From: an uncultured Candidatus Binatia bacterium | Lineage (GTDB): Bacteria > Desulfobacterota > Binatia > UBA9968 > JAJDTQ01 | Length of the DNA: 64,000 bases | Reading direction: 5' to 3' | NCBI GenBank assembly: GCA_965242525.1 | Contig: OZ251459.1 | Span: 2,400,001 to 2,464,000, forward strand | In this document: in pieces, positions 1-64,000 of the stretch | Layout: each line of letters starts with the position of its first letter | Numbering within the stretch: position 1 is the stretch's first letter | The notes under the pieces: generated by a model | What the model saw: only the letters and a program-made list of their open reading frames with translations | Told to the model about the DNA's origin: nothing | The model's database searches: none | Program-made: the position numbers and the translations under genes

Positions 1-45
1 GATGCCGGAGACCTGCTGGTCGATGATCTGCGTAGCGAGAGACAT
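1..45 (-). CDS. 5' end of a gene running off the left edge (MSLATQIIDQQVSGI...), possibly AIPR-family
   Basis: ATG at 45 preceded by GGAAAGAGG RBS; open to the window edge; downstream of hsdM/hsdS on the same strand; family guess from only 15 aa. Confidence 0.4.
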   Translation of the reverse strand, partial: MSLATQIIDQQVSGI

Positions 46-88
46 GGTCCTCTTTCCGATGAGTTATGGAAACTCTGAACGATTACCT

Positions 89-352
89 CCGTTCGTCCTG
101 AGCGTAGCGAAGCGAAGTCGAAGGACGCGCTTTCGTCATTCCCGCGAAAGCGGGAATCCATCTCCAGAGAGGAAAGGCGGTCAGGAAATGGAATCGGGCA
201 AGGAAGATTGAGTGGATAGAGAAAAGTAATACGAGATGGAGAGGTTTGTACAACGAAAGCGATGAAAGTGGATTCCCGCTTTCGCGGGAATGACGGAGGG
301 TGGGCATCTGCGGGAATGACGGGGCAGGCCTCTGCGAAGCAATGACGGCGTG
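89..352. repeat. Intergenic palindromic repeat cluster: REP-like family A plus GTCATTCCCGCGAAAGCGGGAATCCA family B in inverted arrangement
   Basis: CCGTTCGTCCTGAGCGTAGCGAAGCGAAGTCGAAGGACG at 89-130; family B at about 135-160 and inverted at about 269-295, followed by decayed GGGAATGACGG units. Confidence 0.85.
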
Positions 353-419
353 ACCCTGGCGGTCCCTTCTCCTTCCTGCCTTACCTACACGAAAGCCGGA
401 GGATCCCAATTTGTAATCC

Positions 420-983
420 TCAGAGATCAAGCTCATTGATCCCGATCTCCTCTGTCATTAGCTTGTGCAAGAGTAACTTGAACAGATCGTCCAGGATAGC
501 ACCCTTCTTTTGATTGAGAGTGATTGTGTCCTGAACCTTCCAGAGCAGGTTCGCTATCTTCGCCTGCTCCTCCGAGTTGAATTCCGGTAGCTCGAAGTTA
601 CTGATGTGACGCCATGACGTCCGCGGATGCTGTACGCCGGTCGTGCCCGCAACGGCATGTTGGACAAAGCTCGGCATGTGGACGACTCCCACTACGAAGC
701 GCGGGTCAATGCCTTTCTTCGGACGGAGTACGAGCAACTCCGTAGTGCAGACACCTTTGTCGCTAGCCAGAACGGCTTTGTCAAGATACGGACGTAGCTT
801 TCCGTACAGCACGTCACCGGGTTGGAAGGCGTGTTTCGCGCTGTGAACTTCCGTGGCGCGCCCTTCCCCCTGTCTGACGAAGCGACCCGAAGCGATATGT
901 TCGAGTCCGACGTACAGATCGTCGGGGCGATCCGCGGGGTTGACAGGCGTTGCAATAGGATCGCAAAGGTCGGCGAGTTGCAT
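420..983 (-). CDS. hsdS: Type I R-M specificity subunit, half-size (single TRD)
   Basis: 187 aa; GDVLYGKLRPYL TRD motif, P...EQAKIA..L conserved helix, LFKLLLHKLMT end; directly downstream of hsdM. Confidence 0.8.
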   Translation of the reverse strand: MQLADLCDPIATPVNPADRPDDLYVGLEHIASGRFVRQGEGRATEVHSAKHAFQPGDVLYGKLRPYLDKAVLASDKGVCTTELLVLRPKKGIDPRFVVGVVHMPSFVQHAVAGTTGVQHPRTSWRHISNFELPEFNSEEQAKIANLLWKVQDTITLNQKKGAILDDLFKLLLHKLMTEEIGINELDL

Positions 984-992
984 ACTCGATCC

Positions 993-2840
993 TTACACCA
1001 ACCCACGCAGCGTAGTCAGCGCGGTTGCGAGATCGCGGGAGACTGCGACTTCCGTATTGGTGATTTCGTCAAAACGATCGAGAATGGTCTTTAGGTCCAG
1101 GGCTTCATCGTCCGTTGAGAATCCCACCCACCGACTCGGACTCAAGTTGTAGTCCGCCTCCTCCGCCTGTTCCCGCGTGATCACCGCGATCTCCCCCTCG
1201 ACCGCCTCCCCCCTCACGACCGCCTCCGCCAGCGGCCGCACGTCCTCCTCCGGGATGAAGTTCTTGGGCCGACCCTTGCGCACGCGCCGGCTGGCGTTCA
1301 GCAGCACGATCCGGCCCTTTCGCGCTGCGGGCTTGCGCTTGGACAGCACCACGATCACGCCTGCGGCGCTGGTGTTGTAGAACAGGTTGTCCGGCAGCAG
1401 GATCACGCCGTCGATCAGGTCGCGGTCCACGAACCACTTGCGGATGTTGCGCTCGCGGTCCTCGTGCTTGCTGCCCGAGCCGCGCGTCACCGCGCCCGTG
1501 TCGAGCACCACCGCGGCGCGGCCGCGCTCGTTCAGGCAGGCGAGGGTGTGTTGGAGCCATGCCCAATCGCCCTTGCCGCTGGTGACGCCGCCGCGGGGGC
1601 GGAAGCGGTCGAACGGGTCGTTGGCGAAGAGGTCGGGGCTGAAGGGCTGGTTCCACATGGGGTTGGCCACCACGACGTCGTGCGGGGCGATGCGCCCCGC
1701 GGGGGTCTTGAACTTGGGGTTGATCATGGTGTCGCCGCGCTCGATCTCGACTTCCATGTCGTGGATGATGGCGTTCATGTGGGCGACCGCGTAGCTCTCG
1801 GCCTGCAACTCCTGGCCGTGCAGCTTGAGCGGCACGCGGCTGGTGGGGTCCAGTTCCCGGGCCACGAGTTGGAGCTTGACCAGCAGCCCGGCGGAGCCGC
1901 AGGCGTAGTCGTGGCATTGCTCGCCGGGCCTCGGGCGCATGAGGTGCGCCATCAGGAAGCCGACCTCGGTGGGGGTGAAGAACTCTCCGGCGCTCTGGCC
2001 GGAGCCTTCCGCGAACTTGCGCAGCAGGTATTCGTATGCGCGGCCCAGGAAGTCGGGCTGCACGTCGGCAAGCCCGAGCCGGTAACGCGGGTCGGAGAAG
2101 GTCTCGACCACCGCGGCGAGCTTCGCCGGGTTGACGTCCCGCTCGCCGTTGCGTTCCGCGGCGAAGTCCACCAAGTCGATGACGCCCGAAAGCGAGGGGT
2201 TGTGCCGGGCCACTGCACGGGTTGCTTTGGTCAGGTGTTCCCCGATGTCCCTGGGCCGCGTGCTGCGTCCCTGGCCGTCCCGGGGCCATTCATGGACTGC
2301 ACGACCGCTGATCACTCCCCACCGCGCTTCCGGGGGCAGGTAGAAGCGCAGCACTTCGTGGTCGCTCTCCGCGATCTCCTGCGCGACGTCCGGGTCGCCG
2401 TATTCTTCGGCCAGCCGCTTGACCTCGTCGTCGAACACGTCCGACAGGCGCTTGAGGAACAGGAGCGGCAACAGGTAGTCCTTGAACTTGGCCGCGTCCT
2501 TCTCCCCGCGGATGGAGCAGGCCGCATCCCATAGCATCTGCTCCATGGGCTTGGTGGAAGGATCGGCCGTCCGGCGCCGGCGAGACCGCCGCCGCGTCAC
2601 CCGTGCCGCGGCTTCGGTAGGGGCCGCCGCCTCCGCGCCGTCCACCGCGGCTTCCGCGGCGAGCGCGGCGATGGCGTCCTGGGCGGCCTTCTGCGGCGTG
2701 GTCACGCCCCCTTCCCAGCGATTGACGCTGGCGAAGGAGACGCCGAGCCGCTCCGCAAGCTGTTCCTGTGTGAGGTCGAGTTTGGCGCGGATGGCGCGCA
2801 GGGTGCTCGAAACGGATCCCTTTGCTGTCATATCTGCCAT
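993..2840 (-). CDS. hsdM: Type I R-M methyltransferase subunit with N-terminal XRE HTH fusion
   Basis: [26 protein letters not shown]; [24 protein letters not shown] (motif I), ANPMW (motif IV), YNLSPSRW; exact start uncertain (2831/2840/2870). Confidence 0.9.
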
Positions 2841-2970
2841 GTTTGCATGTATAACACCCATCCGGGCCACTTTTCAACCCGTCCGACATTCTGGACGTCG
2901 GGATAGGTGACTACGGCAGGGGGAGTACGGTATCTAGCCGGTATGCAGTCGGTTGCCAACGGAGAGCATC

Positions 2971-3801
2971 ATGGTTGACGCTGACCTGAGACGCCGCATC
3001 CGTTTGGGTGAGGATTTCGACGAGACCGCCGTGCCTGGGGCGGCATTGTCCGACCTGCACTATTCGCTGACACGGCGTTTCCTGTCCGGAGACGTCGTCG
3101 ATGAGCCTTCGACCTCTGCGCATGAGGATGCCCTCGAAGCGTCCGAAGATACGTTGCGCAAGCTCCACGTGGTTACTGACGACGCGGACGGGAATGCACG
3201 GCTGACCCTCGCCGGCGTGCTCCTCTGCACGCCGGAACCCCAACAGTGGCTCCCTCACGCCTACGTACAGGCCGTCAGCTACGCCGGCGAGCGGACCGAC
3301 GTGGACTACCAGACCGACGCACGAGACATCGGTGGGCCGCTCGACGAGCAGGTTGCGGAAGCGCTGCACTTCGTGCGGCGGAACATGCTGGTGCGAGCAA
3401 CCAAGGTCCTTGCCCGGTCGGAACGCCCCCAGTTCAGCGAGCGGGCCGTGTTCGAGGCCATGGTGAACGCAGTGGCGCACCGCGACTATTCGATGGCCGG
3501 CGCCCGCGTGCGGCTCCACATGTTCGGCGACAGGCTGGAGCTCTACGTACCCGGCGCGCTGGTCAATACGCTTACCCCGGACAGCCTGCACCTGCGGCAG
3601 GCAAACCGGAACGAGCTCGTCGTATCCCTGTTGTCGCGCTGCAAGGCGCCATCCGGCGTCGGGCGCATACGGCTGATGGACCGGCGCGGGGACGGAGTGC
3701 CGATCATTCGTCGGGAATGCCGGGAGTTGTCGGGACTGCTGCCCGATTATACCCTCATCGACGACAGCGAACTGCGGCTGGTGATGTGGGCGGCGGCGTA
3801 G
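2971..3801 (+). CDS. RecG C-terminal-like/HATPase_c_4 domain protein lacking its usual N-terminal AlbA/Schlafen domain
   Basis: EAMVNAVAHRDYS, DRLELYVPG, RNELVVSLL, MDRRGDGV motifs; N-terminal RLGED joined directly to FDETAVP. Confidence 0.7.
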   Translation: MVDADLRRRIRLGEDFDETAVPGAALSDLHYSLTRRFLSGDVVDEPSTSAHEDALEASEDTLRKLHVVTDDADGNARLTLAGVLLCTPEPQQWLPHAYVQAVSYAGERTDVDYQTDARDIGGPLDEQVAEALHFVRRNMLVRATKVLARSERPQFSERAVFEAMVNAVAHRDYSMAGARVRLHMFGDRLELYVPGALVNTLTPDSLHLRQANRNELVVSLLSRCKAPSGVGRIRLMDRRGDGVPIIRRECRELSGLLPDYTLIDDSELRLVMWAAA

Positions 3802-3894
3802 GGAGCGGACTCGATTTCCCTCTCCCTATGGGAAAGCGCGTCCTTCGACTTCGCTTCGCTACGCTCAGGACGAACGGGGATATTGTTCGAAGTT

Positions 3895-4095
3895 TCCTGA
3901 AGCAGGTCGTTTGCCTTGCGAACTCCCGGAAGCTATCGGGCCGGTGCATCGCGGGCCGGGAACGGAGCGAAGGACGTGGAGCAGGGAGTTGGGTTCGGCC
4001 GGTGTGTGACCTGTTCCGGTCGCGCGAGGAGGCCGTTGCGCAGGCCGTCGCGCGTCAGGCCGGGCGCATCGGCTTCGTGCGCGAGAGTCCTGGGG
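3895..4095 (+). pseudogene. Relic fragments: dual-OB-domain protein N-terminus joined to a DUF488-like C-terminus
   Basis: KQVVCLANSRKLSGRCIAG...WVRPV followed by DLFRSREEAVAQAVARQAGRIGFV; no start codon; families recognised from memory. Confidence 0.45.
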
Positions 4096-4123
4096 AGGAG
4101 CCGGCCGTCCTCCCCGCCGCCCG

Positions 4124-4828
4124 TCACTCCCCGAACGTGGCGCGGTAGTCCTCCCATGCCTTGGGGCCTGCCCGGTCGAAGACCTTCTCGCGCACTCCGC
4201 CGGCGTATTGGGCGGGGATGAAGTTGATCTTTTCGGTGAACGAAGGCTTCAGGCGAACGCCCTTGGCGCGCAACTCGTCCGCCATGACGAGGTTGTCCAG
4301 GACCGTGCGGATCTCCTCGTGGTCGGTCCACATGGCCTTGTACACCACCCGGCCGTCCTTGCCGACCACATAGACCATGTTGGGGAGGACGCCGTAGAGC
4401 CGGTGCACCGCGCCTTCGATGTCGTCCACCAGCAGCGGGTTCTCGATGCCGTCCTGCTCCCGGCAGTGACGTGCGTATTCCAGTTTTTGCTCGAAGTCCG
4501 CATGCGGGCCGTAGCGCTCCCCGGGATGGGGCTCGCGCACGTAGATGGTGAGGAACTCGAAGCCTCGGTCGCGGTAGTCCCGGTACAGTTCGTTGAGGGG
4601 CGAGACCTCGCCCACGAAGGGCGGTCAGGTGATGCTGCCGAATTCCAGCAGCACGTGCTTCCGATCCCTGAACCCGGAGAGCCGGACCGTTTCCCCTTCG
4701 AGGGTGGGGAGGCTGAAGTCGGGCGCCTCCTCGCCCGCCCGCAGGCGCCCGGCGAAGTCTCCGGCCTTGTTCGAGCTCTCCGACCGGTCGAAGGTATGGT
4801 AGTTGTAAGCGGCCAACGACTGTTCCAT
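4124..4828 (-). CDS. Deiodinase-like (thioredoxin/AhpC fold) selenoprotein, about 234 aa, Sec encoded by UGA at 4627-4625
   Basis: ORFs 4625..4873 and 4124..4615 are in frame; readthrough gives APDFSL...LLEFGSITUPPF...FLTIYVREPHP...LLVDD; SECIS-like hairpin follows the UGA; AAGGAG RBS before ATG 4828. Confidence 0.88.
4598..4613 (-). promoter_or_regulatory. Putative bacterial SECIS element
   Basis: mRNA reads UGA-CCGCCCUUCGU-GGGCG-AGGUCU-CGCCC; stem starts 11 nt after UGA with an AGGUCU apex as in E. coli fdhF SECIS. Confidence 0.75.
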
Positions 4829-5009
4829 CCGTTGCTCCTTTCCTCCGAGGCTGACGGGCAGGCCGTCCGACACCGCGGGAATCTACTGCGAAAGGAAACC
4901 CTGAACAACCCTCCCCGTTCCCTGTCCCCGTTCGTCCTGAGCGTAGCGAAGCGAAGTCGAAGGATGAACCGATGTCTCCGCTACGCTCAAGACGAACGGG
5001 GACAGGAGG

Positions 5010-5984
5010 TCAGGACCGGGAATCCTCTTCCAGGGCTTCCATGAGCGCACGCATGTCGTGCGGCGGGGGCGCGGTCCATTCGAGGGGCTCGCCGGTCTCC
5101 GGGTGGCGCAGCCCCAGCCTTTCGGCGTGCAGCGCCTGACGCCGGAAGCCGCGCAGCCGCTCGGCCAGCTTCGGTCCCGGACCCTCGTGGTTGCGACTGC
5201 GGCCGCCGTACACCGGGTCGCCGAGGACCGGGTGTCCGATGTGCGCCATGTGCACCCGGATCTGGTGCGTGCGCCCGGATTCCAGCCGGACCTGCAGGAG
5301 CGTGTGGCTCCGGTACGCCGCCTTCACTCGGTAGTGGCTGGCGGCCTCCTTCCCGCGGGCGCGCACCGACATGCGGGTTCGGTGGACCGGGTGCCGCCCG
5401 ATGGGCGCGGTGACGGAGCCCCCGGCGCGAACCACGCCCCGGACGAGGGCCAGGTATTCCCGCTCGACCTTTCGCGCCTGTAGCTGCCGGACCAGGCGCA
5501 GTCGCACGGCGTCGCTCCTGGCCACCGCCAGCAGCCCCGACGTGTCCTTGTCCAGCCGGTGGACGATACCGGCCCGCGGAACGGCCCGGAGCTCGGGTGC
5601 ATAGTGCATCACCGCGTTGAGCAGGGTCCCCTCCGGGTTGCCCGCTCCGGGATGCACCACCATTCCGGGAGGCTTGTTGACCACCAGCAACGCGGCGTCC
5701 TCGTGGACGATCTCCAGGGGTATGGCCTGGGCCTTCCAGGAGGCGCCGACGGATTCCTTCGGCGGCAGGTCCATCTCGATGACCGCGCCGACCGAGACCT
5801 TGTCCGAGCACTCGGGGACGCGGCCGTCCAGCCGGACGTGCCCCCCGCGGACCCATCGCTGGAGCCGCGAACGCGAGTAGTCCGGCAGCAGCGCCGCCAA
5901 AGCCGCGTCCAGCCGCTTGCCCTGGAGCGTCTGCGGCGCCTCGACGCGGATACCGGATTCTCGCTCTTGGGTATTCGTGTTCAT
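5010..5984 (-). CDS. rluD: 23S rRNA pseudouridine synthase (RluA/RluD family)
   Basis: S4 domain (RLDAALA...SRSRLQRW), VVNKPPGMVVHP, HRLDKDTSG, GRTHQIRVH, GDPVYG, QALHA. Confidence 0.92.
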   Translation of the reverse strand: MNTNTQERESGIRVEAPQTLQGKRLDAALAALLPDYSRSRLQRWVRGGHVRLDGRVPECSDKVSVGAVIEMDLPPKESVGASWKAQAIPLEIVHEDAALLVVNKPPGMVVHPGAGNPEGTLLNAVMHYAPELRAVPRAGIVHRLDKDTSGLLAVARSDAVRLRLVRQLQARKVEREYLALVRGVVRAGGSVTAPIGRHPVHRTRMSVRARGKEAASHYRVKAAYRSHTLLQVRLESGRTHQIRVHMAHIGHPVLGDPVYGGRSRNHEGPGPKLAERLRGFRRQALHAERLGLRHPETGEPLEWTAPPPHDMRALMEALEEDSRS

Positions 5985-6138
5985 GTGGATGAAGGCCGCC
6001 GGCCAGAGGGCCGCCGATTCCCGCAGGGACCGACGGGACCGACGTCGAAGCTTGTTCCTTTCGCCGGTGGATTGCAACGGAACCGCGCCGGGGCGGTCCT
6101 TCCGCCCGCTGAACCTGCCCGGTTGAGGAGATGGGAAA

Positions 6139-6231
6139 GCGCGTCCTTCGACTTCGCTTCGCTACGCTCAGGACGAACGGGGGGATCTTCGCTACGCTCA
6201 GGGTGAACTTCCGCTACGCTCGGGACGAACG
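6139..6231 (-). repeat. Tandem REP-like family A copies
   Basis: About three successive reverse CGCTACGCTCAGGACGAACGG units. Confidence 0.8.
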
Positions 6232-6369
6232 GAGGTCTTCGTTCCGGGTTTCCTGGAGGGCTCTTCGGGAATTCGTGTGGATTGTGACACTCCCCACGCA
6301 CACGATGAAGTCGGCTTTCTTCCCATTCCGACCATGCCGTCTTCGGTTTGGCGTCGCGGACGCCCCACT

Positions 6370-6632
6370 CCGTCATTCCCGCGAAAGCATGTCCTCGCGG
6401 AAGCGGGGGCGGGAATCCACTTTTCTCGACTTCGGGAACCTCTGAACAATCGAGACATCCAGGATGGATTCCCTCACCCTGACCCTGTCTCCGTTCGTCC
6501 TGAGCGTAGCGAAGCGAAGTCGAAGGACGCGCTCATGCCCCCTGCCCTGATTGATCAGAGGTTCCTTCGTTGTCAAAATGGATGGATTCCCGCCCCCGCT
6601 TCCGCGAGGACATGCTTTCGCGGGAATGACGG
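6370..6632. repeat. About 50-bp perfect inverted repeat pair (family B variant) enclosing a MITE
   Basis: CCGTCATTCCCGCGAAAGCATGTCCTCGCGGAAGCGGGGGCGGGAATCCA at 6370-6419 and its reverse complement at 6583-6632. Confidence 0.85.
6435..6565 (+). mobile_element. MITE (131 bp) carrying an internal REP-like palindrome; TSD TTCG
   Basis: TIRs GGAACCTCTGAACAATC / GATTGATCAGAGGTTCC; TTCG at 6431-6434 and 6566-6569. Confidence 0.85.
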
Positions 6633-6810
6633 AGTAGGCGTCTGTGGGAATGACGGGGGTAGGCGTCTGCCGGAATGACGGCGTAGGCGTCTGCGGAGCA
6701 ACGACGGCGTGACCCCTGTCGCTCCCGTCTCCCTCCTGTCTTACCCATACGAAAGCCGGAAGCGCCTCCTTGAGATTGACGGGCGCGGCCGCGGGACTTA
6801 GACTTGGCCG

Positions 6811-8181
6811 ATGGACCTGCGAACTTACCTCGAGTCCGTGAGGCGTGCGGCGCCCGACCGGCTGCTGGAGGTCACCGACAAGCACGACATCCGACTGGAG
6901 GTCTGCGCCATGATCGCCGACCTGGAGAAGCGCAAGCAGGACCCGCTGGTGCTCTTTTCCCACATCGACAACCTGAGCGGCGAGCCGTCGGAGTTCCCGC
7001 TGTTGATGAACGTGTTCGCGTCCCGCGCCGCCTGCGCCGCGGCCCTTGGCCTTGCGCCCGAGCAGGCCGGACGGGAGCTGATGATCGAGTTCCAGGCCCG
7101 GGAGGCGCGGCGGGAAACGCCGGTGGTCGTGGGCGCGGACGACGCTCCGGTGAAGCAGGTCAAGATGGACCCCAACCTCCACTTCCTGCCGGTGTTGACG
7201 CACCACGTGGCGGACCGGGGCCCCTACCTCACCATGACGTGGTCCGCCCGGGATCCGGACACGGGCATCTACAATTCCTCTTTCCACCGCTGCTACGTGC
7301 GCGACCCGAACCACGTGGTGATGTTCTTCGAGCGCCGCCACCTCTGGGACTACTACGTGCGCGCGGAACGACGCAACGAGGCGCTGCCGGTGGCCTGCGT
7401 CGTCGGGCACCACCCGGCCTACTACCTGGGCAACTGCATCCTCAACGGCATTGCCGACGACGAGTACGAGAGCATCGGGGGGCTCATGGGAGAGCCGCTA
7501 CGGCTGGTGGCGTCCGAGACCTTCGGCGAGGAGTTGCTGGTGCCCGCGGACGCCGAGATGGTCATCGAAGGCCGCGCGCTGCCGCACCAACGGGACATGG
7601 AAGGGCCGTTCGGCGACTTCACCGGCCTGTACGGGGCCGCGGGCGAAGCCCCCGTGGTGGAGGTCACCGCCATCACCCATCGTCGGGGCGCGTACTGCAT
7701 GGACGTCCTGGCGGGCCATCGAGACCATCGCCTGCTGGGCGCCGTGCCCAAGGAGGGCAGCATCTACCGCAAGGTCCGAGCGGTGGTGCCCACCGTGAGT
7801 TCGGTGTGCCTGCCCATGAGCGGCGCCGGCCGGTTCCACTGCTACATCAGCATCGACAAGCGCTGCGAGGGCGAGGCCAAACTGGCGGCCATGGCCGCGT
7901 TCACCGGGTCGGAATTGCTCAAGCACGTGGTCGTGGTGGACGCGGACATCGACGTGTATGACGAGGAAGAGGTGCTCTGGGCGGTGGCCACCCGGGTGGA
8001 CGCGGCCACCGACGTCTCGATCATCGACCGGGTCAAGGGCAGCCGCCTGGACCCCGTGCATCCGGGCCGGGACTGGGGCTCGAAGCTCATCATCGATGCC
8101 TGCCGGAACGAGGGCATCGAGTTCCCCGAGCGCATCGCTACGGCCGGGTACGGGAAGCGGGCAGGGGAATCCCGCGGGTGA
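6811..8181 (+). CDS. UbiD family decarboxylase
   Basis: DRGPY, YNSSFHR, VPADAEMVIEG, EGPFGDFTG, VVVVDADIDV, VLWAVATR, SKLIIDA. Confidence 0.9.
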   Translation: MDLRTYLESVRRAAPDRLLEVTDKHDIRLEVCAMIADLEKRKQDPLVLFSHIDNLSGEPSEFPLLMNVFASRAACAAALGLAPEQAGRELMIEFQAREARRETPVVVGADDAPVKQVKMDPNLHFLPVLTHHVADRGPYLTMTWSARDPDTGIYNSSFHRCYVRDPNHVVMFFERRHLWDYYVRAERRNEALPVACVVGHHPAYYLGNCILNGIADDEYESIGGLMGEPLRLVASETFGEELLVPADAEMVIEGRALPHQRDMEGPFGDFTGLYGAAGEAPVVEVTAITHRRGAYCMDVLAGHRDHRLLGAVPKEGSIYRKVRAVVPTVSSVCLPMSGAGRFHCYISIDKRCEGEAKLAAMAAFTGSELLKHVVVVDADIDVYDEEEVLWAVATRVDAATDVSIIDRVKGSRLDPVHPGRDWGSKLIIDACRNEGIEFPERIATAGYGKRAGESRG

Positions 8182-8227
8182 AGGAAACCGACGGACGGCA
8201 GGGGTCCGGCGTTCAGGAGTAGGGTAT

Positions 8228-8695
8228 ATGCCTTGGTGGGGCTGGGTGAGCTTCGGCATCGTCTTGATGGGGTTGGAGTTGACCGCCGTGGACGCCGCCT
8301 TCTACCTCGTTTTCGTCGGAGCCGCGGCGGTCTGCGTGGGGGTCCTGGGGTTTGCGGGAGTGGCCATGCCCGTCTGGGGCCAACTGCTCGCGTTCGCGGC
8401 GCTTGCCGTCGTATCCATGGTGTGGTTCCGGCGCAAGCTCTACGACAAGGTCCGGGGCGGACTGCCGGGCTTCGAGTACGAGGTGGCCGGCACGGTGGTG
8501 TCGGTCCGGGAAGAGGTGCCCCGCGGGGGGCGGACGCGGGTCCGCATGCAGGGGACGCAGTGGGCCGCGGTGAACGTCGGGCCGGCGTCCATCCCCGCGG
8601 GCGCCCGTGCGCGCGTGGTCCGGAGGGACGGCGTGGGCCTGTCCATCGAGGGGCTTGCGGACGACGAGGGGAAACCATCCGAGGAGGAGAAATAA
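8228..8695 (+). CDS. NfeD-like C-terminal domain membrane protein
   Basis: Hydrophobic N-terminus, GTQWAA...GARARVVRRDG OB-fold; stop abuts the SPFH start. Confidence 0.85.
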   Translation: MPWWGWVSFGIVLMGLELTAVDAAFYLVFVGAAAVCVGVLGFAGVAMPVWGQLLAFAALAVVSMVWFRRKLYDKVRGGLPGFEYEVAGTVVSVREEVPRGGRTRVRMQGTQWAAVNVGPASIPAGARARVVRRDGVGLSIEGLADDEGKPSEEEK

Positions 8696-9673
8696 ATGGA
8701 AGCGAACCTGGGGAGCTTGGGGAATATCGGTCTTCTGGTCACCGCGGTGGTCATCGCCGTCGTCGTGCTGGTGGTGCTCATCAAGACCGCGGTGGTGGTG
8801 CCTCAGCAGAACGCCTACGTGGTGGAGAACCTGGGCAAGTACTCGCGCACGCTCAGGCCCGGTTTCAACATCCTGGTGCCGTTCCTGGAGCGGGTCGCAT
8901 ACCGGCACAGCCTCAAGGAGCACGCCCTGGACATCGAGGAGCAGATCTGCATCACCGCAGACAACGTCCAGGTGGGCGTGGACGGAGTCCTCTACCTCCA
9001 GGTGATGGACGCGCAAAGGGCGTCCTACGGCATCGGCGATTTCGTGTTCGCCATCTCGCAGCTCGCGCAGACCACCCTGCGCAGCGAGATCGGCAAGATC
9101 GAGCTGGACAAGACCTTCGAGGAGCGGGGCCACATCAACCAGTCCGTGGTGGCGGAACTCGACCAGGCGTCCGACCCCTGGGGCGTCAAGGTGCTCCGGT
9201 ACGAGATCAAGAACATCAACCCGCCTGCGGACGTGCTTTCCGCCATGGAGAAGCAGATGCGCGCGGAGCGGGAGAAGCGCGCCACGATCCTGCAGTCGGA
9301 AGGCGAACGGGACGCCAAGATCAACGAGGCCGAAGCCGAGAAGCAACGGGTCATCAAGGCTTCGGAGGCGGCCAAGCAGCAGCAGATCAACGAGGCGGAA
9401 GGCGAGGCCGCGGCCATCCTGGCGGTGGCCGGAGCCACCGCCGAAGGCCTGAAGAAGGTAGCGGAGGCGCTGGATTCGGACGGCGGCGACAAGGCCATGC
9501 AGCTCCGGGTGGCGGAGAACTACCTGGAGCGCTTCGGCAACCTGGCCAAGCAGGGCAACACGCTCATCGTCCCCGCGAACCTGAGCGACGTATCGTCCAT
9601 GATCGGCGCCGCCACCACCGTCCTGCGAAGCACCATGGGGAGGAGCGACCGGGAGCCGGGCCAAACCGGGTAA
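8696..9673 (+). CDS. SPFH/stomatin-like (QmcA/paraslipin) protein
   Basis: VPQQNAYVVE.LGKY, ITADNV, AQTTLRSEIG, WGVKVLRYEIK, MEKQMRAERE. Confidence 0.93.
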   Translation: MEANLGSLGNIGLLVTAVVIAVVVLVVLIKTAVVVPQQNAYVVENLGKYSRTLRPGFNILVPFLERVAYRHSLKEHALDIEEQICITADNVQVGVDGVLYLQVMDAQRASYGIGDFVFAISQLAQTTLRSEIGKIELDKTFEERGHINQSVVAELDQASDPWGVKVLRYEIKNINPPADVLSAMEKQMRAEREKRATILQSEGERDAKINEAEAEKQRVIKASEAAKQQQINEAEGEAAAILAVAGATAEGLKKVAEALDSDGGDKAMQLRVAENYLERFGNLAKQGNTLIVPANLSDVSSMIGAATTVLRSTMGRSDREPGQTG

Positions 9674-9746
9674 CGGCCCGCGCCGGGAACGGCGACGGCA
9701 GGGCGGGCAGCCCGTGGAACCCCTTCCGTCCGCAGGCCGCCCGCGC

Positions 9747-10052
9747 ATGGGAGCTTTGGCGACAGACCCGAAAGCGGTGGCGTTGCTCGCAGGGTTGGTA
9801 CGCGCCTTCCGGGCGGGCGACGTGGAGATGCGCTTCGACGAGGCGGACCGTGCAGTCCTGGACACGCTGTCCGCGGAAGGACTGGTGGACCTCTCCAACG
9901 ACGGCTTCCGTCTGACCGGGACCGCAGGCTCCTATGCGGTGCGGTCCCCGGTCCCGCCGGTCACCTCCAAGGGGGTCCTCTACCTGGAGCGCCTCCCCAT
10001 CGACGAGTTCGCGGACCGACCGGGCCTGTTCCGGTTCCTGGGCTGGCTGTAG
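9747..10052 (+). CDS. Hypothetical protein
   Basis: Protein-like composition, same strand as neighbours; start uncertain. Confidence 0.5.
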   Translation: MGALATDPKAVALLAGLVRAFRAGDVEMRFDEADRAVLDTLSAEGLVDLSNDGFRLTGTAGSYAVRSPVPPVTSKGVLYLERLPIDEFADRPGLFRFLGWL

Positions 10053-10078
10053 GCTGGCCGTAATACGGCAGGGACGCC

Positions 10079-11792
10079 ATGAAAGAGAGGCGCGCGACCG
10101 ACGAAGCCCCGTTTCGGCCCGCGGCAATGCCGGCGCCGCGGGACGGGGACCGGCCCACGGTCCATGCCGACCGTGTCGGTGAGTGGTATGCCGCGGGGAA
10201 GTCCGACGAGCACAAGAAGGGTCACGGCCTCTACCTGACGCCTGTCCGCGTGGCCGACTTCATGGCCGAGCGGATTCGAGTGACCGGAGCGAGAGGCCGC
10301 ATCCTCGACCCGGCCGCGGGCGCCGGCATCCTGTGTTGCGCCGCGGTGGAAGCGTTGGCCTCCCGGGATCCCGGGCCGGAGGCCATCGAGTTGGTTGCCC
10401 ATGATGTCGATGAGGACCTGGTCCCGCCGTTGCGCGGAGTCCTGGGCCATCTTGCCGACTGGTGCCGCCGCCAACATGGGGTGACCGTGACCGTCCGTGT
10501 CGAACCCGGTGATTTCGTCATGGCGCATGCCGAGGCGTTGCGGCTGTTCGGGGGGGTTCCTGCCCTATCGGTTCGAGGAGCAGGGCTTCGACGCGGTGAT
10601 CTCCAACCCGCCCTATTTCAAGATCGGCAAGGGTGACCCGCGGGCGGCCGCGGCATCCACCGTGGTCCACGGTCAGCCGAACATCTACGCTCTTTTCATG
10701 GCGGTAGGCGCCGCGCTTCTGCGCAGGCAGGGGCGTTTCGTCTCCATCACGCCGCGCAGCTTCGCATCCGGCCCTTACTTCCGACGGTTCCGCACCACTT
10801 TCTTCGACCTGGTCCGGCCGGTGGAGGTCCACGTGTTCGGGTCCCGGCGGGACACTTTCGGCCGGGACGAGGTGTTGCAGGAAAACGTGATCCTGTCGGG
10901 CATCCGTCAGGACTACCGCGGCCGGGACGGCGCCGAAAGGCGGCTGGTCCTTTCGTCGAGCCGGGGGGTCCGCGACATCAGAGAACCCGACCGCCGTGAG
11001 GTTCCGTTGGACTTGGCCCTGGATTCCGCTTCCGCGGACAGGGTGCTCCGGTTGCCGCTCTGCGACGAGGATGAAGAAGCGCTGGCGTTGGTGGATTCGT
11101 GGCCGAGCAGCCTTCGCGCCCTGGGGTTGAACGTCTCCACCGGCCCGGTGGCGCCGTTTCGTGCAACGGAGTTCGTCTGCACGGAGGGCAGGGCGCCGAC
11201 GAGCCACGCGCCGCTCCTGTGGATGAACCATGTGCGCGCCATGAAGGTCACGTGGCCGCTCGCGGGGCACAAGCCCGAATACATCAGGCGGTCCGGCGCC
11301 AAGGCGCTGCTGACCCCCAGCCGGAACTACGTTCTCCTGCGTCGGTTCAGCGCCAAGGAAGAGGCGCGTCGGCTGACCGCGGCTCCGTACATCGCGGCGG
11401 ATTTCGGGGTCCCGGACGTAGGGTTCGAGAACCATCTCAACTACGTCCACCGACCGGGCGGCGCCCTCTCCGAAGACGAATCCTGGGGTTTGGCGGCACT
11501 CTACAACAGCCGTCTTCTGGACACCTGGTTCCGCACGGTCAACGGCAACACTCAAGTGAGCGCCACCGAGTTGCGCGCGATGCCGCTTCCGGCCCACGAG
11601 ACGATCATCGCCCTCGGCCGACGGTCAAGGCGGCTTGCCGACCCCATGAAGGATCTGGATGCGCTCGTCACGGACACGGTGGTCCGTACCGGTCGGGAAG
11701 GGGAAGCGGGGTGCTTTCCGGGTGCTCGGCCGGACTGGCGCGGGTCAGTGCGTTTCCGGATTTCGGAGAACTCCGGAAGCGCTCGAAGGTGA
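10079..11792 (+). pseudogene. BsuBI/PstI/Eco57I-type N6-adenine DNA methyltransferase, frameshifted at a G7 tract (10550-10556)
   Basis: GLYLTP and ILDPAAGAG in 10079..10636; NPPY, PNIYALF, STGPV, FENHLNY, NGNTQVSATEL in the +1 frame; removing one G restores LFGGFLPY. Confidence 0.8.
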
Positions 11793-11803
11793 CCGCAGGC
11801 GCG

Positions 11804-12811
11804 TCACCGGGCGTCGTCGGACCCGTCCTCGTCGGATTCCGGGACCCATCCTTCGCCGAATTCGTCGGATTCCCGGAAGCCTTCCGTGCGCCACTCGTCG
11901 ATGAGTTGCCGGACGGGTATCTTGCGCCGCATGAGGCCCTTCATCAGGTCCTTGTACAGGGGCGCCACGGGGGTCTGGGCGTTGATGGGGCAGACCGTCA
12001 GACAGACCTTGCAGCCCTCGTACTCCTCAAAGAACGGGCGGCACGTGGGAGTGTCCACGTGCCAGCGCACGGCGCCGAACACCTCCTGTTTCCTGGGTAC
12101 GATGGAGTCTCCGGGGCAGAAGTTCGTGCACGCGTTGCAGCGCAGGCAGAAGTCGTCGAAGCCGTAGTCGGCCGGCTTCGCCTCCGCGACCAGGGGCATC
12201 TCCGTGGTGACCGCGCCGAGACGCACGCTCGGACCGAACTTCTTGGTGATGAGGGAGCCGTGGCGGCCGAGCTCGCCGAGGCCGGCCTTCCAGGCCACCG
12301 GAATGAAGAGCAGGTCGCCTTCGTTGGGGTATCCCACCGCGTGGTAGCCGTAGGCGCGGATGTACTGGGCCAGCCGCACGGAAACGTCGGACAACAGGTA
12401 ATAGACCTTGTGCACTTCCATCTGCGCCAACGGGCCCAGCCGCTTCATCTCCACGAAATCCATGTGGATGGCGAAGACCATGGCCACCTTGTGCCCCTCG
12501 GGCGCCCGGGCGCCGCGCACGAAGTCGAACTCGTCGATGGGGGCCACGCCCACGAGGTCGGCCCCCATGTCCAGGGCCGCCTTCTTGAAGGTGCGGGTGA
12601 CCCCCGCCCAGTCGCCGGTCTCCAGGCGGTCGGGGTTCACCGGGCCGTCGTGCAGCTTGCGGCGGTCGTGGTCCTCCCGCATGAACATGAACCGCCGCGT
12701 CTGCGGATGGCGCCTGGCCTTGGTGGTCGCGCCCTTCTTCTTGTCGGGGAACGGCCATTGCTTGACCGCCTGCTCCCGACGCTCCGTGAACAGGATGCCG
12801 CTGGGTTCCAT
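11804..12811 (-). CDS. QueG/reductive-dehalogenase-like 4Fe-4S dicluster protein
   Basis: GADLVG, AGLGELGRHGSLITKKFGPSVRLGAVTT, FCLRCNACTNFCP, C...CKVCLTVCP. Confidence 0.8.
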   Translation of the reverse strand: MEPSGILFTERREQAVKQWPFPDKKKGATTKARRHPQTRRFMFMREDHDRRKLHDGPVNPDRLETGDWAGVTRTFKKAALDMGADLVGVAPIDEFDFVRGARAPEGHKVAMVFAIHMDFVEMKRLGPLAQMEVHKVYYLLSDVSVRLAQYIRAYGYHAVGYPNEGDLLFIPVAWKAGLGELGRHGSLITKKFGPSVRLGAVTTEMPLVAEAKPADYGFDDFCLRCNACTNFCPGDSIVPRKQEVFGAVRWHVDTPTCRPFFEEYEGCKVCLTVCPINAQTPVAPLYKDLMKGLMRRKIPVRQLIDEWRTEGFRESDEFGEGWVPESDEDGSDDAR

Positions 12812-12965
12812 GGATCGTCCCTCCCCCTGCGTTGGCGCAACCGGACCGGCTTCAGACTCGCGACGACACGGATCTTACCAGACCGGCCCCGCGGATTCCA
12901 CGGGATTCATGGTCCGCCAAGTCCACCGTCGAAGACGGGAGGACCTTGTTGGAGCCCGCATGAAA

Positions 12966-13106
12966 GGAACCTCGGAACAATCGGGACAGGGGACATGAGC
13001 GCGTCCTTCGACTTCGCTCCGCTACGCTCAGGACGAACGGAGATAGGGGCGTCAGGATGAGGGAATCGGGAATCCATCCCGGATGTCTCGATTGTTCAGG
13101 GGTTCC
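12966..13106 (-). mobile_element. MITE copy (141 bp), TSD GAAA
   Basis: GGAACCTCGGAACAATCG...CGATTGTTCAGGGGTTCC flanked by GAAA on both sides. Confidence 0.85.
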
Positions 13107-13240
13107 GAAAGCGGGTCGAGACGGTGGTTGCGTCCTCCTGCGGTCCCTGTCCCGGCGCCGGGCAGTCCGTTGGTACGCGGCCCGCCCTTGTGTTGTCCAG
13201 TCGGCTTCACTACGGTGCGGAATGACCGACATCGACATCG

Positions 13241-13381
13241 GGAACCTCTGAACAATCGGGACAGGGGGCATGAGCGGGTCCTTCGACTTCGCTACGCTAC
13301 GCTCAGGACGAACGGGGACAGGGGCGTCAGGATGCGGGAATCGGGAATCCATCCCGGATGTCTCGATTGTTCAGAGGTTCC
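13241..13381 (-). mobile_element. MITE copy (141 bp), TSD ATCG
   Basis: Perfect TIR GGAACCTCTGAACAATCG / CGATTGTTCAGAGGTTCC flanked by ATCG. Confidence 0.88.
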
Positions 13382-13423
13382 ATCGGTTCGTGCGCGGCCG
13401 CAGCGGCCGGGAGGAGTACTGAG

Positions 13424-15115
13424 ATGCAGACGACAGCGGGACATGCGGTGGCCGAAGTCCTGGCGCAGCTCGGCGTCCGCAAGGTGATGGGCGTCGTGGG
13501 GTCGTGCATGCTGGAGATCCTCGACGGCATGTATGGCCGGGACGACATCGGCTTCCTGTCCACCCGCCACGAGCAGGCCGCGGCCCTCATGGCGGACGGC
13601 TACGCCAGGGTCGCCGGCCGTCCGGGCGTGTGCATCGCCACCAACGGTCCGGGCGCCACCAACCTGTTGACCGGCGTGGCCAACGCCTTCCACGCACAGA
13701 GTCCGGTGCTGGTCATCACCGGCGCGCCCATGATGAAGGACATGTTCCGCGATTCGAGCCAGGAGATCGACCAGCAGGCCCTGTTCCGGCCCGTGGTCAA
13801 ATGGTCGGTGCAGGTGCGCAAGCCCGAGCTGGCCGCGGCCCTGACGCGGGAAGCCTACGAGCGGACCGTGGCGGGAATCCCCGGACCCGTGCACCTGGAC
13901 CTTCCGCGGGACGTGCTGAACGAGAGCGTCGAAGCGCCGGACCTGGGCCGCCTGCTGCGGGGCCAAGTGGCGGCGCCGGCCCCCGACGCCCGGTCCGTGG
14001 CCGCGGCCGCGGGTCTGCTGGAGAAGGCCCGGCGCCCGTTGCTGCTGGCCGGCGGCGGGGTGCTCTGGAGCCGGGCGAGCGACGAGCTCGTGGCCCTGTC
14101 GAAGCGGCTCGACGCGCCGGTGATGTGCTCCACCGGCAGGGACGACGTGGCGCCGCATTCGTATCCGCTGTACCTCGGCGCCATCGGGCGCGGGGCCCTG
14201 CCCGAGGCCCGGGCGCTGTTCGAGGAGGCGGACCTGGTGCTCGCGGTGGGCGCCAGCCTGGGCCACCTGACCACGTTCTGGCGCCCGGACTTCTTCGCCC
14301 CCAGGACGAAACTGGTCCACGCGGCCCAGGACCGGAGCAACATCGGCCGGGTCTATCCGGTGGAGGTGGGCATCCACGCCGAGGCCCGGGCCGTGCTCAC
14401 GGCCCTGTCGAAGGCGGTGAAGCGGAAAGGGGGCGACCGGCCGGGCTGGCTGAGGAAGGCGGCCAGGGTGCGGGCGGCGCAGGAGGCCCATCGGGACCGG
14501 GCGTCCCGTTACGACGGCCGCCCCATCGACCCCCGGCGCGCCCACGCGGCGCTGCGCAAGGTCTTGCCCAGGGACGCCATCATCGCCATCGACGCAGGCG
14601 TGGGTCCCGGTTACGTGTACGAGTACCAGACCTTCGAGCTTCCCGGGAGCCTGCTGGCGCCCCAGGGACTCGCGGCCATCGGCGTCGGCTATCCCGTGGG
14701 GCTCGGGGCCAAGCTCGCCGCGCCCCGGCGTCCGGTGGTCACCGTCAGCGGCGACGGCTCGTTCCTCTACAACGGCGCCGAACTGGAGACGGCCGTGCGC
14801 GAAGGCATCCCCACCACCTGCATCATCCTGAACAACTTCAACTACGCCTCCGAGCGCGCCTACCAGAAGTACTACTACGACGGGCGTTACATCGGCGACG
14901 CCATCGGCAACCCGCCCTTCGACGAGTACGCGCAGGTCTTCGGAGCCGCCGGCCTCAAGGTCACCGATCCCGGGGAACTCGAAGACGCGTTCGCCGAAGC
15001 CCTCCGGCTGGGCCGGACCCAGCCCGTGCTGGTGGACGTCCTGTGCACTCCCGACGTCTTCCCCGAGCCCCGGCGCAAGGAGACCGTGAAGGCGGAACGG
15101 CTGCGGCAGGCGTGA
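13424..15115 (+). CDS. Thiamine pyrophosphate-binding enzyme (acetolactate synthase/Xsc-like)
   Basis: RHEQAAALMADGYAR, TNGPGATN, GPVHLDLP, GDGSF...ILNN TPP motif. Confidence 0.9.
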   Translation: MQTTAGHAVAEVLAQLGVRKVMGVVGSCMLEILDGMYGRDDIGFLSTRHEQAAALMADGYARVAGRPGVCIATNGPGATNLLTGVANAFHAQSPVLVITGAPMMKDMFRDSSQEIDQQALFRPVVKWSVQVRKPELAAALTREAYERTVAGIPGPVHLDLPRDVLNESVEAPDLGRLLRGQVAAPAPDARSVAAAAGLLEKARRPLLLAGGGVLWSRASDELVALSKRLDAPVMCSTGRDDVAPHSYPLYLGAIGRGALPEARALFEEADLVLAVGASLGHLTTFWRPDFFAPRTKLVHAAQDRSNIGRVYPVEVGIHAEARAVLTALSKAVKRKGGDRPGWLRKAARVRAAQEAHRDRASRYDGRPIDPRRAHAALRKVLPRDAIIAIDAGVGPGYVYEYQTFELPGSLLAPQGLAAIGVGYPVGLGAKLAAPRRPVVTVSGDGSFLYNGAELETAVREGIPTTCIILNNFNYASERAYQKYYYDGRYIGDAIGNPPFDEYAQVFGAAGLKVTDPGELEDAFAEALRLGRTQPVLVDVLCTPDVFPEPRRKETVKAERLRQA

Positions 15116-15146
15116 TGTGTCCGGCAAGCGAGCGTGAGGAGCGTCC

Positions 15147-15372
15147 GGACAATCGGGACATGGAGGATGGATTCCCTCACCCCGACCCTCCTGTCCCCGT
15201 TCGTCCTGAGCGTAGCGAAGCGAAGTCCCCCGTTCATCCTGAGCGTAGCGAAGCGGAGTCCCCCCGTTCATCCTGAGCGTAGCGAAGCGGAGTCGAAGGA
15301 CGAGATCATGCCCCCTGCCTGACCCGTTCTGCGGATCTGGCAAAGTGGATTCCCGCTTTCGCGGGAATGACG
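15147..15372. repeat. Degenerate MITE body with three tandem REP-like units plus a family B repeat
   Basis: CCGTTC(G/A)TCCTGAGCGTAGCGAAGCG three times at about 15197-15302; TGGATTCCCGCTTTCGCGGGAATGAC at about 15346-15371. Confidence 0.75.
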
Positions 15373-15481
15373 AGGTAGGGCTTTCGCAGGAATTCGCGTG
15401 GGAGGGGAGTGTCGCAACCTACACGAAATCCTGAAGCGCCCCTGATCGTTCAGGGTCTCCATGAATGATCTGGCGGACTCG

Positions 15482-16300
15482 TCAGTCGGTGATCTCGAAG
15501 CGCAGCAACTCGGCCGGCGTCTTGTAGTAGGCTTCGCGGCAGTCGGCTTCGGACGCGTACCGGCCGGGTTGCATCCGGCGGGCGCGCAGCGAGACCCGGA
15601 GCGGTGATGCGTCGAAGGGGTAGGGCGCCATCTTCACGGAACCGTCGGCGTTGGGCGTGAGGCGCAACTCGACGGCGTCGTCGGGGGCGTAGCCCGCGGG
15701 GATGGGCGCCAGGCGCTCTTCCTCGAACCCGCGTTCGCCGTAACCGTCGCAGCAGAAGTAGAGCGACAGCAGGTCGAAGACCTGGAGCAGACGGTAGTTG
15801 ACCCACAACTCGTCCTCGAAACGCGGGTCGGCGGCAGCGAGGGAACTCTTGTCGCGGCGCTGACGGTCCTCGAGCTCTTCGAGCACGGCCTTGACCCCGG
15901 CGCTGAGTTCCCGCGCCCGCGGCCGGGGGCTCGTCAGCACCTGGTAGCGGCCGAGCCACAAGCCGGTGCGGTGCATGGACACCAGGACGCCGGCGTAGAG
16001 GTCGTGGCCGCGGACCCATTCCACGTTTCGCCGGTAGGCTTGCAGTTCCACGTCCTCGAACGAAGGGATGGTCTCCCGGTGCCCGTACGGCCGGCCCTTC
16101 TCCACGTTCATGCGCGGCGCCCATTCCCATTCCCGGTAGCCGCTGTCATGGTGCGTGGTGGCGAAGACCATGGTGTCGTAGGGCCGGAGCCGCGCGAACC
16201 GACGGTTGCCCCAATGGGCCGCGAACTGCGCCGACAGGTCGGCGTGCTCCTCCTGGGTGCTCACGAAGGTCGAGCCGTCATCGACTTCACGTATGACCAT
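15482..16300 (-). CDS. DUF3891 family protein
   Basis: TQEEHADLSAQFAAHWG, HHDSGY, LVSMH, LQVFDLLSLYFC, PYPF. Confidence 0.75.
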   Translation of the reverse strand: MVIREVDDGSTFVSTQEEHADLSAQFAAHWGNRRFARLRPYDTMVFATTHHDSGYREWEWAPRMNVEKGRPYGHRETIPSFEDVELQAYRRNVEWVRGHDLYAGVLVSMHRTGLWLGRYQVLTSPRPRARELSAGVKAVLEELEDRQRRDKSSLAAADPRFEDELWVNYRLLQVFDLLSLYFCCDGYGERGFEEERLAPIPAGYAPDDAVELRLTPNADGSVKMAPYPFDASPLRVSLRARRMQPGRYASEADCREAYYKTPAELLRFEITD

Positions 16301-16362
16301 GGCGTGCCTCCTCTGCCTGTGGACTGCCTTCTTCCCATTTCAGACTGCTTGCGGCGAGTCAA

Positions 16363-16520
16363 GGAACCTTGAACAACCGGGAGGGGCATGAGCGCGTCCT
16401 TCGACTTCGCTACGCTACGCTCAGGACGAACGGGAGGCTACGCTACGCTCAGGACGAACGGGGACAGGAGGGTCAGGGTACGGGAGTCCATCCTGGATGT
16501 CTCGATGGTTCAGAGGTTCC
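16363..16520 (-). mobile_element. MITE copy (158 bp, internal REP duplicated), TSD TCAA
   Basis: GGAACCTTGAACAA...GATGGTTCAGAGGTTCC flanked by TCAA. Confidence 0.83.
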
Positions 16521-16584
16521 TCAAGGGGAGTTGCCCTCCCTGCCCGATGGTTCGTGACCCTCGTCCGCCGCGGTCGTCGCGGCC

Positions 16585-16983
16585 TCAATAGATTCCCTTT
16601 GCGCGCTGGAGCGCACGGATGTAGGCGGTGATCTTCTCCACGTCGTCCGGGGAGACACCCGGGACCGGGGGCATGTTGCCGAAACGCCAGTGGTGTTGCC
16701 GCACGCCGTTCCGCACCGCGGCCTGGAACGCCCGGTCCGGGTGATGGTTGGGTTCGTAGAAGACGTGGACGAGCGGGGGGCCGATGCCGGTGCCCCTTGC
16801 TTCCCTGCCGTGGCAGGTCTGGCAATGGACGGCGAAGAGGCGGGCGCCGGCCTTCAACGACGCCGGCATCGGGGCGCCGGCGCCCGGTCCCTCTCCGTCC
16901 CCCGCGGTCCGATACCCCCACCACACCCCGACGCCCAGCGCCGCGGCAAGGAGCACGGCCGCCATCCACACCTGTCGTTTCAT
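16585..16983 (-). CDS. Monoheme c-type cytochrome
   Basis: Signal/TM segment, CQTCH, GPPLVH..YEPNHH, HHWRFGNMP; GGAGG RBS. Confidence 0.88.
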   Translation of the reverse strand: MKRQVWMAAVLLAAALGVGVWWGYRTAGDGEGPGAGAPMPASLKAGARLFAVHCQTCHGREARGTGIGPPLVHVFYEPNHHPDRAFQAAVRNGVRQHHWRFGNMPPVPGVSPDDVEKITAYIRALQRAKGIY

Positions 16984-17059
16984 CTCGCCTCCTCCGTACC
17001 CGTCCATGCTGGACTGCGCCGCGTTGATGCCTCCGTATCCGTCCGCTCGACCCGGTCGA

Positions 17060-17308
17060 GGAACCCCTGAACCACCGAGACATCCAGGATGGACTCCCTC
17101 ACCCTGACCATCCTGTCCCCGTTCGTCCTGAGCGTAGCGAGCGAAGTCCCCCCGTTCATCCTGAACGTAGCGAAGCGGAGTCCTCCCGTTCGTCCTGAGC
17201 GTAGCGTAGCGAAGTCCCCCCATTCATCCTGAGCGTAGCGAAGCGGAGTCGAAGGACGCGCTTTCCCGCAGGGAGGGGGAAGTCGAGCCGGAACGGATCA
17301 GACGTTCC
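17060..17308 (+). repeat. Expanded MITE-like element with four tandem REP-like units
   Basis: Starts GGAACCCCTGAAC; internal CCGTTCGTCCTGAGCGTAGCG units at about 17118-17261; right end degenerate. Confidence 0.7.
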
Positions 17309-17534
17309 TTCATACCACACGCGCCGGCGCCGGTCAGTCACCGGGGCGCCCGGAGTCCGGCCAACGGCTCGCTGGTCCTGCCGGGCAAAAGGTTCGAGGG
17401 CTTGACAGACGCCATGCTCATGGAGCAGAGGGAGTGGTTGCAGCGGCGCGAGGCCGGGCGGACACCATGGACGGGGTGCGCGCCGTCTGCGAGGCGGCCA
17501 ACGCCGGGCGCGGCCCGGACCGGAAGGAGTTTGC

Positions 17535-18680
17535 GTGAGCGAGGCATCGATCATGAGGACGGACGTGGTGGGCAGCCTGCTGCGTCCGGAGAGGCTCAAG
17601 CGCGCCCGGCGCCGTTTCGACGCCGGCGAGACCGGCGCAGGAGAGTTGCGCGCGGTGGAGGACGAGTGCATCCGGGAAGCGGTCCGGATGCAGGAGGCCG
17701 CGGGCCTCGGCGTGGTCACCGACGGGGAGTTCCGCCGGTTGAACTTCCAGGACAGTTTCGGCGCCTGCGTCGAGGGCTTTCGTTCCGTGGCGCCGCGCAT
17801 GGAGATCCTGGAGGACCAGGCCCGGCACGGCAAGGCGCTGCAGCGCTGGGACGTCCGGCGCGACGCCGCGGCCGGCGTGCCCGTGTGGCACCGGCTGCCC
17901 GCGGCCGAGCGGCTGCGTCTCGTCCGCAACCTCCCCCTCGACGAGTACCGCTACGTCAGCACCGTGGCGCAGGCTCCCGCCAAGGTCACGCTCATCGGCC
18001 CCGACCGCATCAGCCAGCGGTTCGACCACGAAGGCTCGCGGGACGTCTACGCCACCCCCGAGGAGTTCCTCGACCATGTGGTGGCCATCGAGAAGGCCAT
18101 GGTGGCGAGCCTGGTGGAGGCGGGCTGCGGCTACGTCCAGATCGACGCGCCCGGGTACACGGCCTACGTGGACGAGCCGTCCCTGGAAGCCATGAGGCAG
18201 CGGGGCGAAGACCCGGACGCGAACCTGGAGCGCTCCATCGCGGCCGACAACCGGCTCCTCGAAGCCTTTGGCGGCGCGGTGTCCGGCATCCATCTCTGCC
18301 GGGGCAACCAGCGCAGCATGTGGCACCGGGAGGGCTCCTACGACGCGGTGGCGGAGCGGCTGTTCTCCGGGCTGAAGCACCGGCGGCTGCTGCTCGAGTA
18401 CGACTCGGAACGCGCGGGCGGGTTCGAACCGCTGCGGTTCGTCCCCAGGGGGACGGTGGTGGTGCTGGGACTGGTCAGCACCAAGACGCCGGAACTGGAG
18501 GGCGTGGACCGCCTCAAGCGGCGCATCGACGACGCGGCCCGGTTCCTGCCGCTGGAGCAGTTGGCCGTCAGCCCCCAGTGCGGGTTTTCTTCCGACGTGG
18601 TGGGCAACCTGTTGACCGAAGACGACCAGAAGCGGAAGCTCCACCGGGTGGCGGAGACGGCGAGGCAGGTATGGGGCTGA
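17535..18680 (+). CDS. Cobalamin-independent methionine synthase II family protein
   Basis: VVGSLLRP, VTDGEFRR, QIDAP, HLCRGN, LEYD, LGLVSTK, SPQCGF. Confidence 0.9.
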   Translation: MSEASIMRTDVVGSLLRPERLKRARRRFDAGETGAGELRAVEDECIREAVRMQEAAGLGVVTDGEFRRLNFQDSFGACVEGFRSVAPRMEILEDQARHGKALQRWDVRRDAAAGVPVWHRLPAAERLRLVRNLPLDEYRYVSTVAQAPAKVTLIGPDRISQRFDHEGSRDVYATPEEFLDHVVAIEKAMVASLVEAGCGYVQIDAPGYTAYVDEPSLEAMRQRGEDPDANLERSIAADNRLLEAFGGAVSGIHLCRGNQRSMWHREGSYDAVAERLFSGLKHRRLLLEYDSERAGGFEPLRFVPRGTVVVLGLVSTKTPELEGVDRLKRRIDDAARFLPLEQLAVSPQCGFSSDVVGNLLTEDDQKRKLHRVAETARQVWG

Positions 18681-18702
18681 CCCGCGGGCGGGGGTGGAGG
18701 CC

Positions 18703-19287
18703 ATGAGCGACCCGGCGGCCTTTCCGAGCTTCGTGGACGGCCGTGTGACCGTCAAGGTCGGAGACATCACCCGAGAGGCGGTGGACGCGGTGGTCAACGC
18801 GGCCAACGGCGCGCTCATGGGCGGGGGCGGCGTGGACGGGGCCATCCACCGGGCGGGCGGCCCGGCCATCCTGGAGGAATGCAGGGCCATCCGGGCCGCG
18901 AGGTATCCGGACGGCCTTCCCGCGGGCGAGGCGGTCCTGACCACCGCCGGAAACATGCCCGCGCGCCACGTGATCCACACGGTGGGGCCGGTGTACGGAC
19001 GCGGCGGCCCGGACAAGGCGGAGAAGCTCGCCCGGTGCTACCGCAACTCCCTGGCCCTGGCCGCGGCCCACGGACTGGCCACGGTGGCCTTCCCGGCCAT
19101 CTCCACCGGCGTGTACGGCTATCCCCCGGACGAGGCGGCCGCGGTGTCGTCCGGGGCCATCCGGCAGGCCCTCGGCTCCAGCCCTTCCATCACGGAAGTC
19201 CGGCTGGTGTTCTTTGCGCCCGGCGACGCGGACGAGTTCCTGCGCTGCCACGCCTTCGACGAAGGCCGCGGGGACCCGTCCAGGTAG
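18703..19287 (+). CDS. ymdB: Macro domain O-acetyl-ADP-ribose deacetylase (YmdB-like)
   Basis: GDIT, VNAAN..LMGGGGVDGAIHRAGG, VIHTVGP, AFPAISTGVYGYP. Confidence 0.9.
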   Translation: MSDPAAFPSFVDGRVTVKVGDITREAVDAVVNAANGALMGGGGVDGAIHRAGGPAILEECRAIRAARYPDGLPAGEAVLTTAGNMPARHVIHTVGPVYGRGGPDKAEKLARCYRNSLALAAAHGLATVAFPAISTGVYGYPPDEAAAVSSGAIRQALGSSPSITEVRLVFFAPGDADEFLRCHAFDEGRGDPSR

Positions 19288-19522
19288 GCGGACCGTAGCA
19301 GGAGACAGGGGAAAGCCCCGGGGGTCGGGGCGGTCCGGTGGACCGCGGCATGGGGCCGGCCGGGGCGCGGATCCGGGCCCTCGGGCGGCCTTTCGGAAGG
19401 CAAATCCGGCCCGAAAAGTCAAGCCTGGGGACCGGGATTCATGGGTTGACCCCTCACTTGCGATGTTCTAAAGGTGGCTACTCCGAAACGCACCGGAAGA
19501 GGAACGACAAGAGGAACGACGT

Positions 19523-20818
19523 ATGACGGCAGAGACTTTGACCGTGACGGACAACCGGACGGGCGCCACCTACGAGATCCCGATACGGAACGGCGCCATC
19601 AACGCTTTCCACCTTCGGCAGATCAAGGAGTCGGAAGGCGATTTCGGCCTCATGAGCTATGACCCGGGCTTCCTCAACACCGCCTCGTGCCACAGCCGCA
19701 TCACCTTCATCGACGGTGACGCGGGCATACTGCGCTACCGCGGATACCCCATCGAGCAACTGGCGGAGGAGAGCAGCTACCTGGAGACCACCTACCTCAT
19801 CTTCCACGGGGAACTGCCGACGGTCCCGGAGCTGGAGGAGTGGCGCTGGAGCGTGGCCAACCACATGCTGCTCCACGAGAACATCAAGAAGTTCATCGAC
19901 GGGTTCAAGTACGACGCCCACCCCATGGGCATGCTGGTGAGCTCCATCGCCGCCCTTTCGACCTTCTACCCCGACGCCAAGAAGATGTTCGACCCGGAGT
20001 CCCGGCGCACCCAGATATTCCGCCTGATGGGCAAGATCCCCACGCTGGCGGCCTTCGTCTATCGCCACAGCATGGGACTCCCCTACGCCTACCCGGACAA
20101 CGAGCTCAGCTACACGGGCAACTTCCTCAACATGCTGTTCAAGATGACCGAGCTCCAGTATTCGCCGGACCCGGTGCTGGAGAAGGCCCTGGACGTGCTC
20201 TTCATCCTGCACGCGGACCACGAGCAGAACTGCAGCACCAACGCCATGCGCAGCGTCGGCAGCTCCCAGGCCGACCCGTACTCGGCCCTGGCGGGGGCCG
20301 CGGCCGCGCTCTACGGCCCGCTCCACGGCGGCGCCAACGAGATGGTGTTGCGGATGCTGGAGGGGATCGGCTCCAGGGACAAGGTGCCGGGCTTCATCAA
20401 GGGGGTGAAGGCCGGCGAGGGGCGCCTCATGGGCTTCGGCCACCGGGTTTACAAGAACTACGACCCCCGGGCCAAGGTCATCAAGCGGGTGGCGGACCAG
20501 GTCTTCGAGGTCACCGGCCGCAACCCGTTGCTGGACATCGCCCTGGAGCTCGAACGCATCGCGCTGGAGGACGAGTACTTCATCGAGCGCAAGCTCTATC
20601 CCAACGTGGACTTCTACTCCGGCCTCATCTACCAGTCCATGGGGTTGCCCGTGAGCATGTTCCCGGTGCTGTTCGCCATCGCCCGGACCTCGGGCTGGCT
20701 CGCCCAGTGGGTGGAGATGCTGGAGGACCCCGACCAGAAGCTCGCGCGCCCGCGCCAACTCTACATGGGTTCGGACGTGCGCGACTACGTCCCCATGGAC
20801 CGCCGCCGCGCGGCGTAG
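19523..20818 (+). CDS. gltA: Citrate synthase
   Basis: YDPGF.NTASC, LHADHEQNCST, GPLHGGAN, LMGFGHRVYKNYDPR, YPNVDFYSG. Confidence 0.97.
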   Translation: MTAETLTVTDNRTGATYEIPIRNGAINAFHLRQIKESEGDFGLMSYDPGFLNTASCHSRITFIDGDAGILRYRGYPIEQLAEESSYLETTYLIFHGELPTVPELEEWRWSVANHMLLHENIKKFIDGFKYDAHPMGMLVSSIAALSTFYPDAKKMFDPESRRTQIFRLMGKIPTLAAFVYRHSMGLPYAYPDNELSYTGNFLNMLFKMTELQYSPDPVLEKALDVLFILHADHEQNCSTNAMRSVGSSQADPYSALAGAAAALYGPLHGGANEMVLRMLEGIGSRDKVPGFIKGVKAGEGRLMGFGHRVYKNYDPRAKVIKRVADQVFEVTGRNPLLDIALELERIALEDEYFIERKLYPNVDFYSGLIYQSMGLPVSMFPVLFAIARTSGWLAQWVEMLEDPDQKLARPRQLYMGSDVRDYVPMDRRRAA

Positions 20819-21065
20819 GGGAGTCCCCGACCCGATGGCGGATACGACGGCGCCGCGGCCGTGACGGCTCGGAGACCCCGCAAAGCCTCCCCGGAGTCCG
20901 GTCAGCGGTACGGTCCGTATCGCGTCTGGATCGGATGCCTTTCGTCGATCAGGAGTTCTCCCGACTCTTGACCGCTTGGTGGCGGCCGCCATCGGGCAGC
21001 GTGTTCGCCCACGAGACCGGCCGTTTGAAGGCTCGCTGCTTTCCGCCACTCAGGGATGATGTTTG

Positions 21066-24000
21066 ATGGACACTGATTCCAGAGGACGAGACCTGTTCAT
21101 CGTGGACAACAGCGTCTCTGGCTGGACGGGGCTCCGTTACCTGGAAGAATGGGCGAAGATCGCCAGCGCCTTTGACGTCGCCACCGGTTTCTTCGAGATC
21201 GGTGCCCTGCTGGCCCTGGACGGCAAATGGCAGGATCTTGACCGAATTCGGGTGCTGATGGGGGCCGAGATCAGCGCACGCACCCGGCGTATACTCGTTG
21301 ACGGGGTACGCCGCCATGCAGCCGAGAAGCTGGACCGAAGCATCGAAGCCGACAAGCAGGACAATCCTTTCCTGAAGGGCGTTCCCGCGATTCTTGATGC
21401 ACTGCGTGAGCGGCGGATAGAGTGCCGCATCTACGATAAAGGCAAGTTCCATGCCAAGGCCTTCATCACTCACGCAAGGATTGAAGTGGTAGGTTCCCAG
21501 GCGCTGGTGGGCTCCAGCAACTTCACCAAGCCGGGTCTTACCGAGAACATCGAATTGAATGTTCAGGTGCAGAGCGCCCGCGAGGTGGCCCAGCTTCAGG
21601 ACTGGTTCGAAGCGCATTGGTCCGAGGCCAGAGAAGTCACGGATGAGATGATCGAGGTCGTCGAGCGCCACACCCGCCTGTACTCACCGTTTGACGTTTA
21701 CGCGAAGGCATTGCAGGAGTTCTTCCGCGGCCATGAACTCACGGCCACGGAGTGGGACGAAAACAGCTCGAAGATGTTTCCCAGGCTGGACCGTTACCAA
21801 CAGGAGGCGTACTGGGCCTTGATGAAGATCGCCCGGAAGCATGGAGGCGCGTTCCTTTGCGACGGTGTCGGTCTCGGCAAGACCTTCGTCGGTCTGATGC
21901 TTATCGAGCGTCTGGTGCTCCACGAAGGCAAGCGGGTGGTCCTGTTTGCCCCCAAGGCCACCAGGGAGGGTGTCTGGGAACCCCACCTGCGCGAATGGTT
22001 GCCTCATATCGGAGGCGGCCAGGATTTCAGCAACCTGGCTGTCTTCAGCCACACGGATCTCAACCGAAAGGGTGATTTTCCGGAACGGTTCCGGCGGGTT
22101 GCGGAACTCGCGGATTTGGTGGTGATCGATGAGGCGCATCATTTCCGCAATCCTGGCACCCGGGGCGGCGGCGACCGGGAACCCTCCCGTTACTACCGAC
22201 TCTACGACATCCTTGACAACGCCGTGCGACCCAAAACCCTGTTCATGCTCACCGCCACACCCATCAACAATCGTCTGAGCGACTTTCGTCACTTGATCGA
22301 GTTGTTCACCCGCCGGGACCAGTCCTGGTTCGCCCGCACCCTTGGCGTGAACAACCTGAGCGCTCACGTAAACCGCATGGAGAACGTTCTTCGCCAGCGA
22401 TTGGGAGATGTGACCGAGCATGCCGTGGAAGCGCAGGAAATTCTGTCGACAGACGCGCTCTTTCGTGAACTTGTGGTACAGCGCAGCCGGGCCTATGCCC
22501 GGGAGAGTCAGATACAGCAGACCGGCAATGCCGCGGTGTTTCCCGAACGCAAGGCGCCACAGGTGGCTGCCTATTCCATCCGAAAGACCTACGGTCGCCT
22601 GCTGGAACTGTTCGAGAAGGCATTCACCCGTGACAATCCGTTATTCACTCTGCCCATGTACTACCCGCTGCATTGGTACAAGGGTTCGGACCAGGAGATG
22701 GACCTTTTCGAGGAGAACCGCCAGAAGCAGGTGGTAGGCCTGATCCGGACGAACTTCCTCAAGCGCTTCGAAAGTTCGGTGACAGCGTTTGAAGTCTCCT
22801 GCGACCGCCTGCTGAGGAAGCTGTTGGCCTTCGTCGAGGTCCACAGCGAAAGCGACGGTGAAAAACGGCGGCTCGACCGCTGGAAACGGCAAAACGCCGA
22901 TATACTCAACTACGCAGCGCAGCGTCAATTCGAGTTGTGGGGCGACGATGACGATGAATCCGAAGACGACGACATCGTCTCTGCAGAAATGCTGGAGGAC
23001 GTGGTCAAGCTGGATCGAGAGGATTACGAAGTCGAGGAGATGATTTCCGAAACTTTCCTGGACCTCGACCAACTTGCACGGTTTCTGGACGAGGCTCGGA
23101 AATTCGAGTCGAAACACGACGACAAGCTCCAGAAGCTTACTCGACTCCTCCAGTCCAGAGACCTCAAGGGCCAGAAAGTGCTCATCTTCACGGAATTTGC
23201 GGACACTGCCCGTTACCTGATGCGCCAACTCGATGACGCCGGAATCGAGGGCGTGGCCCAGGTGGACAGTGCGTCCAAGACCAACCGCGCCGACGTGATT
23301 CAGCGTTTCTCCCCGTATTACAACGGCTGTTCTTCGGCGACTCTCGCCGTTCAGGGAGGGAAGGAGATTCAGGTCCTCATTTCAACGGACGTCCTGTCGG
23401 AAGGCTTGAACCTTCAGGATGCGTCATACGTGATCAACTACGATATCCACTGGAATCCGGTGCGCCTGATGCAACGCATCGGACGTGTGGACAGGCGCAT
23501 GAACCCGGAAGTCGAGGAACATCTCGTTGCCGATCACCCTCGATTCAAGAATTCCCGCGGCAAAGTGGGCTTCTGGAATTTCCTGCCCCCAGAAGAACTC
23601 AACGCCATCCTGACCCTTTACACCAGGGTGACGCAGAAGACCCTGCTGATATCCAGGACCCTCGGCATCGAAGGCAGGAAGCTGCTGACCCCGGAAGACG
23701 ATTTCGATGCCCTCAGGGAGTTCAATCATGCATACGAGGGCGCGCGTTCGGCAGTGGAAGACATGAATCTCGAATACCAGGCCCTGATACGGGAAGATCC
23801 TGGTCTTGAGTCACGGCGCAACCGTTTACCCGGGGCCACGTTCAGCGGCAAAGCGCCGTCGGACGGAGGCCTTCGGGGCGTATTCTTCTGCTATGCATTA
23901 CCTGGTTTTGACAAGCGGACCGGCGAATTTACCGAGGAAACAGGCCTGACGCGATGGTACTTCCATGATCTCTACCGGGATGCGATTCTTGAAGAATCCG

Positions 24001-24190
24001 GAGACATCATTGCCAGTATCCGCTCCAAGCCCGATACACCCAGACGATGTACGGCCGACGAGAAGACGCTTATCGAGATCCGCTCCAGGGTCGAGAGCAC
24101 ATCAAGAACACCTATCTCAAGCGTGTCGATGCGCCGGTTGGCGCGAAGGCGTCGCTCAAGTGCTGGATGGAGTTGCTTGATGCCAACTGA
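21066..24190 (+). CDS. PLD-nuclease domain + SNF2-like helicase (probable natural C-terminus reached via a -1 frameshift at about 24096)
   Basis: FHAK...GSSNFT PLD motif; DGVGLGKT, DEAH, TATP, SEGLNLQ, QRIGRVDR; alternative frame from 24098 reads HIKNTYLKRVDAPVGAKASLKCWMELLDAN* and overlaps the next ATG. Confidence 0.8.
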
Positions 24191-27100
24191 CCACCGCACC
24201 GCGCTTGCCGCCATCCGGCGTTTCGATCAGTTGATCGCTTTTCTACGGGACGAGATGGATTGGCCGATTGCGAGCGGCGATTTCGAGGATCTGACCTTCG
24301 ACTACACTCCGGAGGAGCTCGGCATCAAGGTCCAGCATGCAGCAAAGATTCAGGAGATCAAGCGTCTTCGTCCGCTGGCTCCGAAACAGCCCTGGGGCGT
24401 GTTTTTCGTCAAGTTCGAGCCGAAGCGCCTGCCTGTGGTGGCGTTGCGCAGCATCCTGGGGCGAGTGGTGCTCAAGAAGCGTGCGTCAGTCAATGACGCG
24501 GAGCAGCCAACTTGGGCCATGGAGGATCTGCTATTCATCTCCAACTATGGCGAGGGAGAAGCTCGACAGATCAGCTTCGCGCACTTTGCGGCGCCAGCAG
24601 GCGGCAACAGACTGCCGACCCTCAAGGTGCTGGGCTGGGATGACCGCGCCACGCTTTTGCATCTGGACCACGTTGCGCGGGAGTTGACCCAACGCTTGGC
24701 GTGGCCCGATGACGAGGATGATGCCGATGCTTGGCGCGAACAGTGGCGGACTGCGTTTACCCTGATGCATCGGGAGACCATCAACACTTCGCAGGCACTT
24801 TCTGTACATCTGGCTGGTTTGGCCCGGTCCATCCGGGAGCGAATTCACTTCGTGCTGGAGATTGAGTCCGATAACGGTCGTATCACGGCGCTCATGAAGG
24901 CGTTCCGCATTGCCTTGATCCATGACCTCGATGAGGACGGATTCGCAGACATGGCTGCCCAGACAATCGCCTATGGCCTGCTTTCGGCACGCATCGCAGA
25001 CCGGGAGCGAGCGACTGTTCCTGATTTCACCGGCCAGATGAAGACCAATCCGCTTCTGCGCGATCTGATGGCGACCTTCCTGCATCTCTCTCATGGTGAC
25101 CATGGGACCAGGATCGATTTCGACGAGTTGGGGGTCGCGGATGTCGTCGAGTTGCTGGACCGTGCCAACATGGAAGCAGTGGTACGCGATTTCGGTGACC
25201 GCAATCCTCGCGAAGATCCGGTGATCCACTTCTACGAGAGTTTCCTGACGGAGTACGATAAGCGGAAGAGGTTCAAACGAGGCGTCTTCTACACTCCGCG
25301 CCCTGTGGTCTCCTACATCATCCGCTCTGTCGATGCCCTGCTGTGCGAGGACTTCGGCTTGGCTGACGGTCTCGCGGACACCTCAACTTGGGCAGAGATG
25401 GCCGAACGTGTGGAAGGTCTGATCATCCCGGAAGGCGTTTCGCCTGAACAGGACTTCGTGCAGATCCTCCATCCGGCATCGGGCACGGGCACCTTCCTGG
25501 TCGAGGTCATCGAGTTGATCTACAAGCGTTGCCAGGAAAAGTGGCAGTCGCAGGGTCATGACAAGGGGCGGATCGAAGCACTGTGGAACGAGTACGTCCC
25601 TCGACACCTGCTGCCGCGTCTCCACGGCTATGAACTACAGATGGCGCCCTACACCATCGCGCACCTGAAGATCAGCCTCAAGCTCTATGAGACCGGCTAC
25701 CGCTTTGGAGTAGATGAGCGAGCCCGAGTGTATCTCACCAATGCACTGGAGCCGGCGCAGGATTTCTCCGACCTGCTCGACTTCGCCGTCCCGGCGATAG
25801 CCCACGAAGCGCAGGCGGTGAACGAGGTAAAGGCTGGGCAGCGATTTACGGTGATCCTTGGCAACCCACCGTATTCCGGCCATTCTGCCAACAAAGGAAA
25901 GTGGCTTCGGGGTCTGCTGCATGGCTGCGCGGGCGACAGATCGGTTGAAAGCTACTTTGATGTTGATGGCAATCGCCTGAAGGAGAGGAATCCCAAATGG
26001 TTGAACGACGACTACACGAAGTTTATCCGTCTAGCTCATTGGCAGATCGAACAAACAGGCCAGGGGATCGTTGGTTTCGTCACCAACCACAGCTATCTGG
26101 ACAACCCTACATTTCGTGGTATGCGCGAAAGCCTCAGCGTCACCTTTCCCCGGATATTCCTGCTTGACCTGCACGGTAATACGAAAAAAAGGGAACGCAC
26201 GCCTGATGGTGGCAAAGATGAGAATGTCTTCGACATTCAGCAAGGGGTCGCTATCGGCCTGTTTGCAAGATCTGCGAACGAGGTGGCTACAGTAAACCAC
26301 GCTGACCTATGGGGTGGGCGCGAGCATAGCAAGTTTGTTTGTCTTCTTAATGACCATGTGTTGAGCACTCCATGGCAGACCTTGTCTCCTCAGTCTCCAT
26401 TGCACCTGTTCGTGCCACGGAGCGATAAGTTCCAGGATGAGTATGACTCTGGCTGGAGACTGGATCATGTCTTCCCAGTCCACCAAGTAGGCATGACAAC
26501 GGCACGTGACCGTGTAGTCATTGATTTCGAGGCTATACCTATTCTTGAGCGCGCCCGTCGCTTCCGTGACTCAAAGGAAGCGGATGTCCATCTTTGTGCA
26601 GAACTGGGGATTCCCATGAAGAAGGGATGGAATATAAGTAAGGCAAGAGAGCTTCTTCAGAGGGAGGATGATCTTGAGGACTTGATAAAACCAGTTCTGC
26701 GTCGTCCATTCGATGCGCGGTTGATCCTTTACCATGACTCACTCGTTTGGCGTACCATGAAGAAACTCATGGGTCACATGCTGGCCGGGAAGAATATCGG
26801 AATCATCACAACACGACAATGTAAGGACAATTGGAGTGCAATGGTATCGAACATGATTATTACGCACAAGGCATTGGACGCTTATGACATAAATTCACTG
26901 TTTCCCTTGTATATTTATCCACTAGATCTCGCCACGAAGACCAGCAGTCAGCGGACGCCTAATCTCGACTCGCAATTCACGCAGACCTTCAAGGCCGCCA
27001 TCGGTCTCGACTTGATCACCGATGGTGTCGGTAATCTTACTGGCACCTTTGGTCCTGAGGACATCTTCCACTACATCTATACAGTATGCTACTCTCCGGA

Positions 27101-28106
27101 GTACCGCCGCCGTTACGCTGATTTTCTGAAGTCCGAATTTCCCCGCATACCGTTGCCGGGCAACCGTGCTCTGTTTGCAGAACTCGTTCCGGTCGGAGCA
27201 CGTCTCGTCAAGTTGCACTTGATGGAGGCCGAAATCGGCAGTGCGGTTGCTCGTGTTTCTTTTCCGGTTTCAGGCACTAATCAAGTGGACAAGGTATCTT
27301 ACACAGCCGGGGATGGCCGATCGGGGCGTGTCTGGATCAATCGTGACCAGTACTTCGATGGCGTAGCCCCGGACGATTTCACTTTCACCATTGGCGGCTA
27401 TCGTCCAGCGGAGAACTGGCTGAAAGAGCGCCAAGGCCGCGTGCTTTCTCAAGACGATGTCCTCTACTACCAGAGGGTCATCACTGCCTTGGCCGAAACC
27501 CGAAGCAGGATGACCGAGATCGACGACGTCATCAGTCGGCATGGTGGTTGGCCAGACGCCTTTCAGCCAAGGAAGACGGAAACCTCGAGGGCCAGGATCA
27601 TTCCGTTCCGCCCTCGCAAGATCGAACCAGAACTGTCGAACCGCTTCGTCACCTGTGTGCCACTCATCCCTCTGCAAGTAGCTGCAGGTGGCTTCGGCGA
27701 TCCACAGCATCTTGAAGACGGAGACTTTTATGAATGGGTAGCCGTTGAGCCACGTCACCGTCTGCGAAAAGGCATGTTCGTTGCCCAGGTCGTCGGCAAG
27801 TCCATGGAGCCCTTGATCCCCGAGGGTTCCTGGTGTCTGTTTCAGTCGCCCGTTGAAGGCACGCGCCAGGGCAAGACCGTTCTGGTTCAACTGCGAGATG
27901 CGCTGGATCCCGAAACCGGTCATCGCTATACAGTCAAACGCTACACGAGTGAGAAGATCCAAGCGGACGATGCTTGGCGCCACACTTGCATTACCCTGAA
28001 TCCGGTCAACCCCGACTTTGATCCTATTGTCCTCACCTCGGACGACGAGGGCGACGTCAAGGTTGTCGCAGAGTTGGTCGAGGTTCTGGAAGGCACACAT
28101 GATTGA
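24180..28106 (+). CDS. Type ISP/IIG-like N6-adenine methyltransferase-specificity protein with C-terminal S24 peptidase-like domain
   Basis: DPVIHFYESFL, GVFYTP, (H)PASGTGTFL, GNPPY, DDYTKFIR, DENVFDIQQGV, FPRIP, IGGY; tail GKSMEP...YTVKRY. Confidence 0.85.
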   Translation: MPTDHRTALAAIRRFDQLIAFLRDEMDWPIASGDFEDLTFDYTPEELGIKVQHAAKIQEIKRLRPLAPKQPWGVFFVKFEPKRLPVVALRSILGRVVLKKRASVNDAEQPTWAMEDLLFISNYGEGEARQISFAHFAAPAGGNRLPTLKVLGWDDRATLLHLDHVARELTQRLAWPDDEDDADAWREQWRTAFTLMHRETINTSQALSVHLAGLARSIRERIHFVLEIESDNGRITALMKAFRIALIHDLDEDGFADMAAQTIAYGLLSARIADRERATVPDFTGQMKTNPLLRDLMATFLHLSHGDHGTRIDFDELGVADVVELLDRANMEAVVRDFGDRNPREDPVIHFYESFLTEYDKRKRFKRGVFYTPRPVVSYIIRSVDALLCEDFGLADGLADTSTWAEMAERVEGLIIPEGVSPEQDFVQILHPASGTGTFLVEVIELIYKRCQEKWQSQGHDKGRIEALWNEYVPRHLLPRLHGYELQMAPYTIAHLKISLKLYETGYRFGVDERARVYLTNALEPAQDFSDLLDFAVPAIAHEAQAVNEVKAGQRFTVILGNPPYSGHSANKGKWLRGLLHGCAGDRSVESYFDVDGNRLKERNPKWLNDDYTKFIRLAHWQIEQTGQGIVGFVTNHSYLDNPTFRGMRESLSVTFPRIFLLDLHGNTKKRERTPDGGKDENVFDIQQGVAIGLFARSANEVATVNHADLWGGREHSKFVCLLNDHVLSTPWQTLSPQSPLHLFVPRSDKFQDEYDSGWRLDHVFPVHQVGMTTARDRVVIDFEAIPILERARRFRDSKEADVHLCAELGIPMKKGWNISKARELLQREDDLEDLIKPVLRRPFDARLILYHDSLVWRTMKKLMGHMLAGKNIGIITTRQCKDNWSAMVSNMIITHKALDAYDINSLFPLYIYPLDLATKTSSQRTPNLDSQFTQTFKAAIGLDLITDGVGNLTGTFGPEDIFHYIYTVCYSPEYRRRYADFLKSEFPRIPLPGNRALFAELVPVGARLVKLHLMEAEIGSAVARVSFPVSGTNQVDKVSYTAGDGRSGRVWINRDQYFDGVAPDDFTFTIGGYRPAENWLKERQGRVLSQDDVLYYQRVITALAETRSRMTEIDDVISRHGGWPDAFQPRKTETSRARIIPFRPRKIEPELSNRFVTCVPLIPLQVAAGGFGDPQHLEDGDFYEWVAVEPRHRLRKGMFVAQVVGKSMEPLIPEGSWCLFQSPVEGTRQGKTVLVQLRDALDPETGHRYTVKRYTSEKIQADDAWRHTCITLNPVNPDFDPIVLTSDDEGDVKVVAELVEVLEGTHD

Positions 28107-28172
28107 GACGGGACGGACAAACAGCGTAGTGCTGTGGCCATTTCCAGAATTTTGTGCCATGTGAGATCACTC

Positions 28173-30317
28173 ATGGCAAGACTTGATATGGAGATGCAGA
28201 GAGAGATTGAACAGCCTTTTCGTCCCCGGGCAAGACTGCTGCAACTGCTCGGCGACGAACTGATTGGCAGTCCGCGTCTTGCGGTCTTCGAACTGGTCAA
28301 GAACGCTTACGATGCAGACGCTACCGAGGCTGTCGTCCGGCTTGACCTCGCTTCCGAGGATGACCCCAAGATAACCGTGACCGACAATGGCGAAGGCATG
28401 TCGCCAGATATCATACGGTCCGTATGGCTCGTCCCGGGACATGAGTACCGACAACAACAGCGCGAACGCCGTGAGCGTACCCCTGCACACCATCGACTTC
28501 CTCTCGGGGAAAAGGGTCTCGGGCGCTTTGCAGTACACAAGCTGGGAAACCACATCCGTCTGATTACCCGTGCGCAAGGCTCGGACGAATGCGTTGTGGA
28601 GATCGACTGGAATAAACTGATTGCCCAACCATATCTGGACGAGGCGCCTGTCAGGATACGCATGCGACCCGCGGAAATATTTACACAGGAAAGAACGGGA
28701 ACGCGAATCGAAGTCACTGAACTGCGGCCGCCTGCGTGGTCAAGACGCGAGGTGCGACGTCTTCACAACCAGATCACGTCGATCTGTTCTCCGTTCAGGG
28801 AGCCGGGATATTTTCGAGTGACTCTGGAGGTTCCGGGAAGGGAAAGTTGGATCGGGAATCTCCCCGATTTTGCAGCAATAGTGGAGCAGGCGATATGGAA
28901 GTTTACATTTTGGCTGGAAGATGGAAAATTTGATTGGGAGTACGAGTTTCGGCGACTTCCAGGGTTCGGTCTGGATGGTCGCAAGGTTTCGAAGGAGAGT
29001 GACAGACTGCAACTTCCATTGAGATCCGACGGTAACAGGATGGAAAGAAAAGTTATCGCCGACGAAGCAACTACTCGGGGAATCGGTCCAATTCTTGGAG
29101 AATTCCATGTTTTCGATCGTGATCGGGAAGTGCTTCGGCAACTGACGAATACTCGTCTGATGACCGAATATCTGGATGAAAACGGAGGAGTTCGTGTTTA
29201 TCGTGACGGTATTCGAGTTTACAACTACGGGGAACAGGGCGATGATTGGCTGGGTCTCGATTTGCGGCGCGTGAATATTCCGACTCGTCGTATCAGTCGT
29301 AACATTATCCTGGGTGCGATTCATCTCTCTCTGGATTTATCGGATAGACTGCTGGAAAAGACCAGTCGCGAGGGTTTCGTCGAGAACGACGCCTGCAACC
29401 GACTCAGGCAAATCGTGCTGGGGGCACTGGGGGCGCTGGAAGCAGAACGACAGAAGGACAAAGAGCAAATCAGACGGCTGGCAGAGAGCCCAAGGGACCC
29501 CGTGACCTCCCGGATCAAGAAACCGATTCAAGACTTGAGGGAAGCGCTTGCCGAACAGGAAGTGGCCGACAAATTTGAACCCTACGTAGCGAGGATCGAA
29601 CAGTATTACGACAACATGCAGGAGACGCTGCTTGCCGCCGGCATGTCTGGCTTGAATCTTGCGGTGGTGTTCCACGAGGTGGAGAGGGGCGTCCGCGTCC
29701 TGCATCAGGTCATACTCGAAGGCCGGGACATGGCGGGTGCCGCCAGCCAAGCTCAGGAGCTAGTGCATCTTCTCGACGGTTTTGCCACACTGTTGCGTCG
29801 AGACAGCAAGAAACGACACCATGCAAGTCGCCTCGGTCGGGCGGCGCGGCAGTTCAATAGCTTGCGGCTTCGCCACCACCGGGTCAAGTTTACCTGTCCG
29901 CTGCTTGATGGCGAAGGGGATTTTGAAGCGATCTTTTCGTTCAGACTGATGGTGGGAGCCTTGAACAACCTGATCGACAATTCACTTTACTGGCTCAGAG
30001 TCCGATGGCCAGAAGTCCCGAAGGAGGATGAAAGCTTTGAACGCCGTCTTTTCGTGGGCGCGACCCGGGATTTTGACGACGGACCGGCCATTATCGTTGC
30101 AGATAACGGGGAAGGGTTTCAGGGTGATGACCCAGAGCATCTTGCATATCCGTTTTTTACGCGTAAACCGGACGGCATGGGTCTTGGCCTCTACTATGCA
30201 AACCTTACCATGGAGTTACATGGGGGACGCTTGGTGTTCCCGCAACCGGACGAAGTCGACGTCCCTGATGGATATGACGGTGCTATTGTTGCCATGATTT
30301 TCAAGGAAGAAAAGTGA
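28173..30317 (+). CDS. GHKL (MORC/MutL-like) ATPase fused to a C-terminal histidine-kinase module
   Basis: ELVKNAYDADA, DNGEGM, GEKGLGRF; C-terminal VFHEVE H-box, NLIDNS, DNGEGF, PFFTRKPDGMGLGL. Confidence 0.88.
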   Translation: MARLDMEMQREIEQPFRPRARLLQLLGDELIGSPRLAVFELVKNAYDADATEAVVRLDLASEDDPKITVTDNGEGMSPDIIRSVWLVPGHEYRQQQRERRERTPAHHRLPLGEKGLGRFAVHKLGNHIRLITRAQGSDECVVEIDWNKLIAQPYLDEAPVRIRMRPAEIFTQERTGTRIEVTELRPPAWSRREVRRLHNQITSICSPFREPGYFRVTLEVPGRESWIGNLPDFAAIVEQAIWKFTFWLEDGKFDWEYEFRRLPGFGLDGRKVSKESDRLQLPLRSDGNRMERKVIADEATTRGIGPILGEFHVFDRDREVLRQLTNTRLMTEYLDENGGVRVYRDGIRVYNYGEQGDDWLGLDLRRVNIPTRRISRNIILGAIHLSLDLSDRLLEKTSREGFVENDACNRLRQIVLGALGALEAERQKDKEQIRRLAESPRDPVTSRIKKPIQDLREALAEQEVADKFEPYVARIEQYYDNMQETLLAAGMSGLNLAVVFHEVERGVRVLHQVILEGRDMAGAASQAQELVHLLDGFATLLRRDSKKRHHASRLGRAARQFNSLRLRHHRVKFTCPLLDGEGDFEAIFSFRLMVGALNNLIDNSLYWLRVRWPEVPKEDESFERRLFVGATRDFDDGPAIIVADNGEGFQGDDPEHLAYPFFTRKPDGMGLGLYYANLTMELHGGRLVFPQPDEVDVPDGYDGAIVAMIFKEEK

Positions 30318-31615
30318 TGCTTACCTCTCCAAGGGTCATAGTCGTCGATGACGAGATCGACCATCTGCAAGGTTTGGTACGGTGTCTGAATCGCCATGGC
30401 GCGGCGTGTCTCGGAATACACTTTACAGGAGACCCTTCCGGTATCAAGCCGTGCCCGGACGTCCGAATCATCTTCGCCGATCTGCACCTTGCCGGTCCTG
30501 CATCCAATCCAGATGCGTATTTTGCTACAATCGGCGGACTCCTCGAGGAGACGATCCAGCCGTCCGGTCCTTACTTCATCGTGTTATGGACCGTATATCC
30601 AGATCAGGCGTCGGCGCTGTTGAAGTTCCTCGAGGGTCGGCTTCAGGGTGTAACGAAACCCTTTGACATTCTCCCACTGGGAAAAGGCAGATACCTCGAC
30701 GAGAAGGGTCTGGTCAGGGACGAAGAAGCACTGATGGCGGAAATCCAGGCTATCACCGAAAGGCTTCCTCAAGTCGCTGCCCTTTTCAATTGGGAGCGTC
30801 GTGTGCTCGAAGCGACAGGGAAGACTCTGGCGTCGGTGCTTGAACTGGTGTCAGCAGAAGAAGTGGACAGACGGGCATCGGAGGTCGGCAGGATTCTCGC
30901 GAGCCTTGCAAGCGCGGCAGTTGGCCAGCCTCACGTGGAAGAGGATCGCTTTGGGGCCGTCAACGATGCACTCTTGCCAGTTCTCGCCGACCGGATTGCC
31001 AGTCTGCGCAAAACCGACAGCGACAGGGATGTCTGGGAGAAGGCTTTCGATTCTGTCGTTGTTTCACAAAACCTTTCAGTCCAGGTGAAGGCAAGGCTCA
31101 ATCAGTTGATTCACATCGACGTTATGGAACTCGGCCTCGTGAAAGGATCCGATCTTGGGGCCATCGTTCCACTGCCGGAATCATTTCGGAAAGACTTCGA
31201 GGACATATTTGGAATCGGCGAGAAGGAAGCAGCTAAAACGCAGTTTCACTGTAAGGATTTCAATCCGCAGAGTGATCGTTTTCGCTGGATATTGGTGCAA
31301 TCGCAGGCGGCGTGTGACCACGCTCAGACGCAGCCAGGATCGTTACCATACTATCTTGGCCTCGACCTTCCTCATGCCTGTGTCCAGAAGAATCGGACGC
31401 CTCCTGAGCATTTGTGGAGAACTCCCATATTCAAATTCGGTGGTGGAATTCGTGTTCTGCATGTCAGTGCCCGTTTCCCGACGGGAATGTCTCACGTTCA
31501 GGCTCAGAGTACCACACCGATATACCGACTTCGTGAACAGATCTTCAACCATATGATCTACAGACTCCACAGTCATGGTGCTCGTCCGGGCATGATCTCC
31601 TTTCCCGGGCGGTGA
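30317..31615 (+). CDS. Response-regulator receiver domain protein with unknown C-terminal domain
   Basis: VIVVDDE, IIFADLHL, IVLWT; ACDHAQ and YRLRE...RPG conserved-looking motifs; TGATG coupling to the kinase. Confidence 0.75.
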   Translation: MLTSPRVIVVDDEIDHLQGLVRCLNRHGAACLGIHFTGDPSGIKPCPDVRIIFADLHLAGPASNPDAYFATIGGLLEETIQPSGPYFIVLWTVYPDQASALLKFLEGRLQGVTKPFDILPLGKGRYLDEKGLVRDEEALMAEIQAITERLPQVAALFNWERRVLEATGKTLASVLELVSAEEVDRRASEVGRILASLASAAVGQPHVEEDRFGAVNDALLPVLADRIASLRKTDSDRDVWEKAFDSVVVSQNLSVQVKARLNQLIHIDVMELGLVKGSDLGAIVPLPESFRKDFEDIFGIGEKEAAKTQFHCKDFNPQSDRFRWILVQSQAACDHAQTQPGSLPYYLGLDLPHACVQKNRTPPEHLWRTPIFKFGGGIRVLHVSARFPTGMSHVQAQSTTPIYRLREQIFNHMIYRLHSHGARPGMISFPGR

Positions 31616-31662
31616 GTATCCCGCCGGTTACAGCGATCTTGCAGAGTATCTGGAACACATGG

Positions 31663-32616
31663 TCAGACGCTCGATACCAGTGACCGGACTACCGTTTCCA
31701 TGACCGGCGGACATACGCCATTTCCGAGAAGCCGTATCTGGTCGCGGCGTGAACCTGCGGGCAACCTGAAGTCGTCGCTGAACCCCATGGCCCGCTTGAG
31801 TTCGGGCACCTGTAGCATCCGCATCCTCGGCGCGCCACCATCCCAGTGGACGAGTGCAAACCGGTCCACGGTGGTGATCGTGCGGAGGGGACGGTCGAGA
31901 GGCTGCCAGCCCCCGCTTCCGTCATTGCTGTAATAGACGAGCAGGAAACTGGCATATTCGCCAAGGGCGTCGAATCCCCGTTTCGCCCTTTCGAGGGTGG
32001 CGTTCGCACGCTTCGCCTTGAACAGAGGAGAGGTTCTCCACGTGCCGGCCGGATCGAGTATGGACGCTGCCGTCTTGCGGCGCCCAGAGTACCTGTTTAG
32101 TGTCGGGTTTGGGGGATGCTCGCGGTCGCACACCAGAAACAACCTTTTTCGCGTCTGGGGGACCCTGAAGTCGGCCGCGTCAAAGGTCCGCTCGTCGAGG
32201 TGGTAACCCAGTTCCCGGAGATTCCTTTTCAGTTCCTCGTACCGTGACCAGGGACGCATGTAGATGACGTTCTCGAGAACGAGCCAACGGGGTTGGAGAA
32301 AGCGGGCATACTCGACCACGAGCATTGCGGTGGCACGGCTGGACTCGTCTCTCGGCGCCGAACCTTTGGCGCAGGTGTGATTGCGACACTCTGGCGACGC
32401 GAGCAGGAGGTCGATCCGGCCCACCGCGGCCTTGAAGCGGTTGATAGACAGGTCTTCCAGCCGGCTGGTGACGACGTGGGCTTCCGGGAAGTTTGCTGCG
32501 AAGGTAGTGGTAGCGGTCGCGCACATGTCGATTCCAGCTACGATCTCGACACCTGCCGCTCTTGCCCCGGCACTGCTCCCTCCTGCCCCGCAGAAGATGT
32601 CACATCCCCGTATCAC
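31663..32616 (-). CDS. dcm: C5 cytosine DNA methyltransferase
   Basis: DIFCGAGG, SPEC, ENV, PQTRKRLF, LGNGV; GTG start overlaps the vsr stop. Confidence 0.92.
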   Translation of the reverse strand: MIRGCDIFCGAGGSSAGARAAGVEIVAGIDMCATATTTFAANFPEAHVVTSRLEDLSINRFKAAVGRIDLLLASPECRNHTCAKGSAPRDESSRATAMLVVEYARFLQPRWLVLENVIYMRPWSRYEELKRNLRELGYHLDERTFDAADFRVPQTRKRLFLVCDREHPPNPTLNRYSGRRKTAASILDPAGTWRTSPLFKAKRANATLERAKRGFDALGEYASFLLVYYSNDGSGGWQPLDRPLRTITTVDRFALVHWDGGAPRMRMLQVPELKRAMGFSDDFRLPAGSRRDQIRLLGNGVCPPVMETVVRSLVSSV

Positions 32617-33050
32617 CTGACAGACTCGCTTGCGTCGCCCCTCTCCGAACCCAGGTAGTTCAGGAGGCGTTCCTGCATCGCCGCTTCGTTGCGGGTCTCG
32701 CACTCCCAGAGGACGAGGACCTGCCATCCGAGTCGTTTCAAGGCGTCTTCGTTTCGGTGATCTCGGTCAACGTTCTGGCTGAACTTGTCGGTCCAGAACT
32801 GCACTCTGGTTTTTGGTGTGTAGGCGTATGGGCAGCCACTGTGCCTGTGCCAGAAGCAGCCATGCACGAGGACAACGGCCCGGTGCCTTGGAAACACCAG
32901 ATCAGGATGGCCCGGCAGGTCCTTGCGATACAGGCGGAAGCGGAATCCCAGGCGGTGCGCCATGCGGCGGACGACGAGTTCCGGGGTCGTGTCCCGCCAT
33001 TTGATCCTGGACATCATCTCGCTTCGTCTCTTGCCATCCACGATGTCCAT
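32613..33050 (-). CDS. vsr: Very short patch repair endonuclease
   Basis: MDIVD..RRSEMMSRI..RDTTPE, LPGHPDLVF, VHGCFWHRH, FWTDKF..NV.RD, GWQVLVLWECE. Confidence 0.93.
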   Translation of the reverse strand: MDIVDGKRRSEMMSRIKWRDTTPELVVRRMAHRLGFRFRLYRKDLPGHPDLVFPRHRAVVLVHGCFWHRHSGCPYAYTPKTRVQFWTDKFSQNVDRDHRNEDALKRLGWQVLVLWECETRNEAAMQERLLNYLGSERGDASESVR

Positions 33051-33355
33051 TTTGAAACTGTCTGTTGTCCGAGGACGGTCGCCACGACCGTCCTCGGATG
33101 GTCCCAACCGAGGTTTGAAGGTAAAAACCAGCGTACCATACCACAGGTTGGCCGTTATTGTGCAGCGGATTCGAGATAACGTCGGTTTCGGTTGGCTCGG
33201 AGACGGCATCGGCGTCTTGTCCATCATCGTAACCTGAATCATGGTCCTCCCGTCGCCGCGGCGCATGCGCGTGGACGCTGGACCGTCCGGGGTCGATCTG
33301 CTAGACGTACACTCTTTGTATGGCCGCCTCGGCCCCTTGAACACGTCGATTCCCA

Positions 33356-34237
33356 ATGGCGCAAGACCGCGTGACCCTGGGGCTGATCCAGTCCGGAGCG
33401 GCCCCGGATCCGGACCGCAACCTCGCCGCGACCGCGCGGCGCATACGTCGTGCCGCGGAGGGCGGCGCCGAGGTCGTCTGCGTCCAGGAGTTGTTCCGCT
33501 CGCGGTACTTTCCCCGGACCGAGGACACTGCCTCGTTCGGCCTGGCGGAGACCATCCCCGGTCCCACCACCGAGCGGTTCCGCCCCCTGGCCCGGGACCT
33601 GGAGGTGGTCATCGTGGCCTCCGTGTTCGAGGCCCGCGCCCCCGGCGTCTATCACAACACCGCGGTGGTCATCGACGCGGACGGACGGGTCCTGGGCAAG
33701 TACCGCAAGATGCACATCCCCGACGACCCGGGCTTCCACGAGAAGTTCTACTTCACCCCCGGGGACCTGGGTTTCCCCGTGTTCCGCACCCGCCATGCCC
33801 GTGTGGGCGTGTTGATCTGCTGGGACCAGTGGTTTCCGGAAGCGGCGCGCCTGGCGGCCCTCGGAGGCGCCGAGATCCTCTTCTTCCCCACCGCCATCGG
33901 CTGGCGCGCGGACGAGGGCGCGGCGGCGCGCCGGGCCCAGCTCGACGCATGGGAGCTGGTGCAGCGTTCCCACGCGGTGACCAACGGCGTGTACGTGGCC
34001 GCGGTCAACCGCGTGGGCCGGGAGGGGGACCTCACCTTCTGGGGAAGCTCCTTTGCCGCGGACCCCTCCGGCCGGGTGCTGGCCCGGGCCGCCCGGCGCA
34101 AGGCCGAGACCCTGCTGGTGGAATGTGACCGGGCCGCGGTGGCGGAAGCCCGCCACGACTGGCCGTTCCTGAGGGACCGCCGGGTGGATGCCTATGGCGG
34201 CCTCACCCGCCGGCTGCTGGACGGCGAGCCCGGCTGA
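33356..34237 (+). CDS. aguB: Carbon-nitrogen hydrolase, N-carbamoylputrescine amidase-like
   Basis: QELF, YRKMHIPDDPGFHEKFYF, ICWDQWFPE, PTAIGW; adjacent to agmatine deiminase. Confidence 0.88.
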   Translation: MAQDRVTLGLIQSGAAPDPDRNLAATARRIRRAAEGGAEVVCVQELFRSRYFPRTEDTASFGLAETIPGPTTERFRPLARDLEVVIVASVFEARAPGVYHNTAVVIDADGRVLGKYRKMHIPDDPGFHEKFYFTPGDLGFPVFRTRHARVGVLICWDQWFPEAARLAALGGAEILFFPTAIGWRADEGAAARRAQLDAWELVQRSHAVTNGVYVAAVNRVGREGDLTFWGSSFAADPSGRVLARAARRKAETLLVECDRAAVAEARHDWPFLRDRRVDAYGGLTRRLLDGEPG

Positions 34238-34254
34238 GCCGGACCGGTGGGGCA

Positions 34255-35373
34255 GTGGCGGAACAGGCCGTGAGCGAGGGCAGGGGAAGCGCCCGGGGCG
34301 CCCGGGGCGAGGACCGTCCGGCGCCGCCGCTCGCAGACCCGCAAGGCGCGGGTTACCGGATGCCCGCGGAATGGGAGCCGCACGCTGCGACCTGGTTGGC
34401 GTGGCCCCACAACGCGGACACCTGGCCGGACCAACTCCACCCAGTGCGCCGGACCTGGGTCGAGATCATCCGGGTGCTGGCCGCGGGCGAGGCGGTGAAC
34501 CTGCTGGTCAACGACGCCGGCTCCGAGGCCGCGGCGTCGGCTTTGCTCCGGGGCGCCGGCGTGGACCTGCGCCAAGTGGCCTTCCATCGCATCCCCACGG
34601 TGGACGTATGGATCCGGGACTACGGCCCCACCTTCGTCACCCGCGGCCCCGGGTCCGGGGCGTTGGCCCTGGTCAACTGGCGGTTCAATGCCTGGGGGCT
34701 CAAGTACCCCGATTACGTGGCCGACGACGGGGTTCCGTCGCGTATCAACGAGTCCCTCGGACTGCCCGCGTCCACTCCCGGGATCGTGCTGGAGGGGGGC
34801 TCCATCGACGTCAACGGGGCCGGGCTTTGCCTCGCCACCGAGGAGTGCCTGCTCAACCCCAACCGCAACCCCGGGTTGACCCGGGATGAGGTCGAGGCGC
34901 GGTTGCGGTCCGCGCTGGGGCTGCGGAGCGTGGTGTGGCTGCCCGCGGGCCTGCGCGGCGACGACACCGACGGCCACGTGGACAACCTCGCCCGTTTCGT
35001 CAGCGAGACCACCGTGGTGTGCGTGGTGGAGGAAGACCCGCGGGACGAGAACCACTTGGCGCTCCGGGAGAACTACCGGCGCTTGGCCGCGGCCGCCGAT
35101 GTCCGGGGCCGTAGGCTCGAAGTAGTCCCGCTGCCGCAACCCGACCCGGTGGCGGCGGCGGACGGTTCGCGGCTTCCCGCAAGCTACGCCAACTTCTACG
35201 TGGCCAACGGAGCGGTGCTCGTGCCGCTGTACAGCGGTCCCAGGGACCGGGCCGCCCTCGACACGCTGGCGGCGCTCTTCCCGGGGCGCCGGGTGGCGGG
35301 CATCGACTCGCGCGCGCTGGTCCTCGGCCTCGGGGGGGTCCACTGCGTGACCCAGCAGCAGCCGGCGGTTTGA
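34255..35373 (+). CDS. aguA: Agmatine deiminase
   Basis: MPAEWEPH, WIRDYGP, LEGGSID, DDTDGHVD, ASYANFY, GGVHCVTQQ; start uncertain. Confidence 0.92.
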   Translation: MAEQAVSEGRGSARGARGEDRPAPPLADPQGAGYRMPAEWEPHAATWLAWPHNADTWPDQLHPVRRTWVEIIRVLAAGEAVNLLVNDAGSEAAASALLRGAGVDLRQVAFHRIPTVDVWIRDYGPTFVTRGPGSGALALVNWRFNAWGLKYPDYVADDGVPSRINESLGLPASTPGIVLEGGSIDVNGAGLCLATEECLLNPNRNPGLTRDEVEARLRSALGLRSVVWLPAGLRGDDTDGHVDNLARFVSETTVVCVVEEDPRDENHLALRENYRRLAAAADVRGRRLEVVPLPQPDPVAAADGSRLPASYANFYVANGAVLVPLYSGPRDRAALDTLAALFPGRRVAGIDSRALVLGLGGVHCVTQQQPAV

Positions 35374-35454
35374 CGGGCGGGGGTCTCCCCCGGCGGCTTG
35401 ACACGCCGTGCGGGTGTTTCTAGGGTTGTGTCTGGCGGGCCTGCGGGCGCGGTT

Positions 35455-35703
35455 TCACCAGATCATGCGCGCCACCCGGTAGTGGGCTTGCACGAACTCC
35501 TTGGCCTGGGCTTCGGCGGCCTCGGCCGACTCGCCGCTGAAACGAAGCGGCCTGCCCGACCGGGCGAGGACGAGGCAGGCGTCCTCCAGCGCAACGCCTC
35601 CGGTGAGGACCAGGTACGCCGACCACGCGCCGCGGTCTTCGGACGAGCGGATCTCGACCCGGACGACGCCGTCGATGGAAGGAACGTGGATGTCGAACTT
35701 CAT
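35455..35703 (-). CDS. Hypothetical protein (82 aa)
   Basis: GAGG RBS and protein-like composition. Confidence 0.55.
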   Translation of the reverse strand: MKFDIHVPSIDGVVRVEIRSSEDRGAWSAYLVLTGGVALEDACLVLARSGRPLRFSGESAEAAEAQAKEFVQAHYRVARMIW

Positions 35704-35820
35704 GCGGCCTCAGTCTGGCGTCCGGCGGCCGGCAAGTCAAGGCGCAGGAAGTCTCGCGCGCCCGGGCGAGACCCGGGCGCGGCGGAGCGACGACGACGGC
35801 CGGGAGGAGCGGACGTCGAA

Positions 35821-35982
35821 GGAACCCTGAACGACGCCACCCGTCCCTGAACGACGCCACGCCGGAACGGGGGGTCAGTTATGGCCGTCACCGGATCCCC
35901 GTCCCTGAACGCCGCCGCCCGTTCGTCCTGAGCGTAGCGTAGCGGAGTCGAAGGACGGGATCTTCGATTGCTCAGAGGTTCC
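35821..35982 (+). mobile_element. Divergent MITE copy
   Basis: GGAACCCTGAAC...REP-like core...CGATTGCTCAGAGGTTCC; imperfect TCGA flanks. Confidence 0.65.
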
Positions 35983-36015
35983 TCGAGCCGGAATGGACCA
36001 TGAAAGGCGGGCGCC

Positions 36016-36405
36016 GTGCCGACGCAACCCAGCAAGGAAATCGAGACCATCCCCAACCCGCGGCGGGATCGGGACTACGAAGTGGCCATGGAGTGCCCGG
36101 AGTTCACCTGCGTCTGCCCCCGGACCGGACAACCGGACTTCGCCACCATCCGCGTCCGCTACGTCCCCGGACCCGCGTGCATCGAGCTCCTGTCTCTGAA
36201 GCTCTACCTCTGGTCGTTCCGTGAGGAAGGGGTTTTCCACGAGGACGTGGTCAACCGCATACTCGACGACCTGGTGGCGGCCTGCTCGCCGAAATCCATG
36301 AGCGTGGTCGGGGAATTCCACGTGCGAGGCGGCATCCGTACGGTGGTGAGCGCGGAGTACCGGGCGGCCGATGGCGGCGACGCGGGAACGGCCGAGGGGG
36401 GTTGA
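36016..36405 (+). CDS. queF: PreQ1 synthase (7-cyano-7-deazaguanine reductase)
   Basis: [33 protein letters not shown]. Confidence 0.92.
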
Positions 36406-36408
36406 GCC

Positions 36409-37788
36409 ATGGCGGACGTGACCGAGAACTTTCGCAAGCTCCCGCCCCAGAACCTGGAGGCGGAGGCGTCGATCCTCGGCGGCGTGCTGCTGGACAACGA
36501 GTCCATGAACATCGTGGTGGAGCTGGTGAAGTTCGACGACCTGTACCGGGACTCGCACCGCAAGATCTACCGGGCCATGGTGGACCTCTGGGAACGCAGC
36601 GAGCCGGTGGACCTCATCACCCTGAGCGACCACATGAAGGCCAAGGGCGAGCTGGAGTCCGTCGGCGGCTCCGCCTACCTGGCCGAACTCGCGACCCAGA
36701 TCCCCACCGCGGCCAACATCGCCCACTACGCGCGCATCGTGCGGGACAAGGCCATACTGCGCCACCTGATCCGGGCCTCCACCGACATCGCCACACGGGG
36801 GCTGGAGGAAAGGGGCGACGTCGATACCTTCCTGGACGACGCGGAACGCGCCATCTTCGACATCTCGGAAAAACGCATCGGGGCCTCCTTCGTGAAGGTC
36901 GGCGACGTCATGATGGACGCCATCAAGAAGGTCGAGACGCTCTACAACCGCAAGGAGATGGTGACCGGAGTGGCCACCGGCTACCGGGACCTGGACCTGT
37001 TGACCGCGGGGTTCCAGCCGTCGGACCTGTTGATCGTCGCGGGGCGGCCGGCCATGGGGAAGACCGCGTTCGCCCTCAACGTCGCGGCCAACGCCTCGCT
37101 GCACCAGGGCGTGGGCGTGGCGGTCTTCTCACTGGAGATGGCCACGGAGCAACTGGTGCTGAGGCTGCTTTGCTCGGAGGCGAGGGTGGATCATGCCCGG
37201 CTCCGCACCGGCCACCTGAAGGAAAGCGAGTTCCCGGAGCTGGTGACGGCCGCGGGGAGGCTCAGGGACGCGCCGGTCTATATCGACGACACGCCCGCGT
37301 TGTCGGTGCTGGAGGTCCGGGCCAAGACCCGGCGGCTGTTGCGGGACAAGTCCAGCAAGCTGGGCCTGGTGGTCATCGACTACCTCCAGCTCATGCGCGG
37401 CCACGGCGATTCGCCCAACCGCGAGCAGGAGATCTCGGAGATCTCGCGCTCCCTCAAGGCCCTCGCCAAGGAGCTGAGCGTTCCGGTGGTGGCCATCTCC
37501 CAGCTCAACCGGCGGGTGGAGGAGCGGAGCGACAAGCGCCCGGTCATGGCCGACCTGCGGGAGTCCGGCGCCATCGAGCAGGACGCCGACGTGATCATGT
37601 TCGTGTACCGGGACGATGCCTACGACCCGAAGAAGAACCCGGGCCTGGCCGAGGTCATCGTGGCCAAGCAGCGCAACGGCCCGGTGGACACGGTGCAACT
37701 CGCCTTCCTCAAGGAATACACCCGCTTCGAGGACTATTCGGGACGCGACGACGAGGGTTACTCGGACGCCGAAGCCGAGGAGTATTAG
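36409..37788 (+). CDS. dnaB: Replicative DNA helicase
   Basis: PPQNLEAE, AGRPAMGKT, FSLEM, IDYLQLM, SQLNR, DLRESGAIEQDAD, KQRNGP. Confidence 0.97.
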   Translation: MADVTENFRKLPPQNLEAEASILGGVLLDNESMNIVVELVKFDDLYRDSHRKIYRAMVDLWERSEPVDLITLSDHMKAKGELESVGGSAYLAELATQIPTAANIAHYARIVRDKAILRHLIRASTDIATRGLEERGDVDTFLDDAERAIFDISEKRIGASFVKVGDVMMDAIKKVETLYNRKEMVTGVATGYRDLDLLTAGFQPSDLLIVAGRPAMGKTAFALNVAANASLHQGVGVAVFSLEMATEQLVLRLLCSEARVDHARLRTGHLKESEFPELVTAAGRLRDAPVYIDDTPALSVLEVRAKTRRLLRDKSSKLGLVVIDYLQLMRGHGDSPNREQEISEISRSLKALAKELSVPVVAISQLNRRVEERSDKRPVMADLRESGAIEQDADVIMFVYRDDAYDPKKNPGLAEVIVAKQRNGPVDTVQLAFLKEYTRFEDYSGRDDEGYSDAEAEEY

Positions 37789-37790
37789 GA

Positions 37791-37819
37791 GGGTTTCCCC
37801 GCACGCGCGGGGATAGACT
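37791..37819 (+). CRISPR. Solitary type I-E-like CRISPR repeat R1
   Basis: GGGTTTCCCCGCACGCGCGGGGATAGACT, 29 nt, CCCCGC/GCGGGG stem; no regular spacers and no cas genes in the window. Confidence 0.65.
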
Positions 37820-38064
37820 CGAACCCGTCCGCACGCCGATAGCAATACGGGTTTATGGCGACGACGGGATATGTTTACTTGGGCGCGCCAATGGAGATCC
37901 TGCGGGAGAGTGGCCGGACTGGGCAGACGGGCGCGCCAAACGACGGCTACCCAGCCGGTATCCGGGGGAGCGTGCAACCAGCTATGTAGCCACGACTGGG
38001 CGGTTTTCAAGGCTTCGGAACTTGCCGGAATGCGGCCGGCCGTCTTCGGAGTAAGGGAAGGGAA

Positions 38065-38262
38065 ATGGCAAAGGGGAAACTGGTTTGGCATCGACACAAG
38101 CGGACCGAAGGCACGGCCGTTGTTTGCGGCGCCAGTGTCAAGCGCGCTCGGGCTCGGGTGGAAGCCTGGTCCGATGTTTCCTGCATGGTTTGCATACGCA
38201 AAGGGCATGAAAGCGGGGAATACCCTTATGGGCAAGCGCCCGAAGAGGACAACCGGCAATAA
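38065..38262 (+). CDS. Small phage-like protein with possible metal-binding H/C...CxxC residues
   Basis: Purine-rich RBS; 65 aa with WHRH...VCG...SCMVC. Confidence 0.45.
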   Translation: MAKGKLVWHRHKRTEGTAVVCGASVKRARARVEAWSDVSCMVCIRKGHESGEYPYGQAPEEDNRQ

Positions 38263-38337
38263 TGTATGTACTCCCTTACGATCACTTTGGTTCGATGGCA
38301 ACTATAATCGGAACCTTAACAGGTTCCGGCAGGCCGT

Positions 38338-38406
38338 GGCGCCGGAAGCATTCACGCTACTCTCATGCCTGCGGGCGAGCGCGGGGGTCGTGGCCCGCCC
38401 GGCGCC
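38338..38406 (+). ncRNA. Putative structured small RNA, copy 1 (69 nt)
   Basis: Terminal stem GGCGCCGG/CCGGCGCC; internal GCAT/ATGC and GCGGG/CCCGC hairpins; homologous to copies 2 and 3. Confidence 0.55.
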
Positions 38407-38408
38407 AC

Positions 38409-38750
38409 TCACCACTTTCCCTCTTGTCTATCGGACCTTCTTGAACCTTCGGCGGGCGACCCTGATGTCGCAATCTCGCCCGCGAAGTCGTCCACCAACT
38501 GAAAGGCGGCCTGCGCTCCTTGGACCGATCCGGCGACGGTCTCCAAGAACGCCTCCAGCGTCTGCGTGTCGACGCCGAGGACACGACTGACGAGGTTACG
38601 GACGCCGTTGCTGAGCGAAGAAGCCAGACTGGTCAATCCGACAGCCGCCGGCAGCGGGGACACCGACTTCGAGGCTCTGAGGACCTTCTTCAGCGATCCG
38701 GAGAAGTGATCGACGAAACGCAGGATCGCGCGCAGATTCAGGTCAGCCAT
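38409..38750 (-). pseudogene. Phage tape-measure protein 5' fragment 1
   Basis: MADLNLRAILRFVDHFSG... and LEAFLETVAGSVQGAQAAFQLVDDFA resemble a TMP N-terminus and tape-measure domain; truncated. Confidence 0.55.
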
Positions 38751-38786
38751 GGTTGACTTTCAGGGTGGGAGGCATATATTCACAGT

Positions 38787-38960
38787 ATGGATTTCATCAT
38801 CGGCATCGTGCTCATCTGGATCGCCGTGAAGCTCTGGAGGATCGCCAAGAAACTGGAGCGGGTGGTGGAGGTGATGACAAGCATCGATCCCGACGACCTC
38901 GATGCGACGTTTAGGGCGCTAGACGAAATCGACCCACCTGCGAAGTCCGCTCCGCATTGA
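38787..38960 (+). CDS. Small single-TM membrane protein (57 aa; moron 1), not in the ORF track
   Basis: MDFIIGIVLIWIAVKLWRIAKKLERVV...; TTGACT(38753)-N16-TATATT(38775), then 6 nt to ATG. Confidence 0.65.
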   Translation: MDFIIGIVLIWIAVKLWRIAKKLERVVEVMTSIDPDDLDATFRALDEIDPPAKSAPH

Positions 38961-39186
38961 GCGCCTCACTCGCCCCGTCCTCCATCCACATCAACCCGTC
39001 CAGGGTCTCCGGCGCCAGAGGCAGCAGCCCCGACAGGTCCAACAGCGCCCGCCCCCTGGGTTCAGTCGAGGCCCACGCCACCGGCCCGAAGCCGGCTCCA
39101 ATCAAGCCTCTCTCGGCCGACTTCACCGACTCTTGCGTCTGGTCCCGGCCACGGATGCTGATGAGCGCGGCGAGATTCGTGGCCAT
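38911..39186 (-). pseudogene. Chimera: tape-measure 5' fragment 2 joined to the 3' end of a DUF1799-like tail chaperone
   Basis: MATNLAALISIRGRDQTQESVKSAERGL followed by RALLDLSGLLPLAPETLDGLMWMEDGASEALN. Confidence 0.5.
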
Positions 39187-39220
39187 TGACTTGATTCCTC
39201 TGGTGCTCTATACGGGAGCC

Positions 39221-39439
39221 ATGAGAGTCAGGATCGACCTTGATTTGGGCGGGGTCCTTAGCTGCATCGGCGCCATGCTTTACGTCTTGGTGACCGGGAT
39301 CGTGCTGTTCAGCGCCGTGCTCCTCATGGCGGACGGCGTCCGCTTCTCGCTTCCCACCATCCTGATGCTGAGCCTGCTGGGCACGCTCGTCGTGCCGGCT
39401 GTGCGCTACATCGTCCGGTTCAATCGCTACGGCAGTTGA
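39221..39439 (+). CDS. Small two-TM membrane protein (72 aa; moron 2)
   Basis: Two hydrophobic segments; TTGACT(39186)-N17-TATACG(39209), then 6 nt to ATG. Confidence 0.65.
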   Translation: MRVRIDLDLGGVLSCIGAMLYVLVTGIVLFSAVLLMADGVRFSLPTILMLSLLGTLVVPAVRYIVRFNRYGS

Positions 39440-39573
39440 GCGCCGCGGCCGCGCCTTCCGCCATCCACATCAACCCGTCCAGCGTGTCCCGTTCCAGTGG
39501 CAGCAGGCCCGCCATGTCGAGGGTCGCTCGCACTCCGGGCCAGTCCAGACGCCAGATCACGTAGCCCGTCTGC
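39420..39573 (-). pseudogene. 3' end of a DUF1799-like tail chaperone, copy 2
   Basis: GYVIWRLDWPGVRATLDMAGLLPLERDTLDGLMWMAEGAAAALN*, homologous to 38960-39060 at DNA and protein level. Confidence 0.5.
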
Positions 39574-39578
39574 CCGAG

Positions 39579-39607
39579 AGGTTCCCCCGCACGTGCAGGG
39601 ATAGACT
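39579..39607 (+). CRISPR. Solitary type I-E-like CRISPR repeat R2
   Basis: AGGTTCCCCCGCACGTGCAGGGATAGACT, 29 nt. Confidence 0.65.
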
Positions 39608-39629
39608 CGGCGCGGACCGGAGGTCCGTT

Positions 39630-39877
39630 CCGGTCCCGCGGGTGAGGTCGAATACGGCCTCGGCCGCCTCCTGGGTCGGCGTGGCCTGCAACGCGGTGTC
39701 CGCAATGCGACCGATCCGCCGGATGATGCCTATGCCGCCCAGGACGGTCAGGGCGTCGGCGCAGTACTTGCCGATGTTGCCGGCCAGGCGGCGGAAGCGC
39801 TTGTCGGCCGAATCCGTCCCCGCCTTGGTCCTGTCCAAGGCTTCGAGGACCGCCCCGAATCTTATGGGATCAGCCAC
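39630..39877 (-). pseudogene. Phage tape-measure protein 5' fragment 3
   Basis: GTG start MADPIRFGAVLEALDRTKAGTDSADKRFRRLAGNIGK...; same geometry as fragments 1 and 2. Confidence 0.5.
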
Positions 39878-39913
39878 TTGACACCAGTTCCTTCGATGGC
39901 TATTGGGATAGGC

Positions 39914-40093
39914 ATGGCAACCATCGCCGAGTTCGTCCTGCGGGTAGGGTTCGCCGTGGCGCTGATCTTCGCCTCGCCGTTTCTGCTGCTCTTCATCTTG
40001 AGCTACCAGGAACATCCCGAGTTGGCCTTGATGTCCGGCGGAATAGCTGCATGGCTGCTCATGAAGATCTTCGTGCCGCGGCGGTATCAGTGA
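39914..40093 (+). CDS. Small two-TM membrane protein (59 aa; moron 3)
   Basis: MATIAEFVLRVGFAVALIFASPFLLLFIL...; TTGACA(39878)-N17-TATTGG(39901), then 7 nt to ATG. Confidence 0.65.
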   Translation: MATIAEFVLRVGFAVALIFASPFLLLFILSYQEHPELALMSGGIAAWLLMKIFVPRRYQ

Positions 40094-40284
40094 TCCGCCT
40101 CATGTGACCTTCCGGTTCAGCGCATCATCGACCAAGACGAAGTACTCCAGCCCAACAAACGTCCTCCAGGACGGACCCGAGACCTACCTGCTCGCGCTGC
40201 ACCGCATGGAGGAATACATCCTCGCCGCCGCTCGCCGGAAACCGAAGAAAATCAGGCAGGGAAGTCGAAAAGCTGTTGAGATGA

Positions 40285-40355
40285 GGCGCTGGGCGGGCCA
40301 CAACCCCCGCGCTCGCCCGCAGGCATGAGAGTATTGCGAATATGCTTCCAGCGCC
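40285..40355 (-). ncRNA. Putative structured small RNA, copy 2 (71 nt)
   Basis: GGCGCTGG/CCAGCGCC terminal stem; promoter TTGACA(40391-40386)-N17-TAGGTT(40368-40363) 7 nt upstream. Confidence 0.6.
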
Positions 40356-40477
40356 AGCCCGGAACCTAACCCGGACCGCCGCAGTTGTCAATCAGAAGGT
40401 TGGCTTCTTGCGGCTTTTGTGTGGGCAGGATTTACGGCGTAGGTACGGCGAGGTTGAGGGAAGGAGTCGTCTACCGG

Positions 40478-40635
40478 GGAAGGCGTGGCCTTCGACCCCT
40501 AGCCGGGGCAGGAGCGGTTGGAGTGGCGGCGCTCCGGCAGGGTATTGCTACGTGGGAGTCGAGATCGACCCTCTATTTGCAGAGGTGGCTAGGCAGCAGC
40601 TATCTCTGATTGACAATGGCGACGGCCTGGTTTAG
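40478..40635 (+). pseudogene. Degenerate C-terminal fragment of a beta-class (N4/N6) DNA methyltransferase
   Basis: Across frameshifts: VAFDP-LAGAGAVGVAALRQG-YCYVGVEIDPLFAEVARQQL. Confidence 0.55.
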
Positions 40636-40645
40636 GTTCCGGGCT

Positions 40646-40711
40646 GGCGCTGGAAGCAGCACTACTCTCATGCCTGCGGGCGAGCGCGGGGATTGCGTCC
40701 CGCCCAGCGCC
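40646..40711 (+). ncRNA. Putative structured small RNA, copy 3 (66 nt)
   Basis: GGCGCTGG/CCAGCGCC stem; promoter TTGACA(40610)-N17-TAGGTT(40633) 7 nt upstream. Confidence 0.6.
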
Positions 40712-40775
40712 ACTTCCTCGCTTTTCAAGTTTCTCCTGCTCTCCCACCTTCTTCCATTTCCGGCGAGCGGCTCGG

Positions 40776-40804
40776 AGGTTCCCCCGCACGTGCGGGGATA
40801 GGCC
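40776..40804 (+). CRISPR. Solitary type I-E-like CRISPR repeat R3
   Basis: AGGTTCCCCCGCACGTGCGGGGATAGGCC, 29 nt. Confidence 0.65.
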
Positions 40805-40864
40805 TTTGGTTGCCGGGTCCGTGCTCGGACGTCGAGGACGTATTCGGAGTTTGCGGCCGGGAAT

Positions 40865-41296
40865 CTACGCTGCCCGGTCCTCGACCACGAGGCTGCGTCC
40901 GATGGCTCGCAGGGCCTTCTCCACTTGGCTGATGTGAGAGCGGTGGCCGGGGTTCAGCAGCTTGCGGACGGCGCCCTCGCTCAGCCCCAGGCGAGCGGCG
41001 AGGGCGACCTTGGTGACGCCTTGGCTGCGCATCGCCGAATAGAGGGCGACCTTGGCCGCGACGATGGGAGGAACCGCGACGAGTTCCTGGCCTTGGGCAG
41101 CGGCGCTTGGAGCCGGGACGTCCTCACGGCCATGAACGTAGGCGCTCAAGGCGGCCGCCAAGGCATCCTCGGCCATAGTCAGCGCCTCGGCCCGATCCTC
41201 GCCGCAGGTGAGCGCTTCAGGCACGTCCGGGAAAGAGACGGAGAAACCGCCGCCGTCCGCCTCGGGAGCCAGCACGCAGGGGTAGGCGTAGCGCAT
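40865..41296 (-). CDS. hicB: HicB family antitoxin with C-terminal HTH
   Basis: MRYAYP...GGFSVSFPDVPEALTCG...EAL.MAEDAL; VTKVALAARLG...RKLLNP. Confidence 0.88.
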   Translation of the reverse strand: MRYAYPCVLAPEADGGGFSVSFPDVPEALTCGEDRAEALTMAEDALAAALSAYVHGREDVPAPSAAAQGQELVAVPPIVAAKVALYSAMRSQGVTKVALAARLGLSEGAVRKLLNPGHRSHISQVEKALRAIGRSLVVEDRAA

Positions 41297-41457
41297 CAGA
41301 AGTCCTCCTTCGGGATGTCCAGTTGCTTCAGCATGGCCTGAAAGGCCCCAAGCTTCAGTTCTCCATGTTTGACGGTCGTGCGACGGTCGCCAACGTAGAG
41401 CACGCCATGGTTGCCCTTCCCGTGGCGTGGATCGAAACGGAACGGCTTTCCGACTTT
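41296..41457 (-). pseudogene. hicA: 5'-truncated HicA toxin
   Basis: FRFDPRHGKGNHGVLYVGDRRTTVKHGEL..GAFQAMLKQLDI*; TGATG overlap with hicB; in-frame TAA immediately upstream and no start codon before the motif. Confidence 0.7.
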
Positions 41458-41493
41458 TTAGAAGGCTTTGGCTACGGGAAGGGGAGAACCACC

Positions 41494-41748
41494 GTGACGG
41501 AGTTTGAAGCCGCAACGCTCGCACTACAGCAGCAACAGCTTTGGGCCGCTCTCGCCGTCCCCCTTGTCGCCCTCATTGTCGGAGCCGGGCAGGTCATCGT
41601 CGTCTCTGTCGGTATCCGGGTCATGCGGCGCACATCGGATCAGAGGGAGAAGCGCGAAGACGCCCGCCACGCCGAAGCGATGGAAGCGCTGCGACAGCAG
41701 GCCGAAGCCTTGCGCGTCCTCATCGAACGGACCGCGCCTCGCCGGTAA
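41494..41748 (+). CDS. Small TM + coiled-coil protein (paralogue A)
   Basis: GGGGAG RBS and GTG start; TM segment then REDARHAEAMEALRQQ...LIERT. Confidence 0.65.
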   Translation: MTEFEAATLALQQQQLWAALAVPLVALIVGAGQVIVVSVGIRVMRRTSDQREKREDARHAEAMEALRQQAEALRVLIERTAPRR

Positions 41749-41961
41749 CGGCCGGCGCCGCCGGGGAAGGGAGACAGCGCTACGGGAACCACCGGCCGCT
41801 ACGGCCCACGGAGACGGAAACCGAAGTAGCGGCCATGCCTGCGTTGGCAGGTCCGCCGCGGAAAACAAACCCTGCATTCGTCTCTGTCGGGGGAGTCGCA
41901 GACGGGTCGCGCCGCGCAACGATGGCCCCGGATTCTGCGGGCGGTTCCGGTGCGGCGGCGG

Positions 41962-42300
41962 TCATTGGCTGTCTCTCTTCGGCGATGTTCTCTCGATCAG
42001 GGTCTCCATGCCTCTGATGAGGCCCCGGAGAGATTCGTCCTGCTGCCGGAGAGATTCGCCCTGCTGCCGGAGCGCTTCCATGCTTTCGGCATGGTTGCTC
42101 CGGAGCACTTCCATGCTTTCGGTATGGTTGCTCCGGAGCGCTTCCATGCTTTCGGCATGGCGCTGGTCTTCGCGACGCGCCCGTTCCTCCGTGGACTGGC
42201 GCATCTGCCGCAAGCCTATGAGGATGGCCGTAACCGATCCCAAAGCGGCGACGGCGCTGATGCCCCGGAGAACGGTGTTGGCAAGCTCGTAGTCCGTCAT
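41962..42300 (-). CDS. Small TM + coiled-coil protein (paralogue B) with internal tandem repeats
   Basis: GGGAG RBS; REDQRHAESMEALR...LIERT; 33-bp x3 and 21-bp x2 in-frame repeats. Confidence 0.7.
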   Translation of the reverse strand: MTDYELANTVLRGISAVAALGSVTAILIGLRQMRQSTEERARREDQRHAESMEALRSNHTESMEVLRSNHAESMEALRQQGESLRQQDESLRGLIRGMETLIERTSPKRDSQ

Positions 42301-42471
42301 GTCCGTCTCCCTTCCTGCGATTGATAACACGCCCTGCATGGAACCACCACATGATCTACGGGAAACCCTGAACAACGGCCCGTTCGTCCTGAGCGAAGCG
42401 AAGCCGAAGGACGCGCTTGGCGAATCGAGAGTGCGCCAGCGTAGCGGCGAAAGCGCCCGCGGCGGACCCCG

Positions 42472-43088
42472 CTACGGCGCCAGGTCCAGGACGCGCCGGA
42501 CCCGGGTGGACACGTCGTTGCCGCGGGTCAGGTAGCCGATCATGGCCGCGGCGTCGGCGCCGCGGCGCCAGGCTTCGGGCGCGTTGTCCGCGGTGACGCC
42601 GCCGATGGCGACGATGGGGATGCGCACCCGGCGTCTTACGGACTCGAGCATGGGGAGGCCGCGGGACGAATAGCCGGTCTGCTTGGTTCGGGTGGCGAAC
42701 AGGGGGCCGAACCCGATGTAGTCGGCGCCGCCCTGTTCCGCCTGCTCCGCCTGGGCGAGGCTGTGGGTGGAGACGCCGACGAGTTTGCCGCCCATCAGGG
42801 GCCGGGCCGCTTCCAGGGGCAGGTCCTCCTGTCCCAGGTGCACCCCGTCGGCGTCCGCGGCCAGGGCGATGTCCAGCCGGTCGTTGACGATGAAGAGGCA
42901 ACCGGCCCGTGCGGTCCGTTCCCGCACGGTCAGGGCGGTGCGCAGGAACTCGCCTGCCGGCCGGTCCTTCAACCGCAACTGGAGCACCGAGACGCCGCCG
43001 GCGAGCATGGCGTCCACCACCCGGACCAGCGGGCGGCCCCCGGTCTGGTCCCCGTCCGCGATGGCGTAGAGCCGCGACCGCAGGCAGC

Positions 43089-43092
<4 letters not shown>
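42472..43092 (-). CDS. thiE: Thiamine-phosphate synthase
   Basis: QLRLK, IVNDRLD, GVHLGQEDL, GVSTH, ADYIGFGPLFATRTK, VAIGG. Confidence 0.93.
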
Positions 43093-44531
<1,439 letters not shown>

Positions 44532-44542
44532 GGCGGCTCGGT

Positions 44543-45667
44543 CTATCGGACGGGCAGCGAGACCCGGAACACCGACCCTTCGCCCGGCCGGCTCTCCACT
44601 CGCAGCCGGCCTCCGTGCTCCTCCACGGTGCGGTCGCAGATGGCGAGCCCGAGGCCGGTCCCGCGCCGCTTCCGGGTGAAGAACGGCGAGAAGACGTGGG
44701 GCAGGTCGGCTTCCTCGATGCCCGCGCCGTCGTCGCGGATGTCCACCCGCACGAACCGGGTGCGGCGGGAACGGCCGGTGCGGAGCGAGAAGTCGGTCTC
44801 CATGCAGGTGGTGACGGTCATGCACGCCGGCGCCGCCTGCAGCGCGTTCTCGACGAGGTTGAGGAAGACCTGGACCAGCCGGCCGCGGTCCCCGGCCACC
44901 GGCGGCAGGCTGGGGTCGAAGGAGCGCTGGATGCGCACCGACGCGGCGCCCGCGCTGTGCGCCTCCAGGCTCAGGACGTGCTCCAGCACCTCGTGGACGT
45001 TCAGGGGCTCCAGGCGGAGTTCCGCCGGACGCGCGAGGTCGAGGAGCTGGTCCAGCAGTTGGTCCACCCGGTCCACCTCGCGGATCATGATGTCGGTGTT
45101 CTCCGCCAGCGACGGGTCGTGGGCGACCTCCGAGCGGAGCAACTGGGCCGCTCCCCGGATCCCTCCCAGCGGGTTCCTGATCTCGTGGGCGAGGGCCGCG
45201 GCCAGCTTGCCCAGGAGGGCCAGGCGGTCGGACCGCCTCAGGTCTTCCTCCATGGCCTGTCTCAGGGTCCGGTCCCGCAACAGCAGGACGCTTCCCGCCA
45301 CCGCGCCGCGGCGGTCCCGAAGGGGCGAGACCAGGGCGCTGACCGGAACCCCCTTCCCGCGCTTCCCGCGCGGCCGGAAGAAGTCGTTCTCGGCGCGGCT
45401 CGTGCTCTCGTCCGATCCGAGGCTCTTCTCGACCATGTCGAGCAGCCACCGGTTGGCGCCGAAGAGGTCGCCGGCTGCCCGGCCCAGCATCTTTCGTGCG
45501 GACAGCCCGGCAAGGGTCTCCGCGGCTTGGTTCGTGAACGACACGGCCCGGGAGCAGTCCACCACCAGCACGGCGTCCTCCAGGCTGGTGAGCACGTTCT
45601 GCCAGGAGACCGCCGCGGAGACGTCGCGGGAATGCGGCGGGCGAGGCATGGGCTGTGGCGCGGTCAT
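44543..45667 (-). CDS. PAS sensor histidine kinase (NtrB-like)
   Basis: PAS domain, AHEIRNPLGGIRGAAQLL, NLVENA, DDGAGI, GTGLGL. Confidence 0.9.
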   Translation of the reverse strand: MTAPQPMPRPPHSRDVSAAVSWQNVLTSLEDAVLVVDCSRAVSFTNQAAETLAGLSARKMLGRAAGDLFGANRWLLDMVEKSLGSDESTSRAENDFFRPRGKRGKGVPVSALVSPLRDRRGAVAGSVLLLRDRTLRQAMEEDLRRSDRLALLGKLAAALAHEIRNPLGGIRGAAQLLRSEVAHDPSLAENTDIMIREVDRVDQLLDQLLDLARPAELRLEPLNVHEVLEHVLSLEAHSAGAASVRIQRSFDPSLPPVAGDRGRLVQVFLNLVENALQAAPACMTVTTCMETDFSLRTGRSRRTRFVRVDIRDDGAGIEEADLPHVFSPFFTRKRRGTGLGLAICDRTVEEHGGRLRVESRPGEGSVFRVSLPVR

Positions 45668-45766
45668 GGGCGGTTGCGGACGGCAGATGATAGCGAGTTC
45701 CCCTCTACGGGGCAACCGGCGGCAAGCTTGCATTCGGCCGTGCCAGTGTGTAAAACAACGGGCATC

Positions 45767-45790
45767 AGTGGGCAACTTGCCCGCTTTTTT
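45767..45790 (+). terminator. Hairpin plus U-tract in the rimP leader
   Basis: AGTGGGCA-ACT-TGCCCGCT-TTTTT 13 nt before the rimP ATG. Confidence 0.6.
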
Positions 45791-45803
45791 ATTTGAGGCG
45801 CCG

Positions 45804-46286
45804 ATGCCGACCGGGGAGACGCTGGATCGCCTGTGGGAGATGGTGGAGCCGTTGGCCGCGGGCCGGGGCCTGGAGGTGGTGGACATCGAGCTCCGGCACG
45901 AAGGGAGGTCGGGCCGCGTCCTGCGCGTGTACCTGGACAGGGCCGGGGAGCCGGACGAAGCCCCGGGGTTGGAGGATCTCGGCCGGGTGAGCCGGGAGCT
46001 TAGCGACCTTCTGGATGTGTATGACTTGGTGGCGGGTTCCTATACGCTGGAGGTTTCCTCCCCGGGCGTCAACCGCCCCCTCAGGAAGCCGGAGCATTTC
46101 GCCCGCTGCGTCGGACAGAGGGTCCGGGTCCATACCGGCGAGTCGATCGACGGCCGGAGGAACTTCCTGGGGCCGCTCCACGAGGCCGGGGGGGACGGCG
46201 TGGTGGTGTTGCAGGACGGGCGCGAGGTCTTCATCCCGTTCGGCCGCATCGTCAGGGCCAACGTCGAGTACGAGTGGGCGTCGTAG
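45804..46286 (+). CDS. rimP: Ribosome maturation factor
   Basis: LRVYLD, SRELSDLLDV, YTLEVSSPGVNRPL; first gene of the nusA-infB operon. Confidence 0.93.
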   Translation: MPTGETLDRLWEMVEPLAAGRGLEVVDIELRHEGRSGRVLRVYLDRAGEPDEAPGLEDLGRVSRELSDLLDVYDLVAGSYTLEVSSPGVNRPLRKPEHFARCVGQRVRVHTGESIDGRRNFLGPLHEAGGDGVVVLQDGREVFIPFGRIVRANVEYEWAS

Positions 46287-46319
46287 GCCGCGGGGCCGGG
46301 CCTCGTCAGGGGGAAAGAG

Positions 46320-47858
46320 ATGCAGCAGGATCTGAACCGGACCATCGAGCAGGTCACCAAGGAAAAGGGCATCGACAGGGAGGTCATCGTGGAGGCCCTC
46401 GAGTCCGCCATGGTGTCCGCGGCCAAGAAGACGTTCGGGGTGGACCGGAGTTTCGAGGCGCAGTACAACCCGGACATCGGCGAGATCGAGCTGTTCGAGG
46501 CCAAGGTTGTGGTGGAGGACGTGGAGGAGCCCGACACCCAGATCATGCTGAGCGAGGCCCGCGAGACGCTGGACCCGGACGTGGAGTTGGGCGACGAGCT
46601 GCTCATGAAGATCGACTCCACCGTGTTCGGCCGCATCGCGGCCCAGGCGGCCAAGCAGAACATCGTCCAGCGGGTGCGGGACGTGGAGCGCGAGATCGTC
46701 TTCAACCAGTTCAAGGACCGCCAGGGAGAGCTGATCCACGGCATCGTCCAACGCTTCGAGAAGAACAACCTCATCGTCAACCTGGGACGGACCAACGCCA
46801 TCCTGCCCGAGAAGGAGCAGGTCCCGCGGGAACGGTACCGGCAGGGGGACCGCATCCGGGCCTATATCGTCAGCGTCGAGATGACCACCCGGGGCCCCCA
46901 GATCGTCCTCTCGCGCACCCACCCGGGCATGCTCATCAAGCTGTTCGAGCAGGAGGTCCCCGAGATCTACGAAGGGATCGTCGAGGTCAAGGGGGCGGCG
47001 CGCGAGCCTGGCGGCCGGGCGAAGATCGCGGTGGCCTCCAACGACTCGGACGTGGATCCGGTGGGCGCCTGCGTGGGCATGAAGGGGACGCGGGTCCAGT
47101 CGGTGGTGCAGGAGTTGCGCGGAGAGAAGATCGACATCGTCCACTGGACGCCCGAGCAGGCGGAGTACGTCTGCCGGGCACTGGCTCCGGCCAAGGTCAA
47201 CAAGATCCTGCTGGACGACGACGCCCACAGCATGGAGGTCATCGTGCCGGACGAGCAGCTCTCGCTGGCCATCGGGCGCAAGGGACAGAACGTTCGGCTG
47301 GCCTCCCGCCTCACCGGATGGGGCATCGACGCGCGCAGCGAGTCCGAGGCCGAGGAGGAGAGCCGGATGGCCCGGCAGTCGCTGTCCGCCATCCCCGGCG
47401 TGAGCGAGGTCATGGCGGAGCTGCTCTACCAGTCGGGCTTCAAGTCGGCCGAAGACGTGACCGAGGCCGAGGCGTCGGTCATCACCGAGGTCACCGGCGT
47501 CGAGCTGGAGAAGGCGGCGGCCATACTCGATGCGGCCGCCAGGCACGTGGAGGAAGAGCGCGAGCGGGAGGCCCGTGAGGCGGAGCAGGCGGCCGCGGAG
47601 GCGGAAGCCGCGGCCGAGGCGGAGCAGGCCGCAGCCGACGAAGCGGAGCAGGCGGCAGACGAGGCAGGGTCGGCCGCGGCAGATGAGGCGGAACAGGCCG
47701 CGGCCGAATCAGAGCCGCCGGCAGACGAGGCAGTGGAGGCCGCGGCCGAAGCGGAACGGGCCGCGTCCGAGCCCCAGCCGGCCGCGGAGGGAGCCGAGGA
47801 GCCGGCCCCTGCCGAGGGCGAGGACGCCGCGGGACCGAGCCCGCAGCAAGGCGCGTGA
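46320..47858 (+). CDS. nusA: Transcription termination/antitermination factor
   Basis: FGRIAAQAAKQ, AREPGGRAKIAV, DPVGACVG, LAIGRKGQNVRLA; acidic Ala-rich tail. Confidence 0.97.
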   Translation: MQQDLNRTIEQVTKEKGIDREVIVEALESAMVSAAKKTFGVDRSFEAQYNPDIGEIELFEAKVVVEDVEEPDTQIMLSEARETLDPDVELGDELLMKIDSTVFGRIAAQAAKQNIVQRVRDVEREIVFNQFKDRQGELIHGIVQRFEKNNLIVNLGRTNAILPEKEQVPRERYRQGDRIRAYIVSVEMTTRGPQIVLSRTHPGMLIKLFEQEVPEIYEGIVEVKGAAREPGGRAKIAVASNDSDVDPVGACVGMKGTRVQSVVQELRGEKIDIVHWTPEQAEYVCRALAPAKVNKILLDDDAHSMEVIVPDEQLSLAIGRKGQNVRLASRLTGWGIDARSESEAEEESRMARQSLSAIPGVSEVMAELLYQSGFKSAEDVTEAEASVITEVTGVELEKAAAILDAAARHVEEEREREAREAEQAAAEAEAAAEAEQAAADEAEQAADEAGSAAADEAEQAAAESEPPADEAVEAAAEAERAASEPQPAAEGAEEPAPAEGEDAAGPSPQQGA

Positions 47859-48130
47859 AGCATGGGGTGAGCGCCCGTAAGCCCGTACGGACCTGTCTGG
47901 GTTGCGGCCGTCGTGACGAGAAGACCGTGCTGCTCCGGGTTGCGGTCACCGAGGACGGCCTTGCGCCCGAAGCGTCGAGGGGACGAGGAGGATACCTGCA
48001 TCGCAGCGAGGATTGTTGGGGAGCTTTCCTGAAGCGGAAGAGCGTCCATCGGGCGTTCCGCCGCGACGTGCCTCGCAGGGACCGGGAGGCGCTGGTGGGA
48101 AGGCTTCGCGCTCAATGGGGTGGGAAATGA
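47855..48130 (+). CDS. ylxR: YlxR/RnpM family protein
   Basis: [17 protein letters not shown]; between nusA and infB. Confidence 0.85.
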
Positions 48131-50931
48131 GCAAAGTGAGAGTGCATCAACTGGCCAAGGACCTCGAGATCGAGACCGGCGATCTCATCGCCCATCTCGA
48201 AAAGATCCGGGTGCGCGGCAAGAAGTCCCAGAGCTCCCTGGACGAATCCGAGGTCGAGGCCGTCAGGGCGGCCATCGCCGCGACCGAGAAGCCGAAGGTT
48301 TCGGTGGGCGAAGAGAGGGTCGTGGTCGATCGCACCATCACCGCGGAGGACCAGGACATGGGCGAGGTCCAGGCCCATGAGAAGATCGTCGAACGCCGGG
48401 TCCGGGCCAACGTCATTCGGCGCCGCACGAGCAGGGTCGAACTGGTCACCCGCAAGCCCATCCAGCCGGTCGCGCCTCCGCCACAGGAGGAAGCGGAGGA
48501 GCTCGCGGTGGAGGAAGCCGCGGTCGAGACGCAGGTGAGTTCCGAAACGGAGTCCCGGGAGACCGCGCCTCCGGCGGTCCCGGCGGCGGCCAGGGCCCCC
48601 GAAGTCGAGCCGGTGGATGTCCCGGCGCGTCCCCCGGAGGCGGCGCCGCCGACCGCGCCCGCTCCTGCCGAGACTCCTCGGCCCGAAGCGGTGAGCGCTC
48701 CGGAAGAAGAGGCGCAGCCGGCGCAACCCACGGAGGCGCCGGCGCCTGTGGGCGAACCCGCCGCGGTCGAGGCCCCGGCGGGTAACGGCGCCGCGCAGCC
48801 GGCGCAGCCCGCTTCGGTGACGGGTCCCCGGATCCTCGGCCGCATCGACCTGAACAAGAAGCCTGCCCCCGCGCCCGCAAAACCTGCCGCGGCCCCCGGA
48901 GATCGGGCGGCTCGCGCTCCCGGCGCACAGCCCCCCGCGGAACCGGAAGGACCGGAGAAGGCCGGAAAGGGCGGCAAGGGCAGGAGACGGGTCATTCGGA
49001 AACAGGAGGTCATCGAGCTCAAGGAGCGCGAGTTCCGCGCGCCCCGGGGCCGCATGCTCAGGAAGAAGCGCGCGTTGCCGGGGAAGGAGCAGAAGAAGAC
49101 CGAGATCACGGTGCCCAAGGCCAGCAAGCGGGTGGTGCGCGTGGCGGAGGTCGTCACCGTGGGCGACATGGCCAGGGCCATGGGCGTCAAGGCGGGCGAG
49201 GTCATCAAGAAGCTCATGGGCCTCGGCATGATGACCACCATCAACCAGGCCCTCGACTTCGATACGGCGACGCTGGTGGCCAACGAGTTCGACTACCAGG
49301 TGGAGAACGTGGCCTTCGACGTGGAGACGGCGCTCCAGGACCAGCACGAGGTGGCGGATCCCGCGGAGGCGTTGGAGCCGAGGCCGCCGGTGGTGACCAT
49401 CATGGGGCACGTGGACCACGGCAAGACGTCGCTGCTCGACGCCATCCGCAGCACCAACGTGACCGGGGCCGAGGCCGGGGGCATTACCCAGCACATCGGC
49501 GCCTACCACGTGCCGCTGGACGACAGGGGGGTGACCTTCCTGGACACTCCCGGACACGAGGCGTTCACCGCCATGCGCGCAAGGGGGGCCAAGGCCACCG
49601 ACATCGTGGTGCTGGTGGTGGCGGCCGACGACGGGGTCATGCCCCAGACCATCGAGGCGGTGGACCACGCGCGGGCGGCCGAAGTGCCCATCATCGTGGC
49701 GGTGAACAAGATCGACCGCCCGGACGCGGACCCGGAGCGGGTCCAGCGCGGGTTGGCCGACCACGGCCTGGTGCCCGAGGCCTGGGGCGGCGACACGGTG
49801 TTCGTTCCGGTCTCGGCCGTGACCCGCGAGGGGTTGCCCGGCCTGCTGGAGATGCTGCTGCTGCAGGCGGACCTGCTGGAGCTCAAGGCCAACCCCGACA
49901 AGCTGGCCCGGGGTCTGGTGGTGGAAGCCAAGCTGGAGCGGGGCCGCGGCCCGGTCTCCACCGTGCTGGTCCAGGAAGGCAGGCTCAAGGTGGGCGACCC
50001 TATCTTCGCCGGCTCCCACCACGGCCGCGTGCGGGCCATGATCGACGACCAGGGCCGCAAGGTCGAGGCCGCCACCCCCTCCATCCCGGTGGAGATCCTG
50101 GGGCTTCAGGGAGTGCCGCAGGCCGGCGAGGCGTTCTCGGCGCTCACGGACGAGGCCAAGGCGAGGCAGATCGCCGAATACCGCGGGACCCAGCAGCGCG
50201 AGGCCGAGTTGACCAAGACCAGCAAGGTGTCGCTGGAGGAGTTCTACGACCAGGTCCGGGCAAGCGACGTCAAGGAGCTGCGCGTGGTGGTGAAGGGCGA
50301 CGTCCACGGCTCGGTGGAGGCCCTCAACGAAGCGGTGGCGCGGCTGTCCACGGAGGAAGTCAAGCTCAGGGTCATCCACGGCTCGGTGGGCGGCATCAGC
50401 GAGAGCGACGTCCTGCTGGCCAGCGCCTCCAACGCCATCGTCATCGGCTTCAACGTGCGTCCCGAGCCCAAGGCCACGAACCTCGCGGCGCAGCAGGGGG
50501 TGGACCTGCGGCTCTACACCATCATCTACGACGTCATCGACGACATTCGCTCGGCCATGGAAGGACTCCTGGAGCCGGTCTTCCGCGAGGAGTTCCACGC
50601 ACGGGTGCAGGTGCGGGAGGTCTTCCACATCCGCGGCGTGGGTGCCATCGCCGGCTGTTCGGTCACCGACGGCAAGATCCAGCGTTCCAGCATGATACGC
50701 CTGTTGCGGGACCAGGTGGTGGTGCACGAAGGCAGGCTGGCCAGCCTGAAGCGGTTCAAGGACGACGTGCGCGAAGTGGGCACGGGTTACGAGTGCGGCA
50801 TCGCCATCGACGGCTACCAGGACGTGAAGGTGGGGGACGTCATCGAGGGCTTCGAGAAGATCCCCATGGCCCGGGGACAGGCGCGCGCGGACGCCGGAGG
50901 CTCGGCGCAACTCTCGGCCGCGGACCGGTAG
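48127..50931 (+). CDS. infB: Translation initiation factor IF-2
   Basis: [50 protein letters not shown]. Confidence 0.97.
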
Positions 50932-51054
50932 CCGGGGGGCGGCGCGTCCTTCGACTTCGCTTCGCTACGCCCAGGACGAACGGGGATAAATGGTTCCGGG
51001 TGTGGGAGCAGCTTGCGGCGCGGGTCGATTCGGGCAGTGCAATTCGAGCAGTGC

Positions 51055-51342
51055 ATGGTGGTCGGCGTTCTCAAGGTGGTCCTGATCCTGCCGGAGAACC
51101 ACTCCCTGAAGGGAAAGAGGTCGGTGCTGCGCAAGGTCCGGTCCCGAGTCTCCCAACGGTTCAACGTCTCGGTAACGGAGTGCGGCGACCAGGACCTCTG
51201 GCAGCGGGCGCTGCTGGGTTTCGGCGCGGTGGGCAGCAACGCCAGGGTGGTGGAAGCGACCCTGCGGCAGGTGGTGGAGTTCGTGGACGGGTTGGGTCTG
51301 GCCGAGTTGGGAGAGTCGGACATGGACGTATTCAGGCACTAG
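51055..51342 (+). CDS. DUF503 (YlxP) protein
   Basis: SLKGKRSV...FNVSV.E...QDLWQRA. Confidence 0.88.
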   Translation: MVVGVLKVVLILPENHSLKGKRSVLRKVRSRVSQRFNVSVTECGDQDLWQRALLGFGAVGSNARVVEATLRQVVEFVDGLGLAELGESDMDVFRH

Positions 51343-51448
51343 TACCCGGTAACGGCGACCAAGTCACTGGCGTGGAACATCCTGTCATGCACGGCAAACA
51401 TGTTTCGCGCTGTATGCCTGCTGACAGAGCGACCGTTACAGGGTACTA
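51340..51448. mobile_element. Second MITE type (about 109 bp) inserted at the DUF503 stop codon
   Basis: TIR TAGTACCCGGTAACGG / CCGTTACAGGGTACTA (15/16 match); CTAG at both ends. Confidence 0.7.
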
Positions 51449-51484
51449 GGCCGCGGGCGTCGGCCGCGGCGCCGGGCGGGAACC

Positions 51485-51850
51485 GTGAAGAACCGTCGAG
51501 AGAACGACGCCTCGCGGGCGCAACGGGTGGGGGACCTGCTGATGGAGTTCGTCTCCCGGCTGCTCGCCCGTTCCCTGGAGGACCCCCGGGTCCGTTCCGT
51601 GACGCTGACGGGCGCGGAGGTGAGGCCCGACCTGAAGCACGCCCGCATCTACTTCACGGTGCGGGACGGAGCGCCCCGGAAGGACGAAGCGCTGGCCGGA
51701 CTGCGGGCGGCCGCGGGTTTCATCCGCGGTCGTATCGCCTCGGACCTGGAGTTGCGCTTCGTCCCTACCATCGAGTTCGTCCGCGACGAGTCCCCGGACC
51801 GGGCCCGGCGCGTGGAAGACCTCCTCCGGCAAGTCCGACCGAAAGCGTGA
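51485..51850 (+). CDS. rbfA: Ribosome-binding factor A
   Basis: RAQRVGD, DPRV, PDLKHARIY, AAGFIR, LRFVP.IEFVRD. Confidence 0.92.
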   Translation: MKNRRENDASRAQRVGDLLMEFVSRLLARSLEDPRVRSVTLTGAEVRPDLKHARIYFTVRDGAPRKDEALAGLRAAAGFIRGRIASDLELRFVPTIEFVRDESPDRARRVEDLLRQVRPKA

Positions 51851-51861
51851 GACGGGACGCC

Positions 51862-52767
51862 ATGCGCCTGGCCCGGAGCGGCATCCTGCTGGTGGACAAG
51901 CCGGAGGGTCCGTCCTCCGCCCGTGTGGTGGCCGCGGCGAAGCGGATCACCGGCGCGCGGAAGGTGGGCCACCTGGGCACCCTGGACCCCTTCGCCTCCG
52001 GCCTGTTGCCGCTGGCGGTCAACGAGGGCACCAAGGCGGCGCAGCACTTCCTGGACGCGGACAAGGGATACACCGGCGTCATCGAGCTGGGGGCGGAGAC
52101 CGATACCCAGGACCGCACCGGCAAGCTGCTGCGCCAGGGGGACGCGCCGGTCCTGGGCGCGCAGGAGCTGGAGTCCCTGCGACGGCAGTTCAGCGGTCTC
52201 CTGAGCCAGGTGCCGCCCATGTACTCCGCCCTCAAGAAGGAAGGGACCCGGCTCTACCAATATGCCCGCAAGGGGCAGGAGGTGAGCCGGGAGGCCCGCA
52301 GCGTCCGGGTCGAGCTGACCCGCCTGGAACAGGCGAGCGGCGGGCAACTGGAGTTCGAGCTGACCTGCTCCAAGGGCACTTACGTGCGCACCCTGGCCGC
52401 GGACATGGGCCGGTCCCTCGGGTGCGGCGCCTACCTGGACCGTCTCCGCAGGGTGGCCTCCGGCCCCTTCCGGGTCGCCGACGCGGTGACCCTGGACGAC
52501 CTCGAAGCGCTTGCGGACCCCGGTTCGGTGCCGCTGGTGTCGTTGAACGACGCCCTGGGCCACCTGCGGTGCGCGGTGCTGGGCCCCGGCGCCGCGGACC
52601 GGCTCCGACAGGGGATCCAGGACGCTCTCGCGGACGTGGCCGCGCCCGCGGCCGGGGAAACGGTCCGCAGGGTGGTGGACCGCCAAGGCGCTCTGGTGGC
52701 GCTGATCGGCTGGGAAGAGGCCCCGGGAGCGTGGCGCACCCTTCGGGTGTTCCACCGTCCCCCATGA
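51862..52767 (+). CDS. truB: tRNA pseudouridine(55) synthase
   Basis: VDKP, KVGHLGTLDPFASGLL, ETDTQD, PPMYSALK, CSKGTYVRTL. Confidence 0.95.
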   Translation: MRLARSGILLVDKPEGPSSARVVAAAKRITGARKVGHLGTLDPFASGLLPLAVNEGTKAAQHFLDADKGYTGVIELGAETDTQDRTGKLLRQGDAPVLGAQELESLRRQFSGLLSQVPPMYSALKKEGTRLYQYARKGQEVSREARSVRVELTRLEQASGGQLEFELTCSKGTYVRTLAADMGRSLGCGAYLDRLRRVASGPFRVADAVTLDDLEALADPGSVPLVSLNDALGHLRCAVLGPGAADRLRQGIQDALADVAAPAAGETVRRVVDRQGALVALIGWEEAPGAWRTLRVFHRPP

Positions 52768-52773
52768 ACCGGA

Positions 52774-53144
52774 GGAACGTCGGATCCCTGCCGGCTCTCC
52801 CTTGGGGAAAGTGCGTCCTTCGACTTCGCTTCGCTACGCTCAGGACGAACGGGGATGGGGCGGTCACGGTGAGGGAATCCACCCTGGATGTCTCGATCGT
52901 CCAAAGGTTCCTGAAGCTGTCCGGACCGAGGTTCCCGAGGCTGCCCGCACTCGCTACCAACGTTGCCAACCAGAAGCGGGCTGAAACGTCCGTATCGAGG
53001 TTCCTGAGGCTGCCCGCACCGGGGCGTCGGTTCTTCGACAGGTCCTCCGGGAAACTCCGAACAACCCTCCCGTTCGTCCTGAGCGTAGCGAAGCGAAGTC
53101 GAAGGGCGCGCGCATCCCCCTTGTCCCGATTGTCCAGGGGTTGC
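52774..53144. repeat. Two degenerate MITE/REP copies in opposite orientation separated by short direct repeats
   Basis: REP cores at about 52813-52853 (-) and about 53070-53106 (+); GAGGTTCC.GAGGCTGCCCGCAC at about 52928 and 52996. Confidence 0.7.
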
Positions 53145-53218
53145 TTTACACGGACGGGGCCGGTGTGCTAGAAACGGGAGAGGAACGAAAGAAAAAAGGG
53201 AGAAAGCAAAGGGTACAG

Positions 53219-53488
53219 ATGGAATCAGCTCGGGAGCAGACCAGCGAGACGATCAGGAATTTCAGACTCCACGACACCGACACCGGTTCGCCCGAGGTGC
53301 AGGTGGCCATTCACAGCCGCCGCATCGCTTACCTGACAGAGCATCTGAGGACTCACCGAAAGGACCATCACACGCGGATGGGCCTGCTCAAGCTCGTCGG
53401 AAAGAGGCGGCGGCTTCTCGATTATCTCAAGAAGAGGGATGTTCAGAGGTACCAGACTCTGATCCAGCGGCTGGGCATCCGCAGATAG
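53219..53488 (+). CDS. rpsO: 30S ribosomal protein S15
   Basis: [40 protein letters not shown]. Confidence 0.96.
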
Positions 53489-53555
53489 CGGCCCCGCCTC
53501 CGGCCCCTCTTCCGCGTTCTTCTCTTCAGCCCCCACTGCCCTCGAGGGTACAACC

Positions 53556-55658
53556 ATGCAGACCAGAATCGAGTTGGATTATTGCGGCCGCCCGCTGTGC
53601 ATCGACTTGGGCAAGGTCGCCAAGCAGGCCGACGGCGCCGCCCTGGTCCGTTTCGGCGAGACCGTCGTCCTCGCGACCGCGGTGGCCTCGAAAGATGTCC
53701 GGGAAGACATCGACTTCTTCCCGCTGACCGTGGACTACCAGGAAAAGACCTTTGCCGCAGGCCGGATCCCGGGCGGGTTCTTCAAGCGGGAGGGGAGGCC
53801 GTCGGAAAAGGAAATCCTCACCTGCCGCCTCATCGACCGGTCCATTCGCCCGCTGTTCGCGGGGGGGCTCAAGGCCGAGACCCAGGTCATCGTCACCGTG
53901 CTCTCCGCGGACGGGGAGAACGACACGGACGTGGTGGCCATGCTCGCGGCGTCGTTGGCGCTGGAGGTGTCCGACATTCCCTTCGAAGGCCCCCTGGCGG
54001 GCGTCCGGGTGGGCAGGATCGACGGCGCATGGGTCATGAACCCGCTCCTGTCCGAGGTTCCCCGAAGCGACGTCAACATCTTCCTCTCGGGCACCCGCGA
54101 CGGCCTCGTGATGGTGGAGGGCGGCGCCGCGGTGGTGCCGGAGGAGGGGGTGCTGGACGCGCTGTTCCAGGGGCACCAGGCGCTCCAGCCGCTCATCGAC
54201 TTGCAGGAGAAGCTCAAGGACCAGCTCGGCAAGCCCAAGCGGGCCCTGCCCCAGGAGGAGAAGGATGAGGCGCTGAGGGCGCGGGTCCGGGATCTCGCGG
54301 AGGGGAAGCTCGCGGAGGCGGTGCGCATCGCCGACAAGAAGGAGCGCAACGCCCGCATCCACGAGGTCGGGGCCGAGGCCCTCGCCGCGGGCGCGGAGGA
54401 GTTCCCCGGGCGCGAAAGGGAGCTCAAGGGGGCTTTCAAGGAGATCGAGAAGTTCCAGCTACGGGACTTGGTGCTGCGCCATCGCAAGCGCATCGACGGA
54501 CGCGGCCTCAAGGACGTGCGCCCCATCACCTGCGAGGTCAACCTGCTGCCCCGGGCCCACGGCTCGGCCCTGTTTACCCGCGGCGAGACCCAGGCCCTGG
54601 TGGTTTCCACCCTCGGCACCGCCGCGGACGTGCAGCGGATCGACGCCCTCAACGGCGAGCAGTTCAAGAAGTTCATGCTGCACTACAACTTCCCGCCCTT
54701 CAGCACCGGAGAGGTCAAGTTCCTCCGGGGTCCTGGCCGAAGGGAGATCGGCCACGGCGCCCTGGCCGAGCGGGCGCTGGCGCCGGTCCTGCCCGAGGCG
54801 GACGCGTTCCCCTACACCCTGCGCGTGGTCTCCGAGATCCTGGAGTCCAACGGCTCCACGTCCATGGCCAGCGTGTGCGGCGGGTCCCTGTCCCTCATGG
54901 ACGCGGGCGTGCCCACCAAGGCGCCGGTGGCGGGCATCGCCATGGGCCTCATCAAGGACGGCGACGAGGTGCGGGTGCTGACGGACATACTCGGGGACGA
55001 GGACCACCTGGGCGACATGGACTTCAAGGTCGCCGGCACCCGTGAGGGGGTCACCGCGCTGCAGATGGACATCAAGATCAGCGGCGTGGACCGCGAGGTC
55101 ATGCAGGAAGCCCTCTACCAGGCCCGTGAGGGGCGGCTGCACATCCTCGACGTCATGGACGGGACCCTGGCGGAGACGCGCAAGGAGGTCTCCCGCCACG
55201 CGCCCCGGATCACCACCATGAGGGTGCGGCCGGAGAAGATCCGCGACATCATCGGACCCGGAGGCAAGGTCATCCGGGGGATCGTCGAGGCCACCGGCAC
55301 CAAGATCGACGTGCAGGACGACGGAACCGTGACCGTGGCTTCCACCGACGAGGCGGGAAGCCGCAAGGCCATCGACATGATCCAGGGGATCGTGGCGGAA
55401 GTGGAGATCGGCAGGATCTACAAGGGGACGGTGCGGCGCGTGATGGACTTCGGCGCGTTCGTCGAGATCCTTCCGGGCACCGACGGGCTGGTCCACATCT
55501 CGCAGATCGCCGACGACCACGTGCGCCAGGTGCGGGACGTGCTGAACGAGGGCGACGAGTTGATGGTGAAGGTCCTGGACGTGGACCGGCAGGGCAAGAT
55601 CCGGCTCAGCCGCAAGGAGGCTCTGAAGGAGCAGCAGCAGTCCTCCAGGCAGGCATAG
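53556..55658 (+). CDS. pnp: Polyribonucleotide nucleotidyltransferase
   Basis: DFFPLTVDY, HGSALFTRGETQ, RREIGHG, ESNGS, EDHLGDMDFKVAG, KH and S1 domains. Confidence 0.98.
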   Translation: MQTRIELDYCGRPLCIDLGKVAKQADGAALVRFGETVVLATAVASKDVREDIDFFPLTVDYQEKTFAAGRIPGGFFKREGRPSEKEILTCRLIDRSIRPLFAGGLKAETQVIVTVLSADGENDTDVVAMLAASLALEVSDIPFEGPLAGVRVGRIDGAWVMNPLLSEVPRSDVNIFLSGTRDGLVMVEGGAAVVPEEGVLDALFQGHQALQPLIDLQEKLKDQLGKPKRALPQEEKDEALRARVRDLAEGKLAEAVRIADKKERNARIHEVGAEALAAGAEEFPGRERELKGAFKEIEKFQLRDLVLRHRKRIDGRGLKDVRPITCEVNLLPRAHGSALFTRGETQALVVSTLGTAADVQRIDALNGEQFKKFMLHYNFPPFSTGEVKFLRGPGRREIGHGALAERALAPVLPEADAFPYTLRVVSEILESNGSTSMASVCGGSLSLMDAGVPTKAPVAGIAMGLIKDGDEVRVLTDILGDEDHLGDMDFKVAGTREGVTALQMDIKISGVDREVMQEALYQAREGRLHILDVMDGTLAETRKEVSRHAPRITTMRVRPEKIRDIIGPGGKVIRGIVEATGTKIDVQDDGTVTVASTDEAGSRKAIDMIQGIVAEVEIGRIYKGTVRRVMDFGAFVEILPGTDGLVHISQIADDHVRQVRDVLNEGDELMVKVLDVDRQGKIRLSRKEALKEQQQSSRQA

Positions 55659-55667
55659 CAGCCCGCG

Positions 55668-56957
55668 ATGTTCGAAAAGACCCTTCTGGACAACGGCGTC
55701 CGGATCCTGACGGAACAGCGGTCCGGCGCCCGGGCCGTGAGCCTCGGCGTCTGGGTGGAGAACGGTTCCCGCCACGAGCAAGGCCCGCAGGGGGGCCTCT
55801 CGCACTTCGTGGAGCACCTGCTCTTCAAGGGGACCGGGAGGCGCAGCGCCCAGCGCATCGCCCAGGAGATGGACTCGGTGGGCGGGGTCATCAACGCTTT
55901 CACCGGCAAGGAGTCCACCTGCTACTACGCGAAGGTGCTGGACGAGCACCTGCCGCTGGCCATCGACCTGCTCACCGACATCTTCCTCCATTCGGAGTTC
56001 GACCGTGAAGAGATCGAGCGCGAGCGCACGGTGATCCTCCAGGAGATCGCGTCCGCGGACGAGAACCCCGAGGACTACGTCCACGACCTGTTCAGCCTGG
56101 ACTATTTCGGGGACCATCCCCTGGGTCGGCCGGTTTGCGGCGACGCGGACACGGTCACCGGGTTCACCCGGGACGACTTGGTGCGGTTCGTGGCCGAGCG
56201 CTACCTACCGGGCCGGGTCATCGTCGCCGGAGCGGGCAACCTGTCCCACGCCGCTCTCGTGGACGCGGTGGCCGGCGAGTTCGGCGCCATGCCCTCCGGG
56301 CCGGTGGAGGACGCCGACGCGGCCCCGGAGGCCCTCCGGGGCCTGTCCCTCCACCCGAGGAAACTGGGACAGGTGCACGTCTGCATGGGGGTGCCGGGAC
56401 TGGCCCACGCGGACCGCCGGCAATACGCGGCGCACGTGCTGAACACGCTCCTGGGCGGGGGCATGAGTTCGCGCCTCTTCCAGGAGATACGCGAGCGCCG
56501 GGGCAAGGCGTACTCGGTCTATTCCTTCCTGGCGTCCTACCGGGACGCGGGCTATCTCGGGGTTTACGTGGGCACCAAGGCGGAATGGACCCGGGAGGTC
56601 ATGGAACTCGCGGTGGCGGAGATGTTCAAGGTGGCCGAAGGCGGGGTGACCGAGGAAGAGATCGCCCGCGCCCGGGACCAGCTCGTGGGCAACACCCTGC
56701 TGGGCCTGGAGTCCGCGGACTCCTGGATGAGCCACGTGGCCCGGAGCGAGATGCACTACGGCAGGCAGGTGTCGCTGGACGAGATCGTCCGGGGCGTGCG
56801 CGAGGTGTCCCTGGACTCCCTCACCGAACTGGCCGGCGAACTGGTCCGGGACGACGGCTTCACCGCCACCCTGCTGGGCGACCTGGAAGGACACGACGTG
56901 GAGGGGATGCGGTTCGGCGGGGCCGCGCAGGGAGCGGCCGCGGGAGCCAACCCCTGA
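55668..56957 (+). CDS. M16 family zinc peptidase
   Basis: [11 protein letters not shown] (HxxEH), [18 protein letters not shown]. Confidence 0.93.
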
Positions 56958-57004
56958 CGAACCCCCGCTTCGGGAGGGTTGGCGAAAACTCCGGCGAGGG
57001 CCTC

Positions 57005-57490
57005 ATGGCGGAGGTCAAGGTCCAGATCAAGCGGGTGCGGTTCGGCAAGGCCGCGGCGCCGTTGCCGCGCTACATGACCGAGGGTTCCGCGGGCCTGGAC
57101 CTGGCCGCGGCGGTGGAGGAGGACGTCGTGCTGGCGCCGCTGGAGCGGAGGCTGATACCCACCGGGTTCGCCCTGGCCCTGCCCGCGGGGTTCGAAGCCC
57201 AGGTGCGCCCCCGGAGCGGCTTGGCCCTGGAGCGCGGCGTGACCCTGGCCAACAGCCCCGGCACCATCGATTCGGACTACCGGGGCGAGGTCCAGTTGGT
57301 GCTCGTCAACCTGGGCCGGGAGCCCGTGACCATCCGCCGGGGCGACCGGATCGCCCAGATGGTGGTGCAGCGGGTGGCCCGGGTGCGCTGGCAAGAGGTG
57401 CGCGAGCTGGACGGGACCGCGCGCGAGGCCGGAGGCTTCGGCCACACGGACGCCGGAGAGGCCCCGGGCGCCCAGGACGAGTCGCCCTGA
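57005..57490 (+). CDS. dut: dUTP diphosphatase
   Basis: [41 protein letters not shown]. Confidence 0.95.
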
Positions 57491-57508
57491 CCCGGGGAAG
57501 CGTTTCCC

Positions 57509-58807
57509 ATGATCGACCGCTACACCCGCCCCGAGATGGCGAGGATATGGTCCGACGAGGCCCGCTTCGGCAAGTGGCTGGAGATCGAGATTCTGGCCGC
57601 CGAAGCCCTGGCCGGCATGGGCAAGGTCCCGCCGGACGCGCCCGCGCGCATCCGGCGCAACGCCCGGGTCGACGTGTCCCGGATCCACGAGATCGAACGC
57701 GAGGTCCACCACGAGGTCATCGCGTTCCTGCGCTGCCTGGCCGAGTCCATCGGCGACGACGCCCGTTTCGTGCACGTGGGGATGACTTCCTCGGACGTCA
57801 TGGACACGGGTTTGTCGCTGCAGCTCAAGGACGCCAGCACCCTCCTGCTGGAGGACGTGCGCGCGCTGCTGGCGGTGCTGCGGCGGCAGGCCATGCGGTA
57901 CAAGGATACGCCCATGATGGGGCGCACCCACGGGGTGCACGCGGAGCCCATCACCTTCGGCCTCAAGCTGGCCCTGTGGCACGAGGAGATGCGCCGGAAC
58001 CTGGCGCGGCTGGAGCAGGCCGCGGAGGAGGTCCGCTGCGGCATCGTCTCCGGCTCGGTGGGCACGTTCGCGCAGGTCCCCCCGGAAGTCGAGGCGTACG
58101 TGTGCAAGGCCGCGGGGCTCACTCCCGAACCGGTCTCCAACCAGGTCATCCAGCGCGACCGCCACGCCTTCTTCTTCAGCGTCCTGGCGGTGCTGGCGAG
58201 CTCCGTGGAGAAGTTCGCGGTGGAGGTCCGCCACCTCCAGCGCACCGAGGTCCTCGAAGCCGAGGAACCCTTCGCCGACAAGCAGATGGGGTCCTCGGCC
58301 ATGCCCCACAAACGCAACCCGGTGCTGTCCGAGAACGTGTGCGGACTGGCGCGGCTGGTGCGCTCCTGCGCGGTCTCGGCCCTGGAGAACGTCCCCCTGT
58401 GGCACGAAAGGGACATCAGCCACTCGTCGGTGGAGCGGGTCATCGGCCCGGACGCCACCATCCTGGTGGACTTCATGCTGCACCGGATCACCCACGTGGT
58501 CGGGAACCTCTGCGTCTATCCGGAGAACATGGAGCGCAACCTGGCCTCGAGCGGCGGCGCGGTGTTCTCCCAGGGAGTGCTGCTTCGCCTAGTGGAAAAG
58601 GGACTGTCCCGGGACGACGCCTACAAGATCGTCCAGCGCCACGGCTTGGCGGCGGCCAAGGAGGGGGTGGACCTCAAGCGGCGGCTGCTCGACGACCCGA
58701 CGGTCATGGAGCACCTGGGCGCGGGCGAGATCGACGAGATCTGGGAACTCAAGGACTGTTTCAGGCACGTGGACGCCATTTTCGACCGGGCGTTCGCCGG
58801 GGCGTGA
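57509..58807 (+). CDS. purB: Adenylosuccinate lyase
   Basis: MIDRYT, GRTHGVHAEP, GSSAMPHKRNP, HERDISHSS. Confidence 0.96.
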   Translation: MIDRYTRPEMARIWSDEARFGKWLEIEILAAEALAGMGKVPPDAPARIRRNARVDVSRIHEIEREVHHEVIAFLRCLAESIGDDARFVHVGMTSSDVMDTGLSLQLKDASTLLLEDVRALLAVLRRQAMRYKDTPMMGRTHGVHAEPITFGLKLALWHEEMRRNLARLEQAAEEVRCGIVSGSVGTFAQVPPEVEAYVCKAAGLTPEPVSNQVIQRDRHAFFFSVLAVLASSVEKFAVEVRHLQRTEVLEAEEPFADKQMGSSAMPHKRNPVLSENVCGLARLVRSCAVSALENVPLWHERDISHSSVERVIGPDATILVDFMLHRITHVVGNLCVYPENMERNLASSGGAVFSQGVLLRLVEKGLSRDDAYKIVQRHGLAAAKEGVDLKRRLLDDPTVMEHLGAGEIDEIWELKDCFRHVDAIFDRAFAGA

Positions 58808-58854
58808 CCCGGGGTTCCCGCCGGACCCGAGGCGCGCGTGCGCGAGGAGAAAGC

Positions 58855-59562
58855 ATGGAAAAGCTCGAACGCATCTACGAGGGCAAGGCCAAGATCCTCT
58901 ACTCCACCGAGGATCCCGGCAAGATGATCCAGTATTTCAAGGACGACGCCAGCGCCTTCAACGCCAAGAAGCTCGGCACGGTGGCGTCCAAGGGCGTGGT
59001 CAACAACGCCATCTCGGAGGTGCTGTTCAAGCACCTGGAGGCCAACGGCGTGCCGACGCACTTCCTGGAGCGCCTCGACGAACGGGAGATGCTGGTGCAC
59101 CGCCTGGACATGCTTCCCATCGAGGTCATCATACGGAACATCGTGGCCGGGAGCATGGCCAAGCGCATGGGCCTGGAGGAAGGCCGGTCGCTTTCCCGGC
59201 CGATCCTCGAATTCTGCTACAAGTGCGACCCGCTGGACGACCCCATGATCAACGACTACCACATCCTGGCCCTGGGGTATGCTTCGGAGCCGGAGTTGGA
59301 GCAGGTCAAGCGTCTCACGTTCCGCATCAACGAGCTGATGACCGCGTTCTTCGACGAGCGGGACCTGATCCTGGTGGACTTCAAGCTGGAGTTCGGGCGG
59401 CTCGGCGACCGGGTGGTCCTGGCCGACGAGATCTGCCCGGACACCTGCCGCTTCTGGCAGAAAGGCTCCCTGGAGAAGATGGACAAGGACCGCTTCCGCC
59501 GGGACCTGGGCGGGGTCGAGGAAGCCTACCAGGAAGTCTGCCGCCGGGTCACCGGGGCCTAG
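58855..59562 (+). CDS. purC: SAICAR synthase
   Basis: YEGKAK, FKDDA, LVDFKLEFG, LADEI.PDTCRFW, DKDRFR. Confidence 0.96.
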   Translation: MEKLERIYEGKAKILYSTEDPGKMIQYFKDDASAFNAKKLGTVASKGVVNNAISEVLFKHLEANGVPTHFLERLDEREMLVHRLDMLPIEVIIRNIVAGSMAKRMGLEEGRSLSRPILEFCYKCDPLDDPMINDYHILALGYASEPELEQVKRLTFRINELMTAFFDERDLILVDFKLEFGRLGDRVVLADEICPDTCRFWQKGSLEKMDKDRFRRDLGGVEEAYQEVCRRVTGA

Positions 59563-59613
59563 CGGGAGACCCGCGGCGGCCGCGCGAAGCACGCCTCCCC
59601 GGGAACGAGACCC

Positions 59614-59856
59614 ATGCGCGTCCGAGTCTTCGTGACCCTCAAGGAGGGAGTCCTGGACCCCCAGGGCAAGGCGGTGGAGAACTCGCTCCACAGCCTCGGC
59701 TTCACCTCGGTGAGCGAGGTGCGCATGGGAAAGTACCTGGAGTTGCGGGTGGACGCCGCCGGGGCCGAGGACGCCGAGCGGCAGACCCGCGGCATGTGCG
59801 AGAAGCTCCTGGCCAACCCGGTCATCGAAGATTACCGCTTCGAGGTCGCGGAATGA
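59614..59856 (+). CDS. purS: FGAM synthase subunit PurS
   Basis: LDPQGKAV, VRMGK, LLANPVIEDY. Confidence 0.95.
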   Translation: MRVRVFVTLKEGVLDPQGKAVENSLHSLGFTSVSEVRMGKYLELRVDAAGAEDAERQTRGMCEKLLANPVIEDYRFEVAE

Positions 59857-59860
59857 CGCC

Positions 59861-60583
59861 ATGCGTTGGGGCGTAGCCGTTTTCCCCGGCTCCTGCGACG
59901 ACGACGACGTGGTCCACTGCCTGCAGAACGTCCTGGGCCAGGACGTGCGCACCCTGTGGCACAAGGACCGGTTCCCCGGCGGGTGCGACGCGGTGGTCCT
60001 GCCCGGGGGCTTCTCCTACGGCGACTACCTGCGGGCCGGCGCCATGGCCCGTTTCGCGCCGCTCATGCAGGGCGTGGTCGAGTTCGCCCGGGCCGGAGGA
60101 CTGGTCCTGGGCATCTGCAACGGGTTCCAGATCCTCTGCGAGTCCGGGCTGCTGCCCGGGGCCCTCACCCGCAACGCCTCCCTGCGTTTCGTCTGCCGGC
60201 GCGTGTTCCTGCGCGTGGAGGAGACCGACGCGCCGTTCACGCGCCTGGCCCGGCCCGGCGAGCTGCTGGACATGCCGGTGAAACACGGCGAAGGCCGCTA
60301 CCACGCGGACCCGGCGACCCTGTCCCGGCTCCGGGCCAACCGGCAGGTGCTGCTCCGCTACGCGGACGCGGCCGGCCGGGTCTCCGACCAGGCCAACCCC
60401 AACGGCTCGGTGGAAGCGGTGGCCGGCGTCTGCAACGCCCAACGCAACGTCTTCGGCCTGATGCCCCACCCCGAGGACGCCTCCGAGGCGGTGCTCGGGG
60501 GAGCGGACGGCCTCAAGATCTTTGCGTCCATGGCCGCCCACGTCCGGCGCGGGTCGCCGGCCGCACGCCAGGGAAATGGCTGA
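59861..60583 (+). CDS. purQ: FGAM synthase glutaminase subunit
   Basis: [34 protein letters not shown]. Confidence 0.95.
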
Positions 60584-62807
60584 CCCGACCGGCAGCGCCG
60601 CCGCCCCCGTGACCCCGGAGACGGTCCGGGCCCACGGCCTCACCGACGGCGAGTACGGGGAGATCCTCCGGCTGCTGGGGCGGGAGCCCAACCTGACGGA
60701 GTTGGGGGTCTTCTCGGTCATGTGGTCGGAGCACTGTAGCTACAAGAGCTCGCGGAAGCACCTGAAGCGGCTTCCCTCCCAAGGGGCGCGGGTGGTCCAC
60801 GGGCCGGGGGAGAACGCCGGGGTCGTGGACATCGGCGAGGGCCTCGCGGCGGTCTTCAAGATCGAGAGCCACAACCATCCGTCGTTCATCGAGCCGTACC
60901 AGGGGGCGGCCACCGGGGTGGGGGGCATCCTGCGGGACGTGTTCACCATGGGCGCACGCCCGGTGGCGAGCCTCGACTCGCTCCGGTTCGGCAGCGTCCG
61001 CCATCCCCGGACCGCCTACCTGCTGGACGGCGTGGTGCGCGGCATCGGCGGCTACGGCAACTGCGTGGGCGTGCCCACGGTGGGCGGCGAGGTCCGTTTC
61101 GACGAATGCTACGACGGGAACGTGCTGGTGAACGCGTTCACTCTGGGGATTGTGGAGCGGGACCGGATCTTCACCGGCAAGGCCCAGGGCAGCGGCAACC
61201 CGGTGGTCTATGTGGGCTCCAGGACCGGACGGGACGGGGTCCACGGCGCCACCATGGCCTCGGCGTCCTTCTCCGGGGAGTCGGAGCAGCGCCGGCCTAC
61301 GGTCCAGGTGGGCGACCCGTTCACCGAGAAGCTCCTGCTGGAAGCCTGCCTGGAGCTCATGAAGACCGACGCCATCGTGGGGATACAGGACATGGGGGCC
61401 GCGGGCCTCACGAGTTCGGCCGTGGAGATGGCCGGGCGGGGCGGTTCGGGGGTGGAGCTGGATCTCTCCCAGGTGCCGTTGCGGGAGCCGGGGATGACCC
61501 CCTACGAGATCCTGCTGTCCGAGTCCCAGGAGCGCATGCTCCTGGTGGCGCGCCCGGAGGCGGTGGCGAAGGTGCAGGAGGTCTTCCGGCGTTGGGACCT
61601 GGACGCGGCGGTGGTGGGCCGGGTCATCGACGCACCTGTGTTCCGGGTGCTGTGGGAAGGCCGCGTGGCGGCCTCGATTCCGGTGGCGGCCTTGACCGAG
61701 TCCGCGCCGCTCTACGACCGCCCTGCGTCCCCGCCCGCGCGCCAGGACGAGGTCCGGCGCTTGGACGCGGCCGCGCTGCCGCAACCCGATGACATGACCC
61801 GGACGCTGGAGCGGCTGCTGGAGTCCCCCAACCTCGCGTCCCGGGAACCCATCTACCGCCAGTACGACCACTACGTGCGCAGCAACACGGTGCTGGCCCC
61901 GGGAGCGGACGCGGCCGTGGTCCGCATCAAGGGAAGCTCCCGGGGACTCGCCCTCACCGTGGACTGCAACAGCCGGTACTGCTACCTGGACCCCTGCGCG
62001 GGCGGCATGGGGGCGGTGGCGGAGGCGGCCCGGAACCTCTCCTGCGTGGGCGCTGCGCCGCTGGGGCTCACGGACTGCCTGAACTTCGGCAACCCGGAGC
62101 GGGAAGAGGTCATGTGGCAGTTCTCCCAAGCGATCCTCGGAATGCGCGAAGCGTGCCTGGCCCTGGAAATCCCGGTGGTGAGCGGCAACGTCAGCTTCTA
62201 CAACGAGACCGACGGGGCGTCCATCCACCCCACGCCGACGGTGGCCATGGTGGGCCTGTTGGAGGACGTGGAGCGGGTGGCCGCGCCGTGGTTCCGGACG
62301 GAAGGGGACCTGGTGGTGCTGCTGGGACCGGACCGGGGCGAGCTGGGCGGCAGCGAGTACCTCGAGGTGGTCCACGGCCGGGTGGCGGGAAGGCCCCCGA
62401 CAGTGGACCTGGCCCTGGAGCGGGGGGTCCAGCGGACCTGCCGCGCGGCCGTGGAGGAGGGCCTCCTGTCGTCGGCCCACGACGTGTCCGAGGGGGGGCT
62501 TGCCGTAGCCCTGGCCGAGGCGTGCATGGGAGGCCCGGGCCGGGGCATGGGGGCGGTGGTCGATCCTCCCCCCGGGGACGTCCGTGCGGACGTCTTCCTG
62601 TTCGGCGAGTCCCATTCCCGGATCGTGGCGTCGCTGAAGGAGGAGGACTACGGCCGTCTCCGGGCTATCGCCTCGAAGGAGGGGGTCCCGGCCGCGGTCA
62701 TCGGCCGGGTGGGCGGGACCAGCCTGGTCATCGGCGGCCTGGTGCGGGCGTCGGTGGAACGGCTGCGAGACCTCTGGTCCACCGGGTTGGAGCGGTGTAT
62801 CAAGTGA
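60576..62807 (+). CDS. purL: FGAM synthase subunit PurL
   Basis: [50 protein letters not shown]. Confidence 0.96.
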
Positions 62808-62845
62808 ACGGGGACCCGGTCACACGGGATACTCCATTTCCGGCG

Positions 62846-64000
62846 ATGTTCGACAAGTTCCACGAAGAATGCGCGGTGGTCGGGGTCCACAACCACGCCG
62901 AAGCCGCGAACATGGTCTATCTGGGGCTCTACGCCCTGCAGCACCGGGGCCAGGAGTCGTCCGGCATCGTGTCCTCCGACGGCCAGGCGCTCATCTCGCA
63001 CCGCCAGATGGGGCTGGTGGCGGACGTCTTCAACGAGGACGTCATCAAGAACCTGCGGGGCGCCGCGGCCATCGGCCACAACCGCTACTCCACCGCGGGG
63101 CAGAGCCACGTCACCAACGCCCAACCCTTCGTGGTGGAGTATGCGGACGGACCCATCGCCGTGTCCCACAACGGCAACCTCATCAACGCCAACCGGCTGC
63201 GGACGGAGCTGGAGGCCGCGGGATCCATCTTCCAATCCACCTCGGACACCGAGGTGATCGTCCATCTCATCGCCACCTCCCGCGAGAAGGCCCTTCCGGC
63301 CCGGGTCATCGACGCGCTCCACCGGGTCCAAGGCGCCTACTCGCTGCTCTTCCTCACCGCCGACGCCATGATCGCCGCCCGGGACCCCGCGGGGTTCCGG
63401 CCCCTGATCCTGGGCCGGTTCCGGTCGTCGAGGGGCAGCGGCCCGGGCGCCCACGTGGTGGCGTCGGAGACCTGCGTGCTCGACCTGATCGAGGCCGAGT
63501 ACGTGAGGGAGGTGGAGCCCGGAGAGGTGCTGGTGTTCGGCCCCCAAGGCATGGAGTCGATCAGGCCCTTTCCGCAAGCGCCCCGGGCCCGCTGCATCTT
63601 CGAGTCCATCTACTTCTCGCGGCCGGACAGCAACGTGTTCGGCTACAGCGTCTATCAGTACCGGAAGGAGCTGGGCCGCCAGCTTGCCCGGGAGAGCCGC
63701 GTGGACGCCGACCTGGTGACGCCGGTGCCGGACTCCGGGGTCCCGGCCGCCATCGGTTACGCCGAGGAGTCGCGCATCCCGCTGGACCTGGCGTTGATCC
63801 GCAACCACTACGTGGGACGCACGTTCATCGAGCCGCAGCAGAACATCCGCAACTTCGGGGTCAAGATCAAGCTCAACGCCATGCGCGAGGTGCTGGAAGG
63901 CAAGCGCGTGGTGGTGGTGGACGACTCCATCGTCCGCGGCACCACCAGCCAGAAGATCATCCGCATGCTGCGCGAGGCCGGGGCCGCGGAAGTCCACCTG
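62846..64000 (+). CDS. purF: Amidophosphoribosyltransferase (3'-partial, runs off the window; absent from the ORF track)
   Basis: MFDKFHEEC, LQHRGQES, GHNRYST, HNGNL, PVPDSG, VDDSIVRGTT. Confidence 0.95.
   Translation, partial: MFDKFHEECAVVGVHNHAEAANMVYLGLYALQHRGQESSGIVSSDGQALISHRQMGLVADVFNEDVIKNLRGAAAIGHNRYSTAGQSHVTNAQPFVVEYADGPIAVSHNGNLINANRLRTELEAAGSIFQSTSDTEVIVHLIATSREKALPARVIDALHRVQGAYSLLFLTADAMIAARDPAGFRPLILGRFRSSRGSGPGAHVVASETCVLDLIEAEYVREVEPGEVLVFGPQGMESIRPFPQAPRARCIFESIYFSRPDSNVFGYSVYQYRKELGRQLARESRVDADLVTPVPDSGVPAAIGYAEESRIPLDLALIRNHYVGRTFIEPQQNIRNFGVKIKLNAMREVLEGKRVVVVDDSIVRGTTSQKIIRMLREAGAAEVHL

Follow-up and report, generated by a model that had tools for sequence, protein, structure and literature searches.

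Three 29-nt repeats in an uncultured Candidatus Binatia bacterium are genuine type I-E CRISPR repeats of the kind found in its genus, and what lies at them is not 32-letter spacers but kilobase-long pieces of phage tail genes together with small selfish cassettes. Such an arrangement is unusual, and known processes explain it only in part. The best explanation, on which belief and doubt are about evenly balanced, is that they are left over from an I-E array that took up phage DNA and cassettes by recombination and was kept for addictive or useful cargo. The repeats lie in a window of 64,000 nt (the whole stretch of DNA that was analysed, on contig OZ251459.1), and the genome under study, G000, comprises 7 contigs and 4,232,224 bases (4.23 Mb).

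Orphan repeats and the island that holds them

The repeats R1 (37792..37820), R2 (39580..39608) and R3 (40777..40805) are co-oriented on the forward strand with gaps of 1759 and 1168 nt, as the original prediction had stated. Its description of them as I-E-like was borne out: they agree with the repeat of congener arrays at 26–27 of 29 positions, and in the genome scan (up to 8 mismatches) R1 differed from the 29-nt congener consensus by 2 mismatches and R2 and R3 by 3 each, one of those in R2 breaking a stem pair. R1–R3 were the sole three copies in the whole genome, the next-best matches (score 7) being no better than the reversed control. A 25-nt pattern with at most 3 mismatches matched the window at the same three positions, all on the plus strand, and 0 of 100 shuffles contained any match. 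Aligned to the congener consensus, R1 begins 3 nt after the dnaB stop, and not 2 nt as first reported.

The repeats belong to an inserted island of 4.68 kb (37789-42471) that directly abuts the stop codons of both dnaB (36409..37788, plus strand; Pfam DnaB_C, E 4e-109, and DnaB, E 2.7e-34; syntenic in 5 congeners) and thiE (42472..43092, minus strand; Pfam TMP-TENI, E 1.7e-58). Pfam thus agrees with the flanks named earlier, and the span originally delimited, 37789-40804, falls within the island, which is larger. The two stops overlap in G022 and are 4,683 nt apart in G000; the site is empty in other congeners as well, while G023 carries at this same site one repeat by hicBA and the structured RNA element described below. 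The GC3 of island ORFs is 0.61–0.86 versus 0.94 in the flanking genes, and the island is foreign. It is conserved across strains. Public contigs of runs X1 (0 differences), X4 and X6 (from another study and ~4% diverged) together bridge all three repeats, R1 and R3 being spanned by contigs of all three and R2 by those of X1 and X6; since these contigs are independent, the island is not a misassembly. A REP-like dispersed element marks the right island edge (42379..42418), and other palindromes of REP-like type abound in the genome.

Coincidental resemblance, membership of a dispersed REP-like family or faulty assembly could be invoked for the repeats, and the abundance of other such palindromes in the genome speaks for this account, but it is refuted by the shuffles, the mere three copies genome-wide, the match to the congener array repeat and the bridging contigs from other runs; its probability is negligible.

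No match to Cas6e or Cas7e was found in a profile search of the whole G000 genome, nor does the genome hold a regular array with this repeat; a check of this kind had been proposed with the original prediction. Its statement that the window lacks cas and integrase genes holds for Cas1, Cas6e, Cas7e and tyrosine recombinases: Cas1 matches occur at C1:434 kb and 753 kb, and none of the three tyrosine recombinases that the genome encodes falls in the window. The Cse1 model gave no match even on the positive control. The I-E leader, kept in 4 true arrays (82–97% identity), had no match in G000, L022 or L028. Among 41 relatives the repeat occurs in 12, of which 6 have arrays with 20–102 copies at a 61-nt period. 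Cas6e was found in 11 of 28 genus genomes and is absent from G000, G002 and G023; Cas7e was found in one of the four genomes tested, G014, where the I-E array adjoins cas7e and cas6e. The sequencing runs that hold G000 also contain regular repeat-spacer-repeat contigs, at a depth of 100–204 versus ~200 for the island, and an I-E array or locus of this organism may be missing from the assembly. Congener I-E arrays lie 850–900 kb away from dnaB, and therefore the relic either moved or was built at a hotspot.

Orphan repeats are also present in two other congeners without cas genes, G002 and G023. G002 has five co-oriented degenerate repeats, 191–1140 nt apart, which enclose the same RNA element, the same membrane-protein family and a Phage_TAC_7 ORF. 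In G023 the hairpin of the single repeat is preserved by a paired change, C-G to T-A. None of the flanks of the orphan repeats held a spacer remnant when compared with 317 congener spacers (best match 12 nt), and the same spacers, from 8 congener array loci, gave 0 matches to the island.

Phage tail fragments between the repeats

The DNA between the repeats contains a ~0.5 kb segment of a lambda-like tail module in 2–3 diverged copies placed head to tail. The segment comprises the terminal part of the chaperone frameshift product (gene B), an antisense membrane-peptide gene and a tape-measure 5' stub of the first 28–90 codons. Judged by homology, these fragments are of phage origin and their native arrangement is recognised: in G024 and G010 the order is intact, with chaperone, gene B, antisense TM ORF, tape measure (Pfam TMP_2, E 9e-12) and a gpJ-like gene, and no repeat is found within 18–20 kb of these modules. 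Nor do the segments line up collinearly with any single prophage.

The clearest fragment is a 113-aa ORF (38409..38750, minus strand) whose residues 1-91 are a tape-measure 5' stub; it shares 48% identity with residues 1-93 of P0003, a database protein that matches the phrog_1716 tape measure (E 1e-18), and homology stops near 38478. The original view of structural genes cut to stubs stands for this one (38478-38750), whereas the other two are resemblances by eye. One of these is the first ~28 aa of a 91-aa fusion ORF (38911..39186, minus strand), the rest of which is gene B. Gene B is present twice in the island; the second copy (39423..39578, minus strand) is without its first ~5 codons, has 57% identity to residues 6-51 of P0009 (E 1e-17) and ends at most 13 nt from R2. 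The other resemblance is a 106-aa ORF (39557..39877, minus strand), the final 16 codons of which run through R2 in reverse. It is probably a truncated gene and may be the third stub of a tape measure, but it has no relatives among longer proteins and gave no match in a profile comparison with the stub family.

The cut points next to the repeats vary, falling at ~60, 90 or 125 codons of the tape measure and at ~5 or 15 codons of gene B, and both orientations of the repeat relative to the fragments are found. In P0003 the match to the tape measure extends to residue 126, the repeat is read through at 126-133 and gene B homology begins at 135, which suggests that the repeat is set flush between the stub and gene B; in P0002 the tape measure is cut at ~residue 60. 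The junctions of P0002-P0004 are deduced from protein read-through alone. The fragment-to-fragment junction at ~39081 in G000 is without a repeat, and searches for a spacer, a PAM or an intact phage corresponding to the fragments found no match.

Small cassettes of the island

Three membrane-peptide genes, all on the plus strand, had been taken for moron cassettes; they are instead variant occupants of a single native phage slot. Version A (57 aa, 38787..38960) occupies the position between chaperone and tape measure that a TM ORF fills in G024 and G010, version B (72 aa, 39221..39439) has its start codon within an 11-mer that complements the loop of the small RNA, and version C (59 aa, 39914..40093) follows R2. 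The three small-RNA loci noticed earlier are indeed copies of one dispersed structured-RNA gene of ~76 nt with its own -35/-10: copy 1 at 38321..38409 (plus strand), copy 2, inverted, at 40285..40396 (minus strand) and copy 3 at 40605..40716 (plus strand; TTGACA-17-TAGGTT upstream). Copies of the RNA element, and of the membrane-protein gene, are also found away from repeats. The idea that these units as a class bear promoters fared less well, as the consensus scan passed a single promoter-like site versus 0.7 expected, at 38753-38780 before version A.

The remaining ORFs between the repeats are a 65-aa ORF with weak coding signal (38065..38262, plus strand; GC3 0.61; weak PHROG match, E 7.8e-4) and a 74-aa ORF (40104..40328, plus strand), conserved in G009 and G018 (56% identity), whose 3' end runs antisense over RNA copy 2. 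Beyond R3 and still inside the island, hicB (40865-41293) and a truncated hicA remnant occupy 40865..41455 on the minus strand (Pfam HicB_lk_antitox, E 2.6e-7; phrog_497, E 7e-29), with 88% nucleotide identity to the hicBA region of G023 ending at 41455. They are followed by two genes of a multi-copy small membrane/coiled-coil family (41479-41748, plus strand; 41962-42375, minus strand), with 33-nt tandem repeats at 42067-42165. Island proteins had no match among defence families.

Origin of the arrangement

The original prediction had listed three alternatives with no preference among them; its interpretation is supported in part, namely in its core idea of true I-E repeats around DNA of phage origin. 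Under the relic-array explanation, a Cas-bearing ancestor or donor would have acquired phage DNA and small cassettes in its I-E array by recombination; the cas genes and leader of the I-E system would subsequently have been lost, and deletion between neighbouring repeats would have erased the ordinary repeat-spacer units. The surviving repeats would be those bracketing cargo costly to lose, such as toxin-like peptides, TA modules or useful RNAs. We infer the order of these events, the entry route of the phage DNA, the retention of cargo by selection and whatever role the repeat hairpins may now have. Retention predicts that no normal-length interval is left, which fits the 0 of 6 in G000 and G002 (0/2 and 0/4). 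Random insertion into spacers should leave spacer remnants, and none was found by the orphan repeats. Also against the explanation are the distance of congener I-E arrays from dnaB, the absence of island matches among the 317 congener spacers and the chance that an I-E array is missing from the assembly. The addictive or useful nature of the cargo may be regarded as a candidate, against which speak the truncated hicA and the lack of a defence-family match.

The flush repeat of P0003 and the proximity of R2 to gene B call for a mechanism more specific than decay and insertion. Repeat-directed capture, in which phage fragments of ~0.2–1.8 kb would be set between I-E repeats as 'long spacers' by a precise process, is unlikely, although it predicts just such flush and variable junctions; it was among the alternatives of the original prediction and stays a candidate. 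It could proceed by a double crossover between two adjacent spacers and nearby phage protospacers, by integration at these sites with a later deletion, or by Cas1-Cas2, and if true its product would be a heritable, promoter-bearing memory unit. Fragments of the same region from diverged phages, head to tail and in both orientations relative to the repeats, are consistent with it, as is the loss of every normal-length interval. Against it stand the reliance of the P0002-P0004 junctions on protein read-through, the unmatched spacer, PAM and phage, the repeat-free junction at ~39081, the host-type dispersed cassettes that make up the other cargo, and the measuring of ~33-bp prespacers by I-E Cas1-Cas2 (cf. 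the available part of PMC9699676). A repeat serving as attachment site of temperate phages, with successive lysogens decayed to the present pieces, is more doubtful still. The available part of the report on PhiAP1.1 of Streptococcus pyogenes (bioRxiv 10.1101/2020.10.09.333658) describes prophage integration into the repeats of a cas-linked type II-A array, worn to few repeats over cycles of integration and excision, and the phage DNA lying between CRISPR repeats there, like the tail-gene fragments abutting the repeats here, favours this reading. PhiAP1.1, however, has an integrase, an 8-bp att core, a whole prophage and a constant junction. The G000 island holds only fragments, with neither tyrosine recombinase nor cas, and its segments have full 29-nt repeats at their flanks where hybrid att halves would be expected; with a fixed attP the junction should be constant, whereas the observed ones vary, and the native modules of G024 and G010 have no repeat nearby.

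It is likewise improbable that the repeats are solitary repeat units (SRUs) of a mobile element or prophage remnant, acting as RNA anti-CRISPR decoys (Racrs) or regulatory crRNA-like RNAs against or with type I-E. Viruses and plasmids carry such lone repeats away from cas, often by small accessory genes (Camara-Wilpert et al. 2023, PMC10651486, in the part available), and crlRNA-type units control adjoining defence genes (available part of bioRxiv 10.1101/2024.12.27.630466). The foreign island with its phage debris, the frequency of I-E systems in the genus, the regular I-E arrays in the same samples and the preserved hairpin of G023 would suit this. Yet Racrs, according to the same part of PMC10651486, are intergenic in intact mobile elements, lie mostly downstream of a promoter and match the host Cas subtype in 83%, whereas the repeats of G000 cut genes, none has a promoter-like site predicted upstream by the consensus scan, and Cas6e and Cas7e are absent from all three orphan-repeat genomes. 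With no I-E Cas to inhibit and no predicted promoter, the decoy reading put forward originally is not supported in G000. CreTA and crlRNA/CRISIS (for the latter, the same preprint) resemble the island in having degenerate repeats by toxin-like or defence genes, but they depend on a cognate Cascade and on a spacer-like stretch that is complementary to a promoter close by, and G000 showed neither; the 32 nt 3' of each repeat showed complementarity to the island not above the shuffled null. Among IMG/VR contigs, scanned for the exact pattern, just two carried the repeat, one a regular array when read through and the other with regular 61-nt spacing by its listed positions.

Relation to other known arrays

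Besides the systems weighed above, the relic invites comparison with orphan arrays. CRISPR2 of Enterococcus faecalis is reportedly such an array without cas genes, and there, as in G000, the repeats outlast the matching cas genes. Known orphan arrays are regular in their repeat-spacer period, whereas no interval of G000 or G002 has spacer length and each holds genes. A kilobase-long interval between two repeats also arises in G005, where an IS630-like element sits inside the last spacer of the array, so ordinary insertion into arrays occurs in the genus, which speaks for the relic-array explanation. That insert has terminal inverted repeats in an otherwise regular array, while the G000 segments are without transposase.

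Chromosomal integron arrays are rows of small units, often TA modules or genes of unknown function, parted by a conserved and partly palindromic repeat, and in this the island is alike. It differs in lacking an IntI-type integrase, attI and a site of attC size (55–140 nt), and in that its units have their own promoters and include gene fragments.

Orphan type I-E repeats downstream of dnaB

Three co-oriented copies of the type I-E CRISPR repeat of this genus, R1, R2 and R3, begin at positions 37792, 39580 and 40777 of the window on the plus strand. The repeat is partly palindromic, has the 29-nt length, the GC hairpin and the ATAxACC-like 3' handle of its type, and R1, R2 and R3 differ from the 29-nt consensus of sister species at 2, 3 and 3 positions, respectively (26–27 of 29 positions agree). 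A 25-nt pattern allowing up to 3 mismatches retrieved these three sites from the 64 kb window and none from any of 100 shuffled versions. The whole assembly (G000; 4,232,224 bases in 7 contigs, 98.96% complete) contains no fourth copy; its next best sites carry 7 mismatches, as does a reversed control, and no further degenerate repeats were found in the inserted island that surrounds R1–R3. The repeat is present in 12 of the 41 relatives searched and forms arrays of 20–102 copies in six of them, and in the congener G014 the array lies directly downstream of cas7e and cas6e. As originally predicted, the gaps between the three repeats amount to 1759 and 1168 nt, versus a 61-nt period in congener arrays; neither gap approaches the ~32 nt of a regular spacer.

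The assembly is sound at the repeats. Short-read contigs from the public run X1 span R1, R2 and R3 with 0 differences, those from X4 span R1 and R3, and those from X6, a run of another study whose sequence is about 4% different, again span all three; X6 provides the independent support because X1 may be the sample behind the window's assembly. No joint deleting a segment between R1, R2 and R3 was seen in the contigs of the public runs. The repeat-to-repeat joints that do occur there carry 24–32 other letters, and the regular arrays to which they belong therefore come from elsewhere in the samples. Chance similarity, a REP element or an artefact is refuted by the unique copies, the shuffled controls and the bridging contigs, and we regard such an origin as practically inconceivable.

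A foreign island at a variable site

The repeats lie between dnaB and thiE, where synteny stops at 37788 and restarts at 42472; the island therefore comprises 37789–42471 (4,683 nt) and extends 1.7 kb past the third repeat. The GC3 of its candidate ORFs (0.61–0.86, versus 0.94 in dnaB and thiE) marks it as foreign. Phage fragments are present in it and an intact element was not found. The island gave no blastn match to phage and plasmid collections, Rfam returned no relevant family at E ≤ 1 over 36000–44000, there are no tRNAs in 30000–50000, and PADLOC identified no defence family among the island proteins except for a marginal ZorA match (E 0.006).

The original prediction looked to related genomes for an empty site or for different cargo between repeats; the dnaB–thiE comparison found an empty site and, in other species, different inserts. 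The site is closed in G022, with overlapping stop codons for dnaB and thiE (TCCTAGGG), and about 50 nt separate the two genes in G002 and G011. In G014 they are separated by an element of 220 nt bearing inverted repeats at its ends, and in G005 by an unrelated insert of 4.9 kb. The closest species, G023 (88–93% nucleotide identity in the flanks), has here a 4.7 kb island of different content, comprising an MmeI-family restriction-modification gene, an intact hicBA, one I-E repeat, one small-RNA element and REP-like elements. Its repeat has 4 mismatches, one of which is a paired C–G to T–A change that preserves the stem.

The G014 element (locus L018) has terminal inverted repeats of about 27 nt and sits at the CTAG where the stop codons overlap; G011 retains a remnant of one end of such an element. 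The G023 restriction-modification gene is a complete type IIL gene with five Pfam domains at 10835–13654 of locus L028 (G023:C1:2774000–2793999). The REP-like element, about 60 nt long, is abundant, occurring in the window at 42379–42418 and at many other places (e.g., 68–134, 3819–3879, 6131–6183), and the islands of G000 and G023 both end with it on the right.

Fragments of a phage tail-gene region between the repeats

Direct comparison with Pfam, PHROGs and PADLOC named nothing in the inter-repeat segments. For the 113-aa ORF at 38409–38750 (minus strand, A113), a search of 1.84 billion representatives gave just three true relatives, each of them short. One of these, P0003 (173 aa), is 48% identical to A113 over residues 1–93 and matches the tape-measure family phrog_1716 (E 1e-18; residues 32–126 on profile positions 65–155 of 943) as well as Pfam TMP_3 with a score below the curated cut-off (E 4e-7). 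A113 is thus the beginning of a tape-measure gene, ~90 codons long. It is a stub rather than a full-length protein of several hundred residues with a TMP domain, only the first ~91 residues being present in the island, and P0003 is a stub too. A fourth HMMER match, P0005, proved to be a leucine-rich-repeat protein and was discarded as false. A search of the 122 other species genomes of the order did not retrieve the stub, and together with the N-terminus of C106 (ORF at 39557–39877, minus strand) and alignments A4, A5 and A6, it gave no match in searches covering viral, genome and metagenome contigs.

Sequence comparison revealed two copies of a second gene of the same region, gene B (54–67 aa; relatives P0009–P0012), at 38941–39102 and 39423–39566. 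In the genomes G024 and G010 the native order is a chaperone-like ORF, gene B, an opposite-strand membrane ORF of 81–84 aa and the tape-measure gene. The gene B of G024 forms the end of a long overlapping frame, and the tape measure there has a Pfam TMP_2 match (E 9e-12) and precedes DUF1833 and gpJ-like proteins; no I-E repeat lies within 18–20 kb of these native modules. The three moron cassettes of the original prediction do exist, as genes for membrane peptides A, B and C (38787–38960, 39221–39439 and 39914–40093). They are not unrelated to their surroundings, as they occupy the native antisense slot between gene B and the tape measure.

Read along the minus strand, the order around R2 is peptide C and stub C, then R2, then the second copy of gene B, peptide B and a stub of ~28 codons. 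The last is fused to the first copy of gene B, peptide A and the 90-codon tape-measure stub, after which the sequence breaks off. The three versions of the module are too diverged for BLASTP alignment and therefore come from different phages. Stub C and the 28-codon stub resemble, by eye, the start of the G010 tape measure and may likewise be tape-measure starts. Profile comparison lent no support to stub C in this role, and neither BLASTP nor profile comparison supported A113, B91 (38911–39186, minus strand) and C106 as paralogues; C106 has no relatives among longer proteins.

Flush junctions between repeats and phage fragments

In P0003 the tape-measure match extends to residue 126, residues 126–133 (FPRTCGDR) are the repeat read forward, and identity to gene B (QARALLDLAGLLPL) resumes at residue 135, a start obtained by extending the BLASTP alignment offset over the sequences of P0003 and the gene B relatives. 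Read-through of R1 in the window gives FPRTRGDR. These positions place one repeat flush against both neighbouring fragments, where the first ends and the second starts. The same stub is ended at about residue 60 in P0002 by a repeat-like read-through, and at about residue 50 in P0004 by a different palindromic element; the junctions in P0002–P0004 were read from protein sequences only. In G000, homology to gene B begins 13 nt from R2 and the ORF on the opposite side runs straight into the repeat. Relative to the fragments, the repeat runs in sense in P0003 and in antisense in G000. A further fragment-to-fragment junction in G000, near 39081, lacks a repeat. The flush junctions are poorly accounted for by ordinary decay.

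None of 317 congener spacers searched against the G000 genome matched within the island, and against the repeat flanks they gave nothing above 12 nt. The complementarity of the spacer-like stretch after each repeat reached at best 19–20 of 32 ungapped positions, which is not above shuffled queries, and a consensus scan detected no promoter-like site upstream of any repeat.

Other cargo of the island

The small-RNA loci at 38321–38409 (plus), 40285–40396 (minus, inverted) and 40605–40716 (plus) belong to a dispersed family of a ~76-nt structured element with a TTGACA-type −35 box. It is present in five of 28 genus genomes (G000, G023, G002, G009 and G018), also away from any repeat, and another copy lies at G000:C1:667214–667289. 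Twelve copies share a three-helix fold of 20 pairs, 3 of them with compensatory changes; no Rfam family matched. The fold of a single sequence is no better than that of shuffles (z 0.35), the structure being visible only in the alignment. The complement of the conserved loop of this RNA (11-mer) occurs with 1 mismatch at 39218–39228, around the start codon of the gene for the 72-aa membrane peptide, and is the only non-self match in the window. The count of such matches is not significant (4 versus 0.88 expected, 3 of them being the RNA genes themselves). The complementarity suggests a possible type I toxin-antitoxin pairing.

Beyond R3 the island carries hicB and a truncated hicA: homology to the G023 hicA ends at 41455 and the rest of the frame is disrupted, while HicB itself is present. 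In G000 this cassette has the repeat on its hicB side, in G023 on its hicA side, and both arrangements would be explained by an ancestral unit of repeat, hicBA and repeat. Two hicB fragments with 76–83% nucleotide identity to the island gene were also noticed at G000:C1:3334713–3336279, at a rearrangement breakpoint; in G002, the stretched row of repeats lies at the corresponding position.

The segment 41479–42375, also beyond R3, contains two members of a family of small membrane/coiled-coil proteins found in at least 10 other places in G000. The segment includes 33-nt tandem repeats at 42067–42165.

The type I-E system in this genome and a parallel locus in G002

Searches of the assembly, which is 98.96% complete, gave no match to Cas6e or Cas7e; the Cse1 model gave no information, as it failed on the positive control too. 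The AT-rich leader, 82–97% conserved across four true arrays, has no match anywhere in the genome, and R1 directly follows dnaB. True arrays in G014, G022 and G011 sit 850–900 kb from dnaB, hence R1–R3 are no remnant of an array in syntenic position. Many consensus-type repeats also occur in the runs that contain G000, together with contigs of regular repeat-spacer-repeat structure, and the depth of some of these (100–204) is similar to that of the island (about 200). The contig sets are of metagenome size, and this regular array may come from a co-occurring relative or from an unassembled part of this organism. A search of the genome for a type I-E cas operon and arrays with this repeat, as originally proposed, thus found Cas6e, Cas7e and a regular array absent from the assembly, with an unassembled locus possible.

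In G002, which also lacks Cas6e and Cas7e, locus L022 contains five co-oriented degenerate repeats (7959, 8150, 9290, 9530 and 9832; 1–4 mismatches) spaced by 191, 1140, 240 and 302 nt. The intervals hold two copies of the small-RNA element and one member of the island's membrane-protein family, which lies between two orphan repeats; the 1.1 kb interval has an ORF with a Phage_TAC_7 match above the cut-off (E 7e-8). The locus is ~6.7 kb from the position that the I-E cas operon and array occupy in G014, G022 and G011. None of the six inter-repeat intervals of G000 and G002 has the length of a spacer. The only long interval found in a working array is an ordinary IS630-like insertion in the last spacer of G005. 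Irregular 132-nt intervals in the arrays of G009 and G001 turned out to be runs of N and not long spacers.

Possible origins of the locus

Much of the locus is explained by a mostly conventional history. We consider the chances to be about even that the island descends from a relic I-E array into which phage DNA and cassettes recombined, and which lost its cas genes and retained its cargo. Phage DNA and small cassettes would have entered the array of an ancestor or donor still equipped with Cas; loss of the cas operon and of the leader would have followed, and deletion between neighbouring direct repeats would have erased every unit that was costless to lose. What survived would be an alternation of repeat, cargo and repeat, the cargo being what would resist deletion: toxin-like membrane peptides under a promoter of their own, a toxin-antitoxin pair and a structured RNA. 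Such a history would explain the absence of normal spacers, the persistence of repeats in three cas-less species, the whole promoter-bearing units beside stub structural genes and the stability across strains. Alone, it explains neither the flush junctions nor the place of the relic between dnaB and thiE. The junctions favour a precise capture of long phage fragments between repeats, but no matching spacer, PAM or intact phage was found and we think this improbable. A related proposal, to which we give similarly little credence, is that I-E arrays of this genus can take gene-sized phage DNA flush between two repeats as 'long spacers', most economically by homologous exchange between two neighbouring spacers and nearby phage protospacers. 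If so, a short memory would be replaced by a fragment of ~0.5 kb with the phage's promoter-driven membrane-peptide gene, and such units would amount to gene-based, Cas-independent inherited protection or addiction. This would explain why the units outlived the cas genes, and the repeated capture of one phage slot from diverged phages in several genomes.

Two further explanations appeal to known elements. Temperate phages could use the repeat as attB, as the Streptococcus pyogenes prophage PhiAP1.1 does (bioRxiv 10.1101/2020.10.09.333658). The integrase and the constant phage/repeat junction described there contrast with whole repeats, variable junctions and, as originally noted, no tyrosine recombinase in the window (only 3 in the genome), and we regard this as the least probable of the origins weighed here. 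Element-borne decoys, i.e., RNA anti-CRISPRs (Racrs), or regulators are also unlikely, though somewhat less so, given no I-E Cas, no promoters upstream of the repeats and no complementarity. Solitary repeat units (SRUs) and Racrs (PMC10651486) are isolated repeats in intergenic regions of viruses, prophages or plasmids, most of which match the CRISPR-Cas subtype of the host, and a Racr has its own promoter and is expressed as a small RNA that binds Cas6/Cas7; R1–R3 are isolated (no repeat within 100 bp, no adjacent cas), yet Cas6e and Cas7e are absent. Regulators of the crlRNA/CreA kind (bioRxiv 10.1101/2024.12.27.630466) carry a spacer-like stretch complementary to a neighbouring promoter, and no such stretch follows the repeats. 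Nothing is known in this genome that could use the repeats as CRISPR; the hairpins may act as terminators or recombination sites, R1 starting 3 nt after the dnaB stop.

Relation to known systems

Integron cassette arrays resemble the locus in outline. They are defined by an IntI integrase and by attI and attC sites; the window contains no tyrosine recombinase and the repeat is 29 nt long. Orphan CRISPR arrays share features with the locus, yet its irregular spacing departs from a defining one. Orphan repeats, phage-borne repeat mimics and prophage integration into arrays are already known. What differs here is a repeat row whose every 'spacer' is a gene-bearing unit of 0.2–1.8 kb, and at least one repeat that directly joins two pieces of a single phage tail-gene region, flush with both. 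A literature search of titles and abstracts, which is not proof, found no description of cas-less genomes in which kb-long fragments of phage genes are flanked by CRISPR repeats. The flush, recurrent junctions pose a specific and testable question. If a precise process made them, they would point to a route of exchange between arrays and phage DNA beyond 33-bp spacers and would reveal how accessory genes of phages reach fixation in host chromosomes. If only decay was at work, the locus would be a clean natural example of addictive or useful cargo preserving fragments of a dead immune locus, and one of which automated finders of SRUs and anti-CRISPRs should be wary.

Further repeats and arrays in the genus

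Two other CRISPR arrays of G000, at C1:435888–439443 (~54 repeats) and C1:754989–765399 (~141 repeats), are regular and have unrelated repeats. Each adjoins a Cas1 gene, in one case within a 604-aa open frame. A spacer of G015 matches G000:C1:682922–682949, outside the island, at 26 of 28 positions, possibly a protospacer in another mobile element.

Lone variant repeats with no array nearby lie ~77 nt downstream of a cas6e homologue at G024:C1:4032840, G015:C29:9404 and G007:C1:4712800. All three genomes carry cas6e, and these repeats are candidate regulatory crRNA-like units. In G007 another lone repeat is located ~330 nt upstream of a large gene whose product resembles, by eye, DUF499-type ATPases at its N-terminus.

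Follow-up and report, generated by a model that had tools for sequence, protein, structure and literature searches.

A tRNA-shaped small RNA with three copies in one stretch of a Candidatus Binatia genome and its possible role as immunity factor of a putative phage-type toxin

What is the element of about 70 nt that occurs three times between dnaB and hicB on the chromosome of an uncultured Candidatus Binatia bacterium? The copies lie in a stretch of 64,000 nt (contig OZ251459.1, positions 2,400,001 to 2,464,000, hereafter the window), for which the original prediction had proposed an unrecognised structured RNA, possibly a phage-derived regulatory or immunity RNA comparable to P4 CI RNA and P1 c4 RNA, or else a tRNA mimic. 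The analysis described here showed that the three repeats are copies of a genuine, previously undescribed cloverleaf-shaped small RNA, and pointed to a phage-type toxin domain as its partner.

Results

An exact search with a 29-mer (TACTCTCATGCCTGCGGGCGAGCGCGGGG) gave three occurrences in the window, at 38358 (+), 40305 (-) and 40663 (+), while it was matched in none of 100 shuffled windows. The covariance model R1 placed copy 1 at 38336..38408 on the plus strand (92.4 bits), copy 2 at 40283..40357 on the minus strand (97.6 bits) and copy 3 at 40644..40713 on the plus strand (88.1 bits), with ends within 2 nt of those first proposed, which bears out the claim of three copies. A fourth copy is found in the same genome beyond the window (G000:C1:667215-667291). 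Copies 2 and 3 share the closing stem GGCGCTGG/CCAGCGCC, where copy 1 has GGCGCCGG/CCGGCGCC; the compensatory change claimed for this stem is genuine, as copy 1 differs from the others on both sides, and compensatory differences among the copies of this genome persist in P1 and in the pseudoknot. Folding energy was unremarkable for GC-rich DNA (Z = -0.16 to -1.3 versus shuffles), the opposite strand of the copies folding as well as the RNA strand. No intrinsic terminator was found 3' of the RNA by reading of the sequence or by terminator scan. A terminator-like hairpin for the opposite strand is located just 5' of copy 1, at 38328-38309.

Searches against known RNA families were performed at several levels. 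ARAGORN reported no tRNA or tmRNA genes in the window, and Rfam at gathering scores showed no family on the copies and no tRNA-clan match in the whole window; a scan of 37700-41000 up to E 10 also gave no tRNA-clan match. The sole Rfam rows of that scan to overlap any copy, both on copy 1, were b55 (19.8 bits, gathering 70) and mir-263 (15.6 bits, gathering 51.3); they had E values of about 4 and were rejected as its identity, being at chance level and far below gathering scores. The RNA is therefore missing from Rfam, as predicted. P1 c4 and P4 CI RNAs do have Rfam entries, and the kinship suggested with them was not supported, since no Rfam family matched the copies.

Homologues amounting to 69 distinct sequences were collected, mostly from Alphaproteobacteria, with further representatives in Gammaproteobacteria, Vicinamibacteraceae and Binatia, and provided the further covariation that had been called for. 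In this fold the closing stem has 10 bp and encloses a "D-like" stem of 2 bp, a hairpin with a UNCG loop and a "T-like" hairpin of 5 bp, the last of which stacks on the closing stem. A loop-loop pseudoknot closes the cloverleaf into a tRNA-like shape. Covariation was strong, with 93.2% of 1296 cells able to pair versus 42-52% with slid partners, and both-side changes in 11 of 19 pairs; a plain MAFFT alignment of 12 copies gave 95.6%. In P4, the pair of columns 12-34 is always formed, by AU in 39 sequences and by GC in 26, and columns 13-33 carry GC in 37, UA in 14, UG in 9 and other letters in 7. The P3 loop is UUCG, UGCG or UACG, and P3 contains an invariant U-G pair. The loop-loop helix has a mean length of 5.2 bp, compared to 4.5 bp for permuted partners (sd 0.11, maximum 4.85). 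The fold is thus established by covariation for P1, P4, P3 and P2, and the loop-loop helix is supported by permutation. The T-arm-like hairpin stacked on the terminal stem had been proposed from the window alone and is part of this fold, whereas a GCA(T)/(A)TGC hairpin proposed alongside it found no support: its pair G13-C41 is unable to form in 27 of the 68 homologues with letters there. The predicted gene product is a non-coding RNA of about 72-78 nt, pseudoknotted and tRNA-like.

With tRNA this RNA shares the four-way junction, the 5-bp T-arm-like hairpin on the closing stem, a short D-like arm and loops that pair with each other. Given the covariation-supported cloverleaf, the T-arm-like stacking and the kissing contact between the D-loop-like and T-loop-like loops, the name tRNA mimic is apt as far as shape is concerned. 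However, the closing stem has 10 bp instead of 7, and the 7-nt anticodon loop on a 5-bp stem is replaced by a P3 of 4 bp with a UNCG-type tetraloop, so that there is no anticodon loop. The loop-loop contact also differs, being a helix of 4-7 bp, and neither ARAGORN nor Rfam recognises the RNA as tRNA.

Boxes of the form TTGACA-N17-TAGGTT were located by box search at 40363..40391 on the minus strand (copy 2) and at 40610..40638 on the plus strand (copy 3); as first noted, the boxes of the two copies are identical and their spacers different. They end 5 nt before the start given by the model (7 nt before the start proposed originally). A strict sigma-70 scan makes no call at either place because TAGGTT matches TATAAT at 3 of 6 positions only, and copy 1 has no such boxes (promoter score 5 of 9). 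The claim of sigma70 promoters consequently holds at the level of boxes for copies 2 and 3, but not for copy 1, nor as a call of the strict scan. Of 68 sequences in the family, 28 have -35/-10-like boxes lying 4-6 nt upstream of the modelled start, compared to 1.3% of shuffles. These promoter-like boxes suggest that the RNA has its own transcription unit and would be transcribed from it.

The gene next to the RNA encodes, in relatives, a domain of about 110 aa which either stands alone or forms the C-terminus of phage MuF head proteins. The RNA was present in 59 of 59 loci given to the model, and 41 of these matched an HMM of the partner domain that was itself built from 22 of the 41; such linkage counts are mostly non-independent, many genomes being kin and several loci duplicates. 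RNA gene and partner gene are convergent, with the stop codon of the latter adjoining the 3' end of the RNA. After screening of 62 places, about 24 genuine cases had this arrangement with the stop codon approximately 21-41 nt beyond the RNA core. A search in the opposite direction, starting from the protein and covering five alphaproteobacterial genomes and 28 genomes of the own genus, found the RNA beside 17 of 23 domain matches. For full-length matches the proportion was 12 of 13, the exception having an in-frame TGA; four of these 13 were at places new to the RNA-based search, and three of the four adjoin the RNA. One metagenome contig found via the protein also carries the RNA (76 bits). 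Next to two viral proteins distantly homologous to the domain (32-35% identity), no RNA could be detected. Linkage of RNA and gene is thus established in both directions.

A protein candidate for immunity did not emerge from these loci: no ORF family recurs upstream of the RNA, except for repeats inside single genomes, and a stop codon 21-41 nt from the RNA core leaves no room for an ORF at the measured junctions. At locus L154, an ORF of 38 codons separates the toxin gene from the RNA and might encode an immunity protein. The RNA genes also occur in tandem runs of 2-5 in a few loci of other genomes (L078/L079, L087, L103), each with its own upstream region. The module changes sites among close relatives, and no transposase or integrase was found travelling with it.

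No Pfam or NCBIfam match was obtained for the partner domain. AlphaFold predicted its structure with a pLDDT of 89 and a pTM of 0.83. Structural matches included a Salmonella toxin of a toxin-antitoxin pair (Z 7.3), BrnT (6.8), CdiA-CT toxins (6.2 and 5.8) and colicin D tRNase (5.8 and 5.1), all of them modest values, as Z below 8 can reflect a common arrangement. The top Foldseek match was again BrnT (E 0.014), and the nearest ESM Atlas clusters were PBECR2 and PBECR3 (0.91), while the Pfam PBECR models showed no match at E up to 1. The predicted fold class that is established by this comparison is RelE/BrnT/colicin-D-like, of the BECR kind (barnase-EndoU-colicin E5/D-RelE). Since the fold matches are modest and the Pfam PBECR models silent, "RNase" and "toxin" are to be understood as putative throughout. 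The long form, represented by the protein of locus L115, matches MuF PF04233 at 3.6e-23, TIGR01641 at 1.8e-12 and phrog_220, "minor head protein and DNA pilot", at 5.6e-92; this N-terminal MuF domain is seen in relatives, and the window holds just a stub of the partner gene.

That stub (profile positions 79-110) is located at 40167..40262 on the plus strand, convergent to copy 2, with an HMM E value of 1.1e-4. A search of the whole own genome with A4 returned it as the sole match (E 0.0031) and no intact domain gene. The tail following copy 3 (40714..40776), which is cut short by CRISPR repeat C (see below), is homologous to the stub after copy 2; the inverted repeat I7 pairs 40220-40249 with 40749-40778 at 83% complementarity. 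Beside copy 1, a 113-aa ORF (38409..38750, minus strand) ends with its stop codon abutting the RNA. It has no Pfam, PHROGs or PADLOC match and belongs to no known family; by eye, its last ~10 codons resemble the tail of the toxin domain. Copy 1 is placed in antisense orientation within the 3' trailer of this ORF. Neither the toxin-gene stubs nor the solitary CRISPR repeats beside the copies had been noted in the original prediction. The window copies and the fourth genomic copy are best read as toxin-less orphans, those in the window keeping only stubs of the toxin gene.

Three solitary type I-E CRISPR repeats, where 0.04 would be expected, are present on the plus strand of the window. Repeat A (37792..37821) begins 4 nt after the dnaB stop, and its 22-nt core (37797-37818, CCCCGCACGCGCGGGGATAGAC) is the repeat of genuine arrays in congeners. 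Repeat B (39580..39609) is at the frame break of a minus-strand ORF, and repeat C (40777..40806) lies 63 nt 3' of copy 3; the bin of repeat C stood at about 35 times background depth in metagenome contigs. Genuine arrays with the same repeat were found in nine other genomes of the genus (14-102 matches each) and in the same metagenomes. Such solitary repeats flank the module in the window and in two congeners. In genome G002, two units are ordered repeat, promoter, RNA, repeat. The same genome carries a fragment corresponding to the 3' half of the RNA. No second repeat above background was found at the expected spacing in the window, G002 or G023, so there is no mini-array. The window has no remnants of Cas proteins and the own genome no Cas6e or Cas7e, and an exact-core scan found no viral contig.

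In two alphaproteobacteria (G061 and G062) the module is situated between cas3 and cse1, behind a CreA-like mini-array matching the toxin promoter. The spacer of G061 matches at 13 of 15 positions with PAM ATG, a value reached by 1 of 300 shuffles, and that of G062, which is flanked by ATA, at 14 of 15, a value that none of 300 shuffles achieved. The solitary repeats near the window copies reflect this recurrent tie of the module to I-E CRISPR loci.

Discussion

The RNA constitutes a well-supported new structured class, spread across phyla by gene transfer, and this would stand even if the mechanism proposed below were wrong. We tentatively favour the reading in which it is an antitoxin or immunity factor of the partner toxin, to which the gene linkage points. 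The RNA would be made constitutively from its own promoter and would bind the toxin domain as a tRNA-shaped pseudo-substrate, keeping it inactive in the encoding cell and filling the job that a protein immunity gene has for other MuF toxins. In this reading, transcription, binding and neutralisation, as well as any tRNA-directed activity, are inferred. In the orphan loci the toxin gene may have been deleted to short stubs with the RNA genes left intact, as is the case for orphan immunity genes, copies 2 and 3 retaining their promoters and copy 1 not. The idea of a phage-derived regulatory or immunity RNA thus loses its P4 CI/P1 c4 part, for which no Rfam match was found, and keeps a toxin-immunity part that linkage suggests; any immunity would be directed to a toxin and would not be the repressor type that acts in superinfection.

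The convergent layout is equally typical of antisense (type I) control, as in the Bacillus prophage pairs txpA/RatA and bsrG/SR4. The RNA could accordingly be the stable 5' domain of a longer transcript running into the 3' end of the toxin gene, with duplex formation or transcriptional collision lowering toxin expression and no binding of protein. The touching 3' ends, with the stop codon so close beyond the RNA core, fit this, and read-through into the toxin ORF would be expected as no terminator follows the RNA. However, what is conserved across phyla lies outside the toxin ORF and is a folded domain whose pseudoknot and UNCG loop antisense action does not need, and orphan genes and tandem arrays persist with no toxin gene to pair with; we consider this explanation unlikely. 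The tight two-way linkage and the tRNA-like shape would also suit an RNA that the MuF protein or its C-terminal domain needs, as a ribonucleoprotein partner, as a substrate to be processed or modified, or as an RNA packed in the capsid (compare phi29 pRNA at the portal), as would the identity of the long form as head and DNA-pilot protein. Against such a cofactor or cargo, toxin and RNA also form short independent modules, both within cas loci and away from prophages, and multi-copy RNA genes persist alone, although the protein that such a cofactor would serve is absent. This makes the idea quite unlikely.

The solitary repeats raise the question of whether the RNA acts on CRISPR itself, as the structured 5' part of a transcript with an I-E repeat that serves as a Racr-like decoy for Cas6e/Cas7e or as a CreA-like regulator. 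The copy 3 boxes are 139 nt upstream of repeat C, which fits the rule stated for Racr candidates of a promoter within 250 bp (PMC10651486); the units of G002 and the same-repeat arrays in the genus and the metagenomes also speak for such a role. Nevertheless, at the other RNA loci of Alphaproteobacteria, Gammaproteobacteria and Vicinamibacteraceae no I-E-like repeat occurs within 2 kb, except at L077 and L094. The RNA tracks the toxin domain and not the repeats, the geometry of repeat and RNA varies between genomes, a second, degenerate repeat is missing at the expected spacing and the own genome lacks Cas6e and Cas7e, so a CRISPR-directed role appears improbable. An element that acts purely as DNA and lacks an RNA function (a MITE-like repeat, a bidirectional terminator, or a site of recombination or attachment) would account for the inverted arrangement of copies 1 and 2 (I1) around 1.9 kb of small paralogous gene pairs, for the shifting of sites in close relatives, for the equal folding of the opposite strand and for the 3'-half fragment in G002, which resembles att remnants of tRNA genes. 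It is highly improbable given the strand-specific RNA features (pseudoknot, invariant P3 U-G pair, UNCG loop), the promoter-like boxes at a fixed distance across phyla and the absence of an accompanying transposase or integrase.

The favoured role as toxin immunity factor resembles that in the type III systems ToxIN, CptIN and TenpIN, where an RNase toxin is checked by an adjoining folded and pseudoknotted RNA. As these are described, the antitoxin is a tandem array that precedes the toxin gene, shares its transcript and is cleaved by the toxin. In contrast, the module described here has one cloverleaf RNA per unit, with its own promoter-like boxes and in convergent orientation, and its toxin is predicted to be BECR/RelE-like and not ToxN-like, the ToxN fold being a different one. 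For polymorphic toxins and in most toxin-antitoxin pairs the neutralising agent is a protein, and to our knowledge RNA antitoxins acting on a protein are known only as tandem-repeat type III systems. MuF toxins are described as having an N-terminal MuF domain (PF04233), a variable C-terminal toxin and an immunity gene immediately downstream, and their delivery with phage DNA has been predicted (Jamet et al. 2017, PMC5576092). The module described here shares the PF04233 N-terminus, the variable C-terminal toxin domain, the predicted delivery and a presumed protecting gene directly downstream, but a convergent RNA gene holds the place of the immunity gene with no conserved immunity protein, and neither Pfam nor NCBIfam has a model that matches the C-terminal domain.

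The loci of G061 and G062 resemble CrePA/CreTA, as outlined in bioRxiv 10.1101/2024.01.05.574328 and PMC8501985, in having a phage-derived single-domain toxin ORF between cas3 and the gene of the large subunit (cse1), preceded by a mini-array of two repeats around one spacer that is a partial match to the toxin promoter. The systems presented there are I-F or I-B with a KilAC or RNA toxin, while those found here are I-E with a BECR-like toxin and a convergent tRNA-like RNA; in the window, cas genes and a mini-array are both absent. RNA anti-CRISPRs, in the form set out in PMC10651486, are similar in that the solitary repeats match a CRISPR repeat that the genus uses and that promoter-like boxes lie not more than 250 bp upstream of one of these repeats. 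Here, however, a structured RNA of ~70 nt and a toxin-gene stub stand between promoter and repeat, the host has no I-E cas genes, and such a promoter is missing for two of the three repeats.

Taken together, a wider scenario can be drawn up, which we regard as rather doubtful in its entirety. The tRNA-shaped RNA would be the immunity factor of a phage-injected MuF toxin, a protein-free pseudo-substrate blocking a BECR-type, probably tRNA-directed RNase, and orphan and tandem copies would shield the cell against toxins that superinfecting phages inject. I-E loci would have captured the pair as a Cascade-repressed addiction or anti-anti-CRISPR module, and the solitary repeats in cas-less genomes would be the wreckage of this alliance or of recombination between phage and array. 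A phage-delivered RNase held in check by a single-copy, tRNA-shaped RNA would represent a new way of neutralising a toxin, and tRNA mimicry would gain a further, new use. Annotation pipelines miss both the RNA and the toxin domain, since neither has an Rfam, Pfam or NCBIfam entry. The I-E tie links phage toxins, RNA antidotes and CRISPR self-protection in a directly testable manner, and it takes two forms: in two genomes a toxin promoter that Cascade would target, and in other genomes repeats that are fused to module fragments.

Copies of the RNA and its predicted fold

The three copies of a structured RNA of about 70 nt announced by the original prediction exist as described. With the covariance model they were placed at 38336-38408 (plus strand, copy 1), 40283-40357 (minus strand, copy 2) and 40644-40713 (plus strand, copy 3), and their 29-mer core occurs exactly three times in the window, with zero occurrences expected. 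A fourth copy was located outside the window (G000:C1:667215-667291, in the same genome). The predicted compensatory change in the closing stem, from C-G in copy 1 to U-A in copies 2 and 3, was recovered, as was the divergent arrangement of copies 2 and 3 with TTGACA-N17-TAGGTT before each; these sites were not called by a strict sigma-70 scan. Such promoter-like boxes are absent from copy 1, which is situated directly after the stop codon of a minus-strand ORF of 113 aa, ahead of a minus-strand terminator-like hairpin. Among all copies compared, -35/-10-like boxes were found 4-6 nt before the start of the model in 28 of 68 sequences, versus 1.3% of shuffles.

Based on the pairing pattern of the copies, the RNA is predicted to be a four-way junction consisting of the closing stem P1 (10 bp), a short D-like arm (P4), a 4-bp tetraloop arm (P3) and a 5-bp T-like arm (P2) stacked on P1. 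In an alignment of 69 distinct sequences fitted to the covariance model, 93.2% of 1296 cells pair, compared to 42-52% with slid partners, and 11 of the 19 pairs differ on both sides; with 12 copies aligned by MAFFT alone, pairing reaches 95.6%. Divergent copies from genomes of the same genus have P1, P2 and P3 all altered with the pairing kept. P4 is a 2-bp helix, the first pair of which is A-U in 39 sequences, G-C in 26 and unpaired in none, while P3 carries a UUCG, UGCG or UACG loop with an invariant U-G pair. The D-like and T-like loops pair as well: a helix of 4-7 bp links the loop of P4 to the 3' part of the loop of P2, with exchanges such as CGUA/UACG, CGCC/GGCG, CACG/CGUG and CGGU/GCCG and a mean length of 5.2 bp versus 4.5 bp with permuted partners (sd 0.11, maximum 4.85, 500 permutations). 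The GCAT/ATGC hairpin proposed earlier could not be retained, its first pair being unpaired in 27 of 68 sequences. Folding energies were no better than those of shuffles and the opposite strand folds equally, so that they are uninformative on this RNA.

ARAGORN found no tRNA in the window. A search of Rfam 15 gave no match at gathering scores, and an E-value scan returned chance-level rows only. A self-cleaving ribozyme or a riboswitch was rejected on the lack of an Rfam match and of a same-strand gene downstream.

Distribution of the RNA

Of the 28 genomes available for the own genus, 8 were shown by BLAST and the covariance model to carry copies. An exact-pattern scan with one genome per species yielded 62 loci, of which three (L070, L081, L086) appeared by eye to be chance matches in coding sequence and were set aside without being given to the model; the model confirmed the RNA in all 59 remaining loci. 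These span about 36 assemblies, as counted from accession prefixes, and according to the database entries belong mostly to alphaproteobacterial MAGs, with some Gammaproteobacteria, Vicinamibacteraceae and Candidatus Binatia of the window's own genus. Some genomes carry ten or more copies, and tandem runs of two to five occur in some. Since the core is identical across several phyla, its distribution points to horizontal spread. No exact core was matched in viral contigs. One sequencing run containing part of the window carries the label sponge metagenome.

The partner domain

Downstream of most RNA copies an ORF is found on the opposite strand, with a product ending in ...DGxETYLxSLHK/R.... 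In the genuine junction cases its stop codon is located about 21-41 nt beyond the RNA core, some 15 nt or less from the RNA 3' end. The shared part is a predicted RNase-like toxin domain, which forms the last ~110 residues of a protein of 350-650 aa or a stand-alone ORF of 110-160 aa; some of the latter are visibly truncated MuF genes. Full-length stand-alone examples are the ORFs of locus L074 and of genome G061 (L151 6524-6889). The long protein matches the MuF domain PF04233 (3.6e-23), TIGR01641 and, in PHROGs, phrog_220 ('minor head protein and DNA pilot', 5.6e-92).

No match specific to the domain was obtained in Pfam, NCBIfam, PADLOC or PHROGs. For the domain and the small ORFs of the window, Pfam gave only a sub-threshold hit to DUF4398 (E 0.0068), and neither the stand-alone domain nor the ORFs of 113, 91 and 57 aa and the 71-aa frame at 39878-40093 matched NCBIfam, PADLOC or PHROGs. 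In a collection of 5.8 billion proteins the domain is represented by only 53 clusters, none with a Pfam domain; the one source name displayed, for a single cluster, reads 'hypothetical protein'. Neither the RNA, in Rfam, nor the domain, in Pfam and NCBIfam, matched a catalogued family. In the openly accessible literature covered at abstract level, nothing was found on this RNA motif or on an RNA partner of MuF toxins.

An AlphaFold model from 24 sequences (pLDDT 89, pTM 0.83) had structural neighbours exclusively of the RelE, BrnT, CdiA-CT and colicin D tRNase kind, with modest scores (Z 5.1-7.3; best Foldseek E-value 0.014), and the ESM Atlas places the domain beside PBECR2 and PBECR3 clusters (0.91). 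Ten residues (R, S, T, K, Q, H, D, Y, K and H) are nearly invariant, which would fit an enzyme; K27, H32, K76 and H90 of the domain alignment A4 are conserved positions.

Linkage of RNA and domain

An HMM of the domain matched 41 of the 59 RNA loci, 22 of these having been used to build it. A search starting from the protein covered five alphaproteobacterial genomes together with the 28 of the own genus and gave 23 domain matches, 17 of them adjacent to an RNA. Among full-length matches the RNA was present beside 12 of 13, and the exception carries an in-frame TGA. Most places found in this way were already known via the RNA; four full-length ones were new, and at three of these a divergent RNA could be recognized (25.6-39.9 bits). 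The RNA is also present (76 bits) on a metagenome contig that was reached via the protein. Two viral contigs with distant homologues of the domain (32-35% identity) gave no RNA, the best E-value being 0.069.

The RNA is common without the domain: this applies to 18 of the 59 loci, to tandem RNA arrays and to the own genome, in which the domain is traceable only as a stub of 32 codons next to copy 2. Part of the 3' end of the toxin gene is retained behind all three copies of the window. On the far side of the RNA no protein family recurs.

Some local arrangements were also recorded. On the metagenome contig L154 an ORF of ~38 codons (about 2845-2961) separates the stop codon of the toxin gene from the RNA. 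At locus L094 of genome G063, direct repeats of ~40 nt (1380-1420 and 2282-2322) bracket toxin domain, RNA, an AT-rich stretch and a solitary CRISPR repeat, and the unit looks as if it had been inserted as a cassette. In the window, a HicB-like antitoxin gene (PF15919, phrog_497; 40865-41524) borders the RNA locus; in the congener G023 the RNA module is on the other side of this gene, which indicates that the module or its surroundings moved.

Relation to type I-E CRISPR

Three solitary type I-E repeats are present in the window (37792, 39580 and 40777), and they are the only ones in the own genome, from which Cas6e and Cas7e are absent. Two Cas1 genes were noted (G000:C1:753473-754339 and 434473-435306, one in an open frame of 604 aa), which despite the missing I-E proteins indicates other CRISPR types in this genome. 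Arrays of 14-102 units made of the same repeat occur in nine congeners. In metagenomes repeat bins reach 4-35 times background depth and are joined by inserts of 24-32 nt; real arrays are therefore present there.

Repeats and RNA meet at several other loci. In the congener G002 (L050, 7959-9860) five I-E repeats of the same orientation enclose 162, 1111, 211 and 273 nt, with an RNA gene or fragment in three of these stretches and phage gene fragments in others. The DNA between the repeats is foreign-looking and includes an ORF resembling a tail-assembly chaperone as well as the 3' part of a phage tail-like gene, both named by eye. In G023 one repeat precedes an RNA copy, and in G063 a perfect solitary repeat and the AT-rich stretch are found 130 nt upstream of the RNA promoter. 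On L154 (1880-3080) an I-E array ends in a truncated repeat that is joined in-line to a MuF gene truncated at its 5' end; the RNA follows this gene. At the remaining alphaproteobacterial, gammaproteobacterial and Vicinamibacteraceae loci, L077 (genome G061) and L094 excepted, no I-E-like repeat was found within 2 kb, so that the tie of the RNA module to I-E CRISPR is recurrent and not universal. Repeats are often the breakpoints beside fragments of the module, possibly through recombination of phage- or module-borne repeats with host arrays; for solitary repeats, such recombination has been suggested (PMC10651486).

The alphaproteobacterial genomes G061 and G062 have complete I-E loci in which a stand-alone domain gene and the RNA are located between cas3 and cse1. 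Right after cas3 a degenerate repeat-spacer-repeat mini-array is present (L151 6369-6459 in G061, L152 6863-6941 in G062). The spacer agrees with sequence immediately before the toxin ORF, at 13 of 15 positions in G061 (PAM ATG), a value reached by 1 of 300 shuffled spacers, and at 14 of 15 in G062, reached by none of 300; the predicted toxin promoter of G062 covers about 6940-7017 of L152. This architecture is shared with the CRISPR-repressed toxins CrePA and CreTA (bioRxiv 10.1101/2024.01.05.574328; PMC8501985), here with a BECR-like toxin and in subtype I-E. Mini-array and toxin are a candidate for a CrePA-like module of type I-E.

Other explanations of the repeats were rejected. The RNA is not a CRISPR leader, with no RNA match in eight array-bearing genomes (G014, G022, G015, G026, G005, G001, G011, G006) and with both RNA copies of G009 on contigs other than its array. 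The window is not a decayed array at a conserved site, as it shows no synteny with the array loci of G014 and G022. A CreA-like mini-array formed by the window repeats was dismissed as well, second repeats suspected by eye at +58 and +63 being no better than random positions. No Cas remnants were detected in the window by tblastn, for which the queries were the L151 ORFs of cas3, cse1, cse2, cas7 and cas5 plus a few from the G009 contig, from which a GC3 filter had removed most Cas ORFs of that locus.

Putative function

The preferred reading takes the RNA to be the antidote of the toxin domain, and we give it somewhat less than an even chance. It draws on the joint occurrence of the pair in prophages, as a stand-alone module and within cas loci; on the near absence of intact toxin genes lacking the RNA, set against the many solitary or multiplied RNA genes; and on the position of the RNA, which in MuF toxin systems is that of a protein immunity gene (PMC5576092). 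The shape of the RNA would also suit it as a pseudo-substrate for the predicted RNase, a domain with tRNA-cutting structural relatives, and the RNA may act on the toxin domain in this way. Of known systems, type III toxin-antitoxin pairs are closest in the proposed mode of action, although their defining layout differs from that of the RNA-domain module; MuF toxin-immunity pairs and CrePA each have features in common with it.

Other roles were weighed against that of an antidote. RNA and toxin gene face each other across a short junction, and antisense control via convergent transcription would use this orientation; in view also of the many RNA copies that stand without a toxin gene, we hold it to be unlikely. 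A role as cofactor or cargo of the protein would accord with the frequent adjacency of the two, but the same solitary copies speak against it, and it is judged quite unlikely. A CRISPR-directed RNA of the Racr or CreA type has the repeats beside some copies in its favour and the numerous loci with no repeat nearby against it, and is improbable in our estimate. An element acting at the DNA level would agree with the equal folding of the opposite strand, but the loop-loop helix, the invariant U-G pair of P3 and its UNCG-type loop are features specific to one RNA strand, and such an element appears very improbable. Returning to the antidote, a broader version, in which an RNA immunity against a phage-injected toxin would have been co-opted by CRISPR, is thought doubtful.

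Other features of the window

Between RNA copies 1 and 2 (38409-40093) three paralogous divergent gene pairs were observed, each with a minus-strand ORF of ~90-113 aa and a hydrophobic plus-strand ORF of 57-72 aa. They have their own promoter-like boxes (e.g. TTGACT-N16-TATATT at 38753-38780) and no family in Pfam, PHROGs or PADLOC; the frame of the third minus-strand ORF is broken exactly at the solitary repeat at 39580 (repeat B). A frame at 41504-42292, with no family match, includes tandem repeats of 21 nt (two copies) and 33 nt (three copies) at 42025-42165.

An island of lower GC content (0.53-0.59) at 21063-33356 carries four genes, encoding a type ISP restriction-modification fusion of 2347 aa with additional PLD-nuclease and S24 peptidase domains, a double HATPase protein of 727 aa, a Vsr endonuclease and a C-5 cytosine methylase. 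A REP-like dispersed element (GCCCGTTCGTCCTGAGCG...) is located at 35917-35946 and 42378-42407, is also present at loci L004 and L051, and recurs at island borders in the own genome and in G023.

Follow-up and report, generated by a model that had tools for sequence, protein, structure and literature searches.

Three stacked phage tail-junction remnants with small membrane-protein genes adjoin solitary CRISPR repeats in a Candidatus Binatia chromosome

Introduction

The closest described counterpart of the small genes analyzed here is gene 15 of phage HK97, a moron located between the chaperone and tape-measure protein (TMP) genes. According to PMC3594210, its product is a small inner-membrane protein that prevents injection of the phage genome in a manner dependent on the tail region of the phage, and its expression from the prophage is established. 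The original prediction for the present locus appealed to this precedent, which stands in that source as it was cited. The three genes found here share with HK97 gene 15 the chaperone-TMP slot and a small membrane-protein product; each has a putative promoter of its own, and we infer that they are expressed. They lie on the strand opposite to their tail genes and are apparently leaderless. They differ from HK97 gene 15 in being detached from a prophage, stacked three deep and adjoining CRISPR repeats, and their products, mem1-3, gave no YebO-type match in Pfam at E<=1. The surrounding tail genes recall the lambda-type G/GT and TMP module. Two prophage loci of the same genus (genomes G010 and G024) have its order of G, overlapping T frame and TMP, with an A-run at the overlap, whereas the DNA studied here holds C-terminal T and N-terminal TMP fragments only.

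The repeats have counterparts of their own. Racr-type RNA anti-CRISPRs are described in PMC10651486 as solitary units on phages and plasmids that mimic host repeats and often lie just downstream of a promoter, and the same source mentions, as a proposal, that viruses integrate into arrays via solitary repeats. The present locus resembles such units in its isolated type I-E repeats of the genus, in the lack of cas genes nearby and in DNA of mobile origin. It differs in that three direct copies bound phage-gene fragments and the host is without a cognate system; no acr-like neighbour of the solitary repeats was identified. Phage integration into CRISPR arrays is a further parallel, as phage DNA occupies the spacer position here and its ends coincide with repeat ends. 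A staphylococcal study reportedly involved spacer-mediated recombination. In contrast, no matching spacer was found here: the 143 spacers of genomes G022 and G014, compared with the present genome (G000) and the G010, G024 and G023 loci, gave short chance matches only, and none in the island that holds the repeats.

Integron-like arrays and defence-island hot spots likewise combine small cargo genes with structured repeats between them at a fixed chromosomal spot. As in defence-island hot spots, the cargo varies by genome: G023 carries hicAB together with an MmeI restriction enzyme at this site, and the G002 cargo consists of small membrane proteins. Unlike in integron arrays, the cassette ends vary, the orientation is not fixed and no integrase was found among the scanned island ORFs.

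Results

The window analyzed is a 64,000-nt stretch of the G000 chromosome (contig OZ251459.1, positions 2,400,001 to 2,464,000). Between 38409 and 40170 a single geometry occurs three times: a minus-strand 5' fragment of a TMP gene, a plus-strand promoter and a small membrane-protein ORF (Table 1). The cassettes are arranged head-to-tail, and the sole intact gene in each is the small membrane-protein ORF with its promoter-like site. The minus-strand TMP starts are ATG 38750, ATG 39186 and GTG 39877. The threefold repetition had been predicted and was confirmed by these starts, the ORFs and the promoter spacing. In two of the three cassettes the small ORF and the 3' end of a tail-chaperone T gene are convergent, and the predicted homology of these two ends held (51.7% identity over 58 aa, E 1.7e-9). 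The third chaperone stub that had been claimed, at about 40101-40183 on the minus strand, gave E 26 against the T profile and is hence unsupported. The 3' end of every small ORF overlaps a convergent minus-strand ORF. Overall, the stack retains only the last ~52-54 T codons and the first 28-90 TMP codons; the G gene, the tube gene and the remainder of TMP are absent from it.

An independent 1711-nt contig from another study spans 38357-40069 with 75 differences and 4 gaps (~95.6% identity), and pieces of the stack are identical in a further sequencing run. An assembly artefact is excluded for the stack because both carry the same arrangement. Strain SNPs were counted among the differences listed, beyond which there are 273 more. 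The 16 differences listed in 38409-40093 include four synonymous and one non-synonymous change in the small ORFs, as against three synonymous and nine non-synonymous changes in the stubs. All three listed SNPs in mem1 are synonymous in its frame, and eight of the nine in stub2 change the protein. Since the list is a subset, the synonymous excess in the small ORFs is only a hint.

Table 1. Coordinates of the features of the three-cassette stack and its surroundings in the window.
Feature	Position	Strand	Description
R1 solitary CRISPR repeat	37792..37820	+	27/29 vs consensus; 3 nt after dnaB stop
IS630-TIR-like stretch	38284-38320		precedes element copy 1
Element copy 1	38321..38466	+	structured-RNA core and tail; left bracket of stack
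TMP fragment 1 (stub1)	38481..38750	-	first ~90 aa; ORF continues to 38409 through non-TMP sequence
mem1 promoter-like site	38753..38780	+	TTGACT-16-TATATT; 10/12 matches, strict consensus scan
mem1	38787..38960	+	57 aa; one predicted N-terminal TM segment, acidic tail
T' fragment	38941..39102	-	last 54 aa of chaperone T domain; stop lost, ORF continues to 38911
TMP fragment 2	39103..39186	-	first 28 aa, fused in frame to T'
mem2 promoter-like site	39186..39214	+	TTGACT-17-TATACG
mem2	39221..39439	+	72 aa; two predicted TM segments
T fragment	39423..39579	-	last ~52 aa of T domain; adjoins R2; alignment A2
R2 solitary CRISPR repeat	39580..39608	+	26/29 vs consensus; between T fragment and TMP fragment 3
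TMP fragment 3 (stub3)	39609..39877	-	first 89 aa, GTG start
mem3 promoter-like site	39878..39906	+	TTGACA-17-TATTGG; weak -10; missed by strict scan
mem3	39914..40093	+	59 aa; two predicted TM segments
Claimed third chaperone 3' end	40101..40183	-	27 open codons ending ...ALNRKVT; by-eye resemblance only
Element copy 2, inverted	40227..40396	-	right bracket; promoter reads into minus strand of whole stack
Element copy 3	40605..40771	+	TTGACA-17-TAGGTT and structured core; ends 6 nt before R3
R3 solitary CRISPR repeat	40777..40805	+	26/29 vs consensus
hicB and hicA remnant	40865..41455	-	island cargo; common to G023, 88% nt identity

The promoter-like sites are placed alike. At each of the three window sites, 0-3 nt separate the -35 box from the complement of the TMP start codon, and there are 6-7 nt between the -10 box and the ATG of the small ORF. 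The same layout was found in five of five sites, namely those of the window and of G010 and G024. A strict consensus scan calls one of the three window promoters, the mem1 site. A loose promoter pattern, written from the three window sites themselves, has six matches on both strands of the whole 4.23-Mb genome, three of which are the window sites; when a divergent CAT/CAC is added, three matches are left genome-wide, all at the stack. The translated promoter stretch 'IDLIPLVLYTGA' of the mem2 site is identical in a homologous sequence, P0007. Given that the -10 box lies so close to the ATG, the mRNA would be leaderless or nearly so, and the small-gene mRNA is probably leaderless. A scan for terminator-like sites 3' of the small ORFs found none. 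For the stubs, no promoter was found besides the distant element promoter.

The products mem1-3 have no pairwise similarity, as the original prediction had held, which fits different source phages. P0007 is a full-length homologue of mem2 with 69% identity. The codon-position GC of mem1-3 (GC2 0.36-0.40) is typical of membrane proteins, and the antisense frames have the shadow pattern. At five of five loci (the three of the window, G010 and G024) the GC content of the small genes is 0.57-0.62 vs. 0.63-0.71 in the flanking T/TMP pieces, a contrast that may partly reflect the hydrophobic codon bias of membrane proteins. Pfam includes a model for YebO; mem1-3 have no YebO-type match, because no Pfam family was found at E<=1 except chance-level DUF matches for mem1. 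Nor was a similar family found in PHROG or PADLOC. Judged by codon composition, TM predictions, conservation in P0007, GC content and the listed SNPs, the small genes look real. The stubs are also without internal stops, so the intact small ORFs could simply reflect young fragments.

The stubs were matched to TMP and T profiles and to prophage homologues, in agreement with the claim that they are fragments of phage tail genes, and their codon-position GC is coding-like (GC1>GC2<GC3). Stub1 is 48% identical over 92 aa (E 2e-24) to the metagenomic protein P0009, which matches the TMP profile phrog_1716 (1e-18) and Pfam TMP_3 (4e-7; 30.4 bits, under the 41-bit cut-off). Stub3 aligns by BLASTP with the G024 TMP (E 1e-4 over 94 aa), and a stub3 motif is 62% identical to residues 132-152 of the G010 TMP (E 0.003). 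TMP fragment 2 begins with MATNLAAL, which resembles other TMP starts and is conserved in the upstream antisense of P0007. It has no significant match to the G010 TMP start (E 7.5); position, motif and promoter layout are what supports its identity as TMP. This 28-aa TMP start and the 54-aa T end form stub2, an in-frame fusion of 91 aa, and the third junction is out of frame. On the chaperone side, T' is 72-80% identical to the metagenomic proteins P0002-P0005, which match the C-terminal half of phrog_680 (positions 38-97 of 98) at E 1e-3 to 0.16. The T fragment matches the G010 T frame by tblastn (E 2.9e-5) and phrog_680 at E 0.062.

Further relatives of the stubs were not found. Stub1 and stub2 had no tblastn match in 50,697 phage records, and none was confirmed in viral contigs scanned with stub1-3 and alignment A1, or in species-representative genomes and JGI metagenome contigs scanned with alignments A1 and A4. 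Stub1 is absent from 27 other genomes of the genus, a word-indexed search returned no longer relatives of it, and the stubs found nothing in PADLOC. A weak stub1 match at 1,927,6xx of G000 sits among haem-synthesis genes and is due to chance, and P0011 (906 aa, leucine-rich repeats) is a spurious match of the stub1 search.

A counterpart of the arrangement occurs in prophage tail modules of the genus. In G010 the order is chaperone (phrog_569/313), T frame, a reverse 69-aa ORF with two TM segments, and TMP. The G010 T frame matches phrog_680 (E 2.3e-8), and an A8 run marks its overlap with the end of G; the TMP matches phrog_27166 (1.8e-47) and Pfam TMP_2 (1.3e-9). G024 repeats this order, with genes for a minor tail protein and a J-like fibre coming next; its T frame matches phrog_680 at E 6.9e-4. 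The idea that the chaperone-TMP slot hosts a small membrane gene is thus met with, in reverse orientation, in both. At G043, one of three other T-bearing loci, neither a reverse ORF nor TMP follows T. In both G010 and G024 the TMP is broken up into several ORFs, and these loci are therefore prophage remnants or contain sequence errors. Together, the comparisons support a phage origin of the cassettes.

The three solitary repeats were recognized with a 29-nt type I-E consensus repeat taken from arrays of 61-nt period in G022 (87 repeats) and G014 (59 repeats). The G022 arrays adjoin Cas2 (I-E type), Cas1 and Cas6e. R1-R3 are spaced by 1788 and 1197 nt, whereas a regular I-E array has a period of ~61 nt and 32-nt spacers. 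G000 has no regular I-E array, no Pfam matches for Cse1, Cas6e or Cas7e and no tblastn match to the G022 Cas6e, Cas1 and Cas2; it carries two other cas1 genes. Nothing similar to the leaders of the G014/G022 arrays was found in the island. On both sides of R2 the flanking homologies end within a few nt of the repeat. A comparable junction is found in P0009 (173 aa), which consists of a TMP N-terminus (125 aa), FPRTCGDRL from the sense frame of the repeat, and a T C-terminal end. P0008 has a TMP N-terminus (62 aa) followed by a repeat-like peptide.

Canonical arrays of the genus contain only 32-nt spacers and IS21 insertions. Kb-sized gaps in the G014 and G011 arrays were considered as phage cassettes and rejected, as they are IS21-family insertions into a repeat. 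Contig joints from 37818 to 40767/40774, with 24-31 letters between the two sides, were likewise rejected as island deletions; they are repeat-spacer-repeat pieces of real arrays in the samples concerned.

The stack lies within a variable island of 4.7 kb, located between dnaB and thiE and missing from most relatives. In G004 and G006 a short spacer separates the two genes, G012 and G019 have only short repeat elements there, and the G007 sequence at this spot is different again. The stack is flanked on either side by a copy of a structured, promoter-bearing element, the two copies being inverted relative to each other. The island also holds an IS630-end remnant, MITE-like elements, a broken hicA and REP copies. 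Rfam gave no match at the gathering score anywhere in the window, and in 37700-42500 none at E<=1 either. PHROGs searched with the other island ORFs and the G002 cargo also gave nothing.

Discussion

The explanation that accounts best for these observations, to which we assign a probability of roughly 55%, is that the cassettes are phage tail-junction remnants whose small membrane proteins were kept as exclusion genes, with entry through CRISPR-array recombination. The stack would represent three tandem truncated copies of one spot in a siphovirus-type tail operon, the junction of the chaperone T end and TMP. A source phage lineage infecting the genus would carry a small membrane-protein gene on the opposite strand at this junction, driven by a sigma-70-type promoter whose -35 box touches the TMP start codon. 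The small gene, probably leaderless, could be expressed from a silent prophage. Its product would be an inner-membrane protein that stops phages with a matching tail/TMP from getting their DNA into the cell; by analogy with HK97 gp15, a superinfection-exclusion function is plausible. Selection would have kept the small genes and left the tail-gene stubs as debris, and the stack suggests a stored set of anti-phage peptides. The weakest step concerns entry. The phage fragments lie in 'spacer' positions and may have arrived by recombination of phage DNA with a former CRISPR array, followed by deletions. Against this speak the A/B cassette junction and the left end of the stack, both without a repeat, and the P0009 repeat, whose orientation relative to the cassette is opposite.

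An unlikely but serious alternative is that the stack is neutral debris, recent and functionless, left by repeated phage recombination with a resident homologous fragment or a former CRISPR array and by subsequent deletion. The stubs are as free of stops as the small ORFs, two of the three promoters are weak matches, and the island is full of the other junk described above, all of which would be expected of debris. However, what three independent truncations have left is in each case the same junction of 0.5-0.7 kb with a complete small ORF, TMP being cut at 28, 89 and 90 codons. Moreover, other genomes contain additional truncated TMP forms, of 52, 62 and 125 codons, and a search of 1.84 billion representatives yielded no TMP of the stub1 type at full length. 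The predominance of synonymous changes among the listed SNPs of the small ORFs and of non-synonymous ones among those of the stubs, and the preservation of the stack in the contig of another study also speak against functionless debris.

The small proteins might be functional without blocking entry, either as depolarising abortive-infection or toxin peptides checked by stub antisense, or as lysogenic-conversion factors. Antisense control would suit the convergent ORF at the 3' end of each small ORF and the promoter of element copy 2; furthermore, the neighbouring cargo is a toxin-antitoxin pair, and peptides of 59-72 aa with two TM segments fit many small toxins. We nevertheless consider this reading rather improbable. 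No similarity of mem1-3 to a known toxin or defence family was found, HK97 gp15, the only characterised gene in the slot, is an entry blocker, and the conserved pairing with the TMP start in prophages argues for a tail-related role.

A bolder form of the exclusion hypothesis is that the locus archives protein-coding anti-phage cassettes, delimited by CRISPR repeats and without cas genes, and that junction segments of about half a kb from past phages were inserted exactly at repeat ends in either orientation. Each cassette would owe its retention to a promoter and a small membrane protein excluding phages of matching TMP. The TMP-repeat-T junction does recur in the window (R2) and in metagenomic P0009. 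An archive of this kind seems to us quite improbable. If it were true, exclusion genes would take the place that 32-nt spacers have in a normal array, and such loci would also exist in the sources of P0008 and P0009, and perhaps in G002.

That the solitary repeats are Racr-type RNA anti-CRISPRs or remnants of them, brought by mobile elements and unconnected to cassette capture, is highly improbable. Apart from the likeness to published Racr units, R3 lies just downstream of a promoter-bearing element, R1-R3 all run in the sense direction of upstream transcription units, and a repeat copy in G023 keeps its stem through a compensatory change. On the other hand, G000 is without I-E Cascade, Cas1, Cas2 and Cas6e, and the G010 and G024 genomes are without repeat copies. 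Insertion of a Racr gene leaves unexplained why the tail genes are cut exactly at the ends of R2 and of the P0009 repeat. Finally, the notion that truncated TMP/T pieces act as decoys poisoning the tail assembly of incoming phages can be given hardly any credence: defence via tail-assembly interference does exist according to PMC11364771 and PMC10884400, and stub2 and P0009 are in-frame TMP-N/T fusions, but most of the listed stub2 SNPs alter the protein, the third junction is out of frame and the stubs have no promoter nearer than that of the element.

These observations have several implications. A reverse, apparently leaderless gene conserved at the TMP start offers an easy marker in the search for such genes in other prophages. 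The exact contact between repeat and phage fragment in two independent sequences raises the question of whether CRISPR arrays or repeats can capture whole phage genes. If the small proteins exclude phages, the locus would offer three ready-made pairs of exclusion peptide and TMP type for studying the block of DNA entry. In that case this bacterium would also have retained only the useful gene of several past phages and stacked these genes at a hot spot.

Tail-gene origin of the flanking fragments

Direct family scans of the fragments that flank the three small membrane-protein genes were weak (PHROG tail and tape-measure protein, TMP, families at E 0.01-0.06), and a Pfam scan of them returned nothing. 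No relatives of the flanks were found in cultured phages, IMG/VR, GTDB representatives or JGI contigs. Their identity as pieces of phage tail genes is considered settled by three lines of sequence comparison: the homologues of stub2 and of the T (tail chaperone) fragments, loci elsewhere in the genus, and the relatives of stub1.

Four metagenomic homologues of stub2 (54-67 aa, 72-80% identity) span only its residues 29-82. All four, and the ORF at 39420-39560, match the C-terminal half of phrog_680, a tail family of 98 positions. Searches with phrog_680 and a profile of the T sequences gave loci in three further members of the genus and none in 95 genomes from other families of the order. In one genome of the genus, G010, the T match is a frame that overlaps, in a stretch of eight A residues, the end of a chaperone gene (phrog_569/313), with a 466-aa TMP ORF downstream (phrog_27166, 1.8e-47; Pfam TMP_2). 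In another, G024, the gene order is the same, and genes for a minor tail protein and a J-like fibre come next. This order indicates that the phrog_680-type family is the T part of the G/GT tail chaperone. The G010 T frame matched the window T in a tblastn search (E 2.9e-5). Both minus-strand 3' ends that the original prediction had called homologous are T ends of this kind; the third chaperone stub that it proposed, at about 40101-40183, is unsupported (E 26).

The stubs had also been taken for TMP-like N-termini. An exhaustive HMMER search with stub1 gave three true relatives, and no full-length TMP of the stub1 type was found among 1.84 billion representatives. One of the three relatives, the metagenomic protein P0009, is 48% identical to stub1 over 92 aa (E 2e-24) and itself matches TMP profiles (phrog_1716 at 1e-18; Pfam TMP_3 at 30.4 bits, under the cut-off). 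TMP-derived sequence in stub1 extends to about residue 90 (38481). Stub3 aligned to the G024 TMP (E 1e-4), so the assignment holds for stub1 and stub3. For stub2 it holds in part: the homologues are limited to the T end, and stub2 is a chimera in which 28 TMP-start codons run on in frame into a T end. Across the differently truncated cassettes, the TMP pieces measure 28, 52, 62, 89, 90 and 125 codons.

Features of the cassette stack and its surroundings (window positions unless stated otherwise; the window spans G000:C1:2400001-2464000, G000 being the source genome)
Feature	Position	Strand	Remark
R1, R2, R3 (29-nt repeat)	37792, 39580, 40777		
Structured element, left of stack	38321-38466	plus	
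stub1 start	38750	minus	ATG
mem1 (left cassette)	start 38787	plus	57 codons
T fragment	38941-39102	minus	last ~52-54 codons; phrog_680 family, four metagenomic homologues
stub2 start	39186	minus	ATG
mem2 (middle cassette)	start 39221	plus	72 codons
T fragment	39423-39579	minus	last ~52-54 codons; phrog_680 family, G010 T frame
stub3 start	39877	minus	GTG
mem3 (right cassette)	start 39914	plus	59 codons
Structured element, right of stack	40227-40396	minus	
Structured element, further copy	40605-40771	plus	
Structured element, outside the window	G000:C1:667214-667293; L028 (G002), L013 (G023), L008 (G018), L009 (G009)		
hicB	40865-41290		whole gene
hicA remnant	41296-41455	minus	35-codon ORF; matches HicA family C-terminal half only

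Promoter layout and the small membrane-protein genes

The threefold geometry of stub, promoter and small ORF was located correctly by the original prediction. In each cassette the complement of the minus-strand start codon is followed, after 0-3 nt, by a -35-like box (TTGACT, TTGACT and TTGACA for mem1, mem2 and mem3), a spacer of 16-17 nt, a -10-like box (TATATT, TATACG and TATTGG) and, 6-7 nt further on, the ATG; the proposed contact of stub start codon and TTGAC box was thus seen in 3/3. With this -10-to-ATG spacing the mRNA would be leaderless or nearly so. A strict consensus scan accepted the mem1 site alone among the three. A loose pattern, derived from the cassette sites themselves, had six matches in the whole 4.23-Mb source genome, half of them the cassette sites; when a divergent start codon was added, the cassette sites were the only three left. 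Codon-position GC is coding-like in both stubs and small ORFs, and their antisense frames are shadows.

The mem1 product has one hydrophobic segment and those of mem2 and mem3 have two each; no similarity was detected among the three, as had been claimed. The small genes have a GC content below that of their flanks in five of five loci (the cassettes, G010 and G024). Metagenomic protein P0007 is a mem2 homologue (69% identical), and upstream of it the promoter stretch is conserved while the other strand conserves a TMP start.

A small ORF had been expected between chaperone and TMP genes in phage modules. In G010 and G024 an opposite-strand two-TM ORF (69 and 72 aa) does lie between the T stop and the TMP start, and the promoter layout is common to all five sites; in G043 another protein follows the T frame and there is no reverse ORF. 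The HK97 gene 15 moron occupies this slot, a precedent confirmed in PMC3594210, where the product is a small inner-membrane protein that blocks genome injection, depending on the phage tail region. By Pfam scan, no sequence relation of the small proteins to HK97 gene 15 was seen.

The stack is present in contigs of other studies: one of 1711 nt spans 38357-40069 with 75 differences and 4 gaps, and pieces in another run are identical. Among 16 differences listed within 38409-40093, the small ORFs hold 4 synonymous and 1 non-synonymous, the stubs 3 and 9, and 2 are intergenic, three positions being counted in two overlapping frames. As only listed differences were counted (273 more exist), the synonymous excess in the small ORFs is a hint only. 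A search for RNA runs that contain the DNA of the stack gave none.

Solitary CRISPR repeats and the structured element

R1-R3 are the sole copies of the 29-nt sequence in the source genome. At 26-27 of 29 positions they agree with the repeat of arrays that have a regular 61-nt period in 7/27 other genus genomes, and some match occurs in 10/27. The G022 array lies next to Cas2 (I-E type), Cas1 and Cas6e. The source genome carries two other cas1 genes, and neither Pfam nor tblastn with G022 proteins as queries detected type I-E genes there.

R2 sits precisely between the middle-cassette T fragment and the right-cassette TMP fragment, and both homologies stop within a few bases of it. In P0009, 125 aa of TMP are followed by FPRTCGDRL, the sense-strand translation of the repeat, and then by the T C-terminus; in P0008, 62 aa of TMP precede a repeat-like peptide, and P0010 is cut by a REP-like element after 52 aa. 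Relative to the tail genes, the repeat is sense in P0009 and antisense in the window. This contact between CRISPR repeat and phage fragments is new and makes the locus more interesting.

A 110-170-nt element stands on both sides of the stack, its two copies inverted relative to each other; it starts promoter-like (TTGACA-17-TAGGTT) and has the core GGCGCTGG...CCAGCGCC, enclosing a GCGGG...CCCGC hairpin. Its stem structure is conserved, with two compensatory changes across copies, one per stem. Rfam gave no match; the element could be a MITE or a small RNA gene that has no name yet. It often adjoins a solitary repeat in G002, G023 and the window. G002 (L028, G002:C1:880000-890000) has five degenerate type I-E-like repeats, at 3959, 4150, 5290, 5530 and 5832 (spacings 191, 1140, 240 and 302 nt), which alternate with the element and small cargo ORFs, one of which encodes a membrane protein of 93 aa; together they look like another 'irregular array' of the window's type.

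The sole repeat in the G023 dnaB-thiE island (L013, 5608-5636) has C-to-T and G-to-A changes that pair with each other, so its stem is preserved. IS21-family elements (istA/istB) lie inside the CRISPR repeat in G014 (L015, 3882-6094) and G011 (L030); the copies are 88% identical and their positions in the repeat differ slightly, which suggests a preference for the repeat.

The dnaB-thiE island

The stack lies in a 4.7-kb island between dnaB (ends 37788) and thiE (Pfam TMP-TENI; ends 42472). These genes are only a short spacer apart in G004 and G006 and enclose short repeat elements only in G012 and G019; other sequence lies downstream of dnaB in G007. The different G023 insert (L013, G023:C1:2783000-2790000) carries a 939-aa MmeI-family restriction-modification enzyme, then an intact hicAB 88% identical to that of the window. 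In the window hicB is whole, and the toxin gene looks broken since upstream of the remnant the DNA is still homologous to intact G023 hicA.

Several other features were observed. Inverted paralogues at 41323-41748 (plus) and 41962-42375 (minus) encode a small single-TM protein whose C-terminal part holds a '...REDARHAEAMEAL...IERT' helix; they have DNA relatives at several other places in the genome, a similar 93-aa ORF in the G002 irregular array, and no family match beyond a weak ZorA-like one (E 0.006). A 37-nt stretch (38284-38320) immediately left of the first element copy is 89% identical to the terminal inverted repeat of a 1109-bp IS630-family element with four identical genomic copies (G000:C1:433183-434291 and three more). 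A REP-like element of ~60 nt at 42361-42420 has several hundred copies across the genome. Between R1 and the stack, a 65-aa ORF (38065-38262, plus) has a good ribosome-binding site, contains cysteine pairs, weakly matches phrog_13952 (E 7.8e-4), a family of unknown function, and may be a further phage-derived piece. Another foreign island may occupy ~11 kb at 21000-32600, where GC is 0.50-0.60 vs 0.67 for the genome and high-GC3 ORFs are absent.

Origin and possible role

The stack consists of three truncated T/TMP junction copies from a genus-specific siphovirus-type lineage, each with an intact small membrane-protein gene and the conserved promoter layout. The cassettes directly touch solitary type I-E repeats, and the island in which they are stacked is variable and holds defence genes elsewhere. 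The phage-moron reading is largely supported as anatomy, the third chaperone stub excepted.

Three routes to the contact of repeat and fragment ends were considered. Integration could have occurred via repeat homology, which PMC10651486 mentions as a proposal. Racr-type repeats could instead have arrived independently of the cassettes. Recombination between phage DNA and array spacers is described in the literature, and phage DNA could have recombined with two spacers of a former array, but 143 spacers from G022 and G014 included no matching ones and the normal arrays of the genus show IS21 insertions only. The junction of left and middle cassettes is without a repeat, and a better fit for it is Campbell-type integration via homologous T or TMP sequence, then deletion.

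That cassettes cut at different points keep turning up speaks either for selection on the small gene or for a capture process directed at the T/TMP junction. The small genes would be morons expressed from a prophage and kept by selection, with the tail-gene stubs as debris. A defence function of the small genes is plausible, and, on the model of gp15, their products would most likely be entry blockers matched to a tape-measure type.
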